A stretch of 64,000 bases of DNA from Lachnospiraceae bacterium (GTDB lineage Bacteria > Bacillota > Clostridia > Lachnospirales > Lachnospiraceae), in assembly GCA_017521195.1 (NCBI GenBank), contig JAFXGP010000088.1, positions 11,203-75,202 of the forward strand, given 5' to 3'. Within the stretch, counting starts at the first letter, position 1. The number at the start of each line of letters is the position of its first letter. The notes under the pieces were generated by a model. That model was given only the letters and a program-made list of their open reading frames with translations, had not been told where the DNA came from and made no database searches. The position numbers and the translations under genes are program-made. Positions 1 to 64,000 of this stretch are shown here, in pieces.

Positions 1-291
1 TATCAGAAGATGCATTACTTTCTGAATATGGGCTGTGCGGATTATAGGCGCAAGTTTCATAAAAGAATGCTTTTTATCATCCGGCAGAAAACCATATACT
101 TCGTCCGCGGAAACGTGAAGGAATTTCTTACCGTCTTTAAATGTTCCGTCAGGAAGTTTCCATTCTGCTTTTGCACAGTTAAGTCTTATAGCTGTACCAA
201 GTACGTCGGTCTGCACGAATACTTCTGGATTCTTAGTACTTCTGTCTGCATGGCTTTCTGCTGCAAAATGTACCACTCTGTCAATATGACT
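1..291 (-). pseudogene. rfbB: 5'-truncated, frameshifted remnant of dTDP-glucose 4,6-dehydratase (RfbB/RmlB-like); runs off the window start
   Basis: Not in the ORF track. Minus-strand translation reads SHIDRVVHFAAESHADRSTKNPEVFVQTDVLGT...KKFLHVSADEVYGFLPDD. After a frame change near an A5 run (T5 at 71..75 on the plus strand) it reads FFYETCAYNPHSPYSESNASSD and runs off position 1. This matches the central RfbB motifs (HFAAESHVDRS, STDEVYG, PYSxSKA). An in-frame TAA at 292..294 removes the ~75-aa Rossmann N-terminus, there is no start codon, there is one frameshift, and there are T->A and YxxxK Lys->Asn substitutions. Confidence 0.6.
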
Positions 292-315
292 TTATTTCCT
301 ATTATCTATTTTTTC

Positions 316-1443
316 TCAAATTCCCATTATTGTTTTACTTCTACATTGCCTAACAATCTCACATATTTTATCAACTTCCGCTAATTCTAAGTCAGCATAT
401 AATGGAAGAGTTAATACTCTCTTACTCACATGCAAGGCAACCGGTGTTTCATAAACATTATAACGCCCTTTAAAACAATCAAATGAATTAGTTAAAGGAT
501 AAAAATATTTTCGCGCCCCAATCCCCTCTTTTGCCAAAGCTTCTTTCACTTCATTTCTACTACTTCCAAATATTTTTTCATCAAAAACTACTGGAAAATA
601 AGCATAATTACTCTTTACTCCTTTTTGAACAGGATTGAGTTGTATACCGTCCACACCTTCCAATTGTTCTCGATATCGTTCTACTACTTTTCTTCTTTTC
701 TCAATCTCATTATCAACATGTCTAAGATTACATAGCCCCATTGCCGCACAAAACTCATTCATCTTAGCATTTGCGCCTACACCATCTATAACTTCTTCAT
801 TTTTAATACCAAAATTTTTTAATTGATACATTGCTTTTCCAAAATCCAAATCATTAAAACAAACTGCACCGCCTTCAATACTATTAAAAACCTTTGTTGC
901 ATGAAAACTAAAACAACTTACATCTCCATATGTACCTATCCCTTTTCCATTATATATTTCACCAAACGTATGCGCCGCATCATAAATAACCTTTAAATTA
1001 TACTTATTTGCTAATCTCTGTATTTCCTCTATATTACAGATATTTCCATATACATGTACCGGAAGAATTGCAACAGTTTTATCTGTAATTAATTCTTCTA
1101 TTTTTGATACATCCATTGTAAATGTTATCGGATCAATATCGCAAAAAACAGGCTCCATTCCATTACGTACAATTGCATGTGTCGTTGATGCAAATGTGAA
1201 TGGTGTTGTAATCACCTCTCCTTTAGCAATCCCCAATGCTTGCAAAGAGAGTTCTATAGCCATATGTCCGTTAGTTAGCAAGTCGATATTACTTACTCCC
1301 AAATATCTTTTCAACTCTGTCTGTAATTGTTGGTGTTTTATTCCCATATTTGTTAGCCATCGACTCTCCCATATATCACGAATTTCATCCACATATTCTT
1401 CAAACTTAGGCATCGATGATTGTGTTACTAATACAGTTGACAT
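316..1443 (-). CDS. nucleotide-sugar aminotransferase, DegT/DnrJ/EryC1/StrS family (PLP-dependent)
   Basis: 375-aa ORF. Motifs TTPFTFASTTHAI, DAAHTFG and SFHATK (Schiff-base Lys). SD GAGG about 9 nt upstream of the ATG. Confidence 0.85.
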   Translation of the reverse strand: MSTVLVTQSSMPKFEEYVDEIRDIWESRWLTNMGIKHQQLQTELKRYLGVSNIDLLTNGHMAIELSLQALGIAKGEVITTPFTFASTTHAIVRNGMEPVFCDIDPITFTMDVSKIEELITDKTVAILPVHVYGNICNIEEIQRLANKYNLKVIYDAAHTFGEIYNGKGIGTYGDVSCFSFHATKVFNSIEGGAVCFNDLDFGKAMYQLKNFGIKNEEVIDGVGANAKMNEFCAAMGLCNLRHVDNEIEKRRKVVERYREQLEGVDGIQLNPVQKGVKSNYAYFPVVFDEKIFGSSRNEVKEALAKEGIGARKYFYPLTNSFDCFKGRYNVYETPVALHVSKRVLTLPLYADLELAEVDKICEIVRQCRSKTIMGI

Positions 1444-1472
1444 AATATTTACCTCTAAATAATAAATTATCT

Positions 1473-2549
1473 CTATTTAAAATATCTTAATAGCTTACCA
1501 AACGTAGATTCAAACATACTCTTTTTATTGCTTATTTTTTCATTTTTCCCACGAATATCATACAAATCAATAGTCGAACCAAATTCATAGAAATCTCTTA
1601 AATTAAATTTATAACAATCTACTAATAAATCATACACTTTAGGGACATCACATATTTCCAAAAAAAATGAATGTGCTACTTGTTTGCCAACTTCTTTCAT
1701 ATAATATTTATCATCATATAACAGAAAGAATTTTTCACACAACAATTCCTCATGTGTCTTTGCCTTATTATTTCGAAACTCCTTATTAAAAGCTTTGCAG
1801 AAAAAATCATCTTCCATATCTCGAAAATAATTCCTTAATATATATATCGATTCATTAATATCTCTAATCGAATTCTCCGCAATAGGAGCACTGGTATTTA
1901 TTAGTGTGTTTATATGTCGCCGATGTTTTACTAATGTCTCAGTAAAAATGTGTATCTCATATTTCTTAACTAGCTTTGTCCACAAATAAAAATCCGGTAA
2001 CTGCCGCATTCCCAAGTTATAAAATCCTATCTCCTCATATACCGATTTTCGTATGACAACGCTAGGATGACACAAGCAATTTCCATTCATAAAAAGGTAT
2101 TTAACCCATTCTTCTTTTGTTCGATTTTCCTTTCTAAAGGCATCGCAACACTTTTCTATAGTTCTTCCATTTTCATCAATTGTTTCTGCCCATGAAAAAA
2201 CTGCTCCACATTCTGGATGTGAATCTAAATAATCCACTCCCTTCTCTAAATGTTCTGGCATCCATACATCATCCGAATTGCATAATGCAAGATATCTCCC
2301 TTTACATTTTGAATAAATATATTTTGTATTAATATTAGCTCCTTGATTACTTGTAAATTGATTAATTACAAATCTATCATCTGCATATTTCTTTACAATT
2401 TCCATAGTATTATCTGTAGAAGCATCATCTGAAAAAATAACCTCATAATCATCAAATGTCTGATTCAAAACACTTTGAATAGCTTCTGCCACAAACTCCC
2501 CATGGTTATATGAAGGAAACATTATACTAACCTTTGGATTATTACTCAT
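1473..2549 (-). CDS. family-2 (GT-A) glycosyltransferase
   Basis: 358 aa. N-terminal signature VSIMFPSYNHGEFVAEAIQSVLNQTFDDYEVIFSDDASTDNT and acidic motif CNSDDVW. SD AGGAGA upstream. Confidence 0.85.
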   Translation of the reverse strand: MSNNPKVSIMFPSYNHGEFVAEAIQSVLNQTFDDYEVIFSDDASTDNTMEIVKKYADDRFVINQFTSNQGANINTKYIYSKCKGRYLALCNSDDVWMPEHLEKGVDYLDSHPECGAVFSWAETIDENGRTIEKCCDAFRKENRTKEEWVKYLFMNGNCLCHPSVVIRKSVYEEIGFYNLGMRQLPDFYLWTKLVKKYEIHIFTETLVKHRRHINTLINTSAPIAENSIRDINESIYILRNYFRDMEDDFFCKAFNKEFRNNKAKTHEELLCEKFFLLYDDKYYMKEVGKQVAHSFFLEICDVPKVYDLLVDCYKFNLRDFYEFGSTIDLYDIRGKNEKISNKKSMFESTFGKLLRYFK

Positions 2550-2559
2550 TCTTTTTCTC

Positions 2560-4350
2560 CTAACCTATTTTACTCACAATTTTATTTACTAAATATGGAG
2601 GTATTAATGCTTTAATTATATACACTAAAATCGGTGGTGTAAAACTATATAATTTGGATAAAACAGTTCTCATACTTATTCTCCCTTTCAGCGCTAGTTC
2701 TAAACGCTTTTGATGCGCTTGAAAACCTTCGTGGAATTCATATTCAGTAAATTTATCATACACATCAATAACGCTTATTAAATCCTTTAATTGATTTTTG
2801 TGATTCATTCCACTCCACACTCCTTTATCATGTATACGATATGTACTCATTACGTCAGTTAAACAACCTATGCTTCCCATTCGCGATAAAACTATATGTG
2901 TCAACCAATCATAGCAAGGTATTGTAAACATCGCTTCCGGCAAATTCTGAATACATGATTTTCTATACATGCAAGTTGAAAAGTTTCCAATTAAATTATC
3001 ATAAGCCAAATCATGACCTGTATAAATTATATTTTCTTGTTTTTCCATTTCAGGAGTTATTCTGGGTTGTACATGAGTGGTACCCTTATCAAAATTTGTA
3101 ACATTATAACGATTAAATACCATTGAGCACTCAACATGTTCATCCATGAAATCAACCATTTTTTGCAATTTATATTCATCTGTCCAAAAATCATCTCCTT
3201 CAAGAATTGCTATATACTGTGCTTCACATTCAGCAAATGCCCTTCGATAATTATTCATAATGCCAAGATTTCGCGAATTATCTAAAAATACAAACTCTAA
3301 TTTTGTATTTAAACTTAATTCTTTAATAAATTTCTGAGTATTATCTGTTGATGAATCATCTGCTACAATTATATTGAATTTAAAATTTGTTTTTTGCATA
3401 ATTATAGATTCAATTGCTTGCTTTATATATTTTTCATGATTATATGTTATTAATATAACATTTACTCTATTTTTATCTGTTTCTAAATTTCTTTTCACAG
3501 GCATCTTAAATATCTTTTCGCCTACTCCTATTAATCTAGTATTCCGGATTTTTTTCTGTTCTTCTTTTATTCTAGCCAAAAACTCTTTATATTCACATGA
3601 ATTATTATTTGCAAGAAAATCTATTTCTCCTTTTAAATCATTGGTTTTACTTACATATATGTATACCTTTGTCTTATCTTCTCCATTCAAATCAAAGTCA
3701 TGCTTAAGCACATTATCTATATAATACTGATTTATATAGTCAAAAAAGAATTTCCAACCTTCATCATTCGCTGCCAAACTTTCTAAATACATCATTTCAT
3801 GCATTAATTCACTGTCAGAACCATATATACATACATATTTCTTTTCATCTATTCCTTCATTTTCTAACATTTTTAATACTTCTTCAACTCGTGGAAGTTC
3901 TATATCTAAATGTTCACCTAACCACTCTGGTGGTTCTAATCCCATTTGCCTATAATATATTTCCAGCATCCTTTCATCCCATTCAACTCGCTGTTTTCCT
4001 ATTGGAAACGAAATTAAAACACCTTTTCGCGAAACTCTGACTAAATTTTTAATAACATCATTTCTACTATCTACTGGAACATGTTCCAAAACATCCAGTC
4101 CAATAGAAAAATCAAATGAATTATTTTCATATTCTAATTTAGAGGCATCTCCCTTTACGCAATGTACACCATCTACTAATTCTTCCGGCATATTTAAATC
4201 TAAAAAAGTTATTTCATCTTGAGGAAATACATCTAATAAATTAAAATGGCAACCGGAACCAATTTCCAGTATTCTATTTTTTTCTTTCCCCTTAACTCTA
4301 TCTATACATTTTTTTACTATATAGTATCTTGAAGCTTGATGAAAAATCAT
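2560..4350 (-). CDS. bifunctional SAM-dependent methyltransferase / GT2 glycosyltransferase (WsaE/WbdD-like candidate chain terminator)
   Basis: 596 aa. The N-terminal class-I methyltransferase pattern is ILEIGSGCHFN...FDFSIGLDVLEHV. The C-terminal GT2 pattern is VNVILITYNHEKYIKQAIESIIMQKTNFKFNIIVADDSSTDNT plus LEGDDFW. SD GGAGA 9 nt upstream. Confidence 0.8.
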   Translation of the reverse strand: MIFHQASRYYIVKKCIDRVKGKEKNRILEIGSGCHFNLLDVFPQDEITFLDLNMPEELVDGVHCVKGDASKLEYENNSFDFSIGLDVLEHVPVDSRNDVIKNLVRVSRKGVLISFPIGKQRVEWDERMLEIYYRQMGLEPPEWLGEHLDIELPRVEEVLKMLENEGIDEKKYVCIYGSDSELMHEMMYLESLAANDEGWKFFFDYINQYYIDNVLKHDFDLNGEDKTKVYIYVSKTNDLKGEIDFLANNNSCEYKEFLARIKEEQKKIRNTRLIGVGEKIFKMPVKRNLETDKNRVNVILITYNHEKYIKQAIESIIMQKTNFKFNIIVADDSSTDNTQKFIKELSLNTKLEFVFLDNSRNLGIMNNYRRAFAECEAQYIAILEGDDFWTDEYKLQKMVDFMDEHVECSMVFNRYNVTNFDKGTTHVQPRITPEMEKQENIIYTGHDLAYDNLIGNFSTCMYRKSCIQNLPEAMFTIPCYDWLTHIVLSRMGSIGCLTDVMSTYRIHDKGVWSGMNHKNQLKDLISVIDVYDKFTEYEFHEGFQAHQKRLELALKGRISMRTVLSKLYSFTPPILVYIIKALIPPYLVNKIVSKIG

Positions 4351-4490
4351 ATAATTTATCTCCTGTCATTACTATTTTATTTAACATTTGACCAAAATGC
4401 CCATTTTTCTAACACTTCTCCTTCTTTGTGGAAAATAACATGGCTTCTTTTTAGTCAAAAAGTCACTATTATTATAATTAACACTTTAAA

Positions 4491-5801
4491 CTAATCTACA
4501 TATTTTCGTACTTTAACCTCATTTGGCAATTGTAATGTATTCCATATTCTATATGGTTTTGCTTGCTCTACATCAAAATAATATCCATCTTTTGTAATAT
4601 CTACAAAAGATGAGGTTAAATTTATATGTTCCACACTAGACAACACTGTCATTATGTTATATCTTCCTTCACGCAAAGGTACTCTAAATTTAAATTCTAC
4701 AATCAACTTATCTCCCTTGTTTCCTGCAAATTCTTCAATACCTTCATAAGTTGTATTCGTTCCTAACACAGGAATATTTTTTTCATCTCTTATATGATAG
4801 CCAATACATACGTTACACTTCTCACAAAAAATAATATACATCTTTAATATGCATTCCTGGTTGAATTCTGCTTGTATTATTTCTTTTTTTTGTAGGTTTA
4901 AAAGTTTTAGACCTACAACTTTTGCTAGCCCGTTTCCTTCTCTTGAATTTTCTATTCTATCACAATATACTTTATCTTCTATAAACATTTCTGTTGTACT
5001 TTTTAAATCATCAACTGATTTTCCATCTTTTTTCCCCTCCTCATCAACTTTTTCAGTCGCTGCAGACATAACTTTTCTAACTTTTGTTTCATACATATCT
5101 GCAATTTCTTTTACATTACCCTGTGCAACTATCTCTCCATTCTCTAAATAAATAGCTCTTGTACACAAACTCTTCACCGAACCAATATCATGCGAAACTA
5201 AAAAAACTGTTTTTCCCTTTTTAAATAATTCCTGCATCTTTGACATTGATTTTAATTGGAAATATGCATCCCCTACCGCTAATGCTTCATCAACAATCAA
5301 TATATCTGGTTCTATACTGACTGCTATTGAATATGCCAATCGAACATACATTCCACTGGAATATGTCCTGACCGGTTGATAAATATATTCCCCTATATCT
5401 GCAAATTCAACAATTTCCTGTAATTTTTCATCCATCTCCTTACGCGAAAAACCCATAAGCATACCATTAAAATAAATATTTTCAATCCCTGTATATTCAG
5501 GATTAAAACCTGCCCCCAATTCCAATAACGAAGAAATTTTACCATTTACCTCCACACTTCCATTAGTAGGTTGTAATACACCCGTTATTATTTTTAGCAA
5601 CGTGGATTTTCCACTTCCATTTACGCCTATAATACCCACGATTTCGCCTTCTTGAACCTCTAAACTAATATCTTTTAACGCATACTTATCCTTACCATAC
5701 ACTTTACGTCCATTACTAATAATTTCTTTAAAACGTTCTGATGAATCATTATAGATTCTATATATTTTAGATACATTTTTTACCACAACACTCTTTTTCA
5801 T
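4491..5801 (-). CDS. polysaccharide/teichoic-acid ABC exporter ATP-binding protein (Wzt/TagH-like) with C-terminal extension
   Basis: 436 aa. Walker A GVNGSGKST, signature YSSGMYVRLAYS, Walker B ILIVDEALAVGD. About 190 residues follow the NBD (GLKLLNLQKKEI...EFKFRVPLREGRYNIMTVLS), consistent with a Wzt-type glycan-cap-binding beta-sandwich. Confidence 0.85.
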   Translation of the reverse strand: MKKSVVVKNVSKIYRIYNDSSERFKEIISNGRKVYGKDKYALKDISLEVQEGEIVGIIGVNGSGKSTLLKIITGVLQPTNGSVEVNGKISSLLELGAGFNPEYTGIENIYFNGMLMGFSRKEMDEKLQEIVEFADIGEYIYQPVRTYSSGMYVRLAYSIAVSIEPDILIVDEALAVGDAYFQLKSMSKMQELFKKGKTVFLVSHDIGSVKSLCTRAIYLENGEIVAQGNVKEIADMYETKVRKVMSAATEKVDEEGKKDGKSVDDLKSTTEMFIEDKVYCDRIENSREGNGLAKVVGLKLLNLQKKEIIQAEFNQECILKMYIIFCEKCNVCIGYHIRDEKNIPVLGTNTTYEGIEEFAGNKGDKLIVEFKFRVPLREGRYNIMTVLSSVEHINLTSSFVDITKDGYYFDVEQAKPYRIWNTLQLPNEVKVRKYVD

Positions 5802-5833
5802 ACTTAATTTTTAATCCTCTTATCTTCCTATAT

Positions 5834-6619
5834 TTATAATAGATCAGCTAAATGTGGAACCATTTTCTTATATAATTTCATACAAGCAAACCAAAGAGCA
5901 ACAACTACTCCCCAAAAAAACACTGTATACAATATAGAACTCCTGTACTCACCACCATAAACAAGTGCATCCCTAAACCCATTAATAATATAATACATTG
6001 GATTAATCTTAAATATCCATTTGATACTTTCTGGAACAACATCAATATTCCAAACAATTGGAGTTGCCCACATTGCCGCATTAAGAACAATGGAAACTAT
6101 CTGAGGAAAATCTTTCAAAAAAACACAAATTGTAGATAACGCAAATGTAAGTGGAAGAACTAACATTACTAATGCCCCAAAATAATATAATACCCACATT
6201 GTGTATGTTCCTTGAAATACTCCATATCCTATCGTTACTGCAATACATACCAAAAGAAAAAATGAATGGACAAAAAGACATACTAAGGTTTTAGATAAAG
6301 GTATTATATCAATATCAAAAACTATTTTTTTTACTATGTAATTATATTCAAACATACAGTTACTCGAGTTATTTATGATATCCGAAAACATCAACCAAGG
6401 CATAAGCCCAGAAATAAACCATGGCAAAAAAGGGATTCCCTCAACGCTACCATTTTTCAAACCAAATTCAAAAACTAACCAATATATCAAAACCATAACA
6501 ATAGTTTGAATATATGCCCAAACTCCCCCTAACAATGATCCTGCATATCTCTTCTTAAAATCATTTATTGAGAATTCAATACATTTTACTATAAAGTCCT
6601 TATTAATTTTTTTTAACAT
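5834..6619 (-). CDS. ABC-2 type polysaccharide exporter permease (Wzm/TagG-like)
   Basis: 261 aa with about six hydrophobic helices. It lies immediately upstream of the Wzt-like ATPase in the same orientation. Confidence 0.8.
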   Translation of the reverse strand: MLKKINKDFIVKCIEFSINDFKKRYAGSLLGGVWAYIQTIVMVLIYWLVFEFGLKNGSVEGIPFLPWFISGLMPWLMFSDIINNSSNCMFEYNYIVKKIVFDIDIIPLSKTLVCLFVHSFFLLVCIAVTIGYGVFQGTYTMWVLYYFGALVMLVLPLTFALSTICVFLKDFPQIVSIVLNAAMWATPIVWNIDVVPESIKWIFKINPMYYIINGFRDALVYGGEYRSSILYTVFFWGVVVALWFACMKLYKKMVPHLADLL

Positions 6620-6692
6620 TGTTTATATTTCTCCTATTATTTTATTTGTCTTTTTTATCATCTATAGCCAAAACTTTTCACCATGTCATGTT

Positions 6693-7673
6693 TTAGTTGT
6701 TTTTATAAATAATATTATATATCCATATCTTTATTTGAGCTTTTAATACAAATATTTTTTTTGTTTGATAAATACCTTTATCTTTATATTGGGTATTTCG
6801 GCGTATTTCGTCAATATTATATATATATTTACAATTGAATTTTTCACTCGTATCCAATTCCCATATCATACAGGGATCTATATTTTTCCTTTTTATATTT
6901 ACTCCACTGCCATCAAATCCATGATTGCACACTTTAGATACCTTAGGAGCCACAAAACATTTCCCCTCACATATCGCATAAATAGATCGAAGTGTATCAC
7001 ACCATAATGGTCGATTCCCTTCTCCCCAAAATATATTTTCTTTTCCCCACAGAACTCCTTCTCCAAATTGCTGAAAACATATTTTACTTGTCTTATATAA
7101 TAACTTCATCTTATTTTTATCTTTTGGAATGTACTTTTTAAAATATTCTGCCTCTATTTTTTCTAATTTTCTCTCTTTTTCACGCCACATACCTAATCCA
7201 TATGCAGGACACCACTGTTGAAACACAATTGTGTCTTCCTTATCTTTCCAAGGTCCGTCTTCTTGAATACCACAAATATTTAAAACATTTTCATCATGTT
7301 CAAACATCTTTAAACACTTATTCATATACTCTAAAAAACTATATGCAAACTCATTATCATCTTCTGATAATATATATCGATCAAACTTTCTAAAAATTAT
7401 TTTTTTCAAAAACTCTGAATTCCCATTCACCCCCAAATTCTTTTCTTGAATAAAAATATGAACTTTTTTAAATCCATCAATTTCCTTTTTAAGGTACTCC
7501 CTTACACATAAATACCCTCTTTGATATGAATCATTCGGTGGAAAATCAACAGATATATATACTTCTGTCTCTTCTGCATACTTACATTTTTTCAAAGATT
7601 CAACACACCTACGCAAATGCTCATATCTATTTAGTGTAATTATTGCAACTGGTGCAAAAACAATATTATCCAT
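6693..7673 (-). CDS. GT-A fold glycosyltransferase (GT2-like); paralog of 20947..22002
   Basis: 326 aa. Motifs IITLNRYEHLRRCVESLKKC, VYISVDFPPNDSYQRGY and a DxD-like SEDDNEF. SD GAGGGGGA upstream. It shares an extended motif set with the protein at 20947..22002. Confidence 0.65.
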   Translation of the reverse strand: MDNIVFAPVAIITLNRYEHLRRCVESLKKCKYAEETEVYISVDFPPNDSYQRGYLCVREYLKKEIDGFKKVHIFIQEKNLGVNGNSEFLKKIIFRKFDRYILSEDDNEFAYSFLEYMNKCLKMFEHDENVLNICGIQEDGPWKDKEDTIVFQQWCPAYGLGMWREKERKLEKIEAEYFKKYIPKDKNKMKLLYKTSKICFQQFGEGVLWGKENIFWGEGNRPLWCDTLRSIYAICEGKCFVAPKVSKVCNHGFDGSGVNIKRKNIDPCMIWELDTSEKFNCKYIYNIDEIRRNTQYKDKGIYQTKKIFVLKAQIKIWIYNIIYKNN

Positions 7674-7813
7674 ACTAACTTCCCCCTCAAGAAAACATTC
7701 TAAACAAGCAACTTGCCCATCTTTTATTTTCTATATCATATTTTTCAAAAAATGTTAAATAAAGGGGATAATAACCAACACGCTCTTTCCATATAATGTT
7801 TTCTCACTTATCT

Positions 7814-8563
7814 TTACTTAAACTGCCCCAACACTCTTAACGTCCTAAAACCCGTAATCCAAAACGCAAAAGCGATCCCATTTATCTTAAGCGCCTTATA
7901 CCCTTCTTTAAAAGATTCAATATAACTCATTAATCCAACAGTACTGGTTCCGCCATAAAACATTTCTATTACCGTTTCCGGTAAATAAGCAAGTTTATTT
8001 GCCTTATCTTTCAAAAAGCGAACCATAAATTCATAATCTGCTGCTATTTTAAAATCAGTCCTATACAAGCCATATTTCTCATAAATCTCTCTTTTTAAAA
8101 ACATCGTTGGATGTCCCGGCATCCACCCCTGATAGATATTTCCTTCACCCATGTGCCATTTACGGATCACTTTATCACCATCTACATACACTAAATCCGC
8201 ATGTGCTCCCACATACTCTTCCCCTGTATCAGGATTGATAGTCTCCATCTTTTTTATCATTTTACTAATCACATCTGGTGCCGCAAAAACATCGTTAAAG
8301 CATACAATAACATCGCCGCTACTTAATTCGTATCCCTGATTCATAGCATCATAGATACCTTTATCTGGTTTAGACACCGATATTATCGACAATTCACTCT
8401 TCTCTTGATATTCGCGAATGATATCTAATGTTCCATCCGTAGAGCCACCATCTTTTATGACCACTTCAATATTAGGATAATCTTGTATCTCAATACTGCT
8501 TAACGTTTTTTCCAAATTATCTTTGCTATTGTATGTAGTTAAAATCAAAGAAACTTTTTTCAT
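7814..8563 (-). CDS. family-2 glycosyltransferase
   Basis: 249 aa. Signature VSLILTTYNSKDNLEKTLSSIEIQDYPNIEVVIKDGGSTDGTLDII. Confidence 0.85.
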   Translation of the reverse strand: MKKVSLILTTYNSKDNLEKTLSSIEIQDYPNIEVVIKDGGSTDGTLDIIREYQEKSELSIISVSKPDKGIYDAMNQGYELSSGDVIVCFNDVFAAPDVISKMIKKMETINPDTGEEYVGAHADLVYVDGDKVIRKWHMGEGNIYQGWMPGHPTMFLKREIYEKYGLYRTDFKIAADYEFMVRFLKDKANKLAYLPETVIEMFYGGTSTVGLMSYIESFKEGYKALKINGIAFAFWITGFRTLRVLGQFK

Positions 8564-8566
8564 TTT

Positions 8567-8923
8567 TTATGGTTCCTCTTCTAACTCTCTGATACGCTTT
8601 TCCATCTTAGATATGGTTTGTGTCAAGTTTTTAATTTTTTGTGCCTGCTTTGATACGATGGATGTAATGGACATTAAAATCATCATTAAAAATGCTATGC
8701 ATAGTATGAACAATCCGTTCATATTATCTGTGATTCCAAGCAAATGAATAAACCAGGTCAAAGTATAGGGCCAGATTACCATAATTCCTAACACTGCACC
8801 TGCTGCCATCCAAAGCAATGTATATTTTAATTCCAGTTCTTTCTTTTTTAAGAACATAAACAGCATAACAAAGTAAGCTATTACTCCTATAGTCAAAACA
8901 ACTTTTAATGTGGAAGGTAACAT
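8567..8923 (-). CDS. small membrane protein, DUF2304-like (usual partner of GtrB-type polyprenyl-phosphate glycosyltransferases)
   Basis: The track ORF starts at a TTG (8950). The ATG at 8923 has SD AGAGGA 8 nt upstream. There are hydrophobic helices, an LKYTLLWM motif and a C-terminal coiled-coil tail KIKNLTQTISKMEKRIRELEEE. It lies directly downstream of the GtrB-like gene. Confidence 0.55.
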   Translation of the reverse strand: MLPSTLKVVLTIGVIAYFVMLFMFLKKKELELKYTLLWMAAGAVLGIMVIWPYTLTWFIHLLGITDNMNGLFILCIAFLMMILMSITSIVSKQAQKIKNLTQTISKMEKRIRELEEEP

Positions 8924-8962
8924 ATTTTTGTCCTCTTCTATATTTCTCAAACTATTTTTCAG

Positions 8963-9709
8963 TTAGTGGGGTTTCTTCTTATAAAAAGATGGATCTCTTC
9001 TAACACCAAAACTGATTCTACATACAATAATTGCCAAAGTAACTTTTATCATATAGTAAATGGATTTCATAAAATTGATAGAACTTGTCCCTTTTTCACG
9101 ATCACGCATAACCACAGGACATTCTTTCACAACTCCTCCATGCATCACTGCTGATACAATGGCCTCCGGTTCCGGATAATCCATAGGATAATTAACAGAA
9201 TAAATATCAATAAATCTCTTGTTAACTGCTCTGAATCCGCTGGTAACATCTTTTACTTTACAACCGGTACACAACCATATCATAAAGCTCAGAATCTTAA
9301 TCCCCGTTCTTCGTGTAGCAGACGACTGGAAACCTTCTTTTTCAATAAAACGAGAACCAATCACAACATCCGCTTCCCCACTTTCCAGATATGGCAACAT
9401 TTTTTCAAGATATGCAATATCATGCTGTCCGTCTCCATCAATCTGTACTGCAATCTCATAACCTTTATCCTGAGCATACTTATAGCCTGTCTGAACAGCT
9501 CCGCCAATTCCCAAATTGATAGAAAGATTCAGGTACTGGTATCCTCTCTTTCTGCACACATTACGCGTTTCATCACTGGAACCATCATTTACCACGATAT
9601 AATCGTACTGTGGAAAATTCTCTATAATATTATCTACAACCCGTTCTATATTCTCTGCCTCATTGTACGCTGGAATAATCAGTAATACTTTGTTCATATA
9701 TTTATCCAA
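8963..9709 (-). CDS. polyprenyl-phosphate glycosyltransferase (GT2, GtrB/CsbB/DPM1-like)
   Basis: Signature LLIIPAYNEAENIERVVDNIIENFPQYDYIVVNDGSSDET, motif QIDGDGQHD, and a C-terminal hydrophobic helix. The track start at 9709 is a TTG; an ATG at 9697 (MNKVLLIIPAYNE) is an equally plausible start. Confidence 0.8.
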   Translation of the reverse strand: MDKYMNKVLLIIPAYNEAENIERVVDNIIENFPQYDYIVVNDGSSDETRNVCRKRGYQYLNLSINLGIGGAVQTGYKYAQDKGYEIAVQIDGDGQHDIAYLEKMLPYLESGEADVVIGSRFIEKEGFQSSATRRTGIKILSFMIWLCTGCKVKDVTSGFRAVNKRFIDIYSVNYPMDYPEPEAIVSAVMHGGVVKECPVVMRDREKGTSSINFMKSIYYMIKVTLAIIVCRISFGVRRDPSFYKKKPH

Positions 9710-9754
9710 TGTCCTTATTTATACACAACAACCCTATGTTACAATATTATTAGT

Positions 9755-9783
9755 AGTATATCATTTTTATCTTGCCTTGTCGA
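9755..9783 (-). promoter_or_regulatory. sigma-A type promoter candidate for the GtrB-like operon
   Basis: On the minus strand: TCGACA (9783..9778), a 17-nt spacer ending in TGa, then TATACT (9760..9755). This gives an extended -10 about 45-55 nt upstream of the start codon and just downstream of the 9818..9884 hairpin. Confidence 0.45.
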
Positions 9784-9817
9784 TAGTGCAGGAAACTTAT
9801 GTAAATTTACTTTAGTA

Positions 9818-9884
9818 TTTGTATATGAAACGCAGAATAGGCAGAAAGAATATCTTTCCGCCTATTCTGCGTTTCATATACAAA
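9818..9884. terminator. very long near-perfect hairpin (32-nt arms, 3-nt loop); putative terminator/insulator closing the 12673->9907 operon
   Basis: Arms 9818..9849 and 9853..9884 pair at 31 of 32 positions, with a single A/C mismatch at 9843/9859. The loop is ATA (9850..9852). It lies 23 nt downstream of the stop at 9907. No clear U-tract follows on either strand. Confidence 0.5.
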
Positions 9885-9906
9885 AAACATATTACAACAA
9901 TTACTT

Positions 9907-10476
9907 TTATTTTTTACTAACCTTATATTTTTCGATAACATCACATAATTGCTTTTTTCTTTCACTTCTATCACCGGAAATCTTAATGTAATTTATTTGA
10001 AACTGTTCCAAAAGAGATAGAATCAAAGCATCAATATCTCTCCTATACTTTTCATCTTCTGGTCTAACACCATCATATTGAAGAGCAAATTCTATTGGAA
10101 AGTAAACATACAAATCATATCTATCTTTCTCCAATAACCATATATTTTTCATCATTTCAATAAAATACTCAGAAATATATGGCCTTGGTAATTTACTATT
10201 CACCATAGCATATGCTACCGGATCCAGCAATGTACGATCACTTATAAAGATATCACATTCTTGCATCAACTTGTTTTCTTCATTTAATTGATCATTTATA
10301 TAATGAATATATGACTCTACTGTGGCATCCATATTTAAAGGATATCCCTTTTCTATAATTTTTCTTGCAACCTCTGTTACACTGTGAATTTTTAATTTGT
10401 CTGCAAGTATTTCCTCTATATCTTTTAGCAATGTAGTCTTTCCTGTACAATGTGTTCCTGTAAATGCTATTTTCAC
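9907..10476 (-). CDS. P-loop NTPase / nucleoside-kinase-like protein (AAA_28 / NadR-RNK-like)
   Basis: 189 aa. Walker A GTHCTGKTTL, and a Walker-B-like FISDRTLLD. GTG start overlaps the upstream stop (GTGA, 10473..10476). Confidence 0.55.
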   Translation of the reverse strand: MKIAFTGTHCTGKTTLLKDIEEILADKLKIHSVTEVARKIIEKGYPLNMDATVESYIHYINDQLNEENKLMQECDIFISDRTLLDPVAYAMVNSKLPRPYISEYFIEMMKNIWLLEKDRYDLYVYFPIEFALQYDGVRPEDEKYRRDIDALILSLLEQFQINYIKISGDRSERKKQLCDVIEKYKVSKK

Positions 10477-11396
10477 CCCTCTGCACCATCCTTTTTTAAA
10501 TATAAATCTTTCATCATTCTTGCACCTCTCTCCTGAGAATCTCGCGCTTCACAAATTATTACCGGTTGCACCCCTTTATATTTTATTGCTTCGACAAAGT
10601 GCTCTGCCAAAGGATAATATCTATTCTCTTTAACTTCACTAAATAATTCTAATTGTTGATTCTCAATTCTATCTTCAAATGCTCGATGTCTCTTCTCACC
10701 ATTACGATCGATTTCCACCGGATACATATGAAAATGAGTCTCTTCTAAATATTGCCTTCCCAATTCTTTCTCTATGAGATTAAGTATTTCTATAATACTT
10801 TCCGATGTCGTTAATTTACCATTCTCAAATCCGTGCACATGGGCCACATCAATACAAGGACGAGTATACTCCACACGAGAACATATATATATAATATCGT
10901 TCACACTACCTATCTGGCTATGCTTACCTGCTGTTTCAGGATATAAATATATGCCCTTTGGAATTTTATTTTTAATACTATTTAATCCATCTACTATTCT
11001 TTTTAATGCATCCATCCTATCGGCTTCACTCTTCCCCGGAAAATGCCCTGGATGAAAGACAATTCTCTTAGAACCAATTCTAACTGCAAGTTCAAAACAT
11101 TGTAATATCCTTTCCTTAGATCTCTGAACTATTGCATCATCAGCACTTGCCAATGTAATAAAATAAGGTGCATGTAAAGATATTCCTATTTTATATTTCT
11201 CAGCCAATTCCCTATACAAAACTGCCTGTTCTTCCTTCATCTTTACACCATAAGTATTTTGAAGCTCTATCCAATCCAAATTTAATTCATTCAACCACTC
11301 AAATATATTTTCTCTTTTCTTTTTATACCTGCTTTCGAAAAAAGCCGGCGGAAAACCCGCAACACCAAACCTTATTTCTTTTTGTTCTTTTATCAT
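10473..11396 (-). CDS. endonuclease IV-like / xylose-isomerase-like TIM-barrel metalloenzyme
   Basis: 307 aa. Ordered metal-ligand-like motifs LHAPYFI, VFHPGHF, YPETAGK, IDVAHVHG, THFHMYP and ICEARD resemble the Nfo pattern. ATGA overlap with the upstream gene (11393..11396). Confidence 0.6.
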   Translation of the reverse strand: MIKEQKEIRFGVAGFPPAFFESRYKKKRENIFEWLNELNLDWIELQNTYGVKMKEEQAVLYRELAEKYKIGISLHAPYFITLASADDAIVQRSKERILQCFELAVRIGSKRIVFHPGHFPGKSEADRMDALKRIVDGLNSIKNKIPKGIYLYPETAGKHSQIGSVNDIIYICSRVEYTRPCIDVAHVHGFENGKLTTSESIIEILNLIEKELGRQYLEETHFHMYPVEIDRNGEKRHRAFEDRIENQQLELFSEVKENRYYPLAEHFVEAIKYKGVQPVIICEARDSQERGARMMKDLYLKKDGAEG

Positions 11397-12673
11397 GCTC
11401 GCTTTTTCTCCTTTTGTACGATGCCTTTCAACTCTTCACTAATTCTATTGCCGGCACAATATCCAGACCACATTGATTGCACGAACCCTCTGGAAATTCC
11501 CACTGCATCTCCTATTACATAAATATTTTTACAATTCGTTTCAAAATGTTCATCTGTACTGACAATCGGATTGAGTCTATCTACCGAAGGAAGCCAAACA
11601 GGATATTTATCTAGGTTTTCCTCCAGTATCTGTTCCTTTTGCATCATACGTATAAAATGTATAATTGCTTCAAAAACCTCAACAAATAGGTTTGTTTCTT
11701 TTATTAGACTATCACCATTTTTCACAAAATCTTTTAAGGACCAATCTAAATTTATATATTCTTTCAGATAAGAACAATATAGTGCAGCTCCCTCAAAACC
11801 ATATATATAAGGACTTCTAGCTAATATTCCCAAATTAACCTGTTTTGTAATAACATTTTCGAAATGACCATCATAATATTTCATTCCATTTAAGTTTACA
11901 ATAGTCTTACTTCCACCAGAACACACACAAAATGTTCTCAAACCAATATCACCAATTTGAGCCTTAAGTTTAATGTCTTTTCCTATCTCTCTAAATATTT
12001 CTGTTCTATTATAGTCTATACCAAATCGTATTCCCAAATCGGGATTTTGCAATCTGACATTTTTTTGTTTTCCGAACCATTTCATAATTCGCTCAGAAGA
12101 AAGCCTTCCACTAGCAAATATTATATAATCAACTAACTCTTCGATAGTTTCTGTATTATTTTTTTTACACTGTATTATATACCCATCGTTTACTTTTTTA
12201 TAATCGATGAACTCGCACGATGTAATAATATCTACACCATACTTTCTTACTTCCGCCAACAAACTTGAAACAAAGCAATTCATTTCCGTTTTTGTTAAAA
12301 GTATAGATTCATAATTCTTTTGAAAAAAATTATCTGTTTTTGATAGTATCATAGATATACCACCACTCTCAGGGAACTTTTTATTTTGTATAAAAAATTT
12401 CAAATATCTTTCACAAAAAACTGCAAACTCATCTGCATAAAATCCGGTTCGTTTCCATACTCCCGCACTAGCTGGGGGAAAACATAATTTCCCTCCATAA
12501 ATAGTTCCTGCCCCTCCTTCTCCACAGACCATACCTGACTCATCTTCTACCACTCTTTCTGCATAATGTTTACCCTTTTCAATTATAATAATCTGTGCTT
12601 CAAAGTTTTGGGCTAATTGATAAGCCGCTGTAAGACCACTAAGACCTGCACCAACAATTAATATTTTTTTCAT
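11393..12673 (-). CDS. FAD/NAD(P)-binding oxidoreductase (uncharacterised FAD-dependent dehydrogenase type)
   Basis: 426 aa. N-terminal dinucleotide fold KILIVGAGLSGLTAAYQLA...IIIEKG and C-terminal IYVIGDAVGISRG. SD AGGAGAG upstream. Confidence 0.7.
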   Translation of the reverse strand: MKKILIVGAGLSGLTAAYQLAQNFEAQIIIIEKGKHYAERVVEDESGMVCGEGGAGTIYGGKLCFPPASAGVWKRTGFYADEFAVFCERYLKFFIQNKKFPESGGISMILSKTDNFFQKNYESILLTKTEMNCFVSSLLAEVRKYGVDIITSCEFIDYKKVNDGYIIQCKKNNTETIEELVDYIIFASGRLSSERIMKWFGKQKNVRLQNPDLGIRFGIDYNRTEIFREIGKDIKLKAQIGDIGLRTFCVCSGGSKTIVNLNGMKYYDGHFENVITKQVNLGILARSPYIYGFEGAALYCSYLKEYINLDWSLKDFVKNGDSLIKETNLFVEVFEAIIHFIRMMQKEQILEENLDKYPVWLPSVDRLNPIVSTDEHFETNCKNIYVIGDAVGISRGFVQSMWSGYCAGNRISEELKGIVQKEKKRA

Positions 12674-12838
12674 TTTTCTCTCCTAAATCACAACATCTAT
12701 ATACTTTTTTGACATTTTCTTACCTACTAAGCTTTTCTCCTATCCGTCTTACCAATTCCTGTATAAACTCATCTGACTTTGTCAATTGCTCCACTATTTT
12801 ATCTTCTTTTATCTCTGCCAAAATAGTATCTTTTAATC

Positions 12839-13621
12839 CTAACAATCCACATTCCGCAGGTATTGTTCCTGAGAACGAAAATACCTAATATCTTTAATTC
12901 CGTTAGTATCACAATATGACTTTTGATACTTCTTTTTATTCATTTTCTTTAAATTTAATATAGTTTCATTGCGTACTTCTTCATCACCCAAACATGAAAC
13001 ATAAGAAAATTCAATAGTTGCTATTTTATCACCATGCTTTATATCAATTACTCTACTACTTAGATTATATATAAAGCAAAACAACTTCCCTCTATAATAA
13101 GGTTCAACCTGAGTTGCCTGCTGACTAATTATTCCTTTATGTACACTTCCTAATTTTAAATCAAATCTTCCTACAACAATTTTTTTATGTTTTTCTACCA
13201 CACTATAAGTATCCACAGTTTCTCTCAATTGTATAAGTGCAGCACCATACGGGGGTATACTTAATGTTCTTATCTTTACATCATTCTGTCTTTTGTATTG
13301 ATTGCTAGGTTGATGATTTTCATTCAACTTTTCCATTTCATCATCTTCCCCTATATAAAAAAGATTCCATTTCTTCGCCTTACCATCACCTTCTCCACTA
13401 TAGACAAAATGGCCTTCGCCCATCGTCAAATCAAATGTAGTTGGTTTCAAGCGATCTGTTGGATTTTCATCAGGCGAATAATCAACTAATCCGTAACGAA
13501 CTATCTCTTCTGAAGTTAATATCCCTGCCATTTTTTGAAAGCAGCTACTATTATGCTCACAATTCAAATCCATTTTAGAATTATCGCCTATGTCTATACT
13601 TTTTTCGCTTCCCATTACCAC
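12839..13621 (-). CDS. dCTP deaminase / dUTPase-fold protein (divergent; candidate defence effector)
   Basis: 260 aa. The core follows the Dcd/dUTPase pattern: ILTSEEIVRYGL, TTFDLTMGEG, IPPYGAALIQLRETV, VVGRFDLKLGS, QVEPYYRGKLFCFIYN, HGDKIATIEF. SD AGGAGAAG overlaps the stop codon of the KAP gene. The track start is a GTG (13621), with an ATG two codons in (13615). Confidence 0.7.
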   Translation of the reverse strand: MVMGSEKSIDIGDNSKMDLNCEHNSSCFQKMAGILTSEEIVRYGLVDYSPDENPTDRLKPTTFDLTMGEGHFVYSGEGDGKAKKWNLFYIGEDDEMEKLNENHQPSNQYKRQNDVKIRTLSIPPYGAALIQLRETVDTYSVVEKHKKIVVGRFDLKLGSVHKGIISQQATQVEPYYRGKLFCFIYNLSSRVIDIKHGDKIATIEFSYVSCLGDEEVRNETILNLKKMNKKKYQKSYCDTNGIKDIRYFRSQEQYLRNVDC

Positions 13622-13629
13622 AACTTCTC

Positions 13630-14976
13630 CTAATTCATAATTTCAGAAAAATCACAATATCGTTTTACAATATCTAATTCCTTATATCTATCTATATTTC
13701 CATCTGTTCGTGGATAATATGGCATGTCATCTGCATTATATACATTAGCAAAATACCAAAAGACATCGCCATATATAGTACTCTTTAACTTTCCCTTTTC
13801 GTTTATACCTAACTTAACATAACCCTCAGCTTCTCTTTCCAACATCCTTAAATACTCAAACTTTTTAATTCCTAATTCTTTCTCTAACTCAGAATATTTT
13901 TCACGATTAATCAAGGCCAACTTATTCATATCTCCAAAGTTCCACATTTTTAACACTTCATACAGGATTTCAAACATTAAAACCGATTCATCTACCGGCT
14001 CTTTGCATACAATAGAATGCACAACATCTATCTTTTCAATTAATTTCTCTTGTATTCTGACATCAACTCCTGTAAACAGATCCGTAACAACTTTTTCTAT
14101 CTTTTCTTGATTTTTTAATTTCCCATTAACTTGAAATTTTTTAAAATAACGTTCATATTTATGGATAAGATTATTATTAATTTTTCCTTTATCCAATATC
14201 AGTGAAAAATTAATAAATTTTTTTAAATACTTCTCAACACTCATCGAATTCTTACTTTGATTTCCTCCAAACATCTCTTCCACAGAATGTTCCAACTGCG
14301 TTCTATCAATAGCAAGAATCACAACGATATTCTCTAACCCTGAAAAAATATGATGAAGTCGTTCCAATACCTTAATTGTATACTGCGGAATACATCGATC
14401 CAATTCATCAACAACAAAAACTATTGTTCTTTCATCAGCAATTTCTCGTAATTTATCCTGCACCTGTTCTATAGTCTTATTAAAATTAAACATTTTATCA
14501 AAAGCATAACTTTCTTTTTCATTTTTATCTTTGTTATCTTTTATATCACTTACAACATTTACTATATTTACTCCTATTTTATTTTCTATATATAATCCTG
14601 CAATTTCTTGTAATTTATCCTGAGCCAATTGCCAACCAGCTTTTACTGTATCTACCATCTCCAAATTAGTAAGTGCTTCATCTTTCCGAATGGAGCTTAA
14701 CATAGCCGAGATAATTGCCACAGCTGGTTCTTCATAATAGTCATATTTCCAACAATTATAATGAAACACAAAATATTTATCATTCGCAGTCTTTTCGCTC
14801 TGTATAATATTTAATTTCTTTTCTAATTGCTCAACAACAAATGTTTTTCCGATTCCCCATCCACCTTCAATGGCAAAACAACATCCCTGTTTGTTTTCTG
14901 ATAATTGTTCTACTACTTTAATCACATTATCTACAAACTTATCACGATCTAATAAATCAACTTTCTCTCTTTCCAT
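13630..14976 (-). CDS. KAP-family P-loop NTPase (soluble, no transmembrane insert)
   Basis: 448 aa. Walker A IEGGWGIGKTF, family-typical NCWKYDYYEEP, and Walker B TIVFVVDELDRC. No hydrophobic stretch of 18 aa or more lies between Walker A and Walker B. Confidence 0.8.
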   Translation of the reverse strand: MEREKVDLLDRDKFVDNVIKVVEQLSENKQGCCFAIEGGWGIGKTFVVEQLEKKLNIIQSEKTANDKYFVFHYNCWKYDYYEEPAVAIISAMLSSIRKDEALTNLEMVDTVKAGWQLAQDKLQEIAGLYIENKIGVNIVNVVSDIKDNKDKNEKESYAFDKMFNFNKTIEQVQDKLREIADERTIVFVVDELDRCIPQYTIKVLERLHHIFSGLENIVVILAIDRTQLEHSVEEMFGGNQSKNSMSVEKYLKKFINFSLILDKGKINNNLIHKYERYFKKFQVNGKLKNQEKIEKVVTDLFTGVDVRIQEKLIEKIDVVHSIVCKEPVDESVLMFEILYEVLKMWNFGDMNKLALINREKYSELEKELGIKKFEYLRMLEREAEGYVKLGINEKGKLKSTIYGDVFWYFANVYNADDMPYYPRTDGNIDRYKELDIVKRYCDFSEIMN

Positions 14977-15090
14977 ACTTGTCCACGTTACCTTTCTTTT
15001 TCATTAATAAAGATCTCTACTCTATGACAACACATTATTCAAAATGCTATACACGACCCCATCGCATATAGCACCTTCTTTTACTCTTAT

Positions 15091-15408
15091 TTAATTAGAA
15101 TCATCCTTCTCCTCACAAAACTCATTGATCAGTTTCATAATTTTCCCTAATCTCTTCATTTGTGCCGGACTCATGTTATCAAATTTGCCATTCCGATTTT
15201 TACCTTCTCCGGTCAACAAATAATCACAACTTGAAGATAGGGCTCTGCTAATCTTCAATAATGTCTCGGCTGAAATTCCTTTTTTACCCATTTCCACTTC
15301 ATACAAAAACTTGGTTGAAATCTCTGCTTTCTCCGCCAGTTCCTCTCTGGTCATGTTTCTTTCTTTTCTTAATTCTTGTATTCTTATCCCCATTTTGTCA
15401 TTCGTCAT
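15091..15408 (-). CDS. XRE-family helix-turn-helix transcriptional regulator
   Basis: 105 aa. Sequence IRIQELRKERNMTREELAEKAEISTKFLYEVEMGKKGISAETLLKISRAL is a canonical HTH_XRE. SD AAGGGGA 9 nt upstream. Confidence 0.85.
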   Translation of the reverse strand: MTNDKMGIRIQELRKERNMTREELAEKAEISTKFLYEVEMGKKGISAETLLKISRALSSSCDYLLTGEGKNRNGKFDNMSPAQMKRLGKIMKLINEFCEEKDDSN

Positions 15409-15695
15409 ACCACTATCCCCTTTATCCTAATTTTGACATTTTTTAACACTTTGTACAAAGGTCAATAGTTCCATTTGATATTACCTATAATTCACGTTTG
15501 ATATTTTTGAACGTAATATTCCCTTCTACATTTTCAGTGCAAACACATAAATGTTCTTTTATTTTTTCTTTTCATTATCGCTTATTTCCCCGGAATATGT
15601 TGTCATTTATTACTTTATGATGTTTTGTTATAGTTCTAATAGAAAAATAGAAGATTATATCTAAAAAACGGAAGATTCTTTTGATTTGCGCAAAC

Positions 15696-15724
15696 TTTAC
15701 ATTGCCATTATCGTATGATAGAAT
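15696..15724 (+). promoter_or_regulatory. sigma-A type promoter candidate for the plus-strand acyltransferase gene
   Basis: TTTACA (15696..15701), a 17-nt spacer ending in TGa, then TAGAAT (15719..15724), giving an extended -10. It is followed by SD AGGAGA (15754..15759) and the ATG at 15767. Confidence 0.5.
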
Positions 15725-15766
15725 TAGAAAACATTAGTTCAGATTTTTGAATTAGGAGAATACCAT

Positions 15767-16783
15767 ATGACTTCCAAAAAACACCACTCATTCAACTATG
15801 ATTTTCTACGGTTAATAGCCATGACATTTGTAATTGCAGTTCATACGATTCCCAAACCTTTTGCAGAAAATACCATTGGTTCTATTGCATTCAAAGCAAT
15901 TTTGTTTATGTGTAATGGTTTATTTTATATGCTTAGTGGATGTTTGAATTTAGATAAAGTATTTGAATCCAAAGAAGATTATGTGTCTTTTTATAAAAAT
16001 AAAATAGTCACCATTCTTTTACCATTTATTTTAGGTTGCATTTTTGTTAGTCTGTATACATATGAAGGTGAATTCAGTTTTTCCTTAATTGCCAACGACC
16101 TTATATATGACTTTTTATCAAATCACACCTATATTTTTCTTTGGTTTGTCTATCCTTTAATTGGTATGCTTCTAAGCACACCTTTTTTATCTAAGATGCT
16201 TCATTCCATGTCCGACTGGGAATTAAAACTACTATTTGGAATTGGAATGGGTTGGCAAGTAGCCAGCATTTATTTTGCAAATAATTTATTCGGTGTATTT
16301 GGTTTTTCCGGGTGGTTTTTATCCTCTTGGGTATTTCATTTTTTTATAGGATATTTTATTAAAAGAATTGTCACGCCTAACAATAAATATAAGTTCTACA
16401 TATTTTCTATATTAGGTTTTTTTGTTACAGTTTTAGGTAAATATTTCTTAAAAGATGCCTACACAAATCCCAATGATTTGGCGCCGGCCCATATATTACT
16501 AACAATGGGATTGTTTATTTTAATTACGGAAGAAATAAATATCAATAATACTTTCTTCAAAAAGATTGTTCATATAATTTCTTCACATTCGTTTTCAGTG
16601 TATTTAGTACATGATTATGTAAAAAACCATATTGTTAATCCACTTAACCTTTCCGGTTCTCCATGGATTGCTTTTAGTAAAAATTTTATATTAACACTAT
16701 TTTTAAGTGTCATATTAGCAATTGTAATCGACACTATTTTAATTCGTCCATTACAAAAAATAATTAGGAATATTCTCAAATAA
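15767..16783 (+). CDS. acyltransferase family 3 membrane protein (polysaccharide O-acyl/acetyltransferase type)
   Basis: 338 aa, about 10 TM helices, N-terminal FNYDFLRLIAMTFVIAVHT motif. This is the only plus-strand gene in the window. Confidence 0.75.
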   Translation: MTSKKHHSFNYDFLRLIAMTFVIAVHTIPKPFAENTIGSIAFKAILFMCNGLFYMLSGCLNLDKVFESKEDYVSFYKNKIVTILLPFILGCIFVSLYTYEGEFSFSLIANDLIYDFLSNHTYIFLWFVYPLIGMLLSTPFLSKMLHSMSDWELKLLFGIGMGWQVASIYFANNLFGVFGFSGWFLSSWVFHFFIGYFIKRIVTPNNKYKFYIFSILGFFVTVLGKYFLKDAYTNPNDLAPAHILLTMGLFILITEEININNTFFKKIVHIISSHSFSVYLVHDYVKNHIVNPLNLSGSPWIAFSKNFILTLFLSVILAIVIDTILIRPLQKIIRNILK

Positions 16784-16814
16784 AAAATAGGTGTACTTGA
16801 AGTACACCTATTTT
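16784..16814. terminator. bidirectional rho-independent terminator between convergent genes
   Basis: Perfect 14-bp stem AAAATAGGTGTACT (16784..16797) / AGTACACCTATTTT (16801..16814) with a 3-nt loop. A/T runs on both sides. It sits between the stop at 16783 (+) and the stop at 16817 (-). Confidence 0.7.
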
Positions 16815-16816
16815 AC

Positions 16817-18703
16817 TTATCTCACCTCTATAATATAGCCATATGCATTTTCAAATACTCTTTTTTGATTATCTACATATTCCGGATTACAATATACATC
16901 CTGTTTATCACGTCTTACCAATGCGTAATCAACTGCTCTATTCTCTACCATGGAATATTCTATCTCCAAGTCCCATGTCCACGTAGGAATCTGATTGGTA
17001 ATCGCATAGAAGTCGTCAAATCTGGGCCAATCACATACCCAGGCTACCGAGTAACCTGCTTTCGTCAGCTTGGCTGCTTCATTGCATAATTCCTGTTCTA
17101 AAGGACTCATCTTTATCTCATTATAGCGGTCGGTAACAGCATCCAGATTCGTATGTATAAGATTAAAATAAGCCGCAGCCCGATCCTCCAGGCACATAGA
17201 CTCATCTCTTTCTCTCAATTGCTCATCCACATGAATTAAGCTCCCTGCAAACAAAATCGTACACATCAGACCATATGCAACTAAAAATTGCTGCTGGGAT
17301 TTATCTATATCTGCAATCACCCTCACCATAATCGCAAAGCACAAAAGCCATAATAAATTATAATTCTTATTATAATAATATAAACTTATAAATCCCATTA
17401 TATATAATAAAAACTGTGCCCCTATGTATCCCAAGGTTAAAACAAATACCACTATATATTCGTCTAATTTACGTTTGCATAATGTATTCCATAAATAAAC
17501 CAATACAAAAGGAATCAATAATACAAAATTAGAATATAAATCGTAATAAGAAACTCCCGGAATTGCCAATCCAGATATGATGGAACCATCCCATCCTGTT
17601 GTTGCCACTTCCGGCTGTGTTACATCTTCTACACTATCCCTTTCTGTACTTACCGCCTCTGCTACAACTTCGTTTTCTACACTTGCAACTTCAGACACGA
17701 CCTTAGCTTCCAATTCCGGTTCCGGCGCCGACACACTGGTAAATATTCCAAAATATACATAGACAATACACAATACTCCTGCCAAAAACAAAGAAAATGC
17801 CGTATATAGGATTTTTTCTTTCCAAAATCCTTTTCTCTCGCCCCAGATGTATAGGAACTGTGCTCCGAACAAGACCGGCGCAAAGTATACATAACAAACA
17901 CACAATGCTGTATTGGCAAAAAAAGCCGCTATCATTAACTGCAGTGAACTAACATTTCCGCTTCTGTATTCTTTGAACAAATATAAAATCAGCGTTACCA
18001 ACAGAATGGAGGTCCCCCAATAGGTAAATCCATATAACATATTATTTAAAGGGTATCCCAACATATATATAATGGTTAAAATAAGACCTATTATCTTCTT
18101 AGGCAAACTTCTTAATTCTTCTCCAATCAACGCCCAGAATGTAACACCACTTAAAGCAAATAAAAAAGTCTGAAATGCCAAAAATACTTTATAATAATAC
18201 AAAGTTCCCAAGAATGGTGTAATAAACATCAGGTTAAGTCCATCTCTCAATTTTTGGAAATACATGGAACCAATTGTCTGTGTTCTTACTACGTCTTCTG
18301 CCCACATCAGATGTATGGAACCATCACCGGATTTAAAGCGAAATACCTCAAACCATCCGCTATATCTGGAATAAGAAATCAATAATGATACTGCTGCCAC
18401 TACCACAACAGCTGCCATATCCTTATAATCCCAATAATATTTCTGTTTTTCTTTTCCACCCTTTATATAAAGCATTAAAAGTATCACAGTGGCAATAATA
18501 TCACAGATAGAAACACTAATTAAATTGATTGGCACATGAAACAAATTAAGTAATCCTGCACTTGTAGCTTCATAACACCACACTAATAAAAAGCTGAAGA
18601 CAAAATAAGACACACCATTTACTCTTTTTTCATTTTTCTTATAACTAAATAGTGATATTAGTAATACAATAAAACTTATAAAATATAAAATCGAACCTAC
18701 CAT
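16817..18703 (-). CDS. large polytopic membrane protein, function unknown (GT-C-like glycosyltransferase or polymerase candidate)
   Basis: 628 aa. About 9-10 TM helices are followed by an acidic low-complexity linker (APEPELEAKVVSEVASVENEVVAEAVSTERDSVEDVTQPEVATT). About 4 more TM helices and a ~130-aa soluble C-terminal domain follow. I recognise no family motif with confidence. Confidence 0.4.
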   Translation of the reverse strand: MVGSILYFISFIVLLISLFSYKKNEKRVNGVSYFVFSFLLVWCYEATSAGLLNLFHVPINLISVSICDIIATVILLMLYIKGGKEKQKYYWDYKDMAAVVVVAAVSLLISYSRYSGWFEVFRFKSGDGSIHLMWAEDVVRTQTIGSMYFQKLRDGLNLMFITPFLGTLYYYKVFLAFQTFLFALSGVTFWALIGEELRSLPKKIIGLILTIIYMLGYPLNNMLYGFTYWGTSILLVTLILYLFKEYRSGNVSSLQLMIAAFFANTALCVCYVYFAPVLFGAQFLYIWGERKGFWKEKILYTAFSLFLAGVLCIVYVYFGIFTSVSAPEPELEAKVVSEVASVENEVVAEAVSTERDSVEDVTQPEVATTGWDGSIISGLAIPGVSYYDLYSNFVLLIPFVLVYLWNTLCKRKLDEYIVVFVLTLGYIGAQFLLYIMGFISLYYYNKNYNLLWLLCFAIMVRVIADIDKSQQQFLVAYGLMCTILFAGSLIHVDEQLRERDESMCLEDRAAAYFNLIHTNLDAVTDRYNEIKMSPLEQELCNEAAKLTKAGYSVAWVCDWPRFDDFYAITNQIPTWTWDLEIEYSMVENRAVDYALVRRDKQDVYCNPEYVDNQKRVFENAYGYIIEVR

Positions 18704-18741
18704 ATTCTCAAACCTACATTATTAATTAATTTGTCTTCTTC

Positions 18742-19977
18742 CTATTGCATTTGTTTATAGATATCCATTAATTTTCTTGCAACCACTTCTTCGTTACACT
18801 TATTAATCATATTGGTTCTTCCTGTTTTCCCCAATACATTGTTTTCATTATTCTCATATATCCATACAATACCTTTGGCTAAATCTGTACTATCTCTATA
18901 ATCCGCCAAGTATCCACTGCTCATATGTTCTATATTTTCTATGATTCCCCCAGTTTTAAATGCCACCACCGGTGTCTCACAGCATTGACTCTCTACAACC
19001 GTTTGATTAAAACTATCCTCTAAAGAAGGTACCACAAAAACATCTGCACAGCTATAAATCTCTGCCATGGCAGACATGCTTTCTATCTTCCCTAAGCATA
19101 TAGTTCTATAGCCTATATCTGCCAAATGTTCCGGTATTTCAGAAGATCCAAATATCAAAAGTACAATTTCTTTTTTTACAACATCTGCATTCAACAATTT
19201 CAATGCCTCTACAAGATATTTGAATCCTTTATATTCTACGTTAACCCCATTCACTGCACCAAATAAGACTACATATGAATCCTCTATTTTAAGTTTTTTT
19301 CGCATTTTATCTCTACCGGTTCTGTTAAACACATCCACTTCAAGAGTATTGGGAACAATGACTCTTTCCGCATTTTTCGTCACCAGACTTCTTTTCGCAT
19401 TATTGTCCATCCACACACTTGGTGATACATAAACTACTTTTTTCAAATAATCTCTTCCACATTTTTTCTTCTGCAATGCTATCGGCACTTTCTGACTAAG
19501 ATTGCTTTTGAAATGATTGCATTCCTTACATCCTGTGCCATCTTTGGTACATTCCATACGTACATGACATCCCCCGGTTAAATACCAGTTATCATGACAG
19601 GTAATTACCGTAGAATACCCGGATTTTATCTTCTGATATTGTCTGTTAGAAATGAAACCACATGTCCAATGAAAATGTATTATATCATTCGATTCAATAT
19701 ATTTCTTAAGAGACACATTTCTCCATCCTACAGAAAACGGTAAACTTTCTCGTTCTTCATTTCTAAATCTTAAAATTAGATTTTCAACAAACATTAAAGC
19801 CTTATTAAACACTTTTTCCACAAAAGTAGGTTTAATAACAATTACATTTCCTACATCACTTGTCAGATTATACATAGTATAAATATAACTGTTTACTCCT
19901 TGCTTCAACAATGCCTTATGTTGTCTAACAGCAGCTGACGAATCTGATATCGCTGTACTTAAATGTATTACTCTCAT
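18742..19977 (-). CDS. GT4-type (GT-B fold) glycosyltransferase
   Basis: Motif VVPSLEDSFNQTVVESQCCETPVVAFKTGG (EX7E-like). The likely start is MRVIHLS at 19977, with SD GGAGAA 5-6 nt upstream. The track ORF extends to 20001. Confidence 0.75.
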   Translation of the reverse strand: MRVIHLSTAISDSSAAVRQHKALLKQGVNSYIYTMYNLTSDVGNVIVIKPTFVEKVFNKALMFVENLILRFRNEERESLPFSVGWRNVSLKKYIESNDIIHFHWTCGFISNRQYQKIKSGYSTVITCHDNWYLTGGCHVRMECTKDGTGCKECNHFKSNLSQKVPIALQKKKCGRDYLKKVVYVSPSVWMDNNAKRSLVTKNAERVIVPNTLEVDVFNRTGRDKMRKKLKIEDSYVVLFGAVNGVNVEYKGFKYLVEALKLLNADVVKKEIVLLIFGSSEIPEHLADIGYRTICLGKIESMSAMAEIYSCADVFVVPSLEDSFNQTVVESQCCETPVVAFKTGGIIENIEHMSSGYLADYRDSTDLAKGIVWIYENNENNVLGKTGRTNMINKCNEEVVARKLMDIYKQMQ

Positions 19978-20010
19978 AATTTCTCCGTTCAAACATATCA
20001 AATACTCTTT

Positions 20011-20934
20011 TTAAATAATATACTGTTCCTTTATCCAATTATAGGTATTAGAAATCCCCTCTTTTAATTCAATATTACATTCATATCCGGTATCAAGAAA
20101 AAGTTTCTCTCTATTTATTTTCGAAAAATCAATTGGATTTCCTTTATCCTTATATACACCAAATCGTAATTCAACAGGATTTTCCAAAGAAGAATTTATT
20201 TCCTCAACAATCTCTTTAAATGTTCTTACGTTACTATGCCCAACATAGTAACTCTCTAAATTCAAACCTTCTTCTGCAATTGCAAGTATTCCTCCAACAG
20301 CTTCATCTACATAAATCATATCAAACGTACTATTTCCTTCAATCAAATCAACCGGTTTCCCATTAAATGAATTTCTTATAATTACATTTGGAAGAATATT
20401 TGTATTATTATGCTCTCCATATGTTAATGCAAGTAATGCAGTCACATATTCTATACCCAATTTTGTTGCAATTACTTTTCCCATCTCCTCAGCGGCCAAT
20501 TTAGCAACTCCATAAATTCTTGAATGTGTAGGTTGAATATATCTGTCATCTGGCCTTCCATCAATTTCAAATTCATCCACACTTCCTATAAATACAAATC
20601 TTCTACACCCCAAAACATTTGCTATCTTCACAGCATCACAGGCAATTTTTACATTTTGCAACTGAATTTCATAATTGGACTTATCATCTCCATTTACCCC
20701 CCAATTAGCCAAATGAAAAAAAACATCAAAATCTCTGTCCTTAATTATTTTACTCAGTTTTTCATATTCTGAAAAATCAAGTACTATGCCATGAAATCTT
20801 TTGCTGTTTCCCAATTCATCGAGTACTTTTTGATTTCTTCCCACTCCATAAACAGTTACTCCATTTGCCAATAATTTTTCACATAATCGTCTGCCTATAA
20901 ATCCGGTTGCTCCTGTGACACATACTTTTAACAT
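20011..20934 (-). CDS. NAD-dependent nucleotide-sugar epimerase/dehydratase/reductase (extended SDR)
   Basis: 307 aa. Rossmann motif VCVTGATGFIGRRL and catalytic YGVAKLAAE (YxxxK). Confidence 0.8.
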   Translation of the reverse strand: MLKVCVTGATGFIGRRLCEKLLANGVTVYGVGRNQKVLDELGNSKRFHGIVLDFSEYEKLSKIIKDRDFDVFFHLANWGVNGDDKSNYEIQLQNVKIACDAVKIANVLGCRRFVFIGSVDEFEIDGRPDDRYIQPTHSRIYGVAKLAAEEMGKVIATKLGIEYVTALLALTYGEHNNTNILPNVIIRNSFNGKPVDLIEGNSTFDMIYVDEAVGGILAIAEEGLNLESYYVGHSNVRTFKEIVEEINSSLENPVELRFGVYKDKGNPIDFSKINREKLFLDTGYECNIELKEGISNTYNWIKEQYII

Positions 20935-20946
20935 ATTCTATCCTCT

Positions 20947-22002
20947 TTAACCATACATAACTTCTTGTTTATCTTTTAAAGGTTTTCCTTTAATAATTCT
21001 ATATATTTTTCTCAGGAATTTATAAAATTTAAGCACTATTTTATTTCCAAAAACCGCATTAATTTTATATAATATTTTTCCCTTCCGTTTATCTTTTTGA
21101 GAAATTGCAAATTTATCTTTATGCGATATACGATTTAATTCTTCGTTTTCCACAGTCAATCTAATCGGGGAAATTCCCCACTCCTCTGCATCCAACTTTG
21201 CAGATGGTTGATAATCTGAGTTTTGACCTCCATGTGAATGAACTCCTGAACCATCTAATCCCCAATTCCTTGATTTTATTTTAGTGGGAATCACACATTT
21301 TTTATCATTTAATATACAATATATATTCTCATTAATATCAATATATGTTAACTGATCGTCCTTCCCTCTCATAGCAGGCTCTTTCCTAAGAGTATCTGAG
21401 GCAACACACATATAAATCATAGGAGAATAATAAAGTAATTTATCCTGCAAATGCTTACTTTTATATATTGGTCTCATTATATCCTGTGCTAAATATGCTG
21501 CACACTTTCTATTTTTATGAAGCCAATGCCCTGTCCCATACGGATTGTATGCAGGAAGCACCATATAATCACCATCTGCTTCCTTTACTTTTATTTCAAA
21601 ATCCGAAGTAGAACAAATTGCATATATATCTTCATCATCTTTGAATTTCTCTAACCCCCAATTCACATAACTCAAGAAATTATTAGAAAACTCATTATCA
21701 TCATCAGTAAACACATATTTATCATGATTAACAGAAATTTTCTCTTCTAAAAATTTTCTATTAAGTCCCGGACCCAGATTTTTTTCCTGATAATATATAT
21801 TTAACGTTGCAAATCCTTCTATTGTTGTAACATACTCTTTTACTTCTTCATAACCATCTCTATATTTATCTGAAGGTGGAAAATCAACAGAAATATATAA
21901 ATCCGTATATTTTGCCTCTTTATTTTCCTTTATGGATTCCACACATCTTTTCAAATGTTTATATCTGTTTAGTGTGGGAATAATAATTGCTGCGTATTCC
22001 AT
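20947..22002 (-). CDS. GT-A fold glycosyltransferase (GT2-like); paralog of 6693..7673
   Basis: Motifs IIIPTLNRYKHLKRCVESIKEN, LYISVDFPPSDKYRDGY and TDDDNEF. The start at 22002 (MEYAAIII) has SD GAGAGGAAAAG upstream. The track ORF extends to 22017. Confidence 0.65.
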   Translation of the reverse strand: MEYAAIIIPTLNRYKHLKRCVESIKENKEAKYTDLYISVDFPPSDKYRDGYEEVKEYVTTIEGFATLNIYYQEKNLGPGLNRKFLEEKISVNHDKYVFTDDDNEFSNNFLSYVNWGLEKFKDDEDIYAICSTSDFEIKVKEADGDYMVLPAYNPYGTGHWLHKNRKCAAYLAQDIMRPIYKSKHLQDKLLYYSPMIYMCVASDTLRKEPAMRGKDDQLTYIDINENIYCILNDKKCVIPTKIKSRNWGLDGSGVHSHGGQNSDYQPSAKLDAEEWGISPIRLTVENEELNRISHKDKFAISQKDKRKGKILYKINAVFGNKIVLKFYKFLRKIYRIIKGKPLKDKQEVMYG

Positions 22003-22025
22003 ATCTTTTCCTCTCATTTTACATT

Positions 22026-23342
22026 TTATTTATTACGAATGTACTGTTCTGCATACATAAACAGTCGTTTGAATGGAATCAAAGCTTTTAACTGTATAAT
22101 ATAGAGCTCTGAATACCTCTTCCACAACACTACCATTTGTCCAAAAGCTACCATCATATATTCCAGTAAAGTTGCAAATGCCGCACCTATACTTCCCATC
22201 CATTGAATAAAAACAATATTTAACAATAGGTTTAACACTGCTCCTACAATATTTATCCACATAACTATTTTTGTATCTTTATTAATAATATAAACAGCCT
22301 GTCCCGAATAAGATAAGCAGGTAAATATACCTGACCAAATATATACCATCAGAATATAAGCAGATTTCTTAAATTCTTCTCCATATAAGAATCCAATTCC
22401 CCACTCACCAAAGACCATAACACCGAAAGCTGCTACGTATCCAAGCAGAACCATAATATCTGCAAACTTTTGAAGTTTATCTTTATATTCCGACTTATCA
22501 CTTGCTGCTAAAATTGGTAAAAACGAAGAATAGACAACTCCCGGAATAAAATACCAATATTCAGCCAACGTTACCGCTACTGAATATAAACCTAATTCTG
22601 TATTTCCCAACATCTTTCCTACCACAATTTGATCTACCTTCATATAGATTGTAGTTGCAAATCCCATTGCAATCATTGGAAGTGCCTCTATAAAGATACT
22701 CTTTATCATCTTCCGATCAATTTGCATCTGTCCCACATAGGAACATTTAGATTTTTTGTAACAAAAAAACATTGATACAAATACAAAAACAGTCTCCAAA
22801 ACACTGGCTAATACAAAATACAGTAAACCTGCCCCCAATGGTACACCGATAAATCTCACTATTAAAAAGAAAATGTGTACACAGGATTGTGCTATTGCAA
22901 AATACTTAGAAATAGAATTACTGTAAAACCAATACTCAAAAACCGAAAAAAACTGAAACAAATATACAGACGCAAATATTGCAACATATACAGCAACCTT
23001 ACTTCCTGTATTTAATACAATTGCACTACATATAGATAATAGAAAAGCTATGGTTCCGCCACATAACATAATAATCATTCCTGATGTCGCTATTTTACCG
23101 GAAACTTCTCTCTCTTTAGAAAATTTGGAAATAAGAATATCCGCCAAACCACAAGCTGCTATAAATCCCCAAAAGCCGGAAATCGCCTGGGCATTAGCCA
23201 TCATTCCTTTACTTTCAGCCCCTAAATATCTGGTGACATACACACTTACTGCAAGCCCAATTACTATATTTATTACTTTAGCTATTATCATCCATGCTGA
23301 ATTACCTGCGACCCTTTTTAAATCTTTCTTGTCTTTGCTCAT
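22026..23342 (-). CDS. Wzx-type oligosaccharide flippase (MOP superfamily polysaccharide biosynthesis protein)
   Basis: 438 aa, about 12-14 TM helices, and a basic N-terminus followed by the typical Wzx helix pattern (NSAWMIIAKVINIVIGLAVSVYVTRYLG). Confidence 0.75.
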   Translation of the reverse strand: MSKDKKDLKRVAGNSAWMIIAKVINIVIGLAVSVYVTRYLGAESKGMMANAQAISGFWGFIAACGLADILISKFSKEREVSGKIATSGMIIMLCGGTIAFLLSICSAIVLNTGSKVAVYVAIFASVYLFQFFSVFEYWFYSNSISKYFAIAQSCVHIFFLIVRFIGVPLGAGLLYFVLASVLETVFVFVSMFFCYKKSKCSYVGQMQIDRKMIKSIFIEALPMIAMGFATTIYMKVDQIVVGKMLGNTELGLYSVAVTLAEYWYFIPGVVYSSFLPILAASDKSEYKDKLQKFADIMVLLGYVAAFGVMVFGEWGIGFLYGEEFKKSAYILMVYIWSGIFTCLSYSGQAVYIINKDTKIVMWINIVGAVLNLLLNIVFIQWMGSIGAAFATLLEYMMVAFGQMVVLWKRYSELYIIQLKALIPFKRLFMYAEQYIRNK

Positions 23343-23356
23343 TTTTATCTTCCAGC

Positions 23357-24571
23357 CTAAATTTCTTTTACTATCTCATCAAATACTTTTTCGAAATCCT
23401 TAGTAAACTTCTCTAACGAATATGTCTCCTTTGCATATTCTCTAATCATTTTTCCCTTATCCACTAATAACTCAATAGGTTCCTCAATTATCTCATGAAT
23501 TTTCTTTTCTATACTTTCAATTCTATAATCTTCAAAAAATTCGCAGTATTGCGTCAATTCATCCATTCCATTATCTTTCATAATAATCGGAATCATTCCA
23601 TGACACATACCTGTCATTACAGCTGTTGATGCAGCCTCTGAACAAGATGGTAACACTATGAACATACACTTTTCAGCCAATTCCACAAAAATATCACTTT
23701 TAATATCTATATATCCGCAATTATGAATATTAGAATTCAAAACGTAACCATGTTCCTTCACCTTTTCTTCAATACAGTGACCACACATATACAAATTCCA
23801 TTCCGGATGTTTATTGAATACTTCTATCAACAAATCAACCCCTTTATGAATGAAACCATCGGTTCCCAATATTAAGAAATTATTATTCTTACGTTTTGAA
23901 TAATCCCTAAAATTCTCATTAAATATCATAGATGGTAAAATTCTTCTAACAGGAACACTTAAATCAGATAAGAATTTATCATCTCCAAAACAGATAATTG
24001 CATCTGCCAATTTCTCATCATCTTTTTTAAAGAAACTTCCGGTCCTCTGAAGATCAACTCTTTTCCCCGTCCGTTCATAGAAATAGTCAACTCTTTCTTT
24101 TTCCCTCATATAGGAAATATCATAGGGATTTTCAGTTAGGTATAGGATTCGAAAAGCATCGGTTTCTGCCGCCACACGACGGAACACTTCCCCTAATCCA
24201 AACACAATATCATATTTGTGCTTTCTGATGTTCTCCACTGCATCTAAATCATAATTCGCACATACATCTATGATGTAATCACATTTAATAAAGTACCGGA
24301 TGATTTGGAACAATTCTAAGCGGTTAGTATGTACCGCTCCTTCTTCGCACAATTCACTATCAGTCTTAATTAAGTCCAAATAGACTATGAGAACTCTTTT
24401 TTGATTTTCTTCATCATGATAATTAATGTTATTAACAATATGTTCGCCACCTACAGCCTGGTCTCCGCATTTCCAACGGCAATACAGATTCACATTATTG
24501 ATAAACTTACATACCTTAAGGCCTTCCTTTTTTATGCGATTTTTGATGTTCTTTTTTATATTATTTCCCAT
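23357..24571 (-). CDS. GT-B fold glycosyltransferase (GT1/GT4-like, divergent)
   Basis: 404 aa. The C-terminal half resembles the GT4 donor-binding domain: FLILGTDGFIHKGVDLLIEVF and VLPSCSEAASTAVMTGMCHGMIPII. Confidence 0.55.
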   Translation of the reverse strand: MGNNIKKNIKNRIKKEGLKVCKFINNVNLYCRWKCGDQAVGGEHIVNNINYHDEENQKRVLIVYLDLIKTDSELCEEGAVHTNRLELFQIIRYFIKCDYIIDVCANYDLDAVENIRKHKYDIVFGLGEVFRRVAAETDAFRILYLTENPYDISYMREKERVDYFYERTGKRVDLQRTGSFFKKDDEKLADAIICFGDDKFLSDLSVPVRRILPSMIFNENFRDYSKRKNNNFLILGTDGFIHKGVDLLIEVFNKHPEWNLYMCGHCIEEKVKEHGYVLNSNIHNCGYIDIKSDIFVELAEKCMFIVLPSCSEAASTAVMTGMCHGMIPIIMKDNGMDELTQYCEFFEDYRIESIEKKIHEIIEEPIELLVDKGKMIREYAKETYSLEKFTKDFEKVFDEIVKEI

Positions 24572-24596
24572 AAAAACTCACCTTTTCTGAGACCTT

Positions 24597-25385
24597 TCAC
24601 TTTAAATATATATCCCCAATCTTAACAAACTGCGGATGTGCCGGTAAGGTAATTATATTAGTAATAATTCTAATAATCTTAAATTTCGCCATAATCTTTT
24701 TCCATAAATTAAGGCTACCTACTTCTTCATAGTATTTAGTTATATTGGTAGATTTCTGGTTTTCATGTCTTCTGAAACCGCCTACAATGGCATCTACCGT
24801 ATATAACCTTTCGTATTTAGAGAAATCTCTCCACAGCCAATAATCTCCGGCCAACTGGCATTCTTTACGTACACCACCTACCTTCTCCCACAGTTCTCTT
24901 CTCCAGAAAGTGGATTCCTGCTGTACCATAGAATAAATACGTCCATCCATGTATCCTTTTCTTAAGAAACTTTGTACGAAAATAGGAATGGTCTTAGGAA
25001 CATTATACATAATTCCTGTAGGTGAAAATACCACCGGAACCCCTGTACACCACTTGATTTTTTCATTTTTCATTACTTCAGCCACTATTTCAAAAGCATA
25101 TGGCATGTACATATCGTCAGAATTCAGCCACGCATAAACATCCCCATCTGCCATTCGAAATCCTTTGTTAATAGCATCATACATTCCGTTGTCTTTTTCA
25201 GAAATATATCTCATAGGATAGGTATTCTCATATTTTTTAATAATATCTAATGTACCGTCTGTAGAACCACCATCCACAATAATATGTTCAAAACATGTAT
25301 ATGTCTGATTTTTAACCGATAAAATGCACTCTTCGATATATTGTTCTCCATTATAAACCGGTGTTATGATTGTAAACTTTAACAT
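24597..25385 (-). CDS. family-2 glycosyltransferase
   Basis: 262 aa. Signature FTIITPVYNGEQYIEECILSVKNQTYTCFEHIIVDGGSTDGTLDII and motif NSDDMY. Confidence 0.85.
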   Translation of the reverse strand: MLKFTIITPVYNGEQYIEECILSVKNQTYTCFEHIIVDGGSTDGTLDIIKKYENTYPMRYISEKDNGMYDAINKGFRMADGDVYAWLNSDDMYMPYAFEIVAEVMKNEKIKWCTGVPVVFSPTGIMYNVPKTIPIFVQSFLRKGYMDGRIYSMVQQESTFWRRELWEKVGGVRKECQLAGDYWLWRDFSKYERLYTVDAIVGGFRRHENQKSTNITKYYEEVGSLNLWKKIMAKFKIIRIITNIITLPAHPQFVKIGDIYLK

Positions 25386-25425
25386 ATTTGTTTTCTTATC
25401 TGAGGATTTGCTTACCCTCTCTCTC

Positions 25426-26274
25426 CTACATTCTTATCCATCCCTTACACCATACATCCGGTGTCGGAATGTTTTCAAACCACACCTTAGGTGCGATTAC
25501 TTCTTTCTCTACATTTGCATTCAGCCAAGCGCTCCACCAACTGAAGCTACTGTTGGCTATCACATTGTGTTTGCAACAACTCATCAGTTCCATGTCACGG
25601 AAACTGTTCTTTCCGCTGTTCCAATCCACGAAAGTCATTTCTCCTGCTGCCTTAAAATTTTCTCTCACCCATTCTTTATCGTTAGTAAAAACAAAGAAAT
25701 GAACATCTTCGTATTTCCCCATAAAATAGGCAATGGCTTTTTTATAATATTCTTCATCGCAAGGATTTCCATATAATCGCATTACCTCTTTGTTCAGGTA
25801 ATCTCCTCTGCGGATATGCAATGCCACAGAGTTAGTTGCTGCCATCTTTTCTTTTATTTCAAGATTTAATGGATTATCATCTTCCGGAAACCGATAGAGC
25901 TTTCTAATATCTCTTTCTATCTCTTTAAAATATTTTTCTGTCTGCCAATATCCATCAAAATACTTCTCATTCAATTGAAACACTTCCGGATGAAATTCCA
26001 TACCCTTTTCAAGATAATGGGTCTTTTTATATCCAATAGTATGTCTTAAAATCTTGTGTAACAGACTCTTATTGCAGTCACCGTATTTTGCTACCTCTTC
26101 CAAAGTTGCTTCTTCCATGTCTGCTCCAAAAATCCCCAGTTCATTATAATCATTGTTATACTGTAACTGACTGTTATCTATTTTTACTTTTTTCCCTAAA
26201 TGCTGTAATTGTTTTGCCAGAGCGTACTGGAACATCTGATTTCCCAATCTGCCCTGTAATTTCATAATTACCAT
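25426..26274 (-). CDS. GT11-family alpha-1,2-fucosyltransferase
   Basis: 282 aa with all three GT11 motifs: GRLGNQMFQYALAKQL, LHIRRGDY and ANSSFSWWSAWL. Confidence 0.85.
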   Translation of the reverse strand: MVIMKLQGRLGNQMFQYALAKQLQHLGKKVKIDNSQLQYNNDYNELGIFGADMEEATLEEVAKYGDCNKSLLHKILRHTIGYKKTHYLEKGMEFHPEVFQLNEKYFDGYWQTEKYFKEIERDIRKLYRFPEDDNPLNLEIKEKMAATNSVALHIRRGDYLNKEVMRLYGNPCDEEYYKKAIAYFMGKYEDVHFFVFTNDKEWVRENFKAAGEMTFVDWNSGKNSFRDMELMSCCKHNVIANSSFSWWSAWLNANVEKEVIAPKVWFENIPTPDVWCKGWIRM

Positions 26275-26285
26275 GGTTTTCCCTC

Positions 26286-27275
26286 TTATATAGGCTGTGT
26301 TTTTCCTACTTTATATAACAGATGTAAAATTTCAAGCCAACCCTTTTGCAACAACCATAATTTTAATTTATTGGCTTTGGATATGGTCTGCATATATTCA
26401 TTCTTAGGCCACTGTGGAAATCTTTTATCCATGTATTCCACCATTTGTTTTGCCATTTTGCTGTTTTTATCTGCCCGCACACAGCGTCCTGCTGCCGCAA
26501 TCAGAACATGATAGATTCCTAAGGATTCCAATACAGAATAGTACTGTTCATAGACTCCCTTCTTTTTGAAATATGCTATAATCAGCTCCATGGCTTTTAT
26601 AATTTCTAAATTCTTTTCGTTAGCTCTGCTATGCATTACGGAAGTGGAACGCTGCATATAATAATACAAAGGCTCCGCTAACACTTCAATCTTACCCGCA
26701 TTGCTTAAGAAGATACAGGCTCCCACCAGATCCTCATACCACATACCGGTTGGGAAACGCATATCCGGATTATCAAAGATGCTTCTTCGGTATAACTTAT
26801 TCCAAGGACAAGGATATTCTAATAATACTTTCGGATGTTTTTCTACACTGATTTCTTTTGCATCAATGTTGCACCCTTTCATAACGGTCAGCACTTTCCC
26901 TGACTCATCTGTCACGTAAGCATCGAAAAGCACCATATCTGCATCGGTTTTCTTCGCCAACTGATAAGTTTTCTCCACCAAGGTAAGTTCCACGGTATCG
27001 TCACTGTCCACAAAGAGAATATACTCTCCTTCTGCCAGGGTAATGCCTTTGTTTCTGGCACCTCCCTGCCCTGTATTCTCCTGTTTGTATGCACGAATTT
27101 TACCCGGATATTTCTTCTGATATTCCAGAGCAACCTCATGACTTTTGTCTTTGGAACCATCATCGATAATAATGATTTCAAAATTCTGCATGGTTTGCTT
27201 TAAAATAGAATCCAGACAAATCCCGATATAACCTTCTACATTATAAGTTGGTATAATAATACTGACTGCTTTCAC
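26286..27275 (-). CDS. family-2 glycosyltransferase
   Basis: 329 aa. Signature VSIIIPTYNVEGYIGICLDSILKQTMQNFEIIIIDDGSKDKS and motif VDSDD. Confidence 0.85.
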   Translation of the reverse strand: MKAVSIIIPTYNVEGYIGICLDSILKQTMQNFEIIIIDDGSKDKSHEVALEYQKKYPGKIRAYKQENTGQGGARNKGITLAEGEYILFVDSDDTVELTLVEKTYQLAKKTDADMVLFDAYVTDESGKVLTVMKGCNIDAKEISVEKHPKVLLEYPCPWNKLYRRSIFDNPDMRFPTGMWYEDLVGACIFLSNAGKIEVLAEPLYYYMQRSTSVMHSRANEKNLEIIKAMELIIAYFKKKGVYEQYYSVLESLGIYHVLIAAAGRCVRADKNSKMAKQMVEYMDKRFPQWPKNEYMQTISKANKLKLWLLQKGWLEILHLLYKVGKTQPI

Positions 27276-27286
27276 GTTTTCTACCT

Positions 27287-28339
27287 TTATCTGTTCATAT
27301 CATAATAAATCTGCACCAATTCTTTTATACTATTGTCCAGATTATATTCCTTGTTTATTTTTTCTCTTCCTGTGATTCCGCATTTCTTTTGCAGATTAAC
27401 ATCTTCCAACAATTCAGCCAAAGCATCTTTCAAAGCCTTGGTATCCTTCGGTGGAATCAACACTCCTGTCTCCTGCGGAGTTACCATATAAGGAATTCCC
27501 CCAACATTGGTTGCCACGCAGGCACATCCATATGCCATACCCTCCAGTAAAGATACCGGCATTCCTTCAAAATAAGTTGGAAGTACAAATATATTACATT
27601 CTTTTAAATACTTCTCTTTTTGTTCACTGTCAATCCAGCCAAGTTGATGTACCCATTCACCGCAATAATCTGCTTTTTCTTTCAAATCTTCATCCACCCA
27701 GATACCGCCCAGATACAATTCTAATTCCGGATACTGTTCTTTAAGCTCACTCACTGCATCTAACAGTTCCCTGATACCCTTTTCCTTACACAAACGGCCC
27801 AGAAATAAAAGTTTTTGTCCGGAATAATTTTTTTCATATACGGGTGGAACTTTAATGGTATTTGGAAACACCGTGATTTTATTCACATCCGTAATGTCCC
27901 CAAAGATATCCTTCAAATGAGGAGCTACCACTAGCATCTTATCTGCCTTATCCACCACACTTCTAATTTGTTTTCTTTGGCTGTCATTACATTTCTCATA
28001 ATAGAATTCATCAATATGTCCGCCATGCTGATGTATGATTATTTTTTTCTTGTATAGGGACGCAATGTAAATAAACGGCATTTTACGATAGATACTTACA
28101 TCTGATGCCATGTTTACATGAACAATATCGTATTTATGCACTACCATTACAAACTTCAGCAAAGCTTTTGCCGCCACCAGCAATTTATGAACTTTGCTTC
28201 CATCTTCCATGGTTCCAATATAGGTCAAATCAATCTGTTTATCCAAACCTGCATCATAGTAATTGTTAATTACACCGGAAATACCTCCATTAACACTTCT
28301 GGCCGGACCAATCATCAAAACTTTTACTTTTTCTTTCAT
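27287..28339 (-). CDS. GT4-type glycosyltransferase
   Basis: 350 aa. Motif LPTYFEGMPVSLLEGMAYGCACVATNVGG (EX7E). Confidence 0.8.
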   Translation of the reverse strand: MKEKVKVLMIGPARSVNGGISGVINNYYDAGLDKQIDLTYIGTMEDGSKVHKLLVAAKALLKFVMVVHKYDIVHVNMASDVSIYRKMPFIYIASLYKKKIIIHQHGGHIDEFYYEKCNDSQRKQIRSVVDKADKMLVVAPHLKDIFGDITDVNKITVFPNTIKVPPVYEKNYSGQKLLFLGRLCKEKGIRELLDAVSELKEQYPELELYLGGIWVDEDLKEKADYCGEWVHQLGWIDSEQKEKYLKECNIFVLPTYFEGMPVSLLEGMAYGCACVATNVGGIPYMVTPQETGVLIPPKDTKALKDALAELLEDVNLQKKCGITGREKINKEYNLDNSIKELVQIYYDMNR

Positions 28340-28342
28340 ACA

Positions 28343-28465
28343 TTAAAATCCCTGATATAAAACAGATACATTTTCCACCATCAGTACCGCATACACTGCA
28401 ATTAACAGTTTTGCTACTAATAGAATAAATTGTATTTTATCCGGTAATTGTTCAAACTTCTTCAT
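28343..28465 (-). CDS. unannotated 40-aa single-pass membrane micro-protein, DltX-like (C-terminal YxxF)
   Basis: Below the ORF-track size cut-off. It reads ATG (28465) ... TAA (28343) and encodes MKKFEQLPDKIQFILLVAKLLIAVYAVLMVENVSVLYQGF. SD AAGGAAA lies 6-7 nt upstream. It starts 21 nt after the MBOAT stop, and its stop is 3 nt before the next ATG. The shape is one TM helix plus a C-terminal tail ending in Y-Q-G-F. Confidence 0.55.
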   Translation of the reverse strand: MKKFEQLPDKIQFILLVAKLLIAVYAVLMVENVSVLYQGF

Positions 28466-28486
28466 AGTTTCCTTCACACTTACACT

Positions 28487-29689
28487 TTATCTAAACATAT
28501 TTATTAATGCTCCCCAAGTATCGTATCCCACAAAGGCAAAGGAGATACAGATATAGCCCCAAGTAACACCGATTTCGATCCATTTAACAATAGGTTTACT
28601 CTGATATTCTTTGTATTTCTTCTTACCCATTTTCTTCTTCAGGGTATTGTTAAACCACATACTTCCGGATACGCCTAAACCTTCTAACAAACCATATATA
28701 ATATAGTTGATGGTATTGCCGTGCCAGATACCTGCAATGAAAAAAGTAACAAATAACATCACATACTGGATAATATTAATATCCGCTTTTTCAAACTTGG
28801 TAATTCCCCATTTAAAAATCGGAGAATAAATATAATCACGAATCCACTGGGACAGGGTGATATGATGTCTGTTCCAGTATTCGGATAAACTTCTTGCCAA
28901 ATAAGGCTTGTTGAAGTTTTCCGGAATAGTAAATCCTGCCAGCTTTCCTGCTGCAATCACAATATCGCAGAAACCTGAAAAGTTAAAATAAATATACCAA
29001 GCATTCAGAAATGTAAATGCCAAGTAAATCACTAACAATGTAACACCACTCCAACGTTCAAAATTGCGGAAGGCTTTATCTGTGTAATTATGTATGACAC
29101 CGGAAATCAAAAATACTTTGATATATCCGTTTAACATACGGTTCAACTGGCTGTAAATTTCCTGCTTTTCCAAAGGCTGTTTTTCTTCCTTACGGTCTTC
29201 CAGATAATCCCGAAATCTCATAATCGGACCGCAGATAATGGTATAGAAGGATAAGAGGTAATTCACATAATCCAGAAGACGGATTTCTTCTCCTTCTTCC
29301 TTTAGCCAATCATACTGCATTACAAAATCAATTTCTCGGAACAAAATATAAGAAAGTCCCAGCAGCTTCCATGCAAATAAATAGGGAATATTTAACACAC
29401 CAAAAATCCAGTCGTATTTCATTTCATATGCGAAACATACTACCAGTGCTATAATAATCCATCTCTTATTCTTCACTCTTGGAGTCAGGAGGTAGGGAAA
29501 CAGAATAAAAAATGCTGCAAACAATAACTGTCCGATACTACGGATTCCCACACCAAACACAAATAGGTTTAATCCAAGAAAAATCAATTCTCTGTATTTC
29601 CAATTGTTTCTTAAAAAAATAGGTGAAATCACTAAAAGTATAACAAACCAAAGTGATTCAATTGCAACCTCAAACATAGTTCTCCTCAT
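28487..29689 (-). CDS. MBOAT-family membrane O-acyltransferase (DltB/AlgI-like)
   Basis: 400 aa, polytopic. Motifs EYWNRHHITLSQWIRDYIY and FFIAGIWHGNTINY (conserved MBOAT His). Confidence 0.85.
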   Translation of the reverse strand: MRRTMFEVAIESLWFVILLVISPIFLRNNWKYRELIFLGLNLFVFGVGIRSIGQLLFAAFFILFPYLLTPRVKNKRWIIIALVVCFAYEMKYDWIFGVLNIPYLFAWKLLGLSYILFREIDFVMQYDWLKEEGEEIRLLDYVNYLLSFYTIICGPIMRFRDYLEDRKEEKQPLEKQEIYSQLNRMLNGYIKVFLISGVIHNYTDKAFRNFERWSGVTLLVIYLAFTFLNAWYIYFNFSGFCDIVIAAGKLAGFTIPENFNKPYLARSLSEYWNRHHITLSQWIRDYIYSPIFKWGITKFEKADINIIQYVMLFVTFFIAGIWHGNTINYIIYGLLEGLGVSGSMWFNNTLKKKMGKKKYKEYQSKPIVKWIEIGVTWGYICISFAFVGYDTWGALINMFR

Positions 29690-29715
29690 TCCATGATTTC
29701 ATATTTCATCATGAA

Positions 29716-29949
29716 TTACGCTAATTTCTTTTCAATCAATGCAATAAATTCGCCTACGTTTTTCAGTTTCATAACTTCTACTGTAGTAAATTTCACGCCG
29801 AATTTCTTTTCTACAGCTACAATCAACTGAATGTGTGTGAGAGATGTCCAATCTTCCACATCTTCTGCTGTCATTTCATCAAAAAGCTCCAATTCGTCAT
29901 CATCAAATACATCCTGAAATACTTCTGTTAAAGTTTCTTTTACATTCAT
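29716..29949 (-). CDS. acyl/peptidyl carrier protein (DltC-like)
   Basis: 77 aa, acidic. The Ser attachment context is EDVEDWTSLTHIQLIVAVEKKFG. The start lies 1 nt after the FkbH-like stop. Confidence 0.8.
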   Translation of the reverse strand: MNVKETLTEVFQDVFDDDELELFDEMTAEDVEDWTSLTHIQLIVAVEKKFGVKFTTVEVMKLKNVGEFIALIEKKLA

Positions 29950-29950
29950 C

Positions 29951-31702
29951 TTAATTTATCTCCTTTATCCAAATCTTTTTATTATATTCTTTTGTTAAAT
30001 CATATCCATATTTATTCTCCGCGATTTCTTCAAATCCTAATCCGGGATAGAAATCTTTTACCATACGGTTCTTTGCGGTAGGAATGTATTCTCCCACCAA
30101 TTTACTGCACCCCATACTTCTTGCCGCATCACATACATGAGAAAAGGCAAATTCTTCCACACCTCTCTTTAATACACGACAGCTCATAACCCAGGTATCA
30201 GCAAAACATTCTTCTCCGTCTTTTCTCAGAATAATACAGGAAATGATTCCGTAATCGCTGAATTTATCCTTTAAGGACACTGCCAAAAGCTTGGTATTTT
30301 CTTCCTGCATCATTTGTTCAATAGAAGCTTCCGTATAACGGATGGTGCGGAGATTAAACTGATTGGATTTGTTAATTAACTGTGCAAAACGTTCCTTGCT
30401 GTATTCATCAATTTCGTCCACACTTCCGACCATATCCAATGCCTGCAAATATTCGTCATAGTTTACAAAGCTGCTTTCCAGTTCCTGGCGTTTGCTGTTC
30501 TGTAAATAAGACTGGGTACGTTTGAAATCTTCTCCTGTCAACTGTCCCCATTCAAATGGCATACATAAGGATAATGCCTGTACATAATCAGCCGGATCTT
30601 CCGGTACATCTACTACCAAAACTTCCGGTACAAATTTCTTTACAATTTCCCGTTCCGCCGGATTGTCATCGAAGAATACCAGAGAGTCCACACCGATATT
30701 CAGTTTAGATGCAATGGTACGGATATTACCTGCTTTGTCTTCCCAGTTGGCAATGAAACAAGAGATATCGTCCAGTTTCAAAATCATCTTATCATTTTTC
30801 TCAAACGGCTCTTTGGCAATATCTTCTTCGTTTTTACTGCATACTGCCAAAATAACACCACGTTCTTTTAACTGTAATACATACTGTTGGAAAGCTCTGT
30901 AGGATTCCCCGATGGCATTGTTTGGATCCAACTGGATTCCCATACAACCGTCATCACCTACAACACCACCCCAAAGGGTATTATCTAAGTCTAATACCAG
31001 ACACTTTTTCACTTTACCGGTTAATGCCAGAATCTGTTTTACAAACACTTCTGCAGCAACTCCGATATAATCCATACGGAACCCGGTTTTGGACAGATAA
31101 TAGGAAGAATTGTCAAACCAGTTGATTTTACCAACCACTCCTGCCCAATAATCCATATCCATAATGGTTACATTACCGCCACGTTTTTGTTCTAACTTAG
31201 CATTAATTCTCTTGTAATAATAAGAGCGGGAATATTCATAATTAGATTCCAGATTGCCCAATGCTCTCTCAATAGGGAGTACAAAGTTGGCCTGAAGAAT
31301 CTGACATCCCAAAGAAGTCTCTAATTTACTCCAGATCCCTTGATACAACTGCACCTGCTTGTCTGCCAGCTGTTCTACAGCGTCTGCATCGCTTCCCAGT
31401 ACCGGAAATTCTTTAATATCCTTAATGGATGGCAACAAGATTACCATGGATGGTTTGAATTCATACAAATCAGAGTCATCATTTAACACATCCATTAAAA
31501 TGCCATCATATTCCCCTTCATAGATATTGGCATCGATGCCTTCTTCATGTAAAAGGAAACGGAGTACACTTACAAAATGCTGTATGCTGTAAGACCCGAG
31601 AACCGCAATTCTTACATCCTTTTCTCCTGCCACATAAGACTTGGCATAACGTCTTGCCAATTTTAATAACTGAGGTATTTCTTCTATGTTCCAAACGTTC
31701 AT
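29951..31702 (-). CDS. FkbH-like HAD-IIIC family enzyme (candidate glyceryl-/acyl-ACP loader)
   Basis: 583 aa. HAD motif I is LVLDLDNTLWGGVVGDDG. The C-terminal domain carries the conserved Cys context VMSCRVLKRGVEE. Confidence 0.75.
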   Translation of the reverse strand: MNVWNIEEIPQLLKLARRYAKSYVAGEKDVRIAVLGSYSIQHFVSVLRFLLHEEGIDANIYEGEYDGILMDVLNDDSDLYEFKPSMVILLPSIKDIKEFPVLGSDADAVEQLADKQVQLYQGIWSKLETSLGCQILQANFVLPIERALGNLESNYEYSRSYYYKRINAKLEQKRGGNVTIMDMDYWAGVVGKINWFDNSSYYLSKTGFRMDYIGVAAEVFVKQILALTGKVKKCLVLDLDNTLWGGVVGDDGCMGIQLDPNNAIGESYRAFQQYVLQLKERGVILAVCSKNEEDIAKEPFEKNDKMILKLDDISCFIANWEDKAGNIRTIASKLNIGVDSLVFFDDNPAEREIVKKFVPEVLVVDVPEDPADYVQALSLCMPFEWGQLTGEDFKRTQSYLQNSKRQELESSFVNYDEYLQALDMVGSVDEIDEYSKERFAQLINKSNQFNLRTIRYTEASIEQMMQEENTKLLAVSLKDKFSDYGIISCIILRKDGEECFADTWVMSCRVLKRGVEEFAFSHVCDAARSMGCSKLVGEYIPTAKNRMVKDFYPGLGFEEIAENKYGYDLTKEYNKKIWIKEIN

Positions 31703-31740
31703 GTATTCCTCACATTCCGCTGTGATTACAGCTTTTTCCC

Positions 31741-32667
31741 CTACTGCATAATGCGGGAGAATTCTTCTTTCATAAAATCTGTATATTTTAATTGCGCCTC
31801 TTTGGTAAGATGGGCACGGTCTTCATAATCTTCCCAGTCAAATATATTTCTACTGTCGATGTAAGCAATTCCATGTTCTTCCAAAAACGGTTTCAATTCA
31901 TTATCAATGTATTGATTAAAGATAATTCCTTCGTTGGAATCTGCATGAGCCTGTGTAATATACACGAAGTTCACCACCACGTTAGTTCTTTGTTCTAATT
32001 CCAGAATCTTATCTTCAAATTTTTTCTTCTGTTCTTCACTAATATATTCAAAATCCTTAGTAAAAGTATTCCACTCTTCCAACTGAGCTTCGTAAACCTC
32101 CGGACTGTCTTCCAAAGCCTGTACTTTTAAAGTCAGCTTTTCTACTAGGTTGTCCAGATTATGCTCAATGGCAAATAAGTACCTTTTAATCGCTGAAGTC
32201 CAGTAACTTTTACGTTCCAACTCCAAATCCTGATTGACGTAAAAATCACCCCAAGTATTAATATTGGCTACTGCTGCCATGTTATGGTATTCTGCTTTAC
32301 GTATAGTACTGGTTCCCATGTCCAACAACAGATAATTATCTTTGGTATAAGAATAGCCTTTCTGCTCCAAATAATCTAATAATAAGATTAATTCATCCAA
32401 GCTCTGGGCACTGGTTGCCATTAACTCCACTTCCGGGAATGCTTCCATGTCGATACCACTCTGAGCTGTGGAAGCACCGAATTGCACTATCTTTACCCGT
32501 TCACCCTTGTCCAGGATGCGTTCCACATCAATGAAATATAAATCTCCCAGGGCACCCTCTCCGGCCACGGATACATTGACTGCAACAATGATGGCTGCTG
32601 CCGCAATTGTCGCAACTAAAATACCAATGCATGTTTTTAAATATTGATTCAATCCATATTTTTTCAT
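31741..32667 (-). CDS. membrane-anchored SGNH/DltD-like extracytoplasmic O-acyltransferase
   Basis: 308 aa. There is an N-terminal TM anchor (IGILVATIAAAAIIVAV), a Ser-block FGASTAQSG and a C-terminal DxxH block (EDRAHLT). Confidence 0.55.
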   Translation of the reverse strand: MKKYGLNQYLKTCIGILVATIAAAAIIVAVNVSVAGEGALGDLYFIDVERILDKGERVKIVQFGASTAQSGIDMEAFPEVELMATSAQSLDELILLLDYLEQKGYSYTKDNYLLLDMGTSTIRKAEYHNMAAVANINTWGDFYVNQDLELERKSYWTSAIKRYLFAIEHNLDNLVEKLTLKVQALEDSPEVYEAQLEEWNTFTKDFEYISEEQKKKFEDKILELEQRTNVVVNFVYITQAHADSNEGIIFNQYIDNELKPFLEEHGIAYIDSRNIFDWEDYEDRAHLTKEAQLKYTDFMKEEFSRIMQ

Positions 32668-32678
32668 AATAGTTCCTA

Positions 32679-33887
32679 TTAATTGTTTTTATTTATTCCT
32701 ACTTGCTTCTTAAATGAAAGGAACTGCCACCAATAGACTTCTTCCGTTCCTTCCAGATGAAGTATTTCACTAAGATACACTCCAAGTAAAATCAAAACAT
32801 AATTTCTTCCGTTGAATACGGAAATGGTATGAGCTTCAAACAACTGATAAAAAGCAAACATCAGAACCATTACATAGATTCCGTAGTCCTTTCTTTTCTT
32901 ACTATTCCAAAGCAATGCACCGTTAAGATACATATACACAAGCCCCGGAACAATTCCATACCAGTAGAATAATCTGACAATTCCCATGTCAAAATATCGG
33001 GTATTGTCCGGACAGGAAAACAAACTCCATCTTGTCAGATCCGCTCTAAAGTACGCATATCGAAGTCTGGCCGAGAAAATGGTAAAATCAATTTTATCCA
33101 ACCACAAATGACTCCATCCCTTATGATTAAACCCTACTCCATACCAGGCTACCACAACTGCCAGAACTACCGTCATGGCAATGGCAACACAACCAAATAT
33201 GTAGACCCATTTTTGGTCTCTCATCTTCGGACAATAGACAAAAAAGGCGGCCACCATAATAGATATGGCTGTTGTCATAAGTCCCATTCGGGAAGTGGAA
33301 AAACAATATGCCAGCACATTGATTCCCATAAGAATCCCCAGTTTATACAGGTTCAGTTTATCAAATTTAAGATAAATCCACAATAGTGTTAACATCAGCA
33401 CCATGCAATGGAAGGAGTTCGGATGTCCCATACCAAAGGTATATCTGGTTTCTAAGATATTATTACGGAAGATATCTGTTAAAGTCATGTCACCGTAAAT
33501 TCCCGTAATAGCCAATCCCATAATTAGAAGACATCCTATCAAAGTCACTTTAAAAACATAGGATAGCACTTTCTTGGCATCCAACCCTTTGCAGGCTGCA
33601 CACAAAGCAACTACACGGATAATTTCTTCCCTGTCAGTACATATATAAGAACAGATACCCATAAGTACAAAAAACGCCATAACTATCCATTCCTTACGGC
33701 TGTACTTGGTAAGAACAATTTTTCCTACAAACAATACGAAAAACAACCGGAACCACCAGGTCTGATATTGGATAATATAATTACTCTTATCCAGAATCAC
33801 CATGAAAAGTTCTCCTGTTAATCCTGCATAAAACAGACCATTTTTCAACTGATTCAGTTTTCCTTCTGTTAACAACTTTCCATTCAT
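32679..33887 (-). CDS. O-antigen ligase/polymerase-like membrane protein (Wzy_C/WaaL family)
   Basis: 402 aa, about 10-12 TM helices, with an external-loop motif TFGMGHPNSFH typical of the O-antigen ligase family. Confidence 0.6.
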   Translation of the reverse strand: MNGKLLTEGKLNQLKNGLFYAGLTGELFMVILDKSNYIIQYQTWWFRLFFVLFVGKIVLTKYSRKEWIVMAFFVLMGICSYICTDREEIIRVVALCAACKGLDAKKVLSYVFKVTLIGCLLIMGLAITGIYGDMTLTDIFRNNILETRYTFGMGHPNSFHCMVLMLTLLWIYLKFDKLNLYKLGILMGINVLAYCFSTSRMGLMTTAISIMVAAFFVYCPKMRDQKWVYIFGCVAIAMTVVLAVVVAWYGVGFNHKGWSHLWLDKIDFTIFSARLRYAYFRADLTRWSLFSCPDNTRYFDMGIVRLFYWYGIVPGLVYMYLNGALLWNSKKRKDYGIYVMVLMFAFYQLFEAHTISVFNGRNYVLILLGVYLSEILHLEGTEEVYWWQFLSFKKQVGINKNN

Positions 33888-33906
33888 TGTTTCTTACTTA
33901 CTCCCT

Positions 33907-35829
33907 TTATTTCAGTTCAAAGTAATTGTTAAGTGTTTTATCATCAAACATATAATTATAGATAATGTTATGATATCTGTTGATTTCCGTATCGCATTTC
34001 TCATCTGCTTCCTGATAAGAAATATGATTTTCTGCTGCATCTATAATACCTACCGTATTTATTACCGGATATTCTTCATACAAATCCATAAGGTATTTCT
34101 GGTGCCCGGTCATAGGTAATCCCAAAACCTCCATAGCATAGGACGACAAATAATTTAAACTCATATCTACATCCTGTTTTTCTTCGATGTCATAATTAGT
34201 CCAGATAAAATAAGGTGTGATATACATTTTCTGACGTTCCGACTGAGGCATATTGTTTAGGGAATATCCTGTCATAGTTTCCACAAACTCAGATTCCACT
34301 GCCGGCTGATGATCTCCGAAGAAGATGACTGCCACCGGTTCTTCATAAGCTTTCAGATATTCCAAAAATTCCCCCAAAGCCCGATCACTTTCATGTACCA
34401 GATTCAGATAATTACTTGTCTCTTCATAATTCTTGCCTTCCAAAGAAATCTCTTTTCTCAGCTGTTCGATTTCTCCGGTGTATCCTCCATGATTCTGAAC
34501 CGTTACATCAAAGATAAACATAGGTTCAGAACCCTTATTTTCTTCTAAGAGTTCTTTTACCACTTCATACTGACTGCTGTCCGTTGCATACTGACGGATA
34601 TAAGTTAAAGAATCCATATCTTCTTCAAAAAACGTACGGTCTACACCAAAATAATTATAGACAGATACTCTGTTCCATCCATAGGAACCATAAGGATGCA
34701 TAAACACGGTTTCATAACCCAAAGCTTTCATCTGGGTAAAAAGATTTTCTTTCTCTTCATGCAGATACATCTGATAGGGAACCACTCGTTCCGAAAAATA
34801 TCCAATACTGTTACCGGTCAAAAATTCGTATTCAGAATTAGCTGTATTTCCACCATAAATAGAAACATACAAATCTCCTTGGATGGTGTTCTCTTTTAAA
34901 CTCTTTAGTACCGGTAAAACTTCTTTGCTGGTTTCAAATTCTCCCAACACTTCCAAATCCGCGAAACTTTCATTCATAATGGCAATGATATTAGGATATT
35001 CTGCAGACACCGCAGCTTCATCAGAACTATACTCCTGTAATTGCTGTTGTAATTCTTCCGCTTGATATTCTTCCGGTTCACTAATCATAATCTCTTTTAA
35101 CTGCAGATACAGGTTGTAAGCAAATCCATTGGTTTCATGGGACCAATAATCCGCTTTTACTCCACCAAAAGAAATTATACTATTGGTACTAAGTAGCAAA
35201 AGCCAAAATATAACAGACAAGCCTGATAATATCACTCTTACCTTCCTCGGAAATTCCTGTTTTTCTTTTCTGTATTGCAAGAATGAAAGTATGACCAAAA
35301 ACAACACTCCTGCCAGAAAACAAAGACCGGCTCCTGTCTTTAATATAAATTCCATGTCAAAGTTCAACGTGTAACTACCGGCCACCGTCATGGCTGTTTT
35401 CAACGAGAAAATATCCCCGCCGCTAAGAGGTGTGCTTCGGATTGCCTTCACCACTGCATTCACAATCCCAAGTATCACAAAGAATACTGTAGGAATCCAT
35501 ATGGTAATACTCCACTTTTTCATCACCGAAACCAGTAGCATATAAATGCTTAAATACAACAGGATATTTAATATTCCTGTTTTGTTAATCCCGGTAACCA
35601 CTTTTCCGATAGCCATTAAATCATTAAAATAACAAGCACTTACGGCCAATAATAGTACCATCAGGTAGCTACTAAGGATTGTTTTTTCTTTCTTTTCTGC
35701 CACCCACATCCCAATGGATATCAAGGCAAAAATTACACATGAAACTATGCTTGCTCTTCCAATCAGAGCAAGGGCCCCAAGAACCGCCAGTGATGCAATT
35801 ACACTGCTATACTTCCATGAATACTTCAT
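33907..35829 (-). CDS. LtaS-like phosphoglycerol (alkaline-phosphatase superfamily) transferase
   Basis: 640 aa. A multi-TM N-terminus is followed by an extracellular sulfatase-fold domain. Its motifs are IIAIMNESFAD, GGNTANSEYEFLTG (Thr nucleophile context) and IFFGDHQP. Confidence 0.75.
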   Translation of the reverse strand: MKYSWKYSSVIASLAVLGALALIGRASIVSCVIFALISIGMWVAEKKEKTILSSYLMVLLLAVSACYFNDLMAIGKVVTGINKTGILNILLYLSIYMLLVSVMKKWSITIWIPTVFFVILGIVNAVVKAIRSTPLSGGDIFSLKTAMTVAGSYTLNFDMEFILKTGAGLCFLAGVLFLVILSFLQYRKEKQEFPRKVRVILSGLSVIFWLLLLSTNSIISFGGVKADYWSHETNGFAYNLYLQLKEIMISEPEEYQAEELQQQLQEYSSDEAAVSAEYPNIIAIMNESFADLEVLGEFETSKEVLPVLKSLKENTIQGDLYVSIYGGNTANSEYEFLTGNSIGYFSERVVPYQMYLHEEKENLFTQMKALGYETVFMHPYGSYGWNRVSVYNYFGVDRTFFEEDMDSLTYIRQYATDSSQYEVVKELLEENKGSEPMFIFDVTVQNHGGYTGEIEQLRKEISLEGKNYEETSNYLNLVHESDRALGEFLEYLKAYEEPVAVIFFGDHQPAVESEFVETMTGYSLNNMPQSERQKMYITPYFIWTNYDIEEKQDVDMSLNYLSSYAMEVLGLPMTGHQKYLMDLYEEYPVINTVGIIDAAENHISYQEADEKCDTEINRYHNIIYNYMFDDKTLNNYFELK

Positions 35830-36752
35830 TCTTCCTCACATTCCGGCACTAACCAATCGGTATAGATGCCTTTTACGCCATATTCGCGTAACTGATTTGC
35901 CGTGGTTTCATCATTTACGGTATATACCAAAACATCAACATTCCACGCATTAAAATATTCCACAATCTCTTCACTGATTCTGCCGGTTTCCATCGCTACT
36001 ACAGGAATTTTATTTTCCAGACAAAATCCCAGAATTTCTTCATAAATCGGACTAACATAATGATATAAGGTATATACATAATGTTTAAACGGATAAATGC
36101 TTTGCATAATCTCATAAGATTTAGGATTGTATATCTGGATAATCATACGATCCAGAATATCCTTTGTTTCCCGTATGCTTGCTTCTTCCACCAAAGCAGA
36201 CACCAGAGTAATTACATCCTCATTGGAACTGCCCATGGAATTATCCCACTTAATGTCTGTCATCATATAAACATCCGGATAAATTTCCATCAAATCCATC
36301 AATTTCTTCAAATCTACGGGTGTATATTTACCTTCTATTTTTTCCTGCATAAACGAAGAGTATTCTATCTCTTCTCCATTTGCATCCAGATACTCATGGG
36401 AACAAACCACTTCTCCCTCTTTTGTCACCACTAAATCTACTTCATATACCCGGAATCCATTTTCATAAGCTTCTTCAAAAGCCTCCAAAGAATTGGTATA
36501 ATCACTCTCGTCAATTCCACCCATAGCATGTGCCAATAAAGTATCTTCCTTCAGCCACTCTGCCATGTTTTCTGCCAAGGGGTCATACTTGTCCAAATCC
36601 ACCGGATTCAACCAATATCGGATATAGGTCTTCACCATGGTTCCGTAGCCATGTCCCCTAAGACTGTTCAGCCCCAAGAATGCTACTGCCAAACCAAGGA
36701 TAACAAATATAAGAATCAATATTTTCTTCTTATTCTTTGAAAAAAATGTCAT
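35826..36752 (-). CDS. membrane-anchored glycerophosphodiester phosphodiesterase family (GDPD) protein
   Basis: 308 aa. There is an N-terminal TM anchor, then LLAHAMGG...TNSLEAFEEAYENGFRVYEVDLVVTKEGEVVCSHE (GDPD pattern). 4-nt overlap with the upstream gene. Confidence 0.65.
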   Translation of the reverse strand: MTFFSKNKKKILILIFVILGLAVAFLGLNSLRGHGYGTMVKTYIRYWLNPVDLDKYDPLAENMAEWLKEDTLLAHAMGGIDESDYTNSLEAFEEAYENGFRVYEVDLVVTKEGEVVCSHEYLDANGEEIEYSSFMQEKIEGKYTPVDLKKLMDLMEIYPDVYMMTDIKWDNSMGSSNEDVITLVSALVEEASIRETKDILDRMIIQIYNPKSYEIMQSIYPFKHYVYTLYHYVSPIYEEILGFCLENKIPVVAMETGRISEEIVEYFNAWNVDVLVYTVNDETTANQLREYGVKGIYTDWLVPECEEE

Positions 36753-37691
36753 CTATTTTCTCCCAAGGAGACGCTTCATTCCTCTTTTCAGTCTGCGTCC
36801 CACTCTCTTTACCTTCATTTTAATCTTTGTCATTTTCATCTGTGCAGGAGTTAACCGGGGCATAATTAAAAAATCATATTCATCTATATGCTCCAACAAA
36901 TACTTAGGATACGTATCATCGATTTCTACACATTCAAACTTAGCATCTCTGCCAAAAATATCCTGACCGGTCATAATACGGTCCGTTACCTGCATCAGGA
37001 TTTCTTCGCTGTTATACTCCTGATGAGCGGCTGCCACTACCTTATCTCCGATACGCTTAGCAAGGTCTCTCTCTCCATTGCCGCCCATATATCCAAAATG
37101 CCAGCCACCGTTTGGAACTCTCACACCATTTATTTTGGCCTCTTTTGTCCGCAAATCCCAGAATCCTCTTCCCCGCAGAGTTCCGTAATGAAACACCTTT
37201 GTTCCAAGCCACATAGGACGTTCCACACCCTCAAACTCGCCACTGTAAGAAAGAAGTTTACCGCTGACTTCTTCTGCATTTAAAAAACAATAGAACATTC
37301 TCTGGGCCAGATGATAAATCTTGCCTTGTTCCATTTTAGGAAACAATTCTACCAAAGTATCCGGATTAGGTATCTCGTCTACATCACTAAAAATACAGAT
37401 ATCATCTTCCTTACATTGTTCCAAACCTTTTAACAAATGGTCTTTTTGAAAATGGTCCATATCGTGAGGCTCTATCCCTACCGGACATTCATCTACTACT
37501 ATGTGAATAATCTTATCTTCCCACTTTTTAAACAACTGTTTATTTTCCTGAAAATACAGAGGTTTTGGTTCACTGGAAAAAGTATAAGCTGCTTCTTCAA
37601 TGACAAACTTATCCACGATAGGATCCATAATCTCCATACGCATTTTCAAAATATCCAATTCATTAAAAAAAGGAAAACAATCGTATATCAT
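36753..37691 (-). CDS. GT17-like glycosyltransferase (GnT-III / beta-1,4-GlcNAc-transferase family)
   Basis: 312 aa. The N-terminus MIYDCFPFFNELDILKMRMEIMDPIVDKFVIEEA matches the Glyco_transf_17 signature. Motif SDVDEIP also present. Confidence 0.65.
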   Translation of the reverse strand: MIYDCFPFFNELDILKMRMEIMDPIVDKFVIEEAAYTFSSEPKPLYFQENKQLFKKWEDKIIHIVVDECPVGIEPHDMDHFQKDHLLKGLEQCKEDDICIFSDVDEIPNPDTLVELFPKMEQGKIYHLAQRMFYCFLNAEEVSGKLLSYSGEFEGVERPMWLGTKVFHYGTLRGRGFWDLRTKEAKINGVRVPNGGWHFGYMGGNGERDLAKRIGDKVVAAAHQEYNSEEILMQVTDRIMTGQDIFGRDAKFECVEIDDTYPKYLLEHIDEYDFLIMPRLTPAQMKMTKIKMKVKRVGRRLKRGMKRLLGRK

Positions 37692-37708
37692 ACTCTATCT
37701 CCATTAAA

Positions 37709-38473
37709 TTATTTCTTAAAATATCTCCAGAATAACAATGGACGAAGCACATTTTTTATGCTCTTCCACAGCTCCTTCCATGGATTCTTAAATACCGGGT
37801 ACTGGGCATTGGCTCCCCACCATTTATGAAATGCAAAGGGCTTAATTCCCTGCACTTCCGGAATAGGATGTTCATGGGCAAAATATTTTGCCACATCCAA
37901 AGGTGCCCATTTCATACCTTCTGCTTCAAACAAATGTCTGTTAGTACAGCAGATAAATATATCTTCATTATAAAATCCGTCTTCGTCTCGTTCCCACTTC
38001 AAATTGGCTTTTTTCGGAAAATCCATCAGTCGTTTACTACGAAGGGACACGCTGTTTCCCACTCTGCAGATATTTCCATGAATATCATGGTAACAATGCT
38101 TGGTTCCCGGCTTTGGCAATGGCCACGGAGAACCAATATAGTCATAGTCTAAGAATTCATCTCTCCAGCTTTCCGCATTTATAACACAACCATCTGCATG
38201 TACAATCATGGCAAAATCCGTTTCGATATAATCTCCCAGTTCATATGCCATTTTATAGTTAAAACAATCGATATCCGTTAATTTTGACGTATGTTTATAT
38301 TGAATGTTTTTAGGTAAAAACAATGGTTTTCTATGGGTAATTAATACTGCCTGTCCAAAATCCACCCGTTCCATACTGTATTTCATTGCTTTGATGGTCT
38401 CTACCATATTTACACTGCTCATTGCCACCAACGTTACATTGGGAAGCTGCAATTTACCATTCTTGAATTCCAT
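37709..38473 (-). CDS. DUF5672-like protein (uncharacterised, putative glycan-modifying enzyme)
   Basis: 254 aa. Motifs IVHADGCVIN, YDYIGSPWP, VGNSVSLRSKRL and NEDIFIC resemble the DUF5672 pattern as I remember it. Confidence 0.45.
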   Translation of the reverse strand: MEFKNGKLQLPNVTLVAMSSVNMVETIKAMKYSMERVDFGQAVLITHRKPLFLPKNIQYKHTSKLTDIDCFNYKMAYELGDYIETDFAMIVHADGCVINAESWRDEFLDYDYIGSPWPLPKPGTKHCYHDIHGNICRVGNSVSLRSKRLMDFPKKANLKWERDEDGFYNEDIFICCTNRHLFEAEGMKWAPLDVAKYFAHEHPIPEVQGIKPFAFHKWWGANAQYPVFKNPWKELWKSIKNVLRPLLFWRYFKK

Positions 38474-38498
38474 ATAAATTCCTCTTATTTACTACTTT

Positions 38499-39536
38499 TT
38501 ATCTGCTTTTTCCAACAAAAAGTCGGAATTTACGGAGCACCGCTCTCACCAGTCTTTGACTTTGATAAAAACGGTATATCGCCGTGCTTTGTATTTTCAT
38601 AAACATCAATTCCGTTCCTTGAGGACGGATATCTGCCTTCTGGTATCTCTTAGAAGTTTTCTTATATTCTTCCAATTCTTTTCTACATTCTTCAGCTGTG
38701 AAAATTCTGCCTTTTCTATCCTGATAATGGAAACCGGTATAGATATTCTGCTCCGAAGACCAATATCCATCAGATACATTGTGTCTTGCCCAATATTTCG
38801 GTGCAATAATGTATTTTACGGTTTCACTGGTAAAAGCAGGGAAATAAGTAAAAGAAGAGTTAGCCAATAACAAATATTTTGCATTTTTGATAATGGAATA
38901 ATCCTTTGCCAAGTCAAAATTATAAGCAGGAATTCCAGGCAAAATTTTGTTAGCCTCTTTTACATCATTGGTAATAATCATAAATCGCATATTGGGATTA
39001 ATTTTACGCATGTTTTTCATGCCCTGCTTCCAATAGGATTTTTTAACAAACAATTCCGGAGAATTCATATAATCCGTACACCGAAGATGTAAAATACATA
39101 AATCATCCTGACTAAAATCGTAGCAGTCATATTCCGGCTTTACTTTTAACCATTCTTTAATTTCTTCTTTGTATTCCAAATAGTAGTCTTCAGACTGCAT
39201 ATTACCCCAAAGCAAAGTGTCTTCCGGTACTTTATACATGTCCCAATCAGTTCCTGCCACATATGCCCCATGTGTTAAATCATGTTTCGAATTCCCAAGG
39301 TATAATCTCTTTTCCTTTTCATAATAAGTCTGCTTAAAATCTTCTCTTGTTACTTCTTTTCCAAAATCCAAATCCATGAAGTACAATCCGCAATCGCTGT
39401 GCATATTGTTAGCAAAAGTTTCTTTTCCAAGCATACCAAACTCTTCGCCACGCTCCTTGGCAATACATCTGGCTGTAACATATCGAAATAACTGATTTCC
39501 TAACCCATCCCCATGGGTTACTTCTGTTCCTATCAT
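38499..39536 (-). CDS. GT11-like (fucosyltransferase-fold) glycosyltransferase, divergent
   Basis: 345 aa. Degenerate GT11 motifs appear in the right order: GDGLGNQLFRYVTARC, LHLRCTDY and ANSSFTYFPAF. ATGA overlap with the upstream ABC gene. Confidence 0.55.
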   Translation of the reverse strand: MIGTEVTHGDGLGNQLFRYVTARCIAKERGEEFGMLGKETFANNMHSDCGLYFMDLDFGKEVTREDFKQTYYEKEKRLYLGNSKHDLTHGAYVAGTDWDMYKVPEDTLLWGNMQSEDYYLEYKEEIKEWLKVKPEYDCYDFSQDDLCILHLRCTDYMNSPELFVKKSYWKQGMKNMRKINPNMRFMIITNDVKEANKILPGIPAYNFDLAKDYSIIKNAKYLLLANSSFTYFPAFTSETVKYIIAPKYWARHNVSDGYWSSEQNIYTGFHYQDRKGRIFTAEECRKELEEYKKTSKRYQKADIRPQGTELMFMKIQSTAIYRFYQSQRLVRAVLRKFRLFVGKSR

Positions 39537-41290
39537 CGTCTTCCCTCTAATGTTGTTTCTTCAATTTTTCCACCTTCAACCTTAAAAATCATGTCACAGT
39601 TTTCAATGGTTCTGAGTCTATGAGCAATGATAATCATTGTCTTTCTTCCGTGGAATTTATCAATAGCTTCCATAATAGCGGTTTCTGTATCCGTATCCAA
39701 TGCGGATGTAGCTTCGTCAAACACCAGAATTTCCGGATTGTGATACAAAGCTCTGGCAATTCCCAATCGCTGTCTCTGTCCGCCGGAAATACGTACGCCA
39801 CGCTCTCCTACGGAGGTATTTAACCCTTCCGGAAGGCTTTCTACAAATTCTTTTAACTGAGCTTCTTCCAATACTTCCCAAATTCTCTTATCATCAATAT
39901 CTTCCCTTTTTACCCCAAAGGCAACATTGTCTCTGATAGGGTCATCGGTAAGATAAATATTCTGTGCAATGTATCCGATATGGCTTAACCAGGAACCATA
40001 ATTCTCCATCACATCTCTGCCGCCGCAGGTAATCTTACCTCCTTGAATATCTAAAAGTCCCATTAAAATATCCACGGCAGTAGTCTTACCGGCACCGGAT
40101 GGTCCGATAACACCTACAGATTTCCCAACCGGAATTACCATATCCGCTTTATCCAAAATCAATTTTTCTGTATTCGGATATTTATAAGTTACTTTTTCCA
40201 AAGCAATGGAGCCATCCACTTCAATGGCAGGTTTATCTTCAATACGACGCTGACTTACTCTCTTTTCTTCCTTATAATCTTTGAAATCAATATTCTCATA
40301 TACAAAGTTGATACTTGGACTATAGAAAGCAATATTGTTTACATAAGTATTAATTCGGTTTACACTCGGCATCAAACGCACTGCTGCCACTGCAAAGGCC
40401 ATCATCTGTGGTGCCATATCAACAATTTCTTTACCCATGATAATACAAATAGCCATATAACTTAACAAACCGCCAACACAGATGGTTTCAATCAATAATC
40501 TTGGCATATTATTTAAAACGGTATATTTACTGTTTAAATTAGCTCCGTTTTGAGCATATACGGAATAATTTTCCACAAAAAAGTTTTCTTTATGAAGAAC
40601 TTTTACTTCTTTAATACCAAAAATAGACTGGTTACGCCATTTCCCCATACGGGCCTGTACTTCCTGATTTTCTGCCCCCAATCTATTTAATCTTGGCTTT
40701 AAGATTTTAATAATAACGAAGGTCATGAATAACAAAATGGCTGCAATCATACTTGTCATCATAGGATCTACAATAAGAAGAACTGCACATAAGAAAACTG
40801 CTACTACTACCTCTGTCATCAATTGGATAAAATCCATCAATGCAATAAATACCTTTGGAACATCGCTATCCAGAGTACGGAATACCGTAGGAATGTCTGC
40901 ATTCAAATAGAATTCATACGGACGGTTCAAATATTCATCCATCATGTAGCTTACGGTTAAAAACTGGTTTTTATTTACAAAACGTGCTTGTACATAATTC
41001 ATCAAAAGCAGATATGCATTCTTGATAATAAAAACTGCAACTACAGCAAACAAAAGAACTATAATAAATTCCTTCATATTTTCAAGTCCCAGTATCTTCC
41101 GGACCATAATTACATATTCATTATTTTCCAACGCATGTGCATCCAGCATTGCCTGAGCCAAAGGTACAATCATAGATACTCCTACCGTTTCCAAAATTGC
41201 CCCGATAAGAATCATAACTCCCAGACCGGCCACACTCCGCTTCTGTCTCTTACTTAAAATATTAAATAGCTTTTTTATGATGTCTGTCAT
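39533..41290 (-). CDS. type-I ABC exporter, fused permease/ATPase (MsbA/PglK-like lipid-linked glycan flippase candidate)
   Basis: 585 aa. A 6-TM domain is followed by an NBD. Walker A GPSGAGKTT, signature ISGGQRQRLGIARAL, Walker B ILVFDEATSALD. Confidence 0.8.
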   Translation of the reverse strand: MTDIIKKLFNILSKRQKRSVAGLGVMILIGAILETVGVSMIVPLAQAMLDAHALENNEYVIMVRKILGLENMKEFIIVLLFAVVAVFIIKNAYLLLMNYVQARFVNKNQFLTVSYMMDEYLNRPYEFYLNADIPTVFRTLDSDVPKVFIALMDFIQLMTEVVVAVFLCAVLLIVDPMMTSMIAAILLFMTFVIIKILKPRLNRLGAENQEVQARMGKWRNQSIFGIKEVKVLHKENFFVENYSVYAQNGANLNSKYTVLNNMPRLLIETICVGGLLSYMAICIIMGKEIVDMAPQMMAFAVAAVRLMPSVNRINTYVNNIAFYSPSINFVYENIDFKDYKEEKRVSQRRIEDKPAIEVDGSIALEKVTYKYPNTEKLILDKADMVIPVGKSVGVIGPSGAGKTTAVDILMGLLDIQGGKITCGGRDVMENYGSWLSHIGYIAQNIYLTDDPIRDNVAFGVKREDIDDKRIWEVLEEAQLKEFVESLPEGLNTSVGERGVRISGGQRQRLGIARALYHNPEILVFDEATSALDTDTETAIMEAIDKFHGRKTMIIIAHRLRTIENCDMIFKVEGGKIEETTLEGRR

Positions 41291-42299
41291 ATTTTTTCCT
41301 CACTAAATACCAAGACAGCCATGCTGTCAACAATGTCACAATAATAAATATTATAGCACATATCTGCCATGGCATATAGCCAAAAACGTTTAAATGTACC
41401 ATAACATTAAGCACAATCCAATGATATAAAAACATTCCATAGGACAGGTCACATTTTATTCGTTTTACAGGTAGTAAATATGCTAAACCAATAATAATAA
41501 AAGGCAACAAAATCCCGGATACAATATCCTCGTAATAACCATAAGAACATACATGAAATCCCTGATTAATAGCAAATATTAAAATTAGAATCCATATATA
41601 TTTTTTTATTGTAGGTATAACCCACTCTCTATTTTGATAACAAAATACTCCTATTAGGAACCATAAAAAATATGGTATAAATATTCTTTCGACTATTTTA
41701 TCTACAGCTCCATCCATATGATCTGTAATATATTTGCATACCAAATTCATTATTACAGATGCGGACATCAATAATATCCACCCATTCCTTTTCATTTTCT
41801 TTAACCATGGATATATTACTCCCAGAATCACATACAACTGTACTTCCGTAAATATTGTCCATAATGCTCCGTTAATACTTCCTGTCGCAAAATCTTTCAA
41901 ACAAGAAGGTGTATTCGCTATCCCCACTATCTGGGTACATATCCATAGAAAAATGCTTCCATCCAGTCTTTCTCTTGCCAAAATTATTACAACAACCAAA
42001 TTTATCAAGGTACATAACCAAAGCTCCGGATATAAACGAAAGATTCGCTTTATAAAAAATTCTTTTCTCGTTTTACACCTTTCAAAAGATGCAGATATCA
42101 AAAAACCGCTCAAAGAAAAAAGAATAACTACCCCCGGAAAAATTTCCGTGATTGTTCTGATTCCTCTTAAAGTTGCTATCTTCTGCTCTGATAATGCCAT
42201 TGCATAATATGTATAATGTAATAACATTACACTAAATGCCGCAAAATATCGGATAACATCAAATGAATTATTTTCTAATCGAAAAGAGTTTTCCTTCAT
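41262..42299 (-). CDS. acyltransferase family 3 membrane protein
   Basis: 345 aa, about 10 TM helices, N-terminal FDVIRYFAAFSVMLLHY motif. Its 3' end overlaps the ABC gene by 29 nt. Confidence 0.75.
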   Translation of the reverse strand: MKENSFRLENNSFDVIRYFAAFSVMLLHYTYYAMALSEQKIATLRGIRTITEIFPGVVILFSLSGFLISASFERCKTRKEFFIKRIFRLYPELWLCTLINLVVVIILARERLDGSIFLWICTQIVGIANTPSCLKDFATGSINGALWTIFTEVQLYVILGVIYPWLKKMKRNGWILLMSASVIMNLVCKYITDHMDGAVDKIVERIFIPYFLWFLIGVFCYQNREWVIPTIKKYIWILILIFAINQGFHVCSYGYYEDIVSGILLPFIIIGLAYLLPVKRIKCDLSYGMFLYHWIVLNVMVHLNVFGYMPWQICAIIFIIVTLLTAWLSWYLVRKKYDRHHKKAI

Positions 42300-42332
42300 T
42301 TCAACCTCGCTCTTTTTCTATGAAGTAATCTG

Positions 42333-44273
42333 TCAGTCTATTATCTTCATCTCTTCTGTATACACATCCCTGCAATCTCTTCCTTGGAACCACTGGGTAG
42401 GGGCAATCACTATTTTTCCCTTAGATGGATTCAGATAGCATCCCCACCAACTAAAGCTGGAATTAGCCAGAATGTAATGTTTGCATTTGGTCATCAAATA
42501 CATATCTATATATCCTGCATCTTCGTCATTACCTTCCACAATCGTAATATTACTTTGTTTGTAATGTTCTTTCACCCAGGCAGGATCATTAGTAAATACA
42601 AAGAAATGACAATCCAAAACTGCATCTTCCATATACTTCATTGCCTTTGTATAATATTCTTCCGTACAGATGCCACCATATACGTCACTAACCTGTAAAT
42701 AATCACCTCTTCGAATGTGAAGACTTACAGAATTTTTACTTTGCATTTGTGATTCGTATTCCTGCATCTTAGAAGACAACTTGATATTTCGGAATGTAAA
42801 GGCTTCCCTTACCTGTTCTTTGATATTTTTGAAATACTTTTCACTTTGCCAGCATCCTATCAGATAAGCCCTTTCCTTTTTCAACACTTCAGGATCAAAC
42901 AACTGGCTCTTTTCTACGTATGCCGCTGTTTGTCTTCCGGTTAGTTTTCTACGAATCTTCGATACTACGTCCAGATAAGAATCTGTCAAACAGTTCATTT
43001 CTGTTTCCGTTGGTGTGGCATATCCGGCACCAAATACCGACAAGCGAATCGGACGCGCATCCTTGCCTTCATATTCTGTAACATCATCAATCTTAACATT
43101 TTTTCCTAGAGCTTTTAATTGAAGATATAATGCATATTGAAACATCTGATTTCCCATACCACCGGACAATTGTACCACCACCAAAGGCTCTTTTTGAGAT
43201 GCTTTCAGCATTTTGTAAGGAAGCAGATATCTTTCATTCACTCGCACAAAATTTTCATAAATCCAAGGACTTGCTTGGAACATTTTCATCTTAATGGCAT
43301 CATTTTTACTACTAACCGAAGACGAATATGCCCCCGGAATGTAATTCTTTTCTTCTTTTATAATCTGTACAATCTTCTTACAATAAGTTTTGTAGTCCTC
43401 CGGTTTTGTTTTTTTCAATTCCAGATAATGCAACAACATTCTCTTATAGAAAAAGAAGTTGTGAATATTTACCAAGTCCTGTCTTTCAATGGATTGCAGA
43501 TATTTTCTTTTCTCATAATACAAAGGAATCTGATCCGTAAAAATACGTTTATTCACTCCCGCATTCATAATACTGCCCACGCGGTCCACCACATAGTTGT
43601 AATAACACTGATTCAGGTAAACAACCTTCTTTGCCATGTGCAACAGCTTTGTGGTAAATACGATTTCCTCGTACAATTTTCCCACAGGAAAACGTAATTC
43701 CTTTAACAATTCCTTTTTAAACAATTTGTTCCATGCGGCATTTTGAATCTGTACTTCTTCCTCTTCTTTGATGAAGCTTTCCAATGCTTCGTCCTGTTCA
43801 AAATAAAGAATCGTATCCGTAGACGTATCCTGTACATGATTTACGGAAACCTGCTTGTAAGAGCATACTGCCAAGTCCGCATTTCCCTTCTGTATAGCCA
43901 AATACATATTTTCATACATATTACTATCAATCCAGTCGTCCCCATCCACAAAAGCAACATAATTGCCTTTTGCCTGTTCGATGGCCATATTTCTGGTCTC
44001 AGAAGGTCCACCATTTTTTTTGTGAATCACACGGATTCTGGAGTCTCTTTTGGCATATTCATCACATACTTCCCCACTTCCGTCCGTAGAACCGTCATCC
44101 ACTAATAGAATTTCCAGATTTCTGTAAGTTTGGTTACATACACTTTCAATAGATCTTTTTAAATAATCTTTGATATTGTAACAAGTTACTGCAACAGTAA
44201 TCAGAGGCAGCTCTTTTACTTCCATATTCTGTTTGATTTCTGTTAAACTCCCTCTAACCATTGTTTTCTCCAT
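42333..44273 (-). CDS. bifunctional GT2 / GT11 (alpha-1,2-fucosyltransferase-type) glycosyltransferase fusion
   Basis: 646 aa. The N-terminal GT2 signature is ITVAVTCYNIKDYLKRSIESVCNQTYRNLEILLVDDGSTDGS plus VDGDD. The C-terminal GT11 motifs are SGGMGNQMFQYALYLQL, LHIRRGDY and ANSSFSWWGCYL. Confidence 0.85.
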   Translation of the reverse strand: MEKTMVRGSLTEIKQNMEVKELPLITVAVTCYNIKDYLKRSIESVCNQTYRNLEILLVDDGSTDGSGEVCDEYAKRDSRIRVIHKKNGGPSETRNMAIEQAKGNYVAFVDGDDWIDSNMYENMYLAIQKGNADLAVCSYKQVSVNHVQDTSTDTILYFEQDEALESFIKEEEEVQIQNAAWNKLFKKELLKELRFPVGKLYEEIVFTTKLLHMAKKVVYLNQCYYNYVVDRVGSIMNAGVNKRIFTDQIPLYYEKRKYLQSIERQDLVNIHNFFFYKRMLLHYLELKKTKPEDYKTYCKKIVQIIKEEKNYIPGAYSSSVSSKNDAIKMKMFQASPWIYENFVRVNERYLLPYKMLKASQKEPLVVVQLSGGMGNQMFQYALYLQLKALGKNVKIDDVTEYEGKDARPIRLSVFGAGYATPTETEMNCLTDSYLDVVSKIRRKLTGRQTAAYVEKSQLFDPEVLKKERAYLIGCWQSEKYFKNIKEQVREAFTFRNIKLSSKMQEYESQMQSKNSVSLHIRRGDYLQVSDVYGGICTEEYYTKAMKYMEDAVLDCHFFVFTNDPAWVKEHYKQSNITIVEGNDEDAGYIDMYLMTKCKHYILANSSFSWWGCYLNPSKGKIVIAPTQWFQGRDCRDVYTEEMKIID

Positions 44274-44314
44274 TTCATAACATAGACATCTGTTTTGATT
44301 CTGTTATTATTACT

Positions 44315-46192
44315 CTAAAATTTTCTCTGGCACATCCATTCCTGGAACATTAAAATGTACCATATCTGAATTCTCCATTGTCCATTATTAATATAATCGT
44401 TCCAAACATCCCAAACCACATCCGGATCCAGAATTCCCTGCTGTTCCAAAGTCCTACGGTCTATCAGGCTTTCCGCCCAACCACGAAGTTCCGGCTCTTT
44501 TAACCATTTTGTAATCGGAATGGCAAACCCTCGTTTCGGTAAATCCATCAGTTCCTTCGGAACATATTTATACAAAATATTTCTAAGTACTTTTTTAGTT
44601 ATCCCATCCTGATATTTATATTCCATCGGAAGAGTCCATGCAAACTCAACCACGTCCTTATCCAACATCGGGATTCGGGATTCCAATGACACTGCCATAC
44701 CTGCTCTGTCTACTTTTACCAAGATATCATCAGGATGATACATCAACAAATCCATCAGCATAATGTTGTGTCTTGTTTCTTTTAAATAACCCTCCTGGTA
44801 CTGGGTATATTTGAACGGAAGCATATTTTTATCCAGACAAATTTCTTTTGCCACCGGCTCTTCTTCATTGGATATTTCATAAAGCTGGGCTGCACCCTTT
44901 GCTCCCAAAAGTCCTGCTTTTACATTCAGCACCTTACTTTTCTTAACCGGTGCATTAAGAATCAGACTGCTTGCCAGTTTCCGGATTGGATATGGGATAT
45001 TTTTCATTTTCCCCCAAATACGGTCAATAGAATTATAGGAATGATATCCACAAAATAATTCATCTCCGGCATCTCCGCTTAAAGATACTGTTACATGTTC
45101 TTTCGTCATCTTACTAACCAGATAAGTAGGTATCTGGGAACTGTCCGCAAAGGGTTCTCCAAAAATATAAGAAAGGTTTGGAATTACTTCTCTTGCATCT
45201 TTTTCTGAGATATACAATTCTGTATGTTTTGTTCCCAAATGTTCGGCAATCTGTTTCGCCACTGCTGCCTCATTCATCTTAGGATCGTCTACACCGATGG
45301 TAAAGCTTCTTACCGGCTGACTACTCAAAGACTGCATCAATGCCACTACGGTAGTACTGTCAATACCAGAGGAAAGAAAGGCCCCTACAGGAACATCCGC
45401 TACCATCTGATCTGCTATGGATGCTTTTAACAAACGTTCCAATTCTTCCGTAGCTTCTTCTTCACTGCCCTTAAACGGATTCTGCTCCCCATACTTTGCC
45501 ACTTCTCTCATAGACCAATAGTTTTCGATATTGAACTCTTTATAAGGTGCTTTTAAAGTAAGAACACATCCCGGTTCCAATTTAAAAATATTCTCATATA
45601 CACTATAAGGTGCCGGAATATATCCATGAATAAAATAGATCGGTAATGCTCCTTTGTTGATTTCATTATCGAAGCCATCCAATTCAGCAATGCATCCGAT
45701 GTCAGAAGCGAATACAAAACTATCCTTTACCCAACCATAATAAAGTGGTTTTTCACCCACACGATCACGAAGTAAAAACAATTCCTTCTTTTCCCTGTCA
45801 TAAAGGGCAATGGCAAACATACCTTTGCAGAGGCTGATTCCTTCTTTTACACCATAGTTTTCAAAAAGTTCCAGCAATACTTCTGTATCAGATGTACCCT
45901 TAAAGTTGTCTACCTTACCTTCATTGATTAATTTTTCTCTTAATTTTCTATGGTTATAGATTTCCCCATTAAAAGCAATGACAAATCTTCCACTATGGGA
46001 TGTCATAGGCTGGGCTCCATTGGGTGACAAATCCACAATAGACAAACGACGATGACCCAAAGCTACACTTCTATCAGTTTCAATAAAGCTACCACCTGCA
46101 TCCGGTCCTCTATGGAACATTCTTTCGTTCATCTTATCAATATTCTTTTGTATGTCACCTTTCCAGTTACATAAACCTGCTATACCACACAT
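44315..46192 (-). CDS. asparagine synthase (glutamine-hydrolysing)-like amidotransferase, copy 1 (uronamide-forming candidate)
   Basis: 625 aa. N-terminal nucleophile MCGIAG, motif LSIVDLS...QP, and PP-loop FLSSGIDSTTV. Confidence 0.85.
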   Translation of the reverse strand: MCGIAGLCNWKGDIQKNIDKMNERMFHRGPDAGGSFIETDRSVALGHRRLSIVDLSPNGAQPMTSHSGRFVIAFNGEIYNHRKLREKLINEGKVDNFKGTSDTEVLLELFENYGVKEGISLCKGMFAIALYDREKKELFLLRDRVGEKPLYYGWVKDSFVFASDIGCIAELDGFDNEINKGALPIYFIHGYIPAPYSVYENIFKLEPGCVLTLKAPYKEFNIENYWSMREVAKYGEQNPFKGSEEEATEELERLLKASIADQMVADVPVGAFLSSGIDSTTVVALMQSLSSQPVRSFTIGVDDPKMNEAAVAKQIAEHLGTKHTELYISEKDAREVIPNLSYIFGEPFADSSQIPTYLVSKMTKEHVTVSLSGDAGDELFCGYHSYNSIDRIWGKMKNIPYPIRKLASSLILNAPVKKSKVLNVKAGLLGAKGAAQLYEISNEEEPVAKEICLDKNMLPFKYTQYQEGYLKETRHNIMLMDLLMYHPDDILVKVDRAGMAVSLESRIPMLDKDVVEFAWTLPMEYKYQDGITKKVLRNILYKYVPKELMDLPKRGFAIPITKWLKEPELRGWAESLIDRRTLEQQGILDPDVVWDVWNDYINNGQWRIQIWYILMFQEWMCQRKF

Positions 46193-46222
46193 ACTTTATT
46201 CCTCATTTATTGCAATATGCTT

Positions 46223-47317
46223 TTATTTCATCTTCGAAAGAAGATATTCTTCCCACTTACGATTTACTTTGTCCGGATGAAGTTCCTCTGTAAGTTTGTA
46301 AGCATTTCTACTATATTTTTCCCATAATTCTTCATCAGTAAGTAATGTTCTCATAGCCTTTGCCATAGGCTCAACTTTCCCTACCGGTACCAGAATTCCA
46401 TTTTCTTTTCCTTTCATCAACATTCGTGGTCCTCCGCAAGGACAATCGGTACTGATACTTGGAATCCCCAGTGCCATGGCTTCCATTAAGGAATTTGGCA
46501 TTCCTTCTGTATTGGAAGAAAGAACAAAAATTTTAGATTTTTCAATTCTCGTTTTCACGTTACGGATAGGTCCCGGTAAAAATATTTGATTCTTATACGG
46601 AGTCTTTTGTGCATACTCAGTTAATTTCTCATGGTCTTCACCACTTCCGTACAAAATCAAATTCACTTCCGGAAAATCTCCTGCAATTTGGCAAAAAGCA
46701 TCGATAATTAACTTCTGATTTTTATTGCCATCCAATCTTCCTACCGTTACAATCTCATTTTTTCTTGCTCCTTCATAGTAGTCATCTATGAAAAGCGGAT
46801 TCAACGGATTTTCCAAAATAACCGCCTTTTTTTGAATCCATTTCGGGAAATAAGCCTTTGCATCAGGAGTCTGTAAAACAAGCCCATCTGCTTTTCCCAT
46901 CAACGTTTTGGCAAGAATTTCCTGCATTTTATCATAATATTCTGCCTTTGGTTCCCCTCGGACGGAAGCCACTACCGGAATCTTCAGTCCCCAGGCAGTA
47001 AGAATCGCCATGAAATTATTTTTCCCTATAAAAGAAACAATCACATCCGGCTTTTCACTTTTCCAGATATTCCGCAATTTCATAAAACGACGTTTAAAAT
47101 TAACTATTCTGTTATTTGTAATTTCATCCTCCGTAATATCCGAAAAAATCCTTGTTGCACCATCCGGCAAATCATACTCCGGGTGATAAACCGTGGTGGT
47201 AACAATCGTCACTTGATGTCCTTTTGCCAAAAGTGATTCTGTCAAATTCAAAATCACCCTCTGAGCTCCACCTTTGATTAAACTATGCACATAAAATACA
47301 AATTTTTTTGATTTCAT
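46223..47317 (-). CDS. GT4-type glycosyltransferase (paralog of 49329..50432)
   Basis: Motif FVLSSNTEGMPNSLMEAMALGIPSISTDCPCGGPR. The start at 47317 (MKSKKFVFYV) has SD AAGGGAAAAG upstream. The track ORF extends to 47344. Confidence 0.8.
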   Translation of the reverse strand: MKSKKFVFYVHSLIKGGAQRVILNLTESLLAKGHQVTIVTTTVYHPEYDLPDGATRIFSDITEDEITNNRIVNFKRRFMKLRNIWKSEKPDVIVSFIGKNNFMAILTAWGLKIPVVASVRGEPKAEYYDKMQEILAKTLMGKADGLVLQTPDAKAYFPKWIQKKAVILENPLNPLFIDDYYEGARKNEIVTVGRLDGNKNQKLIIDAFCQIAGDFPEVNLILYGSGEDHEKLTEYAQKTPYKNQIFLPGPIRNVKTRIEKSKIFVLSSNTEGMPNSLMEAMALGIPSISTDCPCGGPRMLMKGKENGILVPVGKVEPMAKAMRTLLTDEELWEKYSRNAYKLTEELHPDKVNRKWEEYLLSKMK

Positions 47318-47381
47318 ATCTTTTCCCTTTGTGAATGTATGCATTCAAAATGTTTTTATCCATTTGCTTAGTTATAAAGAA

Positions 47382-49259
47382 TTACATATATTGTTGATAC
47401 CATTTCTGGAATACAAAATAGGCCCATACCATGCGGGAATAATTAGCTCCCGAACCGCTTCCTTTATCTCCGGTTTCCAGATAATGTTTCATAAATCTCT
47501 GTGTTTCCTTTGTTTTGAAAATATTTTGAGTATTCAAAAACTCTTCACCGCAGTAATCCAATAACTGTTCTTTCAATGGACCTCTTAACCATTTGTCCAA
47601 CGGTACAGAGAATCCAACCTTAGGTCTTTCCAACAATTCCTTTGGAATGTAATCATAAGCCAGTTCTTTCAAAATTCTCTTTTTATTCCCCTTCTCATAC
47701 TTGTAAGAATGAGGAAGTGCAAAAGAAAATTCCATAACTTCTTTGTCCAAAATCGGACATCTGGTTTCCAAAGAATATTTCATTCCCGCTCTGTCAACCT
47801 TACATAAAATATCTCCCGGAAGATAAGTATCCATATCCAGCAACATTCTTCGAATCTGCCAATTATCTACATCATACTTGGCTTCTTCTTCAAAACGATA
47901 ACCCATCTGCTTCTGCTTCAACATAGATACCGCCGCTTCACTGTGTTTAGCATCGAAAGGTTGTACCTTCAACACCTTGTCCCTATTTCCGGCCACAATC
48001 TGTACTTTGGTTGGAAATTTGTCCATAAGATGCATCTGTTTGAATCCCGGCAGGTTACAAACACCATAAACCATTGCTCCTAAAGGGTCTAATTTCTGCA
48101 TATCCAACAACATCTTATAATTGTTATATCCACAGAAAAATTCATCCCCACCATCTCCGGATAAGGCTACGGTTACTTTTTCTTTTGCCAATCTGGAAAC
48201 CAACATGGTTGGAATCTGGGAACTGTCTGCAAAAGGTTCGTCATAATAATCGGTCAAATCTTCGATTAAGCCGAACATATCCTGTTCGGTAATATACATT
48301 TCGGTATGGTCTGTTCCCAAATATTCAGCCACATCTTTGGCATAAATGGCTTCATTGTATTTTTTATCTTCAAATCCGATAGAGAATGTTTTTACCGGTT
48401 TCCCGCTCTTGCTTTGTGCCATAGCTGTCATTAGAGAGGAATCATAACCCCCGCTAAGGAATGTTCCCAAAGGTACGTCTGCTATCATTCTCATTTCAAT
48501 GGAATTACTTAATTTCTTTTTCAGTTCTTCTTTGGCTTCTTTAAAACTGCCACGGAAGGTATTTTTCTTTTCTCCGTATAGGGTTGCTATATCCCAATAT
48601 TTCCATTTCTCTTTTTTTCCGTTTTGAAAACGATACACAGCCCCCGGTTCCAGTTTATATACATGTTCAAAAATCGTATCCGGTGCATTAATATACTGGT
48701 GCACAAGATATCGGTTTAATTGTTCCTGACGGATTTTTTTCTCAAATCCCGGATACTTCATAATAGGTTTTAATTCAGAGGCAAATACCAGATTTTCATC
48801 ATCTTCCAGATAATACAAAGGCTTCTTACCAATACGATCCCTTACCAAATACAAACTTTCATCTTCCCTGTCATATAAGGCAATAGCAAACATTCCGTTA
48901 AATCGTTCTACACATTGAATTCCCCACTTTAAGTAGGCCGCCAGGATTACTTCTGTATCACAATGAGATTTAAAAGGATAATCTTTTAATTCTTCCCTTA
49001 ATTCCGGAAAATTGTAAATTTCTCCATTATAAGCAATACTCAATCTTTTATCTACGGAATGCATAGGCTGATGTCCCAAGGGGGACAAATCCTGGATAGA
49101 CAAACGTCTTTGAGCAAGTCCGATACTATATTGATTCTTTCCCGCATAGATTTCTACACCACTATCATCCGGTCCCCTATGAAACATAGTATCGTTCATT
49201 TCACTCAGTTGTTCCAATGTGATATTTTGTTTACTGTAAAAACCACAAATTCCGCACAT
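47382..49259 (-). CDS. asparagine synthase (glutamine-hydrolysing)-like amidotransferase, copy 2
   Basis: 625 aa. N-terminal nucleophile MCGICG, motif LSIQDLS...QP, and PP-loop FLSGGYDSSLM. By eye it is roughly half identical to copy 1 over the N-terminal region. Confidence 0.85.
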   Translation of the reverse strand: MCGICGFYSKQNITLEQLSEMNDTMFHRGPDDSGVEIYAGKNQYSIGLAQRRLSIQDLSPLGHQPMHSVDKRLSIAYNGEIYNFPELREELKDYPFKSHCDTEVILAAYLKWGIQCVERFNGMFAIALYDREDESLYLVRDRIGKKPLYYLEDDENLVFASELKPIMKYPGFEKKIRQEQLNRYLVHQYINAPDTIFEHVYKLEPGAVYRFQNGKKEKWKYWDIATLYGEKKNTFRGSFKEAKEELKKKLSNSIEMRMIADVPLGTFLSGGYDSSLMTAMAQSKSGKPVKTFSIGFEDKKYNEAIYAKDVAEYLGTDHTEMYITEQDMFGLIEDLTDYYDEPFADSSQIPTMLVSRLAKEKVTVALSGDGGDEFFCGYNNYKMLLDMQKLDPLGAMVYGVCNLPGFKQMHLMDKFPTKVQIVAGNRDKVLKVQPFDAKHSEAAVSMLKQKQMGYRFEEEAKYDVDNWQIRRMLLDMDTYLPGDILCKVDRAGMKYSLETRCPILDKEVMEFSFALPHSYKYEKGNKKRILKELAYDYIPKELLERPKVGFSVPLDKWLRGPLKEQLLDYCGEEFLNTQNIFKTKETQRFMKHYLETGDKGSGSGANYSRMVWAYFVFQKWYQQYM

Positions 49260-49328
49260 ATGCTTATTGCCTTTCTGTTTTTTATTTCATAATCTCAGAG
49301 AACTATCGCTTTTGCATTTATGCACAAA

Positions 49329-50432
49329 TCAAATTCTTTCTCCGATATAGTCCGTCCACTGTTTAAAAATCCGGTCCAAAGTTGCTTCCTGCAAACGTTC
49401 TTTTGCTTTGGCTCCCATTTTTTCCGCTTCTTGTGGATTTTGGATATAATATTCCATTGCCTGAACCATAGAGCCTATATTTTTTACCGGTACCAACTGT
49501 CCGGTAATTCCCGGTTCAATCCAATAACGGCTTCCGCCGCAAGGACAATCCGTACTGACAACCGGAAGTCCTAATGCCATAGCTTCCATCAGGGCATTTG
49601 GCATTCCCTCGTAATTCGAGGACAATACAAACATAGCTGCATCTGCCATGTCTGTTTCCAAGGTACTGCTAAGCCCCATGAAATGGACATTCTCTTTCAA
49701 ACTTCCTGCATTTACATATTTTATCAATTCTTCTTTACATTCATCATCACTGCCATCCCCGTACAGATAGAGATGGTAGTCCGGATATTTCTCTAATATT
49801 TTTTCAAATGCATTTACCAAGAGCATCTGATTTTTCTGTGCCACCAAGCGGCCCACACACACAATTTTTTTCTTCGGTGTTTTTCGTTTTGCATGCAAAT
49901 ATTTTTCATTGACAGGATTACAAATAATGGTAGATTTCTTCTGCAAAACTTCATCAAAGAATTCTTTTGCTTCTTCTGTCTGAAATACACAACCGTTAGC
50001 CCGGTTCAAAAACAATTTATTCATAAATGTTCTTGCAGTACCTACATAATCAATCTTAGGATCGTTCCGCACCGACACGATCACCGGAATACCGGTTCCC
50101 GTAGTCGCCATCATCGCTCTGTAATTCGCTTTTACACAAAAAGAAATTAATATATCCGGCTTTTCTTCCAGCAAAGTTGCCCGAAGATTCTTAACGCGGA
50201 ACCACTGCTTGGCAATTCTGGATGCCTGTTCCTGTTTTTCGGAAAGTCCCACATGAATTCTTCTTACTTCCGGTTGCAACTCATACTCTTCTTCTGAAAA
50301 CCACTCTGTTGCCACTATAACATCTTTTCCCTTGCTGGCAAATTCATTGGCCAAAAGGCTTACCACTCTTTCTGCTCCGCCTTTTCCCATACTGTTGAGA
50401 TGAAAGATGATTTTATTAACTGTTTTGCTCAT
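49329..50432 (-). CDS. GT4-type glycosyltransferase (paralog of 46223..47317)
   Basis: Motif FVLSSNYEGMPNALMEAMALGLPVVSTDCPCGGSR. The start at 50432 (MSKTVNKIIF) has SD AAGGAAAGGAA upstream. The track ORF extends to 50474. Confidence 0.8.
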   Translation of the reverse strand: MSKTVNKIIFHLNSMGKGGAERVVSLLANEFASKGKDVIVATEWFSEEEYELQPEVRRIHVGLSEKQEQASRIAKQWFRVKNLRATLLEEKPDILISFCVKANYRAMMATTGTGIPVIVSVRNDPKIDYVGTARTFMNKLFLNRANGCVFQTEEAKEFFDEVLQKKSTIICNPVNEKYLHAKRKTPKKKIVCVGRLVAQKNQMLLVNAFEKILEKYPDYHLYLYGDGSDDECKEELIKYVNAGSLKENVHFMGLSSTLETDMADAAMFVLSSNYEGMPNALMEAMALGLPVVSTDCPCGGSRYWIEPGITGQLVPVKNIGSMVQAMEYYIQNPQEAEKMGAKAKERLQEATLDRIFKQWTDYIGERI

Positions 50433-50483
50433 TTGGCTGTTCCTTTCCTTTGGGATGTTTATCCATTCAACCACACTTCCAGA

Positions 50484-51635
50484 CTAACCTTTGGGAAATT
50501 TCCCCGTTAAGTAAAACTCCTGCATTCTCTCAGCCTGTGCTTTTACATCGAAGGAAGCCTGTTTCACTTCTTCTGCATAACCGGCTCTTTGACTGTTATC
50601 AGAAGCTCTATGACTATATTTCATAATCTCTTCCGCCCAGACATCTGCATCTTCCCTAATACTTCTCATCTGTATCAAATCCGTCACAATTGCTTCTGCT
50701 GTAACGGTATCTGACATAATTCCATGAAGTCCACTGGCCTGTGCCTCCACTACTGTTCCCGGAAGACCTTCATAAAGGGAAGGAAGTAAAAAATAATCCA
50801 TCGCCTGATAGTAACGATATACATCCTTTTTATTTCCCATAAAAAGAACCCTGGAAGAAATTCCCATAGCTACCGCCTGTTCCATGATTTCTTCTTTTAA
50901 ATCTCCGTCTCCCAAAAACATCAAAACTGTTTCCGGAAGCCGCATTTCTTTTTCCATCTTAAGACACTGCTCCAAAATCTGAAGCATGTATCTATGATTT
51001 TTCATATGAGAAAATCTTCCCACATGACCGATTACAAATTTATCTTTTATCCCCAATTCATAGCGGATTTGTTCCCTTGTGGCTTCGTCATACTTAAACT
51101 TGTCCACATCAATGGCATTGGGAATAAATGTAGCCTTTCTGGAAATCTGCTTTTGATTTCCAAAAACAGATTCTCCCGCCATATCGGAACAGGTAAAACG
51201 ATAGTCACATTTCTTATATAAGTCTCTTCGTAAAAATCTGGTAAGGTGTCCCTTTAATCCCGGATCAACCCCCGCGCTTCTGGCATGGGCAATAGTGATT
51301 TCTACTCCTGCCTTTTTCGCGATCGGAAGATAAATTGCAGCAGTACTGGTCATATGTCCCTGTACTACTTTAATCTCCGGATGGGTTTCAAACAAATCCT
51401 TCCATGCCTTCTTATAGGTAAAGTAATTCTTCACATTAAATCTTGGCACATGGTACACTTTGCCCCCAAGACGTTCCACTTCTTCTTCAAAAGCACAGCG
51501 GTCAGTGGTATGCTGCACAAAATGAAATTGTACTTTTTCCCTGTCTATATTACGGTACAAATCCATAATTCTGCTTTCTGCACCGCCAATATCCAATCTT
51601 CCTACTACATGCAGTACTATCGTTGGTTGATTCAT
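50484..51635 (-). CDS. GT4-type glycosyltransferase (paralog of 52187..53275)
   Basis: 383 aa. Motifs LHVVGRLDIGGAESRIMDLYRNIDREKVQFHFV and LPSLYEGLPGTVVEAQASGLHGIMSD. Confidence 0.8.
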   Translation of the reverse strand: MNQPTIVLHVVGRLDIGGAESRIMDLYRNIDREKVQFHFVQHTTDRCAFEEEVERLGGKVYHVPRFNVKNYFTYKKAWKDLFETHPEIKVVQGHMTSTAAIYLPIAKKAGVEITIAHARSAGVDPGLKGHLTRFLRRDLYKKCDYRFTCSDMAGESVFGNQKQISRKATFIPNAIDVDKFKYDEATREQIRYELGIKDKFVIGHVGRFSHMKNHRYMLQILEQCLKMEKEMRLPETVLMFLGDGDLKEEIMEQAVAMGISSRVLFMGNKKDVYRYYQAMDYFLLPSLYEGLPGTVVEAQASGLHGIMSDTVTAEAIVTDLIQMRSIREDADVWAEEIMKYSHRASDNSQRAGYAEEVKQASFDVKAQAERMQEFYLTGKFPKG

Positions 51636-51665
51636 AATTTCTTACCTTTACTTTTAAAATCACTT

Positions 51666-52190
51666 TTATTCAGAAACATCCTGTGCAGGTACACCTACTA
51701 ATATTGCACCATCTTTCAGGCAGCTTTTGGTTACTACTGCATTAGCTCCTACCTGAATGTTATCTCCTAAGGTAATATCTCCAAAGACTTTTGCACCGGG
51801 GCCTAAATAAGCATTATCACCAATCTTTGGCGCTTTTCCGTGATTTGCTCCCACGCAAACTCCCGGGTGCAGTTTTGCATGTTTCCCGATTCGGGAACCT
51901 GCATTAATAATAACGGAACCCAAATGCGCCATTTCAAATCCCTCTTCCAAGACATTTAGAGGAATAGAGATTCCATATCTGGTCTGAATTCTAAGTAATC
52001 GAAATAAATACCATATTCTGGTAATCTTTCCGGTATTCGCTGCATACTCTGCTTTTCGCAAAAAATAAGCATGTTGAAACAATACCTGTTGTTCCGTCAT
52101 CAAAATAGGTAAATGAAAATACCATTTTTTCTTATATTTTTTGCCTTCCACAGTTAAATATCTTTTTAAGTCATCTTTGTTTTGTATCAT
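51666..52190 (-). CDS. hexapeptide-repeat (LbH) O-acetyltransferase, serine-acetyltransferase-like
   Basis: 174 aa. A helical N-terminal domain is followed by repeats IGKHAKLHPGVCVGAN and IGDNAYLGPGAKVFGDITLGDNIQVGANAVV. 4-nt overlap with the upstream GT4. Confidence 0.8.
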   Translation of the reverse strand: MIQNKDDLKRYLTVEGKKYKKKWYFHLPILMTEQQVLFQHAYFLRKAEYAANTGKITRIWYLFRLLRIQTRYGISIPLNVLEEGFEMAHLGSVIINAGSRIGKHAKLHPGVCVGANHGKAPKIGDNAYLGPGAKVFGDITLGDNIQVGANAVVTKSCLKDGAILVGVPAQDVSE

Positions 52191-53275
52191 TTTGCAAGCT
52201 CCGTAAAATAACTCTCATACCACTTTACAAGTTCATCCATGTCATATCCTGCATCCCGGATAGCTTTTCTCTGACACTGCCGGGATTGAGTTTCTCCGTC
52301 TTTTTGTAACTGAACTGCTTTTTTCGCCCAAATTTCAGAACTGTCTTCGATGGACTCCATGGTTACCAATCCTTCCGTAACAATTACATCTTTGGTAATG
52401 GTATCTGATATGATAGCCGGCAGTGCAGCAATCTGTGCCTCAATTAATGTTAATGGTAATCCTTCAAAGAACGATGGAAATAACAATACATCCATGCAGG
52501 ACATAAAGTAATTTGCATCATGGCGCGTACCTGTCAGAATCACTCTATCTTCCAAATTTAATTCTTTTATTTTTTTCTCAATTTCAGGCCTTAAATCTCC
52601 GTCTCCAAGGCAGAAGAAAACCGCTTTATCATCTAATTTGGCTATTTCCTTATAAACATCCAGTAAAAACATATGATTTTTGGATTCCCTGAAATTAGCA
52701 ATATGTCCATATACATGTTTTTCCCGAATTGCAAATTCTTCCCGGATTTTTTCTGCCTTTTCTTCACTGTATGCAAATTTATTTACATTAATTGCATTAT
52801 GAATTACTTGAAATTCTTTTTTACAAAACATCCATTCCCCGGCCTTCTTAGAACAAGCCAGTCTTTTATCTGCCACAAATTTCATTAATACTCTGCCAAT
52901 CTTATGAAGACTCATCTGCGGGTCCGTCTCGTTATGGGAATGGCATATCGTTTTTGCACCGGCTAATTTTGCTGCCAATAATTGGGGGGCTATTAAAGCA
53001 TTCGCTGTATGTCGTATTACAATCTGATATTTGTTTTTCTTAATAATCTTGTAGAGCCCGGAAAGATTGCCAATAGGGTCTGCTGTAAGTCTTGGAAGCT
53101 CATATACATTCCCTCCCATCTCTCTGATTCGCTGGCAATGATCATTTTCCTTTTGAAGATGCACCACAAAATCAAACTGAAATTTTTCCCGGTCAATTTT
53201 TTCATACAGATTCATAATGAAATTTTCTATTCCTCCGGGATACATAGTTCCCACTACCTGAAGAACTCTTATCAT
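52187..53275 (-). CDS. GT4-type glycosyltransferase (paralog of 50484..51635)
   Basis: 362 aa. Motifs LQVVGTMYPGGIENFIMNLYEKIDREKFQFDFV and FPSFFEGLPLTLIEAQIAALPAIISD. Confidence 0.8.
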   Translation of the reverse strand: MIRVLQVVGTMYPGGIENFIMNLYEKIDREKFQFDFVVHLQKENDHCQRIREMGGNVYELPRLTADPIGNLSGLYKIIKKNKYQIVIRHTANALIAPQLLAAKLAGAKTICHSHNETDPQMSLHKIGRVLMKFVADKRLACSKKAGEWMFCKKEFQVIHNAINVNKFAYSEEKAEKIREEFAIREKHVYGHIANFRESKNHMFLLDVYKEIAKLDDKAVFFCLGDGDLRPEIEKKIKELNLEDRVILTGTRHDANYFMSCMDVLLFPSFFEGLPLTLIEAQIAALPAIISDTITKDVIVTEGLVTMESIEDSSEIWAKKAVQLQKDGETQSRQCQRKAIRDAGYDMDELVKWYESYFTELAK

Positions 53276-53285
53276 TGTTTTTCTC

Positions 53286-54266
53286 CTATTTGCTTAAGTC
53301 CTCTTTGTACCAGTCAATCGCTAACGCAATTCCTTTTGCGAAATCATAATCCGGGTCATAACCTAACAGATTTCTTGCTTTACTGATGTCTGCGTTGGAG
53401 TGTTTAATATCTCCTTTTCTGTCCGGTCCGAAGTTAGGTTCAATTTTCTTACCTAAAGCTTCACAAAGTGTATAATAAATATCAATTAAATATTCTCTTC
53501 CGCCATAAGCAATGTTAAATGCCTGTCCTGCTGCCTCTGATGGTGCCTGACATGCTTTTAAGTTGGCTTCAATTACATTATCAATATAAGTAAAGTCTCT
53601 GGACTGTTTGCCATCACCGTTAATGGTTGGCACTTCATCGTTAATTAACATCTTAATAAATTTAGGAATAACCGCAGCATATACTCCATCCGGATCCTGA
53701 TGTCTTCCAAATACATTAAAGTAACGCATACCATAGGTATCCAATCCATATAATTTAGTATAAAGTTTTCCATATTCTTCATCCACACGTTTGGTAAGAG
53801 CATATGGTGAAAGCAAATTCCCTTCCTGCCCTTCTACTTTAGGAAGTACAGGATGATCTCCGTATACGGAAGAACTGGAAGCATAAACAAATTTCTTAAC
53901 TCCCTGCTGTCTTGCAGCTTCCATCATATTTAAAGTTCCGCGAATGTTAACTTCTTCATAAAACAATGGCATCTCAATACTTCTTGGAACACTTCCCCAA
54001 GCCGCCTGATTTAATACAAAATCCACACCTTCGCAAGCTTTCATACAAGTATCTAAATCGCGGATATCTCCGTGAATAAAGGTATAATTGGGTCTATCGC
54101 TTAATCTATCTACATTTTTTTGTTTTCCGGTAGATAAGTTATCCAAACATCTCACCTGATATCCCATATCGGTAATCGCTTCACAAAGGTTGGAGCCGAT
54201 AAATCCTGCACCACCGGTTACTAAAAACACACTGTCCTTTGGAAAAACTAAATCTTTGTATCCCAT
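53286..54266 (-). CDS. UDP-GlcNAc(A) 4-epimerase-type extended SDR (WbpP/TviC-like)
   Basis: 326 aa. Motifs FLVTGGAGFIGSNLCE and LDNLSTGKQKNVD, and catalytic SPYALTKRVDE (YxxxK). Confidence 0.75.
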   Translation of the reverse strand: MGYKDLVFPKDSVFLVTGGAGFIGSNLCEAITDMGYQVRCLDNLSTGKQKNVDRLSDRPNYTFIHGDIRDLDTCMKACEGVDFVLNQAAWGSVPRSIEMPLFYEEVNIRGTLNMMEAARQQGVKKFVYASSSSVYGDHPVLPKVEGQEGNLLSPYALTKRVDEEYGKLYTKLYGLDTYGMRYFNVFGRHQDPDGVYAAVIPKFIKMLINDEVPTINGDGKQSRDFTYIDNVIEANLKACQAPSEAAGQAFNIAYGGREYLIDIYYTLCEALGKKIEPNFGPDRKGDIKHSNADISKARNLLGYDPDYDFAKGIALAIDWYKEDLSK

Positions 54267-54368
54267 ACTTTCATCCTCTTTTCTTTTACTTAAAACTTTT
54301 TATTTCTATTTGCGCATAACAATTCCATTAAATCATAATAGTTATAATCTTTAGTATCATACCATAAA

Positions 54369-54402
54369 ACAAAGCCTGTTGCAAATTTACAACAGGCTTT
54401 GT
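54369..54402 (-). terminator. rho-independent terminator candidate inside the locus, downstream of the acyltransferase gene
   Basis: Perfect 13-bp stem ACAAAGCCTGTTG (54369..54381) / CAACAGGCTTTGT (54390..54402) with an 8-nt loop. On the minus-strand transcript it is followed by UUUAUGG. It lies 18 nt after the stop at 54420. Confidence 0.5.
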
Positions 54403-54419
54403 GAAACAATCTTTAACTT

Positions 54420-55481
54420 CTATTTTAAAAATATGCTTTTACATTTTATCATCACTTTTTGCGCCAATCCGGAAAGTACAGTCAATAAAATTCCTGCCAC
54501 GTTCACCATTAACAGATATAACATACACAATTTAAATCTATCTCTTATACTTTCGGGATATCCAAAATATTGTGGGAAAATACATACGCGAAAAACTTCA
54601 TGAATCAAATAGACTCCTAATGTGGCCTTGGACCAATATTTTATAATACCCGGCACTTTTATCTTCTCGTTTGGTAAGAATCCAATTGCAACACATATGC
54701 ATAAGATGAATGCCATAGGAAAATCATTGGCAGAATATCCATTTTTTAACGAGTGAATGATCACAAGTAAAAAGCCGGTCACACTCATTCCTTTCCACAG
54801 CAGTATATTTTTTGCGTTCTTTTTAAGATAATCATTCAACCTGGCAGCAATGACTCCCAGTCCCATGCCGGCAATTCCCCGCATTAGGGCACCATTTATA
54901 AAGAATCCCTCTATATCTACGATATGGAAATCCAAAACGGCTGCCTTTCTATAAAACCACGAATAAAATACCATTATACTTAATGGAATCAAAAAATTAA
55001 CTGTTACTTTTTCGTAGTTTTTCAACAGAAAATACAAAAAGAAAGTACAAATGAACAATGCAGATATATACCATGATGTACCATTTATATAATTCCAACC
55101 CCTATTTAAGCCTATACAATGTAAACCTATTATCTCCCAAAAACTATCATACAAACGTGCAACTCTGCTTGCCGGGTCATTGGCTGTTTTTAATATAAAC
55201 GTAATAATAAAACATATAATATAAATGGGATAAATATTAAAATACTTATCTTTTATGCATGCTACGTTTGATTCATATTTATTACTTTTACACTGCCGAT
55301 ATAACAAAAATCCTGATACAATGAAAAAGAATTCTACCGAAATATACCATCCATTTGTCATACCCATATCTTTAGCAATATTATATACATTACCAAAATG
55401 AAATGCTGCAATCATATTGGTGAATATAATTCGCCAAATATAAATCATATTATCGTTACGTTCTTTCATTATAATCTCCAA
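54420..55481 (-). CDS. acyltransferase family 3 membrane protein
   Basis: 353 aa, about 10-11 TM helices, N-terminal [15 protein letters not shown] motif. 13-nt overlap with the upstream dehydrogenase gene. Confidence 0.7.
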
Positions 55482-56785
55482 TAAGAGAATCCCTCTTCTG
55501 TATAATCTTTTCTATCTAATAATCCCTTAATATCTGCCAATACTTTTACTTTGTTATCAGGATTAAAGAATCCACAGATATCTTCTTTGGAAAGTTTTAA
55601 GAATTCGTCATGAGCAACTGCAATAATTACCGCATCCATGTTTTTAACATCTGCCATAGTACCGAATTCAATTCCGTATAATTTCAATGCTTCTTCTGCA
55701 TCTGCTGTTTCATCTACTACTACCGGAGTAATACCATATTCACCAAGTTCTTTGTAGATATCGATAATCTTAGTATTTCTGGTATCCGGACAATTTTCTT
55801 TAAAAGTAAAACCAAGAATCGCTACTTTCGCTTTGTTTACAGGAAGCTCAGCTTTGATAATATTCTTAACTACACTTTCTGCCACATATTTACCCATATC
55901 ATCATTGATACGACGACCGGATAAAATAATCTGAGAATGATAACCAAGCTGTTCTGCTTTATAAGTTAAATAATAAGGGTCAACACCAATACAATGTCCG
56001 CCTACAAGTCCGGGGAAGAATTTTAAGAAATTCCATTTGGTTCCCGCTGCTTCCAATACTGCTTTTGTATCAATACCCATTTTATTGAAGATAATGGATA
56101 ATTCATTCATGAACGCAATGTTAATGTCACGCTGACTGTTTTCAATTACTTTTGCAGCTTCTGCTACTTTGATGGATTCCGCACGATGAACACCTGCTTC
56201 TACAACAAGTTCATATACTTTAGCAACTTCATCCAAGGTTTCTTCATCCATACCGGATACAATCTTTGTGATAGTTTCTAATCTATGAACTTTATCGCCC
56301 GGATTAATTCTTTCCGGAGAGTAACCGATTTTGAAATCTACACCACATTTTAAACCGGATTCTTTTTCCAGAATCGGAACGCAAGTTTCTTCTGTAACTC
56401 CCGGATAAACGGTAGATTCAAATACCACGATAGAACCTTTTGTTAAATTCTGTCCAAGCAATCTGCTGGCACCTTCTACCGGTGTCAAATCCGGTGTATG
56501 GTCATCATTTACAGGTGTTGGAACTGCTACAATGTGGAATTTAGCCTCTTTTAATTTTGCAGGATCTGCTGTAAATTCTACACTTGTAGTTTTAATCACA
56601 TCATCCCCAACTTCTCTGGTTGGGTCGATTCCGGATTTGTATAAATTAATTTTTGCTTCGTTTAAGTCAAATCCTACAACCTTTACTTTTCTTGCAAACG
56701 CAACTGCGATAGGCATACCTACATATCCAAGACCTACTAAAGATATTTTCTCTTCTCCTGCTACGATTTTTTCATATAAACTCAT
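55469..56785 (-). CDS. UDP-N-acetylhexosamine 6-dehydrogenase (TviB/WbpO/CapL-type nucleotide-sugar dehydrogenase)
   Basis: 438 aa. NAD fold [18 protein letters not shown] and catalytic Cys context [15 protein letters not shown]. Confidence 0.8.
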
Positions 56786-57873
56786 ATTATTTTCTCCATT
56801 TCCTCTATATAAGATTCCACCACAATCCTGCGGTCAAATTCCTGTTCTATTTTTTTGCGGGCACACTTTCCCATTTCTTTTCTCTCTTCATAAGAAAGGT
56901 TCAGAAAACGTTTCACAGCTTCGTAAAACGCCTGCTTATCACGTGGTACAAAACCGATTCCCGTGATACCATCATCAAAACCCTCTCTGCATCCGGGAAT
57001 ATCCGAAGCCAAGACCGGCCTTCCGGTGGCTGCTGATTCCAAAACCACGTTGGACATTCCTTCATGATAGCTTGGCATAACTGCTGCCGAAGCTTTTGTA
57101 TAGAAAGGATGGATGATTTTTTGGTAACCGATAAATTCCACAACACCAGTCTGCTGAAGCTTTTCCACAACCTCTTTATAATCCTCTTCATAGCTGCCTA
57201 TCAGCTGAAAAATCACTTCCGGGAATTCCTGTTTGATTTCTTTCGCCGCATACAGCAGTTCATCAATTCCCTTTTCTTTCATGATTCGCCCTACAAATAC
57301 TAATCTTACAGGCTCATCTTTAGCGGGGTACTCTTCAAACACATGCCTGTCCAGATTCACCCCGGAACCGGGAACCAATCGGACTTTTTTGCCTCTAATT
57401 CCAAAGTTGTCAAAAATGTCTTTATTCTTGGCATTTTGAAAGAAAACACAGCTTGCTTTTTTTAAGGCAATTTTATATAAAAATACCACCAGTTTACGAA
57501 GCAATCCATCTTCTTCAAACGCGGAACCCAGGCCCGTAATATTAACTATATATGGAATCCTCTTTAATCTGCAGCAAAGACTGCCGTAGATGTTGGGTTT
57601 AATCGTATACGTTAGCACCACATTTGGTTTTACTTCCCTTATCAATTTAAGATATTGTATCATCAATTTGCCATCTTTGACAGGATTCATACCTCTTCGT
57701 TCCAAAAATGTGTGGTGTACGATGCATCCTTCGTCCGCAATTTCCGGTACGTCATCTTCGTCCGGCAGACTTACATGAACTTCATACTCTTTCAACAATC
57801 TTAAAAGCAATTCATTTCGAAAATCATATAGTCCGCTGGCATTATTTGCAAGAATTAAAACTCTTTTTTTCAT
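56782..57873 (-). CDS. GT4-type glycosyltransferase (PglA/WbuB-like position)
   Basis: 363 aa. Motifs [20 protein letters not shown] and [33 protein letters not shown]. Confidence 0.8.
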
Positions 57874-58844
57874 GCTAATTCATCCTGTTTCTTAATCACA
57901 ACACTGTCATACATCATCATAACAACGCCTTCTTCATAGTCACCAATGCAGGAATCATTTGCTTCCCCTGAAATATTCTTTTCAATTAATTTTATAAAAT
58001 CTACACCTGCACCATATGCATGAAGATATGCTCCGCCAAAACGAGGATTAATTTCAGAAAGATAATACTGTCCATTTACATAAAAGAAATCCATATCATT
58101 AGGACCATATAATTCTAATACTCCCGCAACTTGTTTGATTAACTCAAAAAGCTTTTCATCTTTAAAAGATATTGTCTTATTTGCGCCCCCTATGGTAGTT
58201 GAAATTTTTCTCTTCGAAAATGCAGATACCACTTCTCGGCTTTCTGTGTCTACATATACATCTGCATCCAAATCCATGCCGCCCATGAATTCTTGAACAA
58301 TCAGAGATTCATCTTCCTTCATTGCAACAACAAGTTCATCCATACTCTCAACTTTTCTTGCTCCAACACTTCCGCTTCCTGTTCGTGGTTTCACAAAAAC
58401 AGGGAAAGAAAGTTCTTTTTGAGCTATCGCATTTTGAGCCTCTTCTAAAGTCCCGTAAGTTTGCACCGTAGGAATATTATGTTTTTTAAGGTGCTTAAAC
58501 AATTCGTACTTGTCAAAACAGAGTCGCGCTGTCTCATAAGCAGGAACCAGCACCTTAATTCCGAATTGTTCAAACACTTCCCTATTCTTAGATAACACTT
58601 CTATCTCCGGATCAATAAAGGTTGCGATTGCCTGTATTTTTTCCTTTTTGCAAATATCTAAAAGTGTGTCAATATAGTTGGGATCTATAATTTTAGGAAC
58701 CAGATATTGTTCATCTGCAAAATATAATGCCGGTGCATATGGACTGTTATCAGTCGCGATAATCTTTCCTTCCGTTCCCATTGTCTGACGAAAATCTTTA
58801 AGTAGTTCACCTCTTCGGCCTACACTGCACATCAATAAATTCAT
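57870..58844 (-). CDS. ATP-grasp family ligase
   Basis: 324 aa. Motifs FPVFVKPRTGSGSVGARKV, LIVQEFMGG and YLSEINPRFGGAY. ATGA-type overlap with the downstream GT4. Confidence 0.8.
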   Translation of the reverse strand: MNLLMCSVGRRGELLKDFRQTMGTEGKIIATDNSPYAPALYFADEQYLVPKIIDPNYIDTLLDICKKEKIQAIATFIDPEIEVLSKNREVFEQFGIKVLVPAYETARLCFDKYELFKHLKKHNIPTVQTYGTLEEAQNAIAQKELSFPVFVKPRTGSGSVGARKVESMDELVVAMKEDESLIVQEFMGGMDLDADVYVDTESREVVSAFSKRKISTTIGGANKTISFKDEKLFELIKQVAGVLELYGPNDMDFFYVNGQYYLSEINPRFGGAYLHAYGAGVDFIKLIEKNISGEANDSCIGDYEEGVVMMMYDSVVIKKQDELA

Positions 58845-58875
58845 TTTCTATTCTCCTGTCCATAATATTCTATAT

Positions 58876-60036
58876 TTAAGAATGGATATCTAAATAATCT
58901 TTTACTGAAATTTGACTTCTTACTTTTTCAACGCCCTGACTACTTTTTACGTATACTTCCGGAAGATATCGTATAAACATGCCTCCAAAAGTCATAGAAT
59001 AGGCCCCTACACGATGATAAACTATTTCATCTCCGACCTGAAGTTCCTTTTCATTTTCTAAAACCATAATGCGGTCATGATCCATACATGTATAACCACA
59101 AATTATTTGTCGTGGTTGTTTTTTATCATCCTGTGCATTGCTTGAAAACATATATCTCTTTTTGGCCCACAGCGGATCGATATGAATACGACTACCATCT
59201 GTAGTAACAATTCTTGCATGCGTCGTATCTTTTACATCCAATACAGATGTGTGCAACTCAACCGTGGATCCAACAATTGCTGAACCGGGTTCTACAATCA
59301 GTTTCGTTTCTTCCGGATTAATTACTTCGCTCAATTCATTTTTTATTACAGTTACATAATCTTTCGGTGTAGGTTTTCCTTCCACTCCCCCGAAATAGCC
59401 ACCACCCATATCAATAAATGACAGCTCTAAATTATATTTACGGATTAAATTCGCTGCATAACATGCAATTTCCCTATAAACATTTAAACTTCGGGTAATA
59501 CTGTTACAATGCAAATGTAAACCTATTTTTACCACGCCATAAATATCTCTTATGGTATGAAGTGCTTTTTCAAACTCACCATTTTCTACCGCAAATCCGA
59601 ATCGGAAACCATCTTCCTCATATCCAATGTCCTCATGACTAAAAACAGAAGAATCTACATTTACTCTGATACCTATATTTTCACAAGTATCTCCCTTGTA
59701 CTTTGCAAGATATTCCAAATCTTTCGCAGAATCCAGATTGATATAAGCTTTGCCTTCCACTGCTGATTTAAATTGTTCTTCCCCTTTAATAGGACCGTTA
59801 TATACAATCTCGCTATCTGCATACCCGCACATCCTAGCTAATTGGTACTCTTCATCAGAAACCACTTCTGCCAATGCATCCTTCTCTTTTAAATACTTTA
59901 AAAGCCATGGTAGTGAATTTGTTTTTACAGAATACGCCAACTTAGAATTCGGCCACAACTCTTTTAATGCATTTTGAAATGCCATAACATTAGCATTCAA
60001 TTCGTTTTCTAAAATCAGAAAATACGGAGTTTTCAT
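58876..60036 (-). CDS. PLP-dependent decarboxylase, fold type III (Orn/DAP/Arg decarboxylase family)
   Basis: 386 aa. PLP-Lys context LAYSVKTNS, phosphate-binding DMGGGYFGG, and C-terminal ICGYTCMDHD. Confidence 0.75.
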   Translation of the reverse strand: MKTPYFLILENELNANVMAFQNALKELWPNSKLAYSVKTNSLPWLLKYLKEKDALAEVVSDEEYQLARMCGYADSEIVYNGPIKGEEQFKSAVEGKAYINLDSAKDLEYLAKYKGDTCENIGIRVNVDSSVFSHEDIGYEEDGFRFGFAVENGEFEKALHTIRDIYGVVKIGLHLHCNSITRSLNVYREIACYAANLIRKYNLELSFIDMGGGYFGGVEGKPTPKDYVTVIKNELSEVINPEETKLIVEPGSAIVGSTVELHTSVLDVKDTTHARIVTTDGSRIHIDPLWAKKRYMFSSNAQDDKKQPRQIICGYTCMDHDRIMVLENEKELQVGDEIVYHRVGAYSMTFGGMFIRYLPEVYVKSSQGVEKVRSQISVKDYLDIHS

Positions 60037-60650
60037 CCATCCACCTCTTCCGTTCCCATAAAATCTTCCATTGTTGCAGAGTTTGCAGAACTAATGCCAT
60101 CCCGTTTCAAAACGGTAAATACTGTCTGGAAAATAATCTTCCAATCACCTATAAATGTGATGTTATCTACATACTTAACATCCCATTCAAACTTTTCTTC
60201 CCAGCTAATGGAATTTCTTCCGTTTACCTGCGCCAATCCGGTAAATCCGGGACGTACTTCATGTCTTCTTGCTTGCCGTTTATTATATCTTGGAAGATAT
60301 TCTACTAACAAGGGTCTGGGACCTACAATACTCATATCTCCTTTGAAAATATTCCATAACTCCGGCAATTCATCCAAGCTGGTAGCACGGAGCATTTCAC
60401 CAAATTTTGTAAGACGAACTTCATCCGGAAGCAAGTTCCCATTCTCATCTTTTTCATCCGTCATGGTACGGAACTTACACATGGTAAATATCTTCCCGTC
60501 TTTTCCCGGGCGTTTCTGATGAAAGATAACCGGACTGCCAAGCTTGATTCTTACTAAGATGGCTACAGTAAGCAATACCGGCGAGAGCACTATTAAAGCT
60601 ACTCCGGATAATATAATATCCAATAATCTTTTTATATAATTCTTGTACAT
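60033..60650 (-). CDS. small monotopic phosphoglycosyl transferase (PglC/WbaP C-terminal-type 'bacterial sugar transferase'), initiating enzyme
   Basis: 205 aa. Motifs KRLLDIILSGVALIVLSPVLL, SPVIFHQKRPGKDGKIFTMCKFRTM and DELPELWNIFKGDMSIVGPRP. Confidence 0.85.
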   Translation of the reverse strand: MYKNYIKRLLDIILSGVALIVLSPVLLTVAILVRIKLGSPVIFHQKRPGKDGKIFTMCKFRTMTDEKDENGNLLPDEVRLTKFGEMLRATSLDELPELWNIFKGDMSIVGPRPLLVEYLPRYNKRQARRHEVRPGFTGLAQVNGRNSISWEEKFEWDVKYVDNITFIGDWKIIFQTVFTVLKRDGISSANSATMEDFMGTEEVDG

Positions 60651-60673
60651 GCTCTTTCCTCCCTACCACCGTA

Positions 60674-61807
60674 TTATCGGCCGAAACAACCACGCACAAT
60701 ACTTATAATATTCGCCATATCTTCTTCTGTGTTTTTAATATCACTTGGTAAGCAAAGTCCACGGTTAAAGATATCTTCACCAACACTGATATCACCTTCT
60801 GCCGCAGAGATAAAATCATAACCTTCGAATACGGGCTGTAAATGCATTGGTTTCCAGATTGGTCTGGATTCCATGTTTTCTGCTTCCAGGGCATCCATAA
60901 TCTGATTTGGAGTTACTTCGCATCCTTCGGATAAGGTCATACAGGATAACCAACAGTTGGAATCTCCATCCGGATTCATAGGATTCATAGTAATTTCCTC
61001 TATATCTGCAAAAGCAGCTTTATACTGCTCATATATTTTCTTCTTAATTGCCTTATGTTCTTCCAAATGAAGCATCTGGCCACGTCCGATACCTGCCACA
61101 ACGTTGGACATACGGTAGTTGTAGCCAATGTTGGAATGTTGATAATGTCTTGCCGCATCTCTTGCCTGCGTGGACAAAAATCTGGCACGAGCTATTGCTT
61201 CTTCATCATCAGAAACTAACATTCCACCTCCGGAAGTAGTAATAATCTTGTTTCCATTGAAAGAAAAGATTCCGAATTTACCAAAAGTTCCCGTCTGCTT
61301 CCCTTTGTATGTAGCACTCATGGATTCTGCTGCATCTTCAATAAACGGCACATTATGTTCTCCGCAGATTGCCATTAATTCATCAATTTTTGCCGGTGTA
61401 CCATAGAGATGTACACAAACCACTGCCTTAGGATTTGGATACTTTTCAAAAGCTTTCTTCAAAGCTTTGGGATCCATATTCCAAGTGTCCGGTTCGCTGT
61501 CGATAAATACCGGAATCGCTTTTTCATAGCAAATCGGATTACAGGTAGCAGAAAATGTCAAATCGGATACAAAGACAATATCCCCTTCTTTTACATCTGC
61601 TAATTTTAATGCCAGATGAATCGCTGCAGTTCCTGCGCTTAAAGCTGCTGCCGCCTTGCTTCCCGTATATGCTGCCACTTCTTTTTCAAATTCATTTACA
61701 TTTGGACCAAGTGGTGCTACCCAGTTGGTATCAAATGCTTCATGCACAAACTCAAGTTCCTCTCCATGCATGGTCGGACATGAAAGATAGATTCTTTTCT
61801 TTTCCAT
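60674..61807 (-). CDS. UDP-4-keto-6-deoxy-HexNAc aminotransferase (DegT/PglE-like)
   Basis: 377 aa. Motifs LSAGTAAIHLAL, DAAESM and FSFNGNKIITTSGGG (PLP Lys). Confidence 0.85.
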   Translation of the reverse strand: MEKKRIYLSCPTMHGEELEFVHEAFDTNWVAPLGPNVNEFEKEVAAYTGSKAAAALSAGTAAIHLALKLADVKEGDIVFVSDLTFSATCNPICYEKAIPVFIDSEPDTWNMDPKALKKAFEKYPNPKAVVCVHLYGTPAKIDELMAICGEHNVPFIEDAAESMSATYKGKQTGTFGKFGIFSFNGNKIITTSGGGMLVSDDEEAIARARFLSTQARDAARHYQHSNIGYNYRMSNVVAGIGRGQMLHLEEHKAIKKKIYEQYKAAFADIEEITMNPMNPDGDSNCWLSCMTLSEGCEVTPNQIMDALEAENMESRPIWKPMHLQPVFEGYDFISAAEGDISVGEDIFNRGLCLPSDIKNTEEDMANIISIVRGCFGR

Positions 61808-61819
61808 AGCTGTCTCCCT

Positions 61820-63703
61820 TTATTTTACATCGTCCTTAATCTGATATGTGGGAACAATCTCCTTAATCAGATGACGGATATCTGCACTTTCATTTTTTGA
61901 CTCTTCTTTCAGGTTTTTCAATTGACGGAAGAATGTCATTTCATCGATTTCAATAGGCTTACCTATATGAATCATCTTATTGGCTGTGTCTTGAAGTCCT
62001 TCTTCATCCATCAAAAGTTCTTCGTATAGTTTTTCTCCGGGACGAAGTCCTGTGAATTCAATCTGAATATCTTCATCCACTTTGTAACCGGATAAACGAA
62101 TTAAATTCTTAGCCAAATCCAGAATTTTTACCGGTTCGCCCATATCCAGAACAAAGATTTCTCCACCTTTGGCATAGGCGCCTGCCTGCAATACCAAAGA
62201 TACCGCTTCTGGTATGGTCATAAAGTAACGGATGATATCCGGATGAGTTACGGTCACCGGACCTCCCTGAGCAATCTGTTTCTTAAATAACGGAATTACA
62301 CTACCGTTACTTCCCAATACGTTACCAAAACGAACTGCTACAAATTCTGTATCGTAATGACGATTAAAAGTCTGGATAATCATTTCACAGATACGTTTGC
62401 TGGCACCCATGATATTGGTAGGGTTTACCGCTTTATCCGTACTAATCATTACAAATTTTTCCGTTCCATAATAGGCTGCCGCCTGGGCTGTCTTCCATGT
62501 ACCGAATACATTATTTTTCACCGCTTCGTTAGGGCTTGTCTCCATCAAAGGCACATGTTTATGAGCTGCTGCATGATACACAATCTGCGGTCTGTAGGTT
62601 TCAAAAATTGTATTCATACGATTGGTATTTCTTACCGATGCAATCAACACCAATAAATCTAAATCCGGGTGTTTATATAACAATTCCTGCTGTACATCAT
62701 AGGCACTGTTTTCATAAATATCTACCAAAATCAGTTTTTTGGGTTTATGCTGGGCAATCTGGCGGCACAACTCACTTCCGATAGAACCACCTCCACCGGT
62801 AACCATAACTACTTTGCCACTTACATAGCCTAAAATAGAATCCAAATCTACGCGGATAGGTTCTCTTCCCAGCAAGTCTTCTACTTCTACGTCTCTTAAC
62901 TGACTTACATTAACTTCTCCGTTTACCAGCTGATACATCCCCGGCAAGGATTTCAGTTTACATTCTGTTTCTTTACATATATCCAGAATCTCACTGATTA
63001 CTTTCTTGGAAGCAGAAGGAATAGCAATAAAAATTTCATCTACTCCATATACATCCACGCATTCCAATATTTTTTCTCTGCCACCTACAACGCGGATGCC
63101 CTGAATATAGCTACCCCATTTTTTGGAATCATCATCAATAATACAAGCAATACTCATAGTAGAGAAATTACTGTTTACAATCTCTTTAATAATAGAATTT
63201 CCCGCTTCGCCGGCACCGATAATCATAACACGAATGGCATTTTTCTTATTCTGTGCTTTATGCTTGAAACTACGCATAAAACGATAAGAAAAACGGCTGG
63301 CGAAAACCAAGGAAATTAGCAAAAAGCAATAGGTAAAATAATAACTGTTCGGAACCGCTCTCTGTTCTACTTTCACTGCATAGAGACCTACACCATTCAC
63401 CGCGGAAGCCATAAAGCAGGCTACAATAATATTTTGCAACTCACTTTCTCCGGCAAAAGCCCACAAACTGTGATATAGACGGAAAATATAAAATATAATA
63501 ATTGTAAAAATAATATTAAAAGGCAAAAAGCGAATGATAGTATCCAAAAAGTAATCCGGAATCATATCAAATTCAAACTCAAAACGCATGGAAATTGCTA
63601 AAAAGCTGGCTGCCAATACGCTTGCCACATCGTAAATTACAAAACTGGCTCTACGAAAAATCAGTTGGTAATTAAATACTTCTTTTTTCATTTTTCTCTC
63701 CAT
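61820..63703 (-). CDS. membrane-bound UDP-HexNAc 4,6-dehydratase (PglF/CapD/WbpM-like)
   Basis: 627 aa with four N-terminal TM helices. Motifs IIGAGEAG, VMVTGGGGSIGSEL and MISTDKAVNP (catalytic TDK). Confidence 0.85.
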   Translation of the reverse strand: MERKMKKEVFNYQLIFRRASFVIYDVASVLAASFLAISMRFEFEFDMIPDYFLDTIIRFLPFNIIFTIIIFYIFRLYHSLWAFAGESELQNIIVACFMASAVNGVGLYAVKVEQRAVPNSYYFTYCFLLISLVFASRFSYRFMRSFKHKAQNKKNAIRVMIIGAGEAGNSIIKEIVNSNFSTMSIACIIDDDSKKWGSYIQGIRVVGGREKILECVDVYGVDEIFIAIPSASKKVISEILDICKETECKLKSLPGMYQLVNGEVNVSQLRDVEVEDLLGREPIRVDLDSILGYVSGKVVMVTGGGGSIGSELCRQIAQHKPKKLILVDIYENSAYDVQQELLYKHPDLDLLVLIASVRNTNRMNTIFETYRPQIVYHAAAHKHVPLMETSPNEAVKNNVFGTWKTAQAAAYYGTEKFVMISTDKAVNPTNIMGASKRICEMIIQTFNRHYDTEFVAVRFGNVLGSNGSVIPLFKKQIAQGGPVTVTHPDIIRYFMTIPEAVSLVLQAGAYAKGGEIFVLDMGEPVKILDLAKNLIRLSGYKVDEDIQIEFTGLRPGEKLYEELLMDEEGLQDTANKMIHIGKPIEIDEMTFFRQLKNLKEESKNESADIRHLIKEIVPTYQIKDDVK

Positions 63704-63724
63704 TGTAGTTCATGTGATAGAACT

Positions 63725-64000
63725 TTACTCTGCTTTTTCCTTTTTAAATAAAAGCGGAATAATTACGATAAACATTGCAAATCCAAAAGGATTACCATAG
63801 TGGAATATCCATTCCACCATACTTGCTGCTGCAAATGCTAAAATTACAGCTATCGGAAGAAGCTCAAAATAATCTTCTTCCTTTTCATATCTGTTTTTAC
63901 AGCTCCTCCAGATACATACAAAGAAACTTAACACACCAAACATAATAAACATAATTCCTGTAATCAGACCATGATCATGAATTACCTGCAAAAATGTATT
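63725..64000 (-). CDS. C-terminal part of an O-antigen ligase/polymerase-like membrane protein (partial, continues beyond window end)
   Basis: The reading frame is open to position 64000 (NTFLQVIHDHGLITGIMFIMFG...). The 'M' at 63991 in the track is a TTG. The motif (H)NTFLQV..(E/D)xG is typical of the Wzy_C/WaaL C-terminal region. Confidence 0.5.
   Translation of the reverse strand, partial: NTFLQVIHDHGLITGIMFIMFGVLSFFVCIWRSCKNRYEKEEDYFELLPIAVILAFAAASMVEWIFHYGNPFGFAMFIVIIPLLFKKEKAE

What the first reader, a model, noticed from the sequence alone, without database searches (positions are those of the whole stretch)
12720..15460. XRE regulator + soluble KAP-family NTPase + dCTP-deaminase/dUTPase-fold protein: candidate undescribed nucleotide-targeting defence operon
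Three co-directional minus-strand genes unrelated to glycan synthesis sit in the gap between two polysaccharide loci.
(i) 15091..15408 encodes a 105-aa XRE-type HTH.
(ii) 13630..14976 encodes a 448-aa KAP-family P-loop NTPase (GGWGIGKT, NCWKYDYYEEP, VFVVDELDRC).
(iii) 12839..13621 encodes a 260-aa protein whose core follows the dCTP deaminase/dUTPase barrel pattern.
Genes ii and iii are 8 bp apart, and the SD of iii (AGGAGAAG) overlaps the stop codon of ii. This makes a translationally coupled NTPase-plus-effector pair preceded by a small regulator, which is the usual architecture of anti-phage systems.
There are two precedents. Single-gene defensive dCTP deaminases deplete dCTP and carry a fused kinase-like P-loop domain. 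A membrane-inserted KAP NTPase (Tmn) has been reported as a stand-alone defence gene. To my knowledge, a separate soluble KAP NTPase paired with a dCTP-deaminase-fold protein is not a named or validated system.
Hypothesis: the KAP NTPase senses infection and licenses the dUTPase-fold partner to attack the dCTP/dUTP pool or a nucleotide signal, giving abortive infection.
Basis: partly seen in the sequence, partly recalled or inferred. Interest (0 to 1): 0.9.

Follow-up and report, generated by a model that had tools for sequence, protein, structure and literature searches.

The report
KAP-gated dUTPase-fold/flavoprotein mobile defence cassette
The three genes are real, but the unit is a five-gene operon: a rare, mobile, undescribed cassette (dUTPase-fold protein, flavoprotein, endonuclease-IV-like enzyme, nucleotide kinase) that one lineage has joined to an already catalogued KAP NTPase, and it is probably an anti-phage system.

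Summary
The three ORFs exist as described: an XRE HTH, a soluble KAP NTPase and a dUTPase/dCTP-deaminase-fold protein (DCDL). The interpretation needs revising in four ways.

1. The KAP belongs to PADLOC's PDC-S20 family (E 8e-158), an untested single-gene candidate.
2. DCDL's constant partner is not KAP. It is a COG2509-type flavoprotein, usually followed by an endonuclease-IV-like TIM barrel and an AAA_28 kinase.
3. Of 34 non-redundant DCDL loci, 28 lack KAP, and all but one of those have a membrane-anchored DCDL. The other 6, including the window, form one clade where DCDL lost its membrane tail and KAP sits 14 bp upstream, in at least five genomic contexts. KAP is therefore an integral part, but only of this derived variant. 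The XRE is not conserved.
4. The window's 260-aa ORF is a frameshifted copy. Five other assemblies of the same organism have an intact 298-aa gene.

The deaminase residues are absent. The cassette is rare, absent from the phage and plasmid collections searched, and sits in a P2-like prophage hotspot and beside RM genes, GmrSD, integrases and recombinases. I found no description of it. A defence role is likely, and the mechanism is inferred. QatABCD is the closest validated analogue.

The parts
15091..15408 (-). XRE/HTH_3 regulator, 105 aa. It is a local neighbour and not a conserved part of the system.
   Evidence: PF01381 E 8e-13. It is present in all assemblies of this species. It is absent next to KAP in L041, L043, L050 and L045. 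tblastn found no XRE relative in any of the 37 DCDL loci first collected.
15045..15073 (.). Inverted repeat (12-nt arms, 5-nt spacer) between the XRE stop and the KAP start. It could be an operator or a hairpin; it was not tested.
13630..14976 (-). Soluble KAP-family P-loop NTPase, 448 aa, of the PADLOC PDC-S20 family. Proposed switch or sensor of the type-B architecture.
   Evidence: PF07693 E 6e-29. PDLC04957 E 8e-158 over the full length. Walker A and B invariant. No TM helix. The 60-75% identical KAPs all lie 14 bp upstream of a DCDL gene.
12720..13621 (-). dUTPase/dCTP-deaminase-fold protein (DCDL). The intact gene would be 298 aa, running from the ATG at 13615 to the stop at 12720. In this window it is read as a 260-aa ORF (12839-13621) because of a frameshift.
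   Evidence: AF2 pLDDT 86.5. Foldseek E 3e-10 to dUTPase/Dcd structures. TIGR02274 E 1e-4 and PF22769 below threshold. The family has 160 or more clusters at 90% identity and 66 representatives at E<=1e-30.
12861..12862 (-). Site of the 1-nt deletion (a missing T) that frameshifts DCDL and removes its C-terminal helix.
   Evidence: restoring the T gives 300 aa, 72.5% identical end to end to P0002; the window differs from five other assemblies by 0 mismatches and 1 gap over 5.7 kb.
11393..12673 (-). COG2509/VP0956-type FAD-dependent oxidoreductase, 426 aa. It is the invariant partner of DCDL.
   Evidence: Pfam Pyr_redox_2/DAO. AF2 pLDDT 89.3. Foldseek top hit 3NLC, E 2e-17, TMq 0.72. A flavoprotein of this type is next to or near DCDL in every locus with enough flanking DNA.
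10473..11396 (-). Endonuclease-IV-like TIM-barrel metallo-phosphodiesterase, 307 aa. Its start overlaps the flavoprotein stop by 4 bp.
   Evidence: PF01261 E 1e-26. TIGR00587 nfo E 8e-19, below the cut-off. The best PDB sequence hits are Endo IV enzymes (2x7v E 1e-11). Invariant H75 H115 E154 D183 H186 H221/H223 E234 H237 E283 cover all nine Endo IV metal-ligand positions.
9907..10476 (-). AAA_28 P-loop protein, 189 aa, resembling a nucleoside or nucleotide kinase. It overlaps the previous gene by 4 bp.
   Evidence: PF13521 E 4e-26. phrog_2107 'thymidylate kinase' E 2e-31. Walker A is invariant.

Best explanation
Window 9907-14976 (minus strand) is one operon. It is the 'type B' form of a rare, horizontally mobile, undescribed cassette.

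Shown:
- The invariant core is a dUTPase/dCTP-deaminase-fold protein (DCDL) plus a COG2509-type flavoprotein.
- Most loci add an endonuclease-IV-type trinuclear-metal phosphodiesterase and an AAA_28 nucleotide-kinase-like protein. One variant has a NUDIX hydrolase in their place.
- In the ancestral 'type A' form (about 90% of the family) DCDL carries a C-terminal linker plus a transmembrane helix, and there is no KAP.
- In a single derived clade that includes the window, DCDL is cut back to just before the membrane helix. A soluble KAP NTPase of the PDC-S20 family is fixed 14 bp upstream.

Inferred:
- The cassette is an anti-phage or inter-element conflict system.
- KAP in type B, or the membrane tail in type A, controls when the enzymatic core acts.

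Most speculative:
- DCDL is not a deaminase. It holds a pyrimidine deoxynucleotide that the flavoprotein chemically alters by oxidation or reduction.
- The kinase feeds or re-phosphorylates that nucleotide.
- The Endo IV-type enzyme, or NUDIX in the variant, handles the altered nucleotide in DNA or in the pool. It either converts the lesions into breaks in replicating phage DNA or limits self-damage.
- This would be a repair-type nuclease co-opted for immunity, as shown for QatD in QatABCD.

The XRE is a local regulator at most. The frameshift in this window's DCDL is specific to this assembly.
For: Unit composition:
- tblastn of the six window proteins against 37 loci fetched through DCDL found KAP and XRE in 0 of 37. 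FADox, TIM and AAA_28 follow in conserved order wherever downstream DNA exists (gene calls).
- The apparent exception L016 has a divergent flavoprotein of the same type (PF21688).

Two architectures:
- All six KAP-linked loci have a 47-50-aa non-hydrophobic tail. All KAP-less cassette loci have 95-256-aa tails with a hydrophobic helix.
- The prediction that other short DCDLs would have KAP upstream was tested on P0019 and P0022, and it held.
- The nine tail-less proteins form one clade nested within the membrane-tailed forms.
- The KAP-linked unit sits in different surroundings: a glycan locus with XRE (window); an integrase and SIR2-STAND (L041); IS110 and NikA/MobC (L043); an Eco57I-type MTase, HATPase and HNH (L050); PIN plus a UvrD-like helicase (L045).

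Mobile or defence setting of type A:
- A P2-like prophage, between the primase and ogr/portal/terminase. This is the gpA-gpQ defence hotspot of Rousset et al. 2022 (PMC9122126).
- Next to GmrSD, and next to an Eco57I-type MTase and an integrase.
- Neighbours in 11 further loci include serine recombinases, TnpV, Mob_Pre, a portal, type II MTases, DinG, Tmn and a YobI ATPase.

Rarity and patchiness:
- 6 of 185,579 species genomes, spread across Clostridia, Desulfobacterota, Adiutrix and Kiritimatiellales.
- 66 representative clusters at E<=1e-30.

Enzymology:
- dUTPase/Dcd fold.
- Endo IV metal ligands invariant.
- Kinase Walker A invariant.
- NUDIX replaces TIM and AAA_28 in L021.

KAP in defence:
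- PDC-S20 is a PADLOC candidate.
- KAP NTPases from gut Firmicutes protect against phage in a Walker-B-dependent way (PMC12632615).
- QatABCD combines a KAP NTPase with a TIM-barrel nuclease that has AP-endonuclease activity (PMC13434339).
Against: - There is no experimental evidence of any kind for this cassette.
- The defence-island association is qualitative. No enrichment statistic was computed.
- In the window itself, and in L001 and L041, the cassette lies among glycosyltransferase genes. The window has no mobile-element gene nearby.
- No homologue was found in IMG/VR, GenBank phages or PLSDB plasmids.
- The substrate of every enzyme is unknown. The flavoprotein's nearest structure (3NLC) has no known function.
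- DCDL lacks the Ser/Arg phosphate-binding residues of Dcd according to a weak alignment. Even dNTP binding is therefore an assumption.
- Some loci lack the Endo IV-like gene (L011, L021), so it cannot be the universal effector.
- KAP could in principle be an adjacent independent defence gene.
- Promoter and terminator scans were no better than chance and do not define the transcription unit.
Confidence: 0.5

Rival explanations
1. A three-gene XRE-KAP-DCDL abortive-infection system in which KAP licenses a dUTPase-fold effector to deaminate or hydrolyse dCTP/dUTP. The downstream genes are unrelated.
For: KAP and DCDL are 8-14 bp apart, with the Shine-Dalgarno overlapping the stop. They are adjacent in six loci. 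DCDL has the Dcd/dUTPase fold.
Against: - In every one of those loci with enough sequence, the flavoprotein, Endo IV-like and AAA_28 genes follow.
- DCDL occurs with those genes and without KAP in 28 of 34 loci.
- The XRE is not conserved.
- The deaminase Glu138, Ser111 and Arg115 equivalents are absent.
- DCDL has no PADLOC dCTP-deaminase hit.
Confidence: 0.08
2. Two independent neighbours. A stand-alone PDC-S20 KAP defence gene happens to sit next to a separate four-gene cassette, as genes often do in defence islands, with no functional coupling.
For: - PADLOC lists PDC-S20 as a single-gene candidate.
- KAPs 55% identical pair with a different, unrelated 272-aa downstream gene.
- The cassette works, or at least persists, without KAP in most lineages.
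Against: - KAP presence and loss of the DCDL membrane tail coincide in every locus examined.
- The tail-less clade arose once.
- The 14-bp spacing is fixed and the five genes co-diverge across at least five unrelated contexts.
- Only the KAP sub-clade at 60% identity or more is ever found next to DCDL.
Confidence: 0.15
3. A metabolic or housekeeping cassette. It would salvage or sanitise pyrimidine nucleotides, repair DNA, or modify a nucleotide-sugar for the surrounding glycan locus, and would not be a conflict system.
For: - It is embedded in glycan loci in the window, L001 and L041.
- Its components (dUTPase fold, kinase, NUDIX, Endo IV, and nearby HAD hydrolases in L003 and L021) are classic nucleotide house-cleaning and repair enzymes.
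Against: - It is extremely rare and phylogenetically patchy.
- It lies in a P2-like prophage hotspot and beside RM genes, GmrSD, integrases and recombinases in other taxa.
- One clade has recruited a KAP NTPase of a defence-candidate family.
- The TIM barrel is closest to Endo IV and not to sugar isomerases.
- None of the four proteins reaches any NCBIfam equivalog threshold.
Confidence: 0.12
4. A function that benefits the mobile element and not the host. Examples are synthesis of a modified pyrimidine for DNA hypermodification or anti-restriction, or repair of element DNA after host attack.
For: - The combination of a dUTPase/Dcd fold, a flavoenzyme and a 'thymidylate kinase'-like protein resembles a dCTP-to-dTDP-type pathway. 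The kinase matches a phage family.
- One variant has a DNA methylase and a second DCD gene (L009).
- The cassette occurs in a prophage.
Against: - There were no hits in 50,697 phage genomes or in IMG/VR.
- Most copies are chromosomal, with no replication module of their own.
- A membrane-anchored DCDL and a KAP switch are hard to reconcile with a biosynthetic route.
Confidence: 0.1

Closest known systems
QatABCD anti-phage system (Gao et al. 2020; QatD biochemistry in PMC13434339)
   Same: An operon led by a KAP-family NTPase, followed by a protein with a nucleotide-metabolism fold and a metal-dependent TIM-barrel DNA-repair-type nuclease. QatD has AP-endonuclease activity. The window's KAP hits QatA models at E 1.6e-19 (NCBIfam) and 3.7e-17 (PADLOC).
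   Different: - There are no QatB, QatC (QueC-like) or QatD (TatD) homologues.
- The nuclease here is of the Endo IV/AP_endonuc_2 type, not TatD.
- A flavoprotein and a kinase are added.
- The KAP scores 70 bits against a QatA cut-off of 600.
- Here KAP is dispensable in most of the family.
PADLOC PDC-S20 (untested single-gene phage defence candidate; Payne et al., bioRxiv 10.1101/2024.01.29.577857)
   Same: The window's KAP matches the PDC-S20 model over its full length at E 8e-158.
   Different: - PDC-S20 is defined as a single gene. Here it is the first gene of a five-gene operon.
- In typical PDC-S20 loci (L046-49) the downstream gene is an unrelated 272-aa protein.
KAP P-loop NTPase defence proteins of gut Firmicutes (EF_KAP and relatives; RADS preprint PMC12632615), PifA, Tmn
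   Same: A KAP or YobI-type NTPase acts as the ATP-dependent controlling module of an anti-phage function. These proteins come from Enterococcus, Lachnospira and Faecalibacterium-type hosts.
   Different: Those are single proteins with transmembrane helices and a fused C-terminal effector region. Here the KAP is soluble and the presumed effector enzymes are separate genes.
dCTP deaminase / dUTPase superfamily (E. coli Dcd, Dcd-Dut of M. jannaschii and M. tuberculosis, Thermococcus dUTPase)
   Same: They share the beta-barrel fold, the YDL(R/T)LG strand and the (D/E)P-x-x-x-G...N motif.
   Different: - The motif-III Asp is an invariant Glu.
- The deaminase Glu aligns with Phe. Ser111 and Arg115 are not conserved.
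- DCDL has an extra N-terminal Cys-containing segment and a C-terminal linker with or without a membrane helix.
- It falls below the Pfam and TIGRFAM thresholds.
Defensive dCTP deaminase / AvcD (nucleotide-depletion defence)
   Same: The concept only: a defence that acts on pyrimidine deoxynucleotides.
   Different: Those enzymes are zinc-dependent CMP/dCMP-type deaminases fused to a kinase-like domain (own knowledge of the family; PMC10511110 describes AvcD as a deoxycytidylate deaminase). The fold is different, and DCDL has no PADLOC hit.

Membership tests
KAP family P-loop NTPase (PF07693) | Pfam model above its gathering score; Walker A GxxGxGKT and Walker B hhhhDExD present | tested here: met
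   101.6 bits against a cut-off of 20. G38-T45 and D190-C195 are invariant in 16 relatives.
PADLOC PDC-S20 | Full-length match to a PDC-S20 HMM | tested here: met
   PDLC04957 E 8.2e-158, residues 4-447 against 3-445 of 446.
PADLOC PDC-S20 | Single-gene system | tested here: not met
   Here and in five other non-redundant loci it is 14 bp upstream of a four-gene cassette. In L046-49 a 272-aa gene follows at 10 bp.
QatABCD | QatA equivalog score, with qatB, qatC (QueC-like) and qatD (TatD) adjacent | tested here: not met
   NF041923 scores 70 bits against a cut-off of 600. None of the neighbouring proteins hits a Qat model in PADLOC.
Tmn / YobI-type membrane NTPase | Transmembrane helices inserted in the NTPase; match to the Tmn model | tested here: not met
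   There is no Tmn hit among the KAP's PADLOC matches. Max 19-residue hydropathy is 1.16.
dCTP deaminase / dUTPase superfamily | Characteristic beta-barrel fold | tested here: met
   Foldseek E 2.7e-10 to 4e-10 and target TM 0.67-0.77 to 9ln0, 8y1w and 4xjc, from a model with pLDDT 86.5.
dCTP deaminase (TIGR02274 / PF22769) | Curated score threshold | tested here: not met
   TIGR02274 scores 22.1 against 92.8. PF22769 scores 14.6 against 27. A few family members do carry a precomputed PF22769 hit.
dCTP deaminase (catalysis) | Catalytic Glu138 with Ser111 and Arg115 (E. coli numbering) | tested here: not met
   hhalign maps Glu138 to the near-invariant Phe183, Ser111 to Leu157, and Arg115 to a variable position. 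The motif alignment to 8y1w agrees.
Trimeric dUTPase (catalysis) | Motif III Asp, and the C-terminal glycine-rich motif V | tested here: inconclusive
   The Asp position is an invariant Glu173. No motif V is recognisable, but the Dcd-like archaeal dUTPases that are the best hits lack it too (own knowledge).
Defensive dCTP deaminase (Tal et al.) / AvcD | Zinc-dependent cytidine/dCMP deaminase domain with an N-terminal kinase-like domain | tested here: not met
   DCDL has no PADLOC match at E<=0.1, and the fold is dUTPase-like.
Endonuclease IV (Nfo) | Nine ligands of the trinuclear metal site | tested here: met
   H75, H115, E154, D183, H186, H221/H223, E234, H237 and E283 are invariant in 18 family members. 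They were mapped through the alignment to T. maritima Endo IV 2x7v. Two positions are shifted or substituted (Asp229 to Glu234; the spacing to His237 differs).
Endonuclease IV (Nfo) | NCBIfam nfo thresholds | tested here: not met
   TIGR00587 scores 67.9 against 129.65, and the PRK01060 equivalogs score 34-47 against 244-376. It is a related family, not an Nfo orthologue.
COG2509 / VP0956-type flavoprotein | Fold, and the N-terminal GxGxxG dinucleotide-binding motif | tested here: met
   Foldseek to 3NLC gives E 2e-17 and TMq 0.72. G8 and G10 are invariant.
Anti-phage defence system (generic) | Protection against phage on expression | not testable with these tools
   There is only contextual evidence.

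The most novel reading that the evidence does not exclude
The cassette would be a new class of immune system built on flavin chemistry.
- A membrane-tethered or KAP-gated dUTPase-fold protein presents a pyrimidine deoxynucleotide to a COG2509 flavoprotein.
- The flavoprotein converts it into an aberrant, oxidised or reduced nucleotide that poisons phage DNA synthesis.
- Endo IV-type and NUDIX enzymes, the classic handlers of oxidised pyrimidines, either turn the incorporated lesions into breaks or shield the host.

This would also give the first function for the COG2509/VP0956 flavoprotein family. It would show a membrane anchor and a KAP NTPase acting as interchangeable control modules.
Probability: 0.15. 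Interest if true: 0.85.

Novelty: new variant of a known kind. Interest (0 to 1): 0.62.

Why it matters
If the cassette is a defence system, it adds an enzyme combination not seen in any described system: a dUTPase fold, a flavoprotein, an Endo IV-type nuclease and a nucleotide kinase.

It would also do three further things:
- Give a first biological context for a flavoprotein family whose structure has been known since 2010 with no function assigned.
- Extend the emerging theme, shown for QatD and the DNA glycosylases, that DNA-repair enzymes are co-opted for immunity.
- Offer a natural experiment in how control modules are exchanged, since a membrane tail and a soluble KAP NTPase replace each other on the same enzymatic core.

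In practical terms, PADLOC's 'single-gene' PDC-S20 is probably the NTPase half of multi-gene systems with variable partners. That should change how it is cloned and tested.

Tried and rejected
- I tested whether the 272-aa gene downstream of typical PDC-S20 KAPs is a distant DCDL. It is not (hhalign probability 0.4%).
- The 260-aa DCDL is not a natural short form. It is a frameshifted copy.
- L016 and L018 do not lack the flavoprotein. They carry a divergent one.
- The 'noTM' proteins P0083 and P0090 are not exceptions to the tail/KAP rule. They are cut inside the hydrophobic helix at contig ends.
- The KAP C-terminal region diverges most between partner classes, but it is also the fastest-evolving region within each class. 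The test is inconclusive.
- Promoter and terminator scans were no better than shuffled sequence.
- The window has no tRNA and no Rfam family.
- PHROGs had nothing for DCDL or the TIM barrel.
- There were no DCDL relatives in IMG/VR, GenBank phages or PLSDB. For KAP there was one distant hit in IMG/VR and one in a plasmid.
- Ten literature searches found no description of this gene combination. DefensePredictor mentions an unvalidated 'dUTPase' system but never KAP, FAD or AP endonuclease.
- DefenseFinder could not be run.

Full report
**1. Checking the observation**

All three minus-strand ORFs exist at the stated coordinates.
- The 105-aa product is an HTH_3/XRE protein (E 8e-13).
- The 448-aa product is a KAP_NTPase (PF07693, E 6e-29). 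Its Walker A and B motifs are invariant among relatives. It has no hydrophobic helix, so it is soluble.
- The 260-aa product scores below threshold on the DCD, dUTPase and dCTP-deaminase sequence models. An AlphaFold2 model built on 49 homologues (pLDDT 86.5) nevertheless matches Thermococcus dUTPase and several dCTP deaminases and Dcd-Dut enzymes at Foldseek E about 3e-10, with target TM 0.67-0.77. The fold call is correct.
- The AGGAGAAG Shine-Dalgarno does overlap the KAP stop codon.

Two corrections are needed.
- The 260-aa ORF is a frameshifted copy. The missing C-terminal 40-odd residues can be read in another frame down to 12720. Restoring a single T near 12862 gives a 300-aa protein that aligns end to end with its closest relative (72.5% identity). 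Five independent assemblies of the same organism are identical to the window over 5.7 kb except for that one base. They encode an intact 298-aa protein starting at the ATG 14 bp after the KAP stop.
- The non-glycan insert has six co-directional genes, not three. A 426-aa FAD oxidoreductase, a 307-aa AP_endonuc_2 TIM barrel and a 189-aa AAA_28 protein follow DCDL, with 4-bp overlaps between them.

**2. What the conserved unit is**

The KAP protein matches PADLOC's PDC-S20 model over its full length at E 8e-158. PDC systems are 145 untested candidates predicted by 'guilt by embedding' (bioRxiv 10.1101/2024.01.29.577857).

The DCD-like protein (DCDL) belongs to a small family. It has 160 clusters at 90% identity. 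In a library of 1.84 billion proteins it has 66 representative clusters at E<=1e-30, followed by a sharp score drop.

I fetched 37 loci through DCDL from genomes and metagenomes and searched them with all six window proteins.
- KAP and XRE were found in none.
- The flavoprotein, TIM barrel and AAA_28 followed DCDL in the same order wherever downstream DNA existed.

However, the closest KAP relatives (60-75% identity) sat on contigs of the same lengths as the closest DCDL relatives. Inspecting those contigs showed KAP 14 bp upstream of DCDL, followed by the same trio, in quite different surroundings:
- an integrase and a SIR2-STAND gene (L041);
- an IS110 element and NikA/MobC (L043);
- an Eco57I-type methyltransferase, an HATPase and an HNH gene (L050);
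- a PIN protein and a UvrD-like helicase (L045);
- the window's glycan locus.

**3. Two architectures**

Most DCDLs are 340-450 aa, with a C-terminal linker and a hydrophobic helix. The KAP-linked ones are 286-303 aa and stop just before that helix.

I predicted that two further short DCDLs (P0019, P0022) would have KAP upstream, and both did. Across 34 non-redundant loci:
- All six KAP-linked loci have a 47-50-aa non-hydrophobic tail.
- All KAP-less cassette loci have a 95-256-aa tail with a hydrophobic helix.
- The one exception is an atypical Adiutrix locus (L009).

The nine tail-less proteins form a single clade nested inside the membrane-tailed forms. Two apparent counter-examples are merely cut within the helix at contig ends.

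KAP is therefore an integral part of a derived 'type B' architecture. It arose once, through loss of the membrane tail and gain of KAP. It is not part of the ancestral 'type A' cassette.

More distant PDC-S20 KAPs (55% identity; more than 149 contigs for one cluster) are followed at 10 bp by an unrelated 272-aa protein. This KAP family therefore appears to work with interchangeable downstream partners. The XRE is adjacent to KAP only in this species.

**4. The parts**

- The TIM barrel's best sequence matches among solved structures are all endonuclease IV enzymes (2x7v, E 1e-11). Eighteen family members keep invariant His, Glu or Asp residues at all nine positions of Endo IV's trinuclear metal site. 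It falls below the NCBIfam nfo thresholds. It is therefore a related phosphodiesterase family and not an Nfo orthologue.
- AAA_28 has an invariant Walker A motif. It matches a phage family annotated as thymidylate kinase (E 2e-31).
- The flavoprotein model (pLDDT 89.3) best matches 3NLC/VP0956, a structural-genomics protein with no known function (E 2e-17).
- DCDL keeps the YDL...G strand and a (D/E)P...G...N motif. The motif-III Asp is an invariant Glu. The position of Dcd's deaminase Glu138 is a near-invariant Phe, and Ser111 and Arg115 are not conserved. DCDL is therefore unlikely to be a deaminase.

Variant loci sharpen what counts as the core:
- L011 has only DCDL plus the flavoprotein.
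- L021 has DCDL, the flavoprotein and a NUDIX hydrolase 8 bp downstream, in place of the TIM barrel and AAA_28.
- The L024 cluster and L036 lack AAA_28.
- L009 combines two DCD-domain genes with a DNA methylase and a flavoprotein.

The invariant pair is therefore DCDL plus the flavoprotein. All the accessories are enzymes that handle nucleotides or damaged DNA.

**5. Context**

- In Desulfoluna butyratoxydans the cassette lies in a P2-like prophage, between the primase and ogr/portal/terminase. This corresponds to the gpA-gpQ defence hotspot described by Rousset et al. (PMC9122126).
- In Desulfovibrio desulfuricans it is next to GmrSD.
- In a Clostridia MAG it is next to an Eco57I-type methyltransferase and an integrase.
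- Eighty-eight neighbour ORFs from 11 further loci include serine recombinases, TnpV, Mob_Pre, a portal, type II methyltransferases, DinG, Tmn and a YobI ATPase.
- Only 6 of 185,579 species genomes carry the cassette, and they are scattered over four phyla-level groups.
- No copy was found in IMG/VR, GenBank phages or PLSDB.
- In the window, L001 and L041 it sits among glycosyltransferase genes. I read these as variable regions that accept insertions, but this keeps a glycan-related role formally open.

**6. Mechanism**

Shown:
- the gene content;
- the two architectures;
- the folds;
- the conserved metal and P-loop sites;
- the mobile, defence-like neighbourhoods.

Inferred: this is an anti-phage or inter-element conflict system in which KAP (type B) or the membrane tail (type A) controls the enzymatic core.

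Speculative:
- The dUTPase-fold protein holds a pyrimidine deoxynucleotide that the flavoprotein alters.
- The kinase supplies or re-phosphorylates it.
- The Endo IV-type enzyme, or NUDIX, deals with the altered nucleotide in DNA or in the pool. Endo IV and MutT-type NUDIX enzymes are the classical handlers of oxidised pyrimidines and oxidised dNTPs (established knowledge of those families). It would either cut lesion-bearing phage DNA or protect the host.

**7. Comparison with known systems**

The closest validated analogue is QatABCD. It has a KAP NTPase (QatA), a QueC-like protein, and a TatD TIM-barrel nuclease whose AP-endonuclease and exonuclease activities have been measured (PMC13434339). 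The window's system is not Qat:
- its KAP scores 70 bits against a QatA cut-off of 600;
- it has no QatB, QatC or QatD;
- its nuclease belongs to a different family.

KAP NTPases from gut Firmicutes have been shown to protect against phage in a Walker-B-dependent way (PMC12632615). Those are membrane proteins with fused effector regions.

Defensive dCTP deaminases have a different fold, and DCDL does not hit their models.

No PADLOC v2, NCBIfam (June 2026) or PHROG model, and none of ten full-text literature searches, describes the four-gene cassette or the five-gene form.

**8. Verdict**

- There is a KAP-linked, probably nucleotide-directed defence operon here.
- Its KAP is already a catalogued candidate.
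- The XRE is incidental.
- The proposed deaminase or pool-attack mechanism is unlikely.
- The window's own DCDL copy is frameshifted.

I rate it as a new variant of a known kind (an NTPase-gated, nucleotide- or DNA-directed defence operon on mobile DNA), with interest 0.62. The enzymology is unprecedented among described systems, and the swap between tail and KAP is a clean evolutionary signal. Function rests entirely on context.

Noticed in passing
L046:3031-5205 (also L047-L049): A typical PDC-S20 KAP (55% identical, seen on more than 149 contigs) is followed 10 bp downstream by a 272-aa protein with no Pfam hit that is unrelated to DCDL. A PBECR4 gene and an integrase lie nearby. PADLOC's 'single-gene' PDC-S20 may really be a two-gene system with exchangeable partners.
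   Followed up: partly
L021:1377-4214: A variant cassette: membrane-tailed DCDL, then the flavoprotein, then a 150-aa NUDIX hydrolase (PF00293, E 1e-18) 8 bp downstream, in place of the Endo IV-like and AAA_28 genes. A HAD-type hydrolase lies upstream on the other strand.
   Followed up: partly
L009:10001-15849 (Candidatus Adiutrix MAG): An atypical locus: a short DCDL, then an N6/N4 DNA methylase, then a second DCD-domain protein (PF22769, E 6e-10), with a flavoprotein on the opposite strand. It has no Endo IV-like gene, no AAA_28 and no KAP.
   Followed up: partly
L043:1701-6494 and L050:523-5316: A conserved four-gene block lies directly upstream of the KAP-linked cassette in two different elements. 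It comprises an Eco57I/MmeI-type N6 methyltransferase (471 aa), an HATPase_c_3 protein (712 aa), a 199-aa protein and an HNH protein (213 aa). It may be an RM-like defence system in its own right.
   Followed up: no
L045:3373-6875: A PIN_8 protein (461 aa) and a UvrD_C_2 helicase-like protein (700 aa) form a tight pair just upstream of KAP-DCDL. Two HTH_3 genes lie further upstream, one of them 52% identical to the window's XRE.
   Followed up: no
window 1-64000: Almost every ORF of at least 180 aa is on the minus strand (50 of 52), forming one long run of glycan-synthesis genes. G+C steps from about 0.28-0.34 (1-24 kb, which includes the cassette) to about 0.36-0.41 (24-64 kb), suggesting that the first 24 kb is a separately acquired or variable glycan region. 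There is no tRNA and no Rfam match.
   Followed up: no
window 16817-18703 (-): A 628-aa polytopic membrane protein inside the glycan locus has no Pfam family on record in the precomputed annotation of the identical gene (L053:3970-5856).
   Followed up: no
window 15045-15073: An inverted repeat (TGCTATACACGA / TCGCATATAGCA; 12-nt arms, 5-nt spacer) lies between the XRE stop and the KAP start. It could be an operator or an attenuator hairpin.
   Followed up: no
L001:6284-7780 and L002:1144-2640: In a gut-metagenome relative, an IS66-family transposase sits exactly where KAP sits in the window, directly upstream of a membrane-tailed DCDL. A Peptidase_C14 (caspase-like) gene lies downstream among glycosyltransferases.
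   Followed up: no

What the first reader, a model, noticed from the sequence alone, without database searches (positions are those of the whole stretch)
12839..13621. The deaminase-fold protein lacks the canonical dCTP-deaminase catalytic residues but keeps a dUTPase motif-III-like signature
I aligned the protein by eye against E. coli Dcd as I remember it: GRSSLARLG ... RIDPGWSGCIVLEFYN, with catalytic Ser111/Arg115/Glu138. The equivalent segments here are GRFDLKLGS and QVEPYYRGKLFCFIYN. The Ser/Arg positions are not conserved, and the catalytic Glu position is Phe.
The segment VEPYYRGK instead resembles dUTPase motif III (G-x-I-D-x-x-Y-R-G-E), with Glu in place of the catalytic Asp. The protein also has extra N-terminal (~30 aa) and C-terminal (~55 aa, Lys/Cys-rich) extensions.
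It may therefore be a (d)NTP pyrophosphatase, a nucleotide-binding switch or a pseudo-enzyme rather than a true deaminase. That would differ mechanistically from the known dCTP-deaminase defence.
Basis: partly seen in the sequence, partly recalled or inferred. Interest (0 to 1): 0.6.

Follow-up and report, generated by a model that had tools for sequence, protein, structure and literature searches.

The report
Non-deaminase DCD-fold protein, mobile nucleotide cassette
The gene encodes a dCTP-deaminase/dUTPase-fold protein that lacks the deaminase catalytic residues, and it is the first gene of a rare, horizontally moving cassette (with a flavoenzyme, an endonuclease-IV-like enzyme and a small kinase-like protein) that sits in defence islands and may be an undescribed nucleotide-based conflict system.

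Summary
Three independent alignments and an AlphaFold model place the protein in the DCD/DCD-DUT/archaeal-dUTPase fold. E. coli Dcd Ser111, Arg115 and Glu138 correspond to Leu157, a variable position (His161) and Phe183. The dUTPase-type carboxylate (invariant Glu173), the sugar-stacking Tyr176, a basic residue at the Arg110 position (Lys156) and a C-terminal KY...G...R lid motif are strictly conserved.

Three corrections apply.
- The ORF end is an assembly artefact. Contigs from four independent studies carry one extra base at 12861/12862, giving a 298-aa protein that ends at 12720.
- The invariant partner is not the KAP NTPase but the downstream COG2509-type FAD oxidoreductase, usually followed by an EndoIV-like enzyme and an AAA_28 P-loop protein.

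This cassette recurs in Clostridia, Desulfobacterota and Kiritimatiellales, in prophages, ICEs and restriction/Abi islands. It was found in 1 of 300 other sampled Lachnospiraceae species, and only as a distant relative. KAP accompanies only the sub-clade that lost the C-terminal membrane anchor.

Best reading: a pyrimidine-dNTP-binding or hydrolysing subunit of an uncharacterised, nucleotide-centred, probably anti-phage system. The biochemistry is inferred, not shown. This scan's own notes flagged the neighbouring genes on this window; nothing similar was noted on other DNA.

The parts
12862..13615 (-). DCD/dUTPase-fold gene, main reading frame (Met at 13615; the listed ORF starts two codons earlier at GTG 13621)
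   Evidence: ORF list. All relatives start at the equivalent Met. AF2 model pLDDT 87. Foldseek DCD-DUT/Dcd/archaeal dUTPase E 1e-10.
12720..12861 (-). C-terminal 47 codons of the same gene, out of frame in this assembly (reads ...LPAECGLLGL...GEKLSR, stop 12720-12722)
   Evidence: Frame translation matches the tail of P0005 and the other relatives. With the extra base the ORF is 298 aa.
12861..12862 (.). Site of the 1-base gap. Other assemblies have an extra A (+ strand) here, giving CAA TTA CCT = Gln-Leu-Pro on the minus strand.
   Evidence: read laying: contigs of 4 runs from 4 studies all show 'A put in behind 12861', with no other difference in 1201 bases.
13151..13171 (-). GRFDLKL motif (residues 151-157). 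It takes the place of the Dcd G-W-L-D-G-R-S segment: Lys156 at the Arg110 position and Leu157 at the Ser111 position.
   Evidence: three alignments, same register. Conservation G56, R50, F56, D56, L56, K50/R6, L55 of 56. Coordinates checked.
13073..13126 (-). SQQATQVEPYYRGKLFCF segment: invariant Ser166, Gln167, Gln168, Thr170, Gln171, Glu173 and Cys182; Tyr176 at the dUTPase Tyr93 position; Phe183 (13073-13075) at the Dcd Glu138 position.
11393..12673 (-). COG2509-type FAD-dependent oxidoreductase, the invariant partner of the DCD-like gene
   Evidence: Pfam Pyr_redox_2/DAO. AF2 pLDDT 90. Best PDB match 3nlc VP0956, E 6e-17. Adjacent to the DCD-like gene in all loci. Full-length homologues sit next to sister-clade DCD-like genes.
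10473..11396 (-). Endonuclease-IV-like TIM-barrel phosphodiesterase
   Evidence: PF01261 1e-26. TIGR00587 nfo 8e-19. PDB EndoIV 2x7v 1.2e-11, with the His/Glu/Asp metal motifs aligned by eye. 53-78% identical across phyla.
9907..10476 (-). AAA_28 (NadR-kinase-like) P-loop protein, probably a nucleoside or nucleotide kinase
   Evidence: PF13521 4e-26. NadR kinase domain 7e-6. Nearest Atlas clusters are phage AAA_28/deoxynucleoside-kinase-like. Conserved last gene of the cassette.
13630..14976 (-). Soluble KAP-family P-loop NTPase (PADLOC candidate PDC-S20), an accessory gene of the short-tailed sub-clade
   Evidence: PF07693 6e-29. PDC-S20 8e-158. Present upstream in the window and in L006/7, L023, L024, L025; absent in all long-tailed loci.
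15091..15408 (-). XRE/CapH-like HTH regulator upstream of the operon
   Evidence: HTH_3 8e-13. capH 5e-12.

Best explanation
The gene encodes a 298-aa protein; the 260-aa ORF results from a one-base gap in this assembly. It belongs to a distinct clade of the dCTP-deaminase/dUTPase fold, with signature GRFDLK ... SQQ-TQ-V/I-E-P-x-Y-x-G-x-L-F/Y-C.

The clade has lost the Dcd deamination residues: Ser111 is Leu, Arg115 is variable and Glu138 is Phe. It keeps what a dUTPase-type nucleotide site needs: a carboxylate at the catalytic Asp position (Glu173), the deoxyribose-stacking Tyr176, a basic residue at the Arg110 position (Lys156) and a C-terminal Lys-Tyr...Gly...Arg lid.

Inferred function: it binds a pyrimidine deoxynucleoside triphosphate. 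It then either hydrolyses it to the monophosphate plus pyrophosphate or holds it for its obligate neighbour, a COG2509-type FAD oxidoreductase. It does not deaminate dCTP.

The DCD-like/FAD pair is the core of a horizontally mobile cassette. An endonuclease-IV-like phosphodiesterase and an AAA_28 kinase-like protein usually complete it. In most members the DCD-like protein is anchored to the membrane by a C-terminal helix. In the window's sub-clade that anchor is missing, and a soluble KAP NTPase plus an XRE regulator lie upstream.

From its genomic company, the cassette is most likely an uncharacterised anti-phage or anti-mobile-element system that acts on the pyrimidine deoxynucleotide pool or on DNA built from it.

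Shown here: fold, residue replacements, conservation, gene linkage, mobility and the frameshift artefact. Inferred: ligand, catalysis, defence role.
For: Fold: AF2 pLDDT 87. Foldseek gives 4xjc DCD-DUT 7.6e-11, 9ln0/8y1w archaeal dUTPases 3-5e-10 and E. coli Dcd 5e-10.

Residue mapping is identical in three methods.

The C-terminal KY(231-232)...G241-I242...R246 motif aligns with Dcd K178-Y179...G184...R189.

Intact gene: all four independent assemblies carry the extra base, which gives a 298-aa ORF.

Linkage: DCD-like, FAD, EndoIV-like and AAA_28 lie in that order in L001-11, L013, L018, L020/21 and L023. The DCD-like/FAD pair alone (L014, L019) or with the EndoIV-like gene (L022) occurs in the others; in L012 the FAD gene lies nearby on the opposite strand.

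Sister-clade DCD-like genes also neighbour full-length homologues of the FAD protein (hhalign 1.4e-47 and 1.5e-29). Those loci add NUDIX, NDK, a guanylate-kinase fusion or an HD domain.

A distant FAD homologue on B. cereus plasmids sits with NUDIX, HAD and dihydropyrimidine dehydrogenase genes.

Mobility and defence company:
- GmrSD (L001)
- P2-like prophage slot between primase and Ogr/portal (L004)
- integrases (L006, L022)
- IS66 and a caspase-like gene (L018)
- prophage between terminase and portal (L019)
- Eco57I-type methylase + HATPase + HNH (L023-25)
- PLD nuclease + Eco57I methylase (L008)
- AbiEii (L010)
- serine recombinase (L011)

Rarity: 7 loci in 185,579 species genomes. Among 300 other Lachnospiraceae species, 1 has a distant match, and the same-genus genome has none.

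Membrane anchor: 116 of 116 long-tailed members have a hydrophobic 19-mer; the 52-aa-tailed members have none.

The genome has a separate canonical dUTPase.
Against: - No biochemical or phage-challenge data exist for any member.
- None of the DCD-like, FAD, EndoIV-like or AAA_28 proteins matches a PADLOC model. No paper describing the cassette was found. The defence role therefore rests only on genomic association.
- The motif-II serines that dUTPases and archaeal DCD-like dUTPases use on the phosphates are missing, and the catalytic carboxylate is Glu rather than Asp. Hydrolytic activity is uncertain.
- Invariant His71, Cys182, Glu204 and near-invariant Glu134 have no counterpart in Dcd or Dut. 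They could form a different catalytic centre, even a relocated general acid that restores deamination. I could not inspect model coordinates or a trimer to exclude this.
- The FAD homologue next to pyrimidine-catabolic genes on B. cereus plasmids fits a metabolic role as well as a defence role.
Confidence: 0.6

Rival explanations
1. KAP-centred two-gene system. The soluble KAP NTPase is the sensor or motor. The DCD-fold protein is its effector or nucleotide-binding switch. The three downstream genes are a separate operon.
For: KAP lies 14 nt upstream in the window and in all four other short-tailed members examined. KAP matches PADLOC PDC-S20 at 8e-158. KAP NTPases fused to C-terminal regions of unknown function were shown to defend against phages (PMC13552941). 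Loss of the membrane anchor coincides with gain of KAP.
Against: All long-tailed members examined lack KAP, yet every locus keeps the FAD gene beside or near the DCD-like gene, and most keep the whole cassette. After frame correction only 46 nt separate the DCD-like stop from the FAD start, and no terminator-like site lies there. PDC-S20 is defined as a single-gene candidate.
Confidence: 0.12
2. Mobile pyrimidine-nucleotide housekeeping or salvage module, not immunity. The DCD-like protein is a dUTPase/dCTPase-type sanitising pyrophosphatase. The FAD enzyme, phosphodiesterase and kinase recycle or catabolise pyrimidine nucleotides.
For: The closest solved sequence relatives are archaeal dUTPases. 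A distant FAD homologue sits with NUDIX, HAD and PreT/PreA on B. cereus plasmids. A HAD hydrolase lies upstream in L001-3. NUDIX and NDK are in L029.
Against: Distribution is extremely sporadic. The cassette repeatedly lies inside prophages, ICEs and restriction/Abi islands. The genome already has a canonical dUTPase. A membrane anchor and a coiled-coil tail are odd for a pool-sanitising enzyme.
Confidence: 0.13
3. DNA-base modification pathway carried by mobile elements, as self-marking or anti-restriction. It would be analogous to phage thymidine hypermodification, where a P-loop kinase and a GR2-family FAD oxidase act on 5-substituted deoxyuridine.
For: There is precedent for a GR2-family flavoenzyme that flips and oxidises a modified base in DNA (PaMx11 gp47/NGTO, PMC11472151). 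The nearest Atlas clusters of the FAD, AAA_28 and DCD-like proteins are largely phage-derived. An EndoIV-like DNA enzyme is in the cassette.
Against: No match to the FAD or DCD-like proteins in 50,697 sequenced phages or in IMG/VR by motif. No transferase, glycosylase or aGPT-Pplase-type gene is in the cassette. NGTO was not among the 50 best structural matches of the FAD model.
Confidence: 0.1
4. A genuine dCTP deaminase (housekeeping Dcd or a dCTP-depleting defence enzyme) that uses relocated catalytic residues.
For: The DCD fold. Sources annotate some relatives as 'deoxycytidine triphosphate deaminase'. Invariant Glu204 and His71 are unassigned. No canonical dcd was found in this 82%-complete MAG.
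Against: Ser111, Arg115 and Glu138 equivalents are all missing, in the core family and in the sister-clade members aligned. There is no hit to the PADLOC defence deaminase models. The fixed FAD partner is unexplained by simple deamination.
Confidence: 0.05

Closest known systems
Archaeal DCD-like dUTPases (Thermococcus pacificus dUTPase 8y1w; dUTPase P45 9ln0/9ln3; Sulfolobus tokodaii 2zdc)
   Same: Same fold (Foldseek E 3e-10 to 2e-7, TM by target 0.70-0.79). Best sequence-profile hits in the PDB are 8y1w and 9ln0 (E 1.5e-4 and 8.7e-4). These two also lack the Dcd catalytic Glu (Met at that position in the alignment) while keeping the motif-III carboxylate.
   Different: They keep the Arg-Ser-Ser phosphate motif and an Asp, and they are about 155 aa without extensions. 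The window family has Lys-Leu-x and Glu, a roughly 45-aa insertion (residues about 75-118), an N-terminal Cys-containing extension, a long C-terminal tail (membrane anchor in most) and an obligate FAD-enzyme neighbour.
E. coli dCTP deaminase Dcd (1xs1) and bifunctional DCD-DUT (4xjc, 1pkh, 2qlp)
   Same: Fold, the N-terminal D-L-R-L-G motif, the x-I/V-D/E-P-G/x motif, and the C-terminal K-Y...G...R lid.
   Different: Ser111, Arg115 and Glu138 are replaced by Leu, a variable residue and Phe. The Pfam DCD score is 14.6 bits against a cut-off of 27.
Trimeric dUTPases (E. coli Dut, PF00692)
   Same: Motif III resemblance: V-E-P-Y-Y-R-G-K against I-D-S-D-Y-Q-G-Q, with the Tyr aligned.
   Different: Only distant structural matches (E about 1e-4). 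No motif V Gly-rich arm. The motif II Ser is absent. Sub-threshold Pfam score (14.1 against 22 bits).
Nucleotide-depletion defences (defensive dCTP deaminase/AvcD, dGTPase) and KAP NTPase defences (PDC-S20, Tmn, PifA, EF_KAP)
   Same: Defence-island location. A nucleotide-centred enzyme set. The KAP gene itself matches PDC-S20. KAP NTPases have been shown to defend against phages (PMC13552941).
   Different: No similarity of the DCD-like protein to any PADLOC model. From my own knowledge, the characterised defensive dCTP deaminase has a zinc cytidine-deaminase fold, not this fold. Here the KAP protein is soluble and optional.
VP0956 (PDB 3nlc) / COG2509 / PF21688 FAD-dependent proteins
   Same: The partner flavoenzyme has this fold over its full length (E 6e-17, TM by query 0.72; Atlas TM 0.82-0.85).
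   Different: That family has no assigned function (no functional paper found). The cassette subfamily lacks a Pfam FAD-depend_C hit and forms its own group of about 185 sequence clusters.

Membership tests
dCTP deaminase (Dcd, TIGR02274 / EC 3.5.4.13) | Catalytic Glu (E. coli Glu138) on the strand after the I-D-P-G motif | tested here: not met
   Phe183 aligns with Glu138 in hhalign, MAFFT and the HMM. Position 183 is F46/Y9/I1 in 56 members.
dCTP deaminase (Dcd, TIGR02274 / EC 3.5.4.13) | Ser111 and Arg115 of the G-R-S-S-L-A-R-x-G motif | tested here: not met
   Leu157 (L55/H1) and position 161 (H18/Y14/N8/...) occupy these places. Only the Arg110 position keeps a basic residue (K50/R6).
dCTP deaminase (Dcd, TIGR02274 / EC 3.5.4.13) | Score above the curated family cut-off | tested here: not met
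   TIGR02274 22.1 bits against 92.8. PF22769 14.6 bits against 27.
DCD/dUTPase fold superfamily | Jelly-roll beta fold superposable on DCD/dUTPase structures | tested here: met
   Foldseek probability 1.00, E 7.6e-11 to 1e-6 for 38 DCD/DCD-DUT/archaeal dUTPase chains.
DCD/dUTPase fold superfamily | Homotrimer with active sites between subunits | not tested
Model coordinates cannot be inspected with these tools.
dUTP pyrophosphatase (functional class) | Motif III carboxylate and deoxyribose-stacking aromatic residue | tested here: met
   Glu173 (56/56) at the Asp90(Dut)/Asp128(Dcd) position. Tyr176 (54/56) at the Tyr93(Dut) position. Glu instead of Asp.
dUTP pyrophosphatase (functional class) | Motif II Arg-Ser(-Ser) contacting the phosphates | tested here: not met
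   Lys156-Leu157-x158 in place of Arg-Ser-Ser, compared with 8y1w, Dcd and Dut.
dUTP pyrophosphatase (functional class) | dUTP hydrolysis to dUMP + PPi | not testable with these tools
   Needs an enzyme assay.
Anti-phage defence system | Enrichment next to known defence genes or on mobile elements | tested here: met
   About 12 of about 14 distinct contexts carry RM, GmrSD, AbiEii, prophage, ICE, integrase or recombinase genes. This is a small sample with no statistical background model.
Anti-phage defence system | Experimental protection against phage | not testable with these tools
   No data found. The cassette genes are absent from PADLOC 2.0.
KAP NTPase candidate system PDC-S20 | KAP P-loop protein matching the PDC-S20 model | tested here: met
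   P0002 against PDLC04957: E 8e-158, full length. This applies to the neighbouring gene, not to the DCD-like protein.

The most novel reading that the evidence does not exclude
The DCD-like/FAD pair is a new two-enzyme chemistry on pyrimidine deoxynucleotides. The DCD-fold trimer selects a dNTP (or its dNMP product). The Cys-containing COG2509 flavoenzyme oxidises, reduces or C5/C6-modifies the base or sugar. The kinase re-activates the product. The result would be a non-canonical deoxynucleotide that poisons phage replication, in the spirit of viperin-made chain terminators. The EndoIV-like enzyme would clear the lesion or 3' block from host DNA. This would make it a new class of small-molecule-producing immune system.
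Probability: 0.15. Interest if true: 0.85.

Novelty: new variant of a known kind. Interest (0 to 1): 0.62.

Why it matters
- It defines a large, strictly conserved clade of the DCD/dUTPase fold that cannot be a canonical deaminase, although databases label members 'dCTP deaminase'. About 60 clusters at 50% identity form the core family. Several hundred further clusters form sister clades, including kinase and HTH fusions.
- It ties this clade to a flavoenzyme family of unknown function (COG2509, VP0956). That gives both families a testable context: pyrimidine deoxynucleotides.
- The cassette's location in prophage slots, ICEs and restriction/Abi islands makes it a concrete candidate for an undescribed nucleotide-based defence. 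It has a natural experiment built in: membrane-anchored versions against KAP-associated soluble versions.
- For annotation, the window ORF is truncated by an assembly error, and the supposed 'small third ORF' is its tail.

Tried and rejected
- Complex prediction of the KAP NTPase (L025 orthologue, 5-row alignment) with the intact DCD-like protein P0005 (42-row alignment) scored 0.00, 'no answer'. This is neither support nor evidence against binding.
- Literature searches for PDC-S20, dUTPase-like plus KAP, DCD-like plus FAD plus defence, COG2509/VP0956, Dcd catalytic residues, and dCTP deaminase plus conflict systems found no description of this cassette.
- The motif scan of IMG/VR found no relative. 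tblastn of the FAD and DCD-like proteins against INPHARED phages found none, and the DCD-like protein has none in PLSDB plasmids.
- The promoter/terminator scan gave nothing above shuffled expectation.
- Considered and rejected: that the frameshift is a real pseudogenising mutation (four other assemblies are intact), and that 12720-12845 is a separate small gene (it is the tail of this gene).
- RNA evidence for expression was not sought. The one run search was used for DNA.
Full report
**1. What is at the coordinates**

ORF 12839..13621 (-) encodes 260 aa. It lies 14 nt downstream of a KAP-family NTPase (13630..14976). An XRE/CapH-like regulator (15091..15408) lies further upstream. Three tightly packed genes follow it on the same strand.

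Family libraries barely recognise the protein. Pfam gives DCD E 0.036 and dUTPase E 0.042, TIGR02274 gives 1e-4, and PADLOC gives nothing.

An AlphaFold2 model built on 56 relatives is confident (pLDDT 87, pTM 0.83). It matches dCTP deaminase-dUTPases, E. coli Dcd and archaeal DCD-like dUTPases at Foldseek E 1e-10 to 1e-8. Classical trimeric dUTPases follow at about 1e-4. The fold assignment is therefore secure.

**2. The catalytic residues**

I took E. coli Dcd and Dut from NC_000913.3.

Three independent alignments give one register. They are hhalign of the family profile against Dcd, MAFFT with sister-clade proteins plus Dcd and Dut, and the family HMM against the Thermococcus dUTPase 8y1w.

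| Window residue | Equivalent |
|---|---|
| G151-R-F-D154 | Dcd G105-W-L-D108 |
| Lys156 | Dcd Arg110 |
| Leu157 | Dcd Ser111 |
| Gly158 | Dcd Ser112 |
| His161 | Dcd Arg115 |
| Gln167 | Dcd His121 |
| Gln171 | Dcd Arg126 |
| Glu173 | Dcd Asp128 / Dut Asp90 |
| Tyr176 | Dcd Trp131 / Dut Tyr93 |
| Phe183 | Dcd Glu138 |

The Ser, Arg and Glu that define Dcd chemistry are absent. PDB titles confirm that Glu138 and His121 are the studied residues. The roles of Ser111 and Arg115 come from my knowledge of the Dcd literature.

Across 56 members, position 183 is F46/Y9/I1 and position 157 is L55/H1. Glu173, Ser166, Gln167, Gln168, Thr170, Gln171, Phe153, Asp154, His71, Cys182 and Glu204 are invariant. 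Tyr176 is 54/56.

The C-terminal K231-Y232...G241-I242...R246 motif aligns with the Dcd K178-Y179...G184...R189 lid. This is the profile of a protein under strong selection for a specific site, not of a decaying pseudo-enzyme.

The best sequence-profile hits among solved structures are archaeal DCD-like dUTPases, which also lack the Glu. Unlike them, this family has also lost the Arg-Ser-Ser serines and uses Glu rather than Asp.

**3. The ORF end is an artefact**

Relatives are 286-450 aa and continue past the window's stop with L-P-x-D-C-G-L-L. The next frame of the window encodes exactly that tail, down to a stop at 12720.

Contigs from four runs of four different studies (animal gut metagenomes) cover the 1201 bases with no difference except one extra A behind 12861 on the + strand. 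That base restores CAA-TTA-CCT (Gln-Leu-Pro) and a 298-aa protein.

The deposited MAG is 82% complete in 133 contigs. It most likely carries an assembly error or a rare variant.

**4. The real functional neighbourhood**

Twelve context look-ups, seven loci from species genomes and a tblastn with the window's proteins give the following.
- The DCD-like gene is followed by a 420-466-aa FAD oxidoreductase in every locus except L012. There the FAD gene lies nearby on the opposite strand.
- In most loci an EndoIV-like TIM-barrel protein and an AAA_28 P-loop protein come next.
- The hosts are Clostridia, Lachnospiraceae, Oscillospiraceae, Desulfovibrio, Desulfoluna and Kiritimatiellales.
- Between this Lachnospiraceae window and Desulfovibrio, the EndoIV-like and AAA_28 proteins are 59-60% identical. 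The DCD-like and FAD proteins are 46% and 38% identical.

The FAD subfamily is about as large as the DCD-like family (185 against 160 clusters). Its model (pLDDT 90) matches only the function-unknown VP0956 (3nlc, COG2509) over the full length.

The pairing is older than the cassette. A sister-clade DCD-like gene in L029 sits between a NUDIX gene and a full-length homologue of the same flavoenzyme (hhalign E 1.4e-47), with NDK and a KAP NTPase nearby. In L028 a guanylate-kinase-DCD-like fusion follows another homologue (1.5e-29). L012 adds an HD-domain protein and a second DCD-like gene.

A distant homologue of the flavoenzyme on B. cereus megaplasmids is flanked by NUDIX, HAD and dihydropyrimidine dehydrogenase genes. 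Everything points to pyrimidine (deoxy)nucleotides as the substrate space.

**5. KAP and the tail**

All five members with a 52-aa soluble tail have a soluble 448-449-aa KAP NTPase immediately upstream: the window, P0005, P0006, P0009 and P0022. No long-tailed member examined has one.

All 116 long-tailed members with the lid motif carry a hydrophobic 19-mer (Kyte-Doolittle mean at least 1.6), often followed by coiled-coil-like sequence. In this sub-clade, loss of the membrane anchor therefore coincides with gain of KAP.

KAP matches PADLOC candidate PDC-S20 (8e-158). KAP NTPases have experimental anti-phage activity elsewhere (PMC13552941). A complex prediction of KAP with the DCD-like protein gave no answer.

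**6. Genomic company and distribution**

The cassette lies in these settings:
- next to GmrSD (L001)
- in a P2-like prophage between primase and Ogr/portal (L004)
- beside integrases (L006, L022, the latter with T4SS genes)
- beside IS66 and a caspase-like gene (L018)
- between terminase and portal (L019)
- after an Eco57I-type methylase/HATPase/HNH block (L023-25)
- before a PLD nuclease plus Eco57I methylase (L008)
- after AbiEii (L010)
- after a serine recombinase (L011)

The identical P0114 cassette sits in two different flanks. Only 7 of 185,579 species genomes matched the motif scan. Among 300 other Lachnospiraceae species, one has a distant relative, and the same-genus genome has none. 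The cassette is absent from sequenced phages and from IMG/VR by motif. This is the pattern of accessory, horizontally moving, conflict-related cargo.

**7. Mechanism**

Most likely (about 0.6 for the overall picture): the protein is the nucleotide-recognition subunit of a DCD-like/flavoenzyme module.

My odds for its own activity are:
- about 35%: dNTP pyrophosphatase using Glu173
- about 30%: non-hydrolytic binder or presenter
- about 20%: different chemistry using His71, Cys182 or Glu204
- about 5%: deaminase with relocated residues

The EndoIV-like enzyme appears to keep its metal-ligand motifs (alignment read by eye). The AAA_28 protein resembles NadR-type and phage deoxynucleoside kinases. 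Whether the output is depletion, a toxic nucleotide or a DNA modification is open.

**8. Novelty**

I rate it a new variant of a known fold family, embedded in a probably new system.

Noticed in passing
window 12861-12862: The deposited assembly lacks one base here compared with contigs from four independent studies. Other genes of this MAG may carry similar single-base errors.
   Followed up: yes
window 13540-13561 and 12720-12995; alignment A6: Cys residues co-vary across the family: N-terminal C-x(n)-C pairs, S-C-x-C after the last core strand, Y-C and D-C-G. They are present together in roughly half the members. In P0081, P0103, P0105, P0110, P0114 and P0122 the N-terminal Cys and the S-C-x-C motif are missing together, although most of these keep the D/E-C-G Cys. 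This hints at a lineage-specific Zn or Fe-S site formed by the two extensions.
   Followed up: partly
P0172, P0178 (L028); P0232: Sister-clade DCD-like domains that also lack the catalytic Glu are fused to an N-terminal guanylate-kinase-like domain or to an XRE HTH domain. They pass the Pfam DCD threshold and so are annotated as dCTP deaminases.
   Followed up: partly
L029:1-13002: A related island holds N6_N4 methylase, HATPase_c_3, NUDIX, DCD-like, FAD protein, two unknown proteins, NDK and an 858-aa KAP NTPase. It may be a larger nucleotide-centred system.
   Followed up: no
L030 (B. cereus plasmid pDQ01B 211098-216459): A COG2509-type FAD protein forms an apparent operon with NUDIX, a HAD hydrolase and PreT/PreA dihydropyrimidine dehydrogenase. 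This is a possible clue to the substrate class of this flavoenzyme family.
   Followed up: no
L018:1-17038 and window 316-64000: In L018, as in the window, the cassette is inserted in a glycosyltransferase-rich surface-glycan locus. In L018 it sits with IS66 and a caspase-like peptidase. Glycan loci may be a recurrent landing site.
   Followed up: no
window 13630-14976: The KAP NTPase has intact Walker A (GGWGIGKT) and Walker B (DELDRC) motifs but no transmembrane insertion. Its four orthologues are 66-88% identical to the L025 copy, and the window copy is 75% identical to it.
   Followed up: partly

What the first reader, a model, noticed from the sequence alone, without database searches (positions are those of the whole stretch)
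28343..32667. Dlt-like polymer acylation machine in which an FkbH-type loader replaces the DltA ligase
Five tightly packed minus-strand genes encode, in order:
- a membrane-anchored SGNH/DltD-like protein (31741..32667);
- an FkbH-like HAD-IIIC enzyme (29951..31702; DLDNTLW and the SCRVLKRG Cys motif);
- a 77-aa carrier protein (29716..29949);
- an MBOAT of the DltB/AlgI type (28487..29689; WHG);
- a 40-aa DltX-like membrane peptide (28343..28465).
This reproduces the DltX/DltB/DltC/DltD logic of teichoic-acid D-alanylation: carrier protein, then MBOAT, then shuttle, then extracytoplasmic transferase, then polymer. There is no adenylating DltA.
FkbH-family enzymes in polyketide pathways convert 1,3-bisphosphoglycerate into glyceryl-S-ACP. 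The prediction is that a glyceryl (glycerate) or related hydroxy-acyl ester, not D-alanine or acetate, is exported onto the glycan or teichoic-acid-like polymer made by the neighbouring genes. O-glyceryl esters are known on some polysaccharides (for example native gellan). I am not aware of a characterised bacterial machinery of this composition for envelope polymers.
Basis: partly seen in the sequence, partly recalled or inferred. Interest (0 to 1): 0.85.

Follow-up and report, generated by a model that had tools for sequence, protein, structure and literature searches.

The report
FkbH-loaded, Dlt-like glycan acylation cassette
A gut Lachnospiraceae bacterium carries a five-gene operon built like the machine that puts D-alanine on teichoic acids, except that the amino-acid ligase is replaced by an enzyme that normally makes glyceryl-carrier protein; this predicts an undescribed, widespread way of putting glycerate-type esters on bacterial surface polymers.

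Summary
Five tightly packed minus-strand genes encode:
- a membrane-anchored SGNH-fold protein;
- an FkbH enzyme (TIGR01686, 313 bits);
- a 77-aa carrier protein;
- a short DltB-type MBOAT (E = 7e-23 to solved DltB);
- a 40-aa single-TM microprotein ending VLYQGF, which matches the Tyr and terminal Phe of the published FxYxxF acyl-shuttle motif of DltX.

No adenylating ligase lies anywhere in the 64 kb.

The genes are co-conserved. Among 80 FkbH loci from GTDB species, 74 carry the ACP and 50 an MBOAT. Thirty-three of those MBOATs have the Tyr motif fused at the C-terminus. Fifteen are short, and 12 of these have an adjacent microprotein ending xYxxF, against a 0.34% background. Distant relatives of the 308-aa protein (21-26% identity) again sit beside the same genes.

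Best reading: FkbH makes glyceryl-S-ACP, the MBOAT passes the acyl group to the microprotein Tyr outside the cell, and the SGNH protein esterifies a surface polymer. That polymer may be the locus glycan or its glycerol-phosphate side chains, since a GacH-like gene is adjacent.

The acyl identity and the acceptor are inferred, not shown. No description was found in the held literature. I rate it a new variant of a known kind.

The parts
31741..32667 (-). 308-aa protein with an N-terminal TM anchor and a divergent SGNH fold. It is the predicted extracytoplasmic acyl-transferase and the functional counterpart of DltD.
   Evidence: ORF. No sequence-family hit. AF2 model pLDDT 86. Foldseek top hits are all SGNH/GDSL, including DltD 3bma, 7dxm, 6o93 and 6pfx (E 5e-4 to 4e-3, TMq 0.45-0.47). 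G64, S66 and H286 are invariant in 42 homologues. GxS and DxxH blocks are shared with syntenic partners.
29951..31702 (-). 583-aa FkbH-family enzyme (FkbH_N + HAD-IIIC phosphatase + C-terminal Cys acyl-transfer domain). Predicted loader that makes glyceryl-S-ACP.
   Evidence: TIGR01686 312.9 bits, TIGR01681 72 bits, PF21211 60 bits. D238, D240, T242, K323, D345, D346 and C508 are invariant in 80 relatives. The only PDB relative is the uncharacterised BF1531 (3slr).
29716..29949 (-). 77-aa standalone acyl carrier protein. Its start lies 1 nt after the FkbH stop.
   Evidence: PP-binding 27.4 bits, above cutoff. W34 and S36 are invariant in 69 relatives; the window has WTSL where 68/69 have WDSL. 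95% identical in L088.
28487..29689 (-). 400-aa DltB-type (short) MBOAT with no fused C-terminal Tyr motif. Gene callers prefer the start at 29677, giving 396 aa.
   Evidence: MBOAT 86 bits, TIGR04091 172 bits (below cutoff). DltB 6bug/8jem E = 7e-23 over residues 20-388, WHG conserved. C-terminus ...ALINMFR lacks the motif.
28343..28465 (-). 40-aa single-TM microprotein ending VLYQGF. Predicted acyl-shuttle peptide and functional counterpart of DltX.
   Evidence: ORF and Shine-Dalgarno sequence. Motif definition FxYxxF: PMC12148441. 12 of 15 short-MBOAT loci have an adjacent microprotein ending xYxxF, against 27/7928 small ORFs overall. Also L088, L090.
33907..35829 (-). Context, not part of the core cassette: 640-aa membrane protein with an LtaS/sulfatase domain. 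Its closest solved relative is the phosphoglycerol transferase GacH. It may create the glycerol-phosphate acceptor.
   Evidence: Pfam Sulfatase 121 bits. GacH 5wcx/5u9z E = 4e-24. Adjacent to the cassette also in L088. Not found near the cassette in the 80 GTDB loci.
35826..36752 (-). Context: glycerophosphodiester phosphodiesterase (GDPD) gene overlapping the GacH-like gene.
   Evidence: PF03009 GDPD in the precomputed annotation of identical contigs. Same pairing in L088.

Best explanation
The five genes form an operon-embedded, carrier-protein-dependent MBOAT-SGNH acylation system. It works like the Dlt pathway but draws its acyl group from glycolysis rather than from an amino acid.

Proposed steps, each marked as inferred or shown:
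1. Inferred from family membership. The FkbH enzyme takes 1,3-bisphosphoglycerate, removes the 3-phosphate with its HAD domain, and passes the glyceryl group through its conserved Cys508 onto the phosphopantetheine of the adjacent ACP (Ser36).
2. Inferred from homology to DltB. The short MBOAT accepts glyceryl-S-ACP at the cytoplasmic face and transfers the acyl group through its His-lined tunnel to the Tyr in the C-terminal VLYQGF of the 40-aa microprotein on the outer face.
3. Inferred from fold and invariant residues. The membrane-anchored SGNH protein takes the acyl group on Ser66, with His286 as base, and esterifies a hydroxyl of an extracytoplasmic polymer.
4. Weakest step. The acceptor is the heteropolysaccharide made by the surrounding Wzx-type locus, possibly on glycerol-phosphate side chains added by the adjacent GacH-like transferase.

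What is shown here: the gene content, motifs, folds and co-conservation.
What is not shown: the acyl identity, the Tyr intermediate and the acceptor.
For: Family and fold assignments:
- FkbH.
- ACP.
- DltB-type MBOAT.
- SGNH fold with invariant G-x-S and His.
- Microprotein with terminal Y..F motif.

Co-conservation across 80 GTDB loci:
- ACP present in 74, and within 300 nt on the same strand in 60.
- MBOAT present in 50, and within 2.5 kb in 45.
- 33 MBOATs are long with a fused FxYxxF motif; 15 are short, and 12 of these have a separate Y..F microprotein.

Gene order and partners:
- The same five-gene order occurs in another Lachnospiraceae (L001), an Erysipelotrichaceae (L010) and a relative at 64% identity (L088).
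- Relatives of the SGNH protein at 21-26% identity are again beside FkbH-ACP(-MBOAT-microprotein).
- Partners in fused-type loci include proteins that pass Pfam thresholds for GDSL and AlgX.
- Cassette proteins are 63-95% identical to L088, against 51-56% for flanking genes.

Other support:
- No AMP-binding ligase in 64 kb.
- The MBOAT to Tyr-motif to SGNH mechanism is published (PMC12148441).
- The window cassette lacks the MaoC, SDR, radical-SAM and methyltransferase genes seen in variant loci.
Against: - No biochemical data exist for any FkbH from a glycan context. The only structure (3slr, BF1531) is uncharacterised.
- The microprotein and the SGNH protein match no DltX, DltD or SGNH sequence model. 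The first motif position is Val, not Phe.
- Foldseek TM-scores to DltD are modest (0.45-0.47), and small SGNH esterases score equally well by E-value. Transferase versus esterase activity cannot be distinguished.
- The window ACP has WTSL instead of the near-universal WDSL.
- In L001, L010 and L014 the cassette lies outside any glycan locus, and no GacH-like gene is near the cassette in the 80 GTDB loci. The acceptor may therefore be a housekeeping polymer rather than the locus glycan.
Confidence: 0.66

Rival explanations
1. Same machine, different acyl group. The FkbH-like enzyme of this glycan-associated clade loads something other than glycerate, or the ACP-bound glyceryl is converted to lactyl, pyruvoyl or methylated glyceryl by enzymes encoded elsewhere before export.
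For: Many related loci add a MaoC dehydratase plus SDR, a B12-radical SAM enzyme, a methyltransferase or a VOC-fold protein next to FkbH-ACP. The ACP-bound acyl group is therefore often tailored. No FkbH from a glycan locus has been assayed.
Against: The window cassette and its relatives L001, L010 and L088 have no tailoring gene between or beside the five genes. All FkbH catalytic residues are invariant. Every characterised FkbH uses 1,3-bisphosphoglycerate (PMC7489565).
Confidence: 0.15
2. The acceptor is not the locus polysaccharide. It is a housekeeping envelope polymer or lipid (for example lipoteichoic acid), as with the dlt operon, and the position inside a glycan locus is incidental.
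For: In L001, L010 and L014 the same cassette is flanked by housekeeping-looking genes (pyrG- and uvrC-like by their N-terminal sequences; not checked against Pfam) rather than glycan genes. Cassette proteins are better conserved than the neighbouring glycosyltransferases, which suggests a mobile, self-contained module.
Against: In the window and in L088 the cassette lies between a GacH-like transferase and glycosyltransferases in one co-directional gene array. Most fused-type relatives are also in glycan loci. In S. meliloti the cassette lies beside rkp K-antigen export genes.
Confidence: 0.25
3. FkbH-ACP and the MBOAT-microprotein-SGNH trio are two unrelated functions that happen to be neighbours. 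The MBOAT would be an ordinary acetyl-CoA-dependent O-acetyltransferase, and glyceryl-ACP would feed a cytoplasmic step.
For: FkbH-ACP also occurs without any MBOAT, for example with a hexapeptide acyltransferase in Murimonas intestini and in L003-L011. FkbH-ACP can therefore serve cytoplasmic acyl transfer.
Against: ACP and MBOAT are adjacent (26 nt apart here) and linked in 45-50 of 80 loci across many phyla. The window MBOAT is the short DltB type, whose only characterised member uses a carrier-protein donor (PMC12148441). The SGNH family of the window occurs only beside FkbH-ACP wherever its context could be read.
Confidence: 0.07
4. The cassette is a true D-alanylation (Dlt) system served by an unlinked DltA.
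For: The best NCBIfam hit of the MBOAT is DltB. The ACP has a faint DltC hit of 17.6 bits.
Against: Both scores are far below the equivalog cutoffs (172 against 375; 17.6 against 68). There is no AMP-binding gene in 64 kb. The ACP is translationally juxtaposed to FkbH, and this pairing is nearly universal.
Confidence: 0.02

Closest known systems
Dlt pathway (DltA/DltX/DltB/DltC/DltD) for D-alanylation of teichoic acids
   Same: Both have a carrier-protein donor, a short (about 400 aa) DltB-type MBOAT with a conserved catalytic His, a separate single-TM microprotein with a C-terminal xYxxF acyl-shuttle motif, and an N-terminally anchored SGNH-fold transferase with Ser/His. All are encoded in one operon.
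   Different: There is no DltA; an FkbH/HAD-IIIC enzyme is the loader, so the acyl group should be glyceryl rather than D-alanyl. The MBOAT and ACP fall below the DltB and DltC equivalog cutoffs. The microprotein and SGNH protein are not detectable as DltX or DltD by sequence. The cassette is embedded in a Wzx-type glycan locus rather than standing alone.
PatA/PatB, AlgI/AlgJ/AlgX, WssH-type MBOAT-SGNH O-acetylation systems
   Same: Both pair an MBOAT with an SGNH protein and use a Tyr acyl-shuttle motif. The fused-type relatives of this cassette (33 of 50 MBOAT-containing loci) have the same long MBOAT with a C-terminal FxYxxF.
   Different: Those systems use acetyl-CoA and have no carrier protein or loader. 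PMC12148441 states that they lack both a carrier protein and a DltX-like microprotein. The systems found here have FkbH-ACP, and in the window a separate microprotein.
FkbH/ACP glycerate-utilisation modules of polyketide pathways (FK520 FkbH/FkbJ, OzmB, tetronate Mad7/Mad8-type)
   Same: Both have an FkbH-domain enzyme with a HAD DxDxT motif and a catalytic Cys, next to a dedicated standalone ACP. The predicted product is glyceryl-S-ACP from 1,3-bisphosphoglycerate.
   Different: Here the downstream partner is a membrane acyl-export machine, not a PKS, a FabH-like tetronate synthase or FkbK/I/G-type oxidising and methylating enzymes. The context is surface-glycan biosynthesis in a gut Firmicute.
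GacH-type glycerol-phosphate decoration of streptococcal cell-wall polysaccharide
   Same: The adjacent 640-aa gene is most similar to GacH among solved structures (E = 4e-24). It could add glycerol phosphate to the glycan outside the cell.
   Different: No acylation system is known to accompany GacH. The link to the cassette is seen only in this lineage (window and L088).

Membership tests
FkbH family (NCBIfam TIGR01686 / HAD-IIIC TIGR01681) | Score above the curated cutoff of the FkbH-domain model | tested here: met
   312.9 bits against a cutoff of 146.65; HAD-IIIC 72.3 against 35.75; Pfam FkbH_N 60.5 against 27.
FkbH family (NCBIfam TIGR01686 / HAD-IIIC TIGR01681) | HAD motif I (DxDxT), the other HAD motifs, and the C-terminal catalytic Cys | tested here: met
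   D238-L-D-N-T242, S289, K323, D345-D346 and S507-C508-R509 are invariant in 80/80 relatives.
FkbH family (NCBIfam TIGR01686 / HAD-IIIC TIGR01681) | Dedicated standalone ACP encoded next to it | tested here: met
   The ACP starts 1 nt after the FkbH stop. An ACP is present in 74/80 related loci.
FkbH family (NCBIfam TIGR01686 / HAD-IIIC TIGR01681) | Converts 1,3-bisphosphoglycerate to glyceryl-S-ACP | not testable with these tools
   This needs an enzyme assay with intact-protein mass spectrometry. The activity is known for polyketide-pathway members (PMC7489565).
Dlt D-alanylation system | DltA, an AMP-binding D-alanine-carrier protein ligase | tested here: not met
   No AMP-binding domain appears in any gene of the 64-kb window.
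Dlt D-alanylation system | DltB equivalog (TIGR04091) | tested here: not met
   172 bits against a cutoff of 375. It is clearly homologous and of the same architecture (6bug/8jem, E = 7e-23, residues 20-388).
Dlt D-alanylation system | DltC equivalog (NF003464) | tested here: not met
   17.6 bits against a cutoff of 68. It is a generic PP-binding carrier protein.
Dlt D-alanylation system | DltX microprotein: single TM segment plus C-terminal FxYxxF | tested here: inconclusive
   No Pfam or NCBIfam hit, even at E = 10. The architecture fits: 40 aa, one TM segment, terminal VLYQGF with the Tyr and final Phe in register. The first position is Val. The motif is conserved in 12 syntenic microproteins and in L088 and L090.
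Dlt D-alanylation system | DltD family membership by sequence | tested here: not met
   No Pfam DltD or GDSL hit for the protein or for 41 of 42 family members. No PDB sequence hit with the profile. Only fold-level similarity to DltD.
Bacterial MBOAT-SGNH polymer acyltransferases (mechanistic class) | MBOAT with conserved catalytic His | tested here: met
   Pfam MBOAT 86 bits. The WHG and NRHH histidines align with those of DltB.
Bacterial MBOAT-SGNH polymer acyltransferases (mechanistic class) | C-terminal Tyr acyl-shuttle hexapeptide, fused or on a microprotein | tested here: met
   VLYQGF lies at the C-terminus of the adjacent microprotein. In related loci the motif is fused in 33 long MBOATs and carried on separate microproteins at 12 short MBOATs.
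Bacterial MBOAT-SGNH polymer acyltransferases (mechanistic class) | Extracytoplasmic SGNH-fold partner with a Ser nucleophile and a His | tested here: met
   AF2 model pLDDT 86. All top Foldseek hits are SGNH at probability 1.00. G64, S66 and H286 are invariant. There is an N-terminal TM helix. Transferase activity itself was not testable.
Acyl carrier protein (PF00550) | Score above the gathering cutoff and a conserved phosphopantetheine-attachment Ser | tested here: met
   27.4 bits against 20.8. S36 is invariant in 69/69 relatives. The preceding residue is Thr instead of Asp.

The most novel reading that the evidence does not exclude
FkbH-ACP is the donor module of a large, previously unrecognised family of envelope-polymer acylation systems found in many bacterial phyla. 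These systems would install glycerate-derived esters (glyceryl, and in tailored variants lactyl or methylated forms) on surface glycans through the MBOAT/Tyr-shuttle/SGNH route. If so, carrier-protein-dependent transmembrane acylation and DltX-type microproteins are not peculiarities of D-alanylation, contrary to current statements in the field. It would also mean that central glycolysis is wired directly to cell-surface chemistry in gut commensals, rhizobia and environmental bacteria.
Probability: 0.5. Interest if true: 0.85.

Novelty: new variant of a known kind. Interest (0 to 1): 0.74.

Why it matters
**Generalising the Dlt mechanism.** Transmembrane acylation of envelope polymers is currently explained by two donor types: acetyl-CoA for PatA, AlgI and OatA, and D-alanyl-DltC for Dlt. 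The most recent mechanistic paper held here says that non-Dlt MBOAT-SGNH pathways lack both a carrier protein and a DltX-like microprotein (PMC12148441). This cassette and its many relatives contradict that generalisation.

**A predicted new modification.** The cassette predicts a chemically distinct surface modification: hydrophilic, uncharged glycerate esters fed directly from glycolysis. Such esters are base-labile and easily lost in standard polysaccharide work-ups, so they may have been overlooked.

**Possible consequences.** In gut Lachnospiraceae the esters could shape phage receptors, immune recognition and glycan degradability.

**Testability.** The family gives a ready-made test of whether the DltX Tyr-shuttle mechanism generalises. 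Tractable hosts are available, for example Sinorhizobium meliloti pSymB.

Tried and rejected
**Sequence-based assignment of the 308-aa protein failed.**
- Pfam at E = 10, NCBIfam, and phmmer against the PDB gave nothing.
- A 42-sequence profile against Pfam and the PDB also gave nothing.
- Only structure prediction with the deeper alignment resolved it.

**The microprotein matches no HMM**.

**Iterative HMM search for the SGNH family** in the 80 GTDB loci found only L001 and L010. The partners in other loci are too divergent and were compared by motif alignment instead.

**GacH-like, GDPD and the 402-aa membrane protein** were searched in all 80 loci and not found. The idea that GacH is a general partner of the cassette was therefore rejected.

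**Literature.**
- Searches for FkbH+MBOAT+ACP, FkbH+polysaccharide+glyceryl, HAD-IIIC+MBOAT, MBOAT+SGNH+ACP and gellan glyceryl transferase found no description of such a system.
- One search was badly framed and uninformative.
- Schultz et al. 2023 (Nat Microbiol; PMC10664464), the key DltX paper, is not held. I could not check whether it mentions such operons.

**Promoter and terminator scan:** counts were no higher than in shuffled sequence.

**The reading as a genuine dlt operon was rejected.** Scores fall below the equivalog cutoffs, and DltA is absent from the 64-kb window.

Full report
**1. What is in the sequence**

The region 28343-32667 holds five co-directional minus-strand ORFs, separated by 38, 1, 26 and 21 nt. 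They lie inside a gene array that is co-directional on the minus strand apart from one gene (15767-16783) and fills the whole 64-kb window. An exact match of the FkbH protein is named 'MAG: Lachnospiraceae bacterium', and identical contigs come from metagenome assemblies.

The window is one large surface-glycan region. At the right end, which is the upstream end, it has a CapD-like dehydratase, a DegT aminotransferase and an initiating Bac_transf phosphoglycosyl transferase. Many GT2, GT4 and GT11 genes follow, plus a Wzx flippase, three Acyl_transf_3 genes, two asparagine synthases and a second, Wzm/Wzt-type export system. No gene in the 64 kb carries an AMP-binding (DltA-type) domain.

**2. 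The five proteins**

FkbH (29951-31702) is a secure assignment:
- TIGR01686 scores 312.9 bits against a cutoff of 146.65.
- HAD-IIIC and FkbH_N are also above their cutoffs.
- The HAD motifs and the S-C-R cysteine are invariant in 80 relatives.

The 77-aa ORF passes the PP-binding cutoff, and its Ser36 is invariant in 69 relatives.

The 400-aa MBOAT aligns over nearly its full length with the solved DltB structures (6bug/8jem, E = 7e-23), with the catalytic WHG histidine conserved. Its best NCBIfam hit is DltB, but at 172 bits against an equivalog cutoff of 375. It is therefore a DltB-type MBOAT, not DltB itself.

The 40-aa ORF has a Shine-Dalgarno sequence, one hydrophobic segment, and the C-terminus VLYQGF. 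It matches no HMM. The published acyl-shuttle motif of DltX is FxYxxF at the C-terminus, and its Tyr carries the acyl group between MBOAT and SGNH (PMC12148441).

The 308-aa ORF matches nothing by sequence, even as a 42-member profile. The family is small: 46 clusters at 50% identity among 1.84 billion proteins. Across members down to 14-25% identity, the only invariant columns are G64, S66 and H286. These correspond to an SGNH block I G-x-S and the block V His.

An AlphaFold2 model built on that alignment is confident (pLDDT 86, pTM 0.81). Every top Foldseek hit is an SGNH/GDSL protein at probability 1.00. DltD from four species gives the largest coverage (TMq 0.45-0.47, E 5e-4 to 4e-3). An N-terminal TM helix anchors the protein, as in DltD.

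**3. Is the association more than chance?**

A profile of the FkbH protein found at least 593 encoding stretches among GTDB species representatives, and the best 80 loci were studied.
- An ACP homologue is present in 74 of the 80, and within 300 nt on the same strand in 60.
- An MBOAT is present in 50, and within 2.5 kb in 45.

The MBOATs fall into two classes:
- 33 are long (more than 445 aa) and end in FxYxxF, as in PatA and AlgI.
- 15 are short (370-445 aa) and lack the motif. Of these, 12 have an adjacent small single-TM ORF whose last five residues are Y-x-x-F preceded by a hydrophobic residue, typically (V/I/L)YQ(G/N/S/K/A)F.

Only 27 of 7928 small ORFs in these loci (0.34%) end in Y..F, and 12 of those 27 are the MBOAT neighbours.

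The exact five-gene order of the window recurs in another rumen Lachnospiraceae (L001), in an Erysipelotrichaceae (L010), and in a relative whose SGNH protein is 64% identical (L088). More distant members of the SGNH family (21-26% identity) are again encoded beside FkbH-ACP. In L090 they also sit beside an MBOAT and a 42-aa ORF ending LIYQGF.

In other phyla the partner position is filled by unrelated-looking single-TM proteins of 310-395 aa. These still align at a G-x-S block and a C-terminal D-x-x-H block. In fused-type loci some partners pass Pfam thresholds for Lipase_GDSL_2 or AlgX.

Between the window and L088, the cassette proteins are 63-95% identical, against 51-56% for the flanking GT4 and GacH-like genes. 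The microprotein shows 12 synonymous and 9 non-synonymous codon differences, and its C-terminal half is almost unchanged.

**4. Mechanism**

All characterised FkbH enzymes, working with a standalone ACP, turn 1,3-bisphosphoglycerate into glyceryl-S-ACP (PMC7489565). The Dlt and PatAB work establishes the route from donor to MBOAT, to the Tyr of the C-terminal hexapeptide, to the SGNH Ser, to the polymer (PMC12148441).

Combining the two gives the proposed pathway:
1. FkbH makes glyceryl-ACP.
2. The DltB-type MBOAT transfers the glyceryl group to the Tyr of the microprotein.
3. The group passes to Ser66 of the SGNH protein.
4. The SGNH protein esterifies a hydroxyl of an extracytoplasmic polymer.

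Variant loci provide indirect support for a glycerate-derived acyl group. Many FkbH-ACP pairs are followed by a MaoC dehydratase and an SDR. This is the enzyme set expected to convert 2,3-dihydroxypropanoyl-ACP through pyruvoyl-ACP to lactyl-ACP (own knowledge, by analogy with FkbH-DH-KR loading modules). Others add B12-radical SAM enzymes or methyltransferases. The window cassette has none of these, so unmodified glyceryl is the simplest prediction.

All of this chemistry is inferred; nothing here shows it.

**5. Acceptor**

The gene immediately upstream but one (33907-35829) is an LtaS-family membrane protein. Its best solved relative is GacH, the phosphoglycerol transferase of the group A streptococcal carbohydrate (E = 4e-24). 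It overlaps a GDPD gene, and the same GDPD, GacH-like, cassette, GT4, GT2, GT11 order is kept in L088.

One attractive idea follows from this: the glycan receives glycerol-phosphate side chains that are then esterified, much as D-Ala esterifies glycerol phosphate in LTA.

The evidence for it is weak:
- No GacH-like gene lies near the cassette in the 80 GTDB loci.
- In L001, L010 and L014 the cassette sits among housekeeping-looking genes.

I give the 'locus glycan' acceptor only moderate weight.

**6. Comparison with known systems and novelty**

The cassette works like Dlt but is not Dlt:
- DltA is absent.
- The DltB and DltC equivalog cutoffs are not met.
- DltX and DltD are matched only by motif and fold.

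It also differs from PatAB- and AlgIJX-type systems, which use acetyl-CoA and have no carrier protein. The 2025 paper from the laboratories that solved these mechanisms states that other MBOAT/SGNH pathways lack a carrier protein and a DltX-like microprotein. The window cassette has both, and the fused-type relatives pair a PatA-like MBOAT with FkbH-ACP.

Evidence that the system is undescribed:
- NCBIfam (June 2026) has no model for the microprotein or the SGNH family, and none that the MBOAT passes.
- Full-text searches of the held library found no description of an FkbH-ACP-MBOAT system.
- The only related mention is an annotation-level note of an fkbH-domain gene (cj1302) in the Campylobacter jejuni flagellin-glycan locus.

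I could not read Schultz et al. 2023, so prior mention there cannot be excluded.

Each component and each mechanistic step has a known precedent; the combination and the predicted product appear to be new. I therefore rate it 'new variant of a known kind'.

**7. Breadth and a tractable model**

The FkbH-ACP-MBOAT cassette occurs in many groups:
- Firmicutes and Bacteroidota;
- Planctomycetota and Acidobacteriota;
- Nitrospirota and Myxococcota;
- Verrucomicrobiota and Cyanobacteria;
- Spirochaetes and Proteobacteria.

Forty Sinorhizobium meliloti pSymB records carry the order MBOAT, 409-aa protein, ACP, FkbH. The 522-aa MBOAT ends FLYQGF. The 409-aa protein is annotated 'TonB-dependent receptor' but has no Pfam support. 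The genes lie about 5 kb from the rkpR/ABC K-antigen export genes. This offers a genetically easy test organism.

**8. Verdict**

The main uncertainties are the identity of the acyl group, the acceptor, and whether the system has already been noted in literature that I could not access.

Noticed in passing
L003, L004, L007, L008, L011, L072, L078, L090 (e.g. L008 6624-7886; L090 11476-12619): A recurrent variant: FkbH-ACP is followed directly by a ~138-aa MaoC-type dehydratase and a ~250-aa SDR, often with no MBOAT. This enzyme set would be expected to turn glyceryl-ACP into lactyl-ACP, which suggests a family of glycerate-derived acyl donors for glycans.
   Followed up: partly
L012 10062-11684; L017 6191-7834; L023 6191-7834; L090 8516-9409: B12-binding radical-SAM enzymes (535-547 aa), or a SAM methyltransferase, are encoded next to FkbH-ACP in several loci. 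This hints at methylated acyl groups.
   Followed up: partly
L057 9968-10366; L092 4844-5311; also L020, L037, L054, L062, L073: A small VOC/Glyoxalase_4-fold protein, the fold of methylmalonyl-CoA epimerase, recurs beside the cassette. It may be an acyl-thioester epimerase (D- to L-glyceryl). It is not present in the window.
   Followed up: partly
L092 (S. meliloti pSymB CP140934.1, 1032913-1037948): Forty S. meliloti pSymB records carry the order MBOAT (ends FLYQGF), 409-aa protein, ACP, FkbH, close to the rkpR/ABC K-antigen export genes. The 409-aa protein is annotated 'TonB-dependent receptor' but has no Pfam hit and occupies the SGNH-partner position, so this is probably a misannotation.
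   Followed up: partly
L087 (Murimonas intestini-type contig), 5148-9002: FkbH-ACP sits in a glycan locus with a hexapeptide-repeat acyltransferase and an FrhB/ferredoxin-like protein but no MBOAT. This looks like a cytoplasmic-transfer version of the same donor module. Similar FrhB-like ORFs precede FkbH in L003, L007 and L037.
   Followed up: no
window 29716-29949: The window ACP has W-T-S-L at the phosphopantetheine site where 68 of 69 relatives have W-D-S-L. The Thr is conserved in the diverged relative L088, so it is not a sequencing error.
   Followed up: partly
window 44315-49259: Two 625-aa asparagine-synthase (glutamine amidotransferase) paralogues are interleaved with GT4 glycosyltransferases. 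They may amidate uronic acids in the glycan.
   Followed up: no
window 12839-15408 and 1-24000: An HTH regulator and a KAP-family NTPase, followed by AP-endonuclease-2-like and DAO-like genes, separate two glycan gene blocks. G+C is 30-33% in 1-24 kb against 36-40% beyond. This suggests that the window joins loci of different origin. A Wzm/Wzt (Wzt_C) ABC export pair lies at 4491-6619.
   Followed up: no
window 16817-18703 and 32679-33887: Two large ORFs have no Pfam or NCBIfam hit. The 402-aa ORF next to the cassette has many hydrophobic segments and could be a Wzy-type polymerase. The 628-aa ORF is unassigned.
   Followed up: no
window 57870-60036: A PylC-like ATP-grasp ligase and an Orn/Arg/DAP-decarboxylase-like gene sit just downstream of the initiating phosphoglycosyl transferase. 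They may add an amino-acid or amine substituent to the glycan.
   Followed up: no
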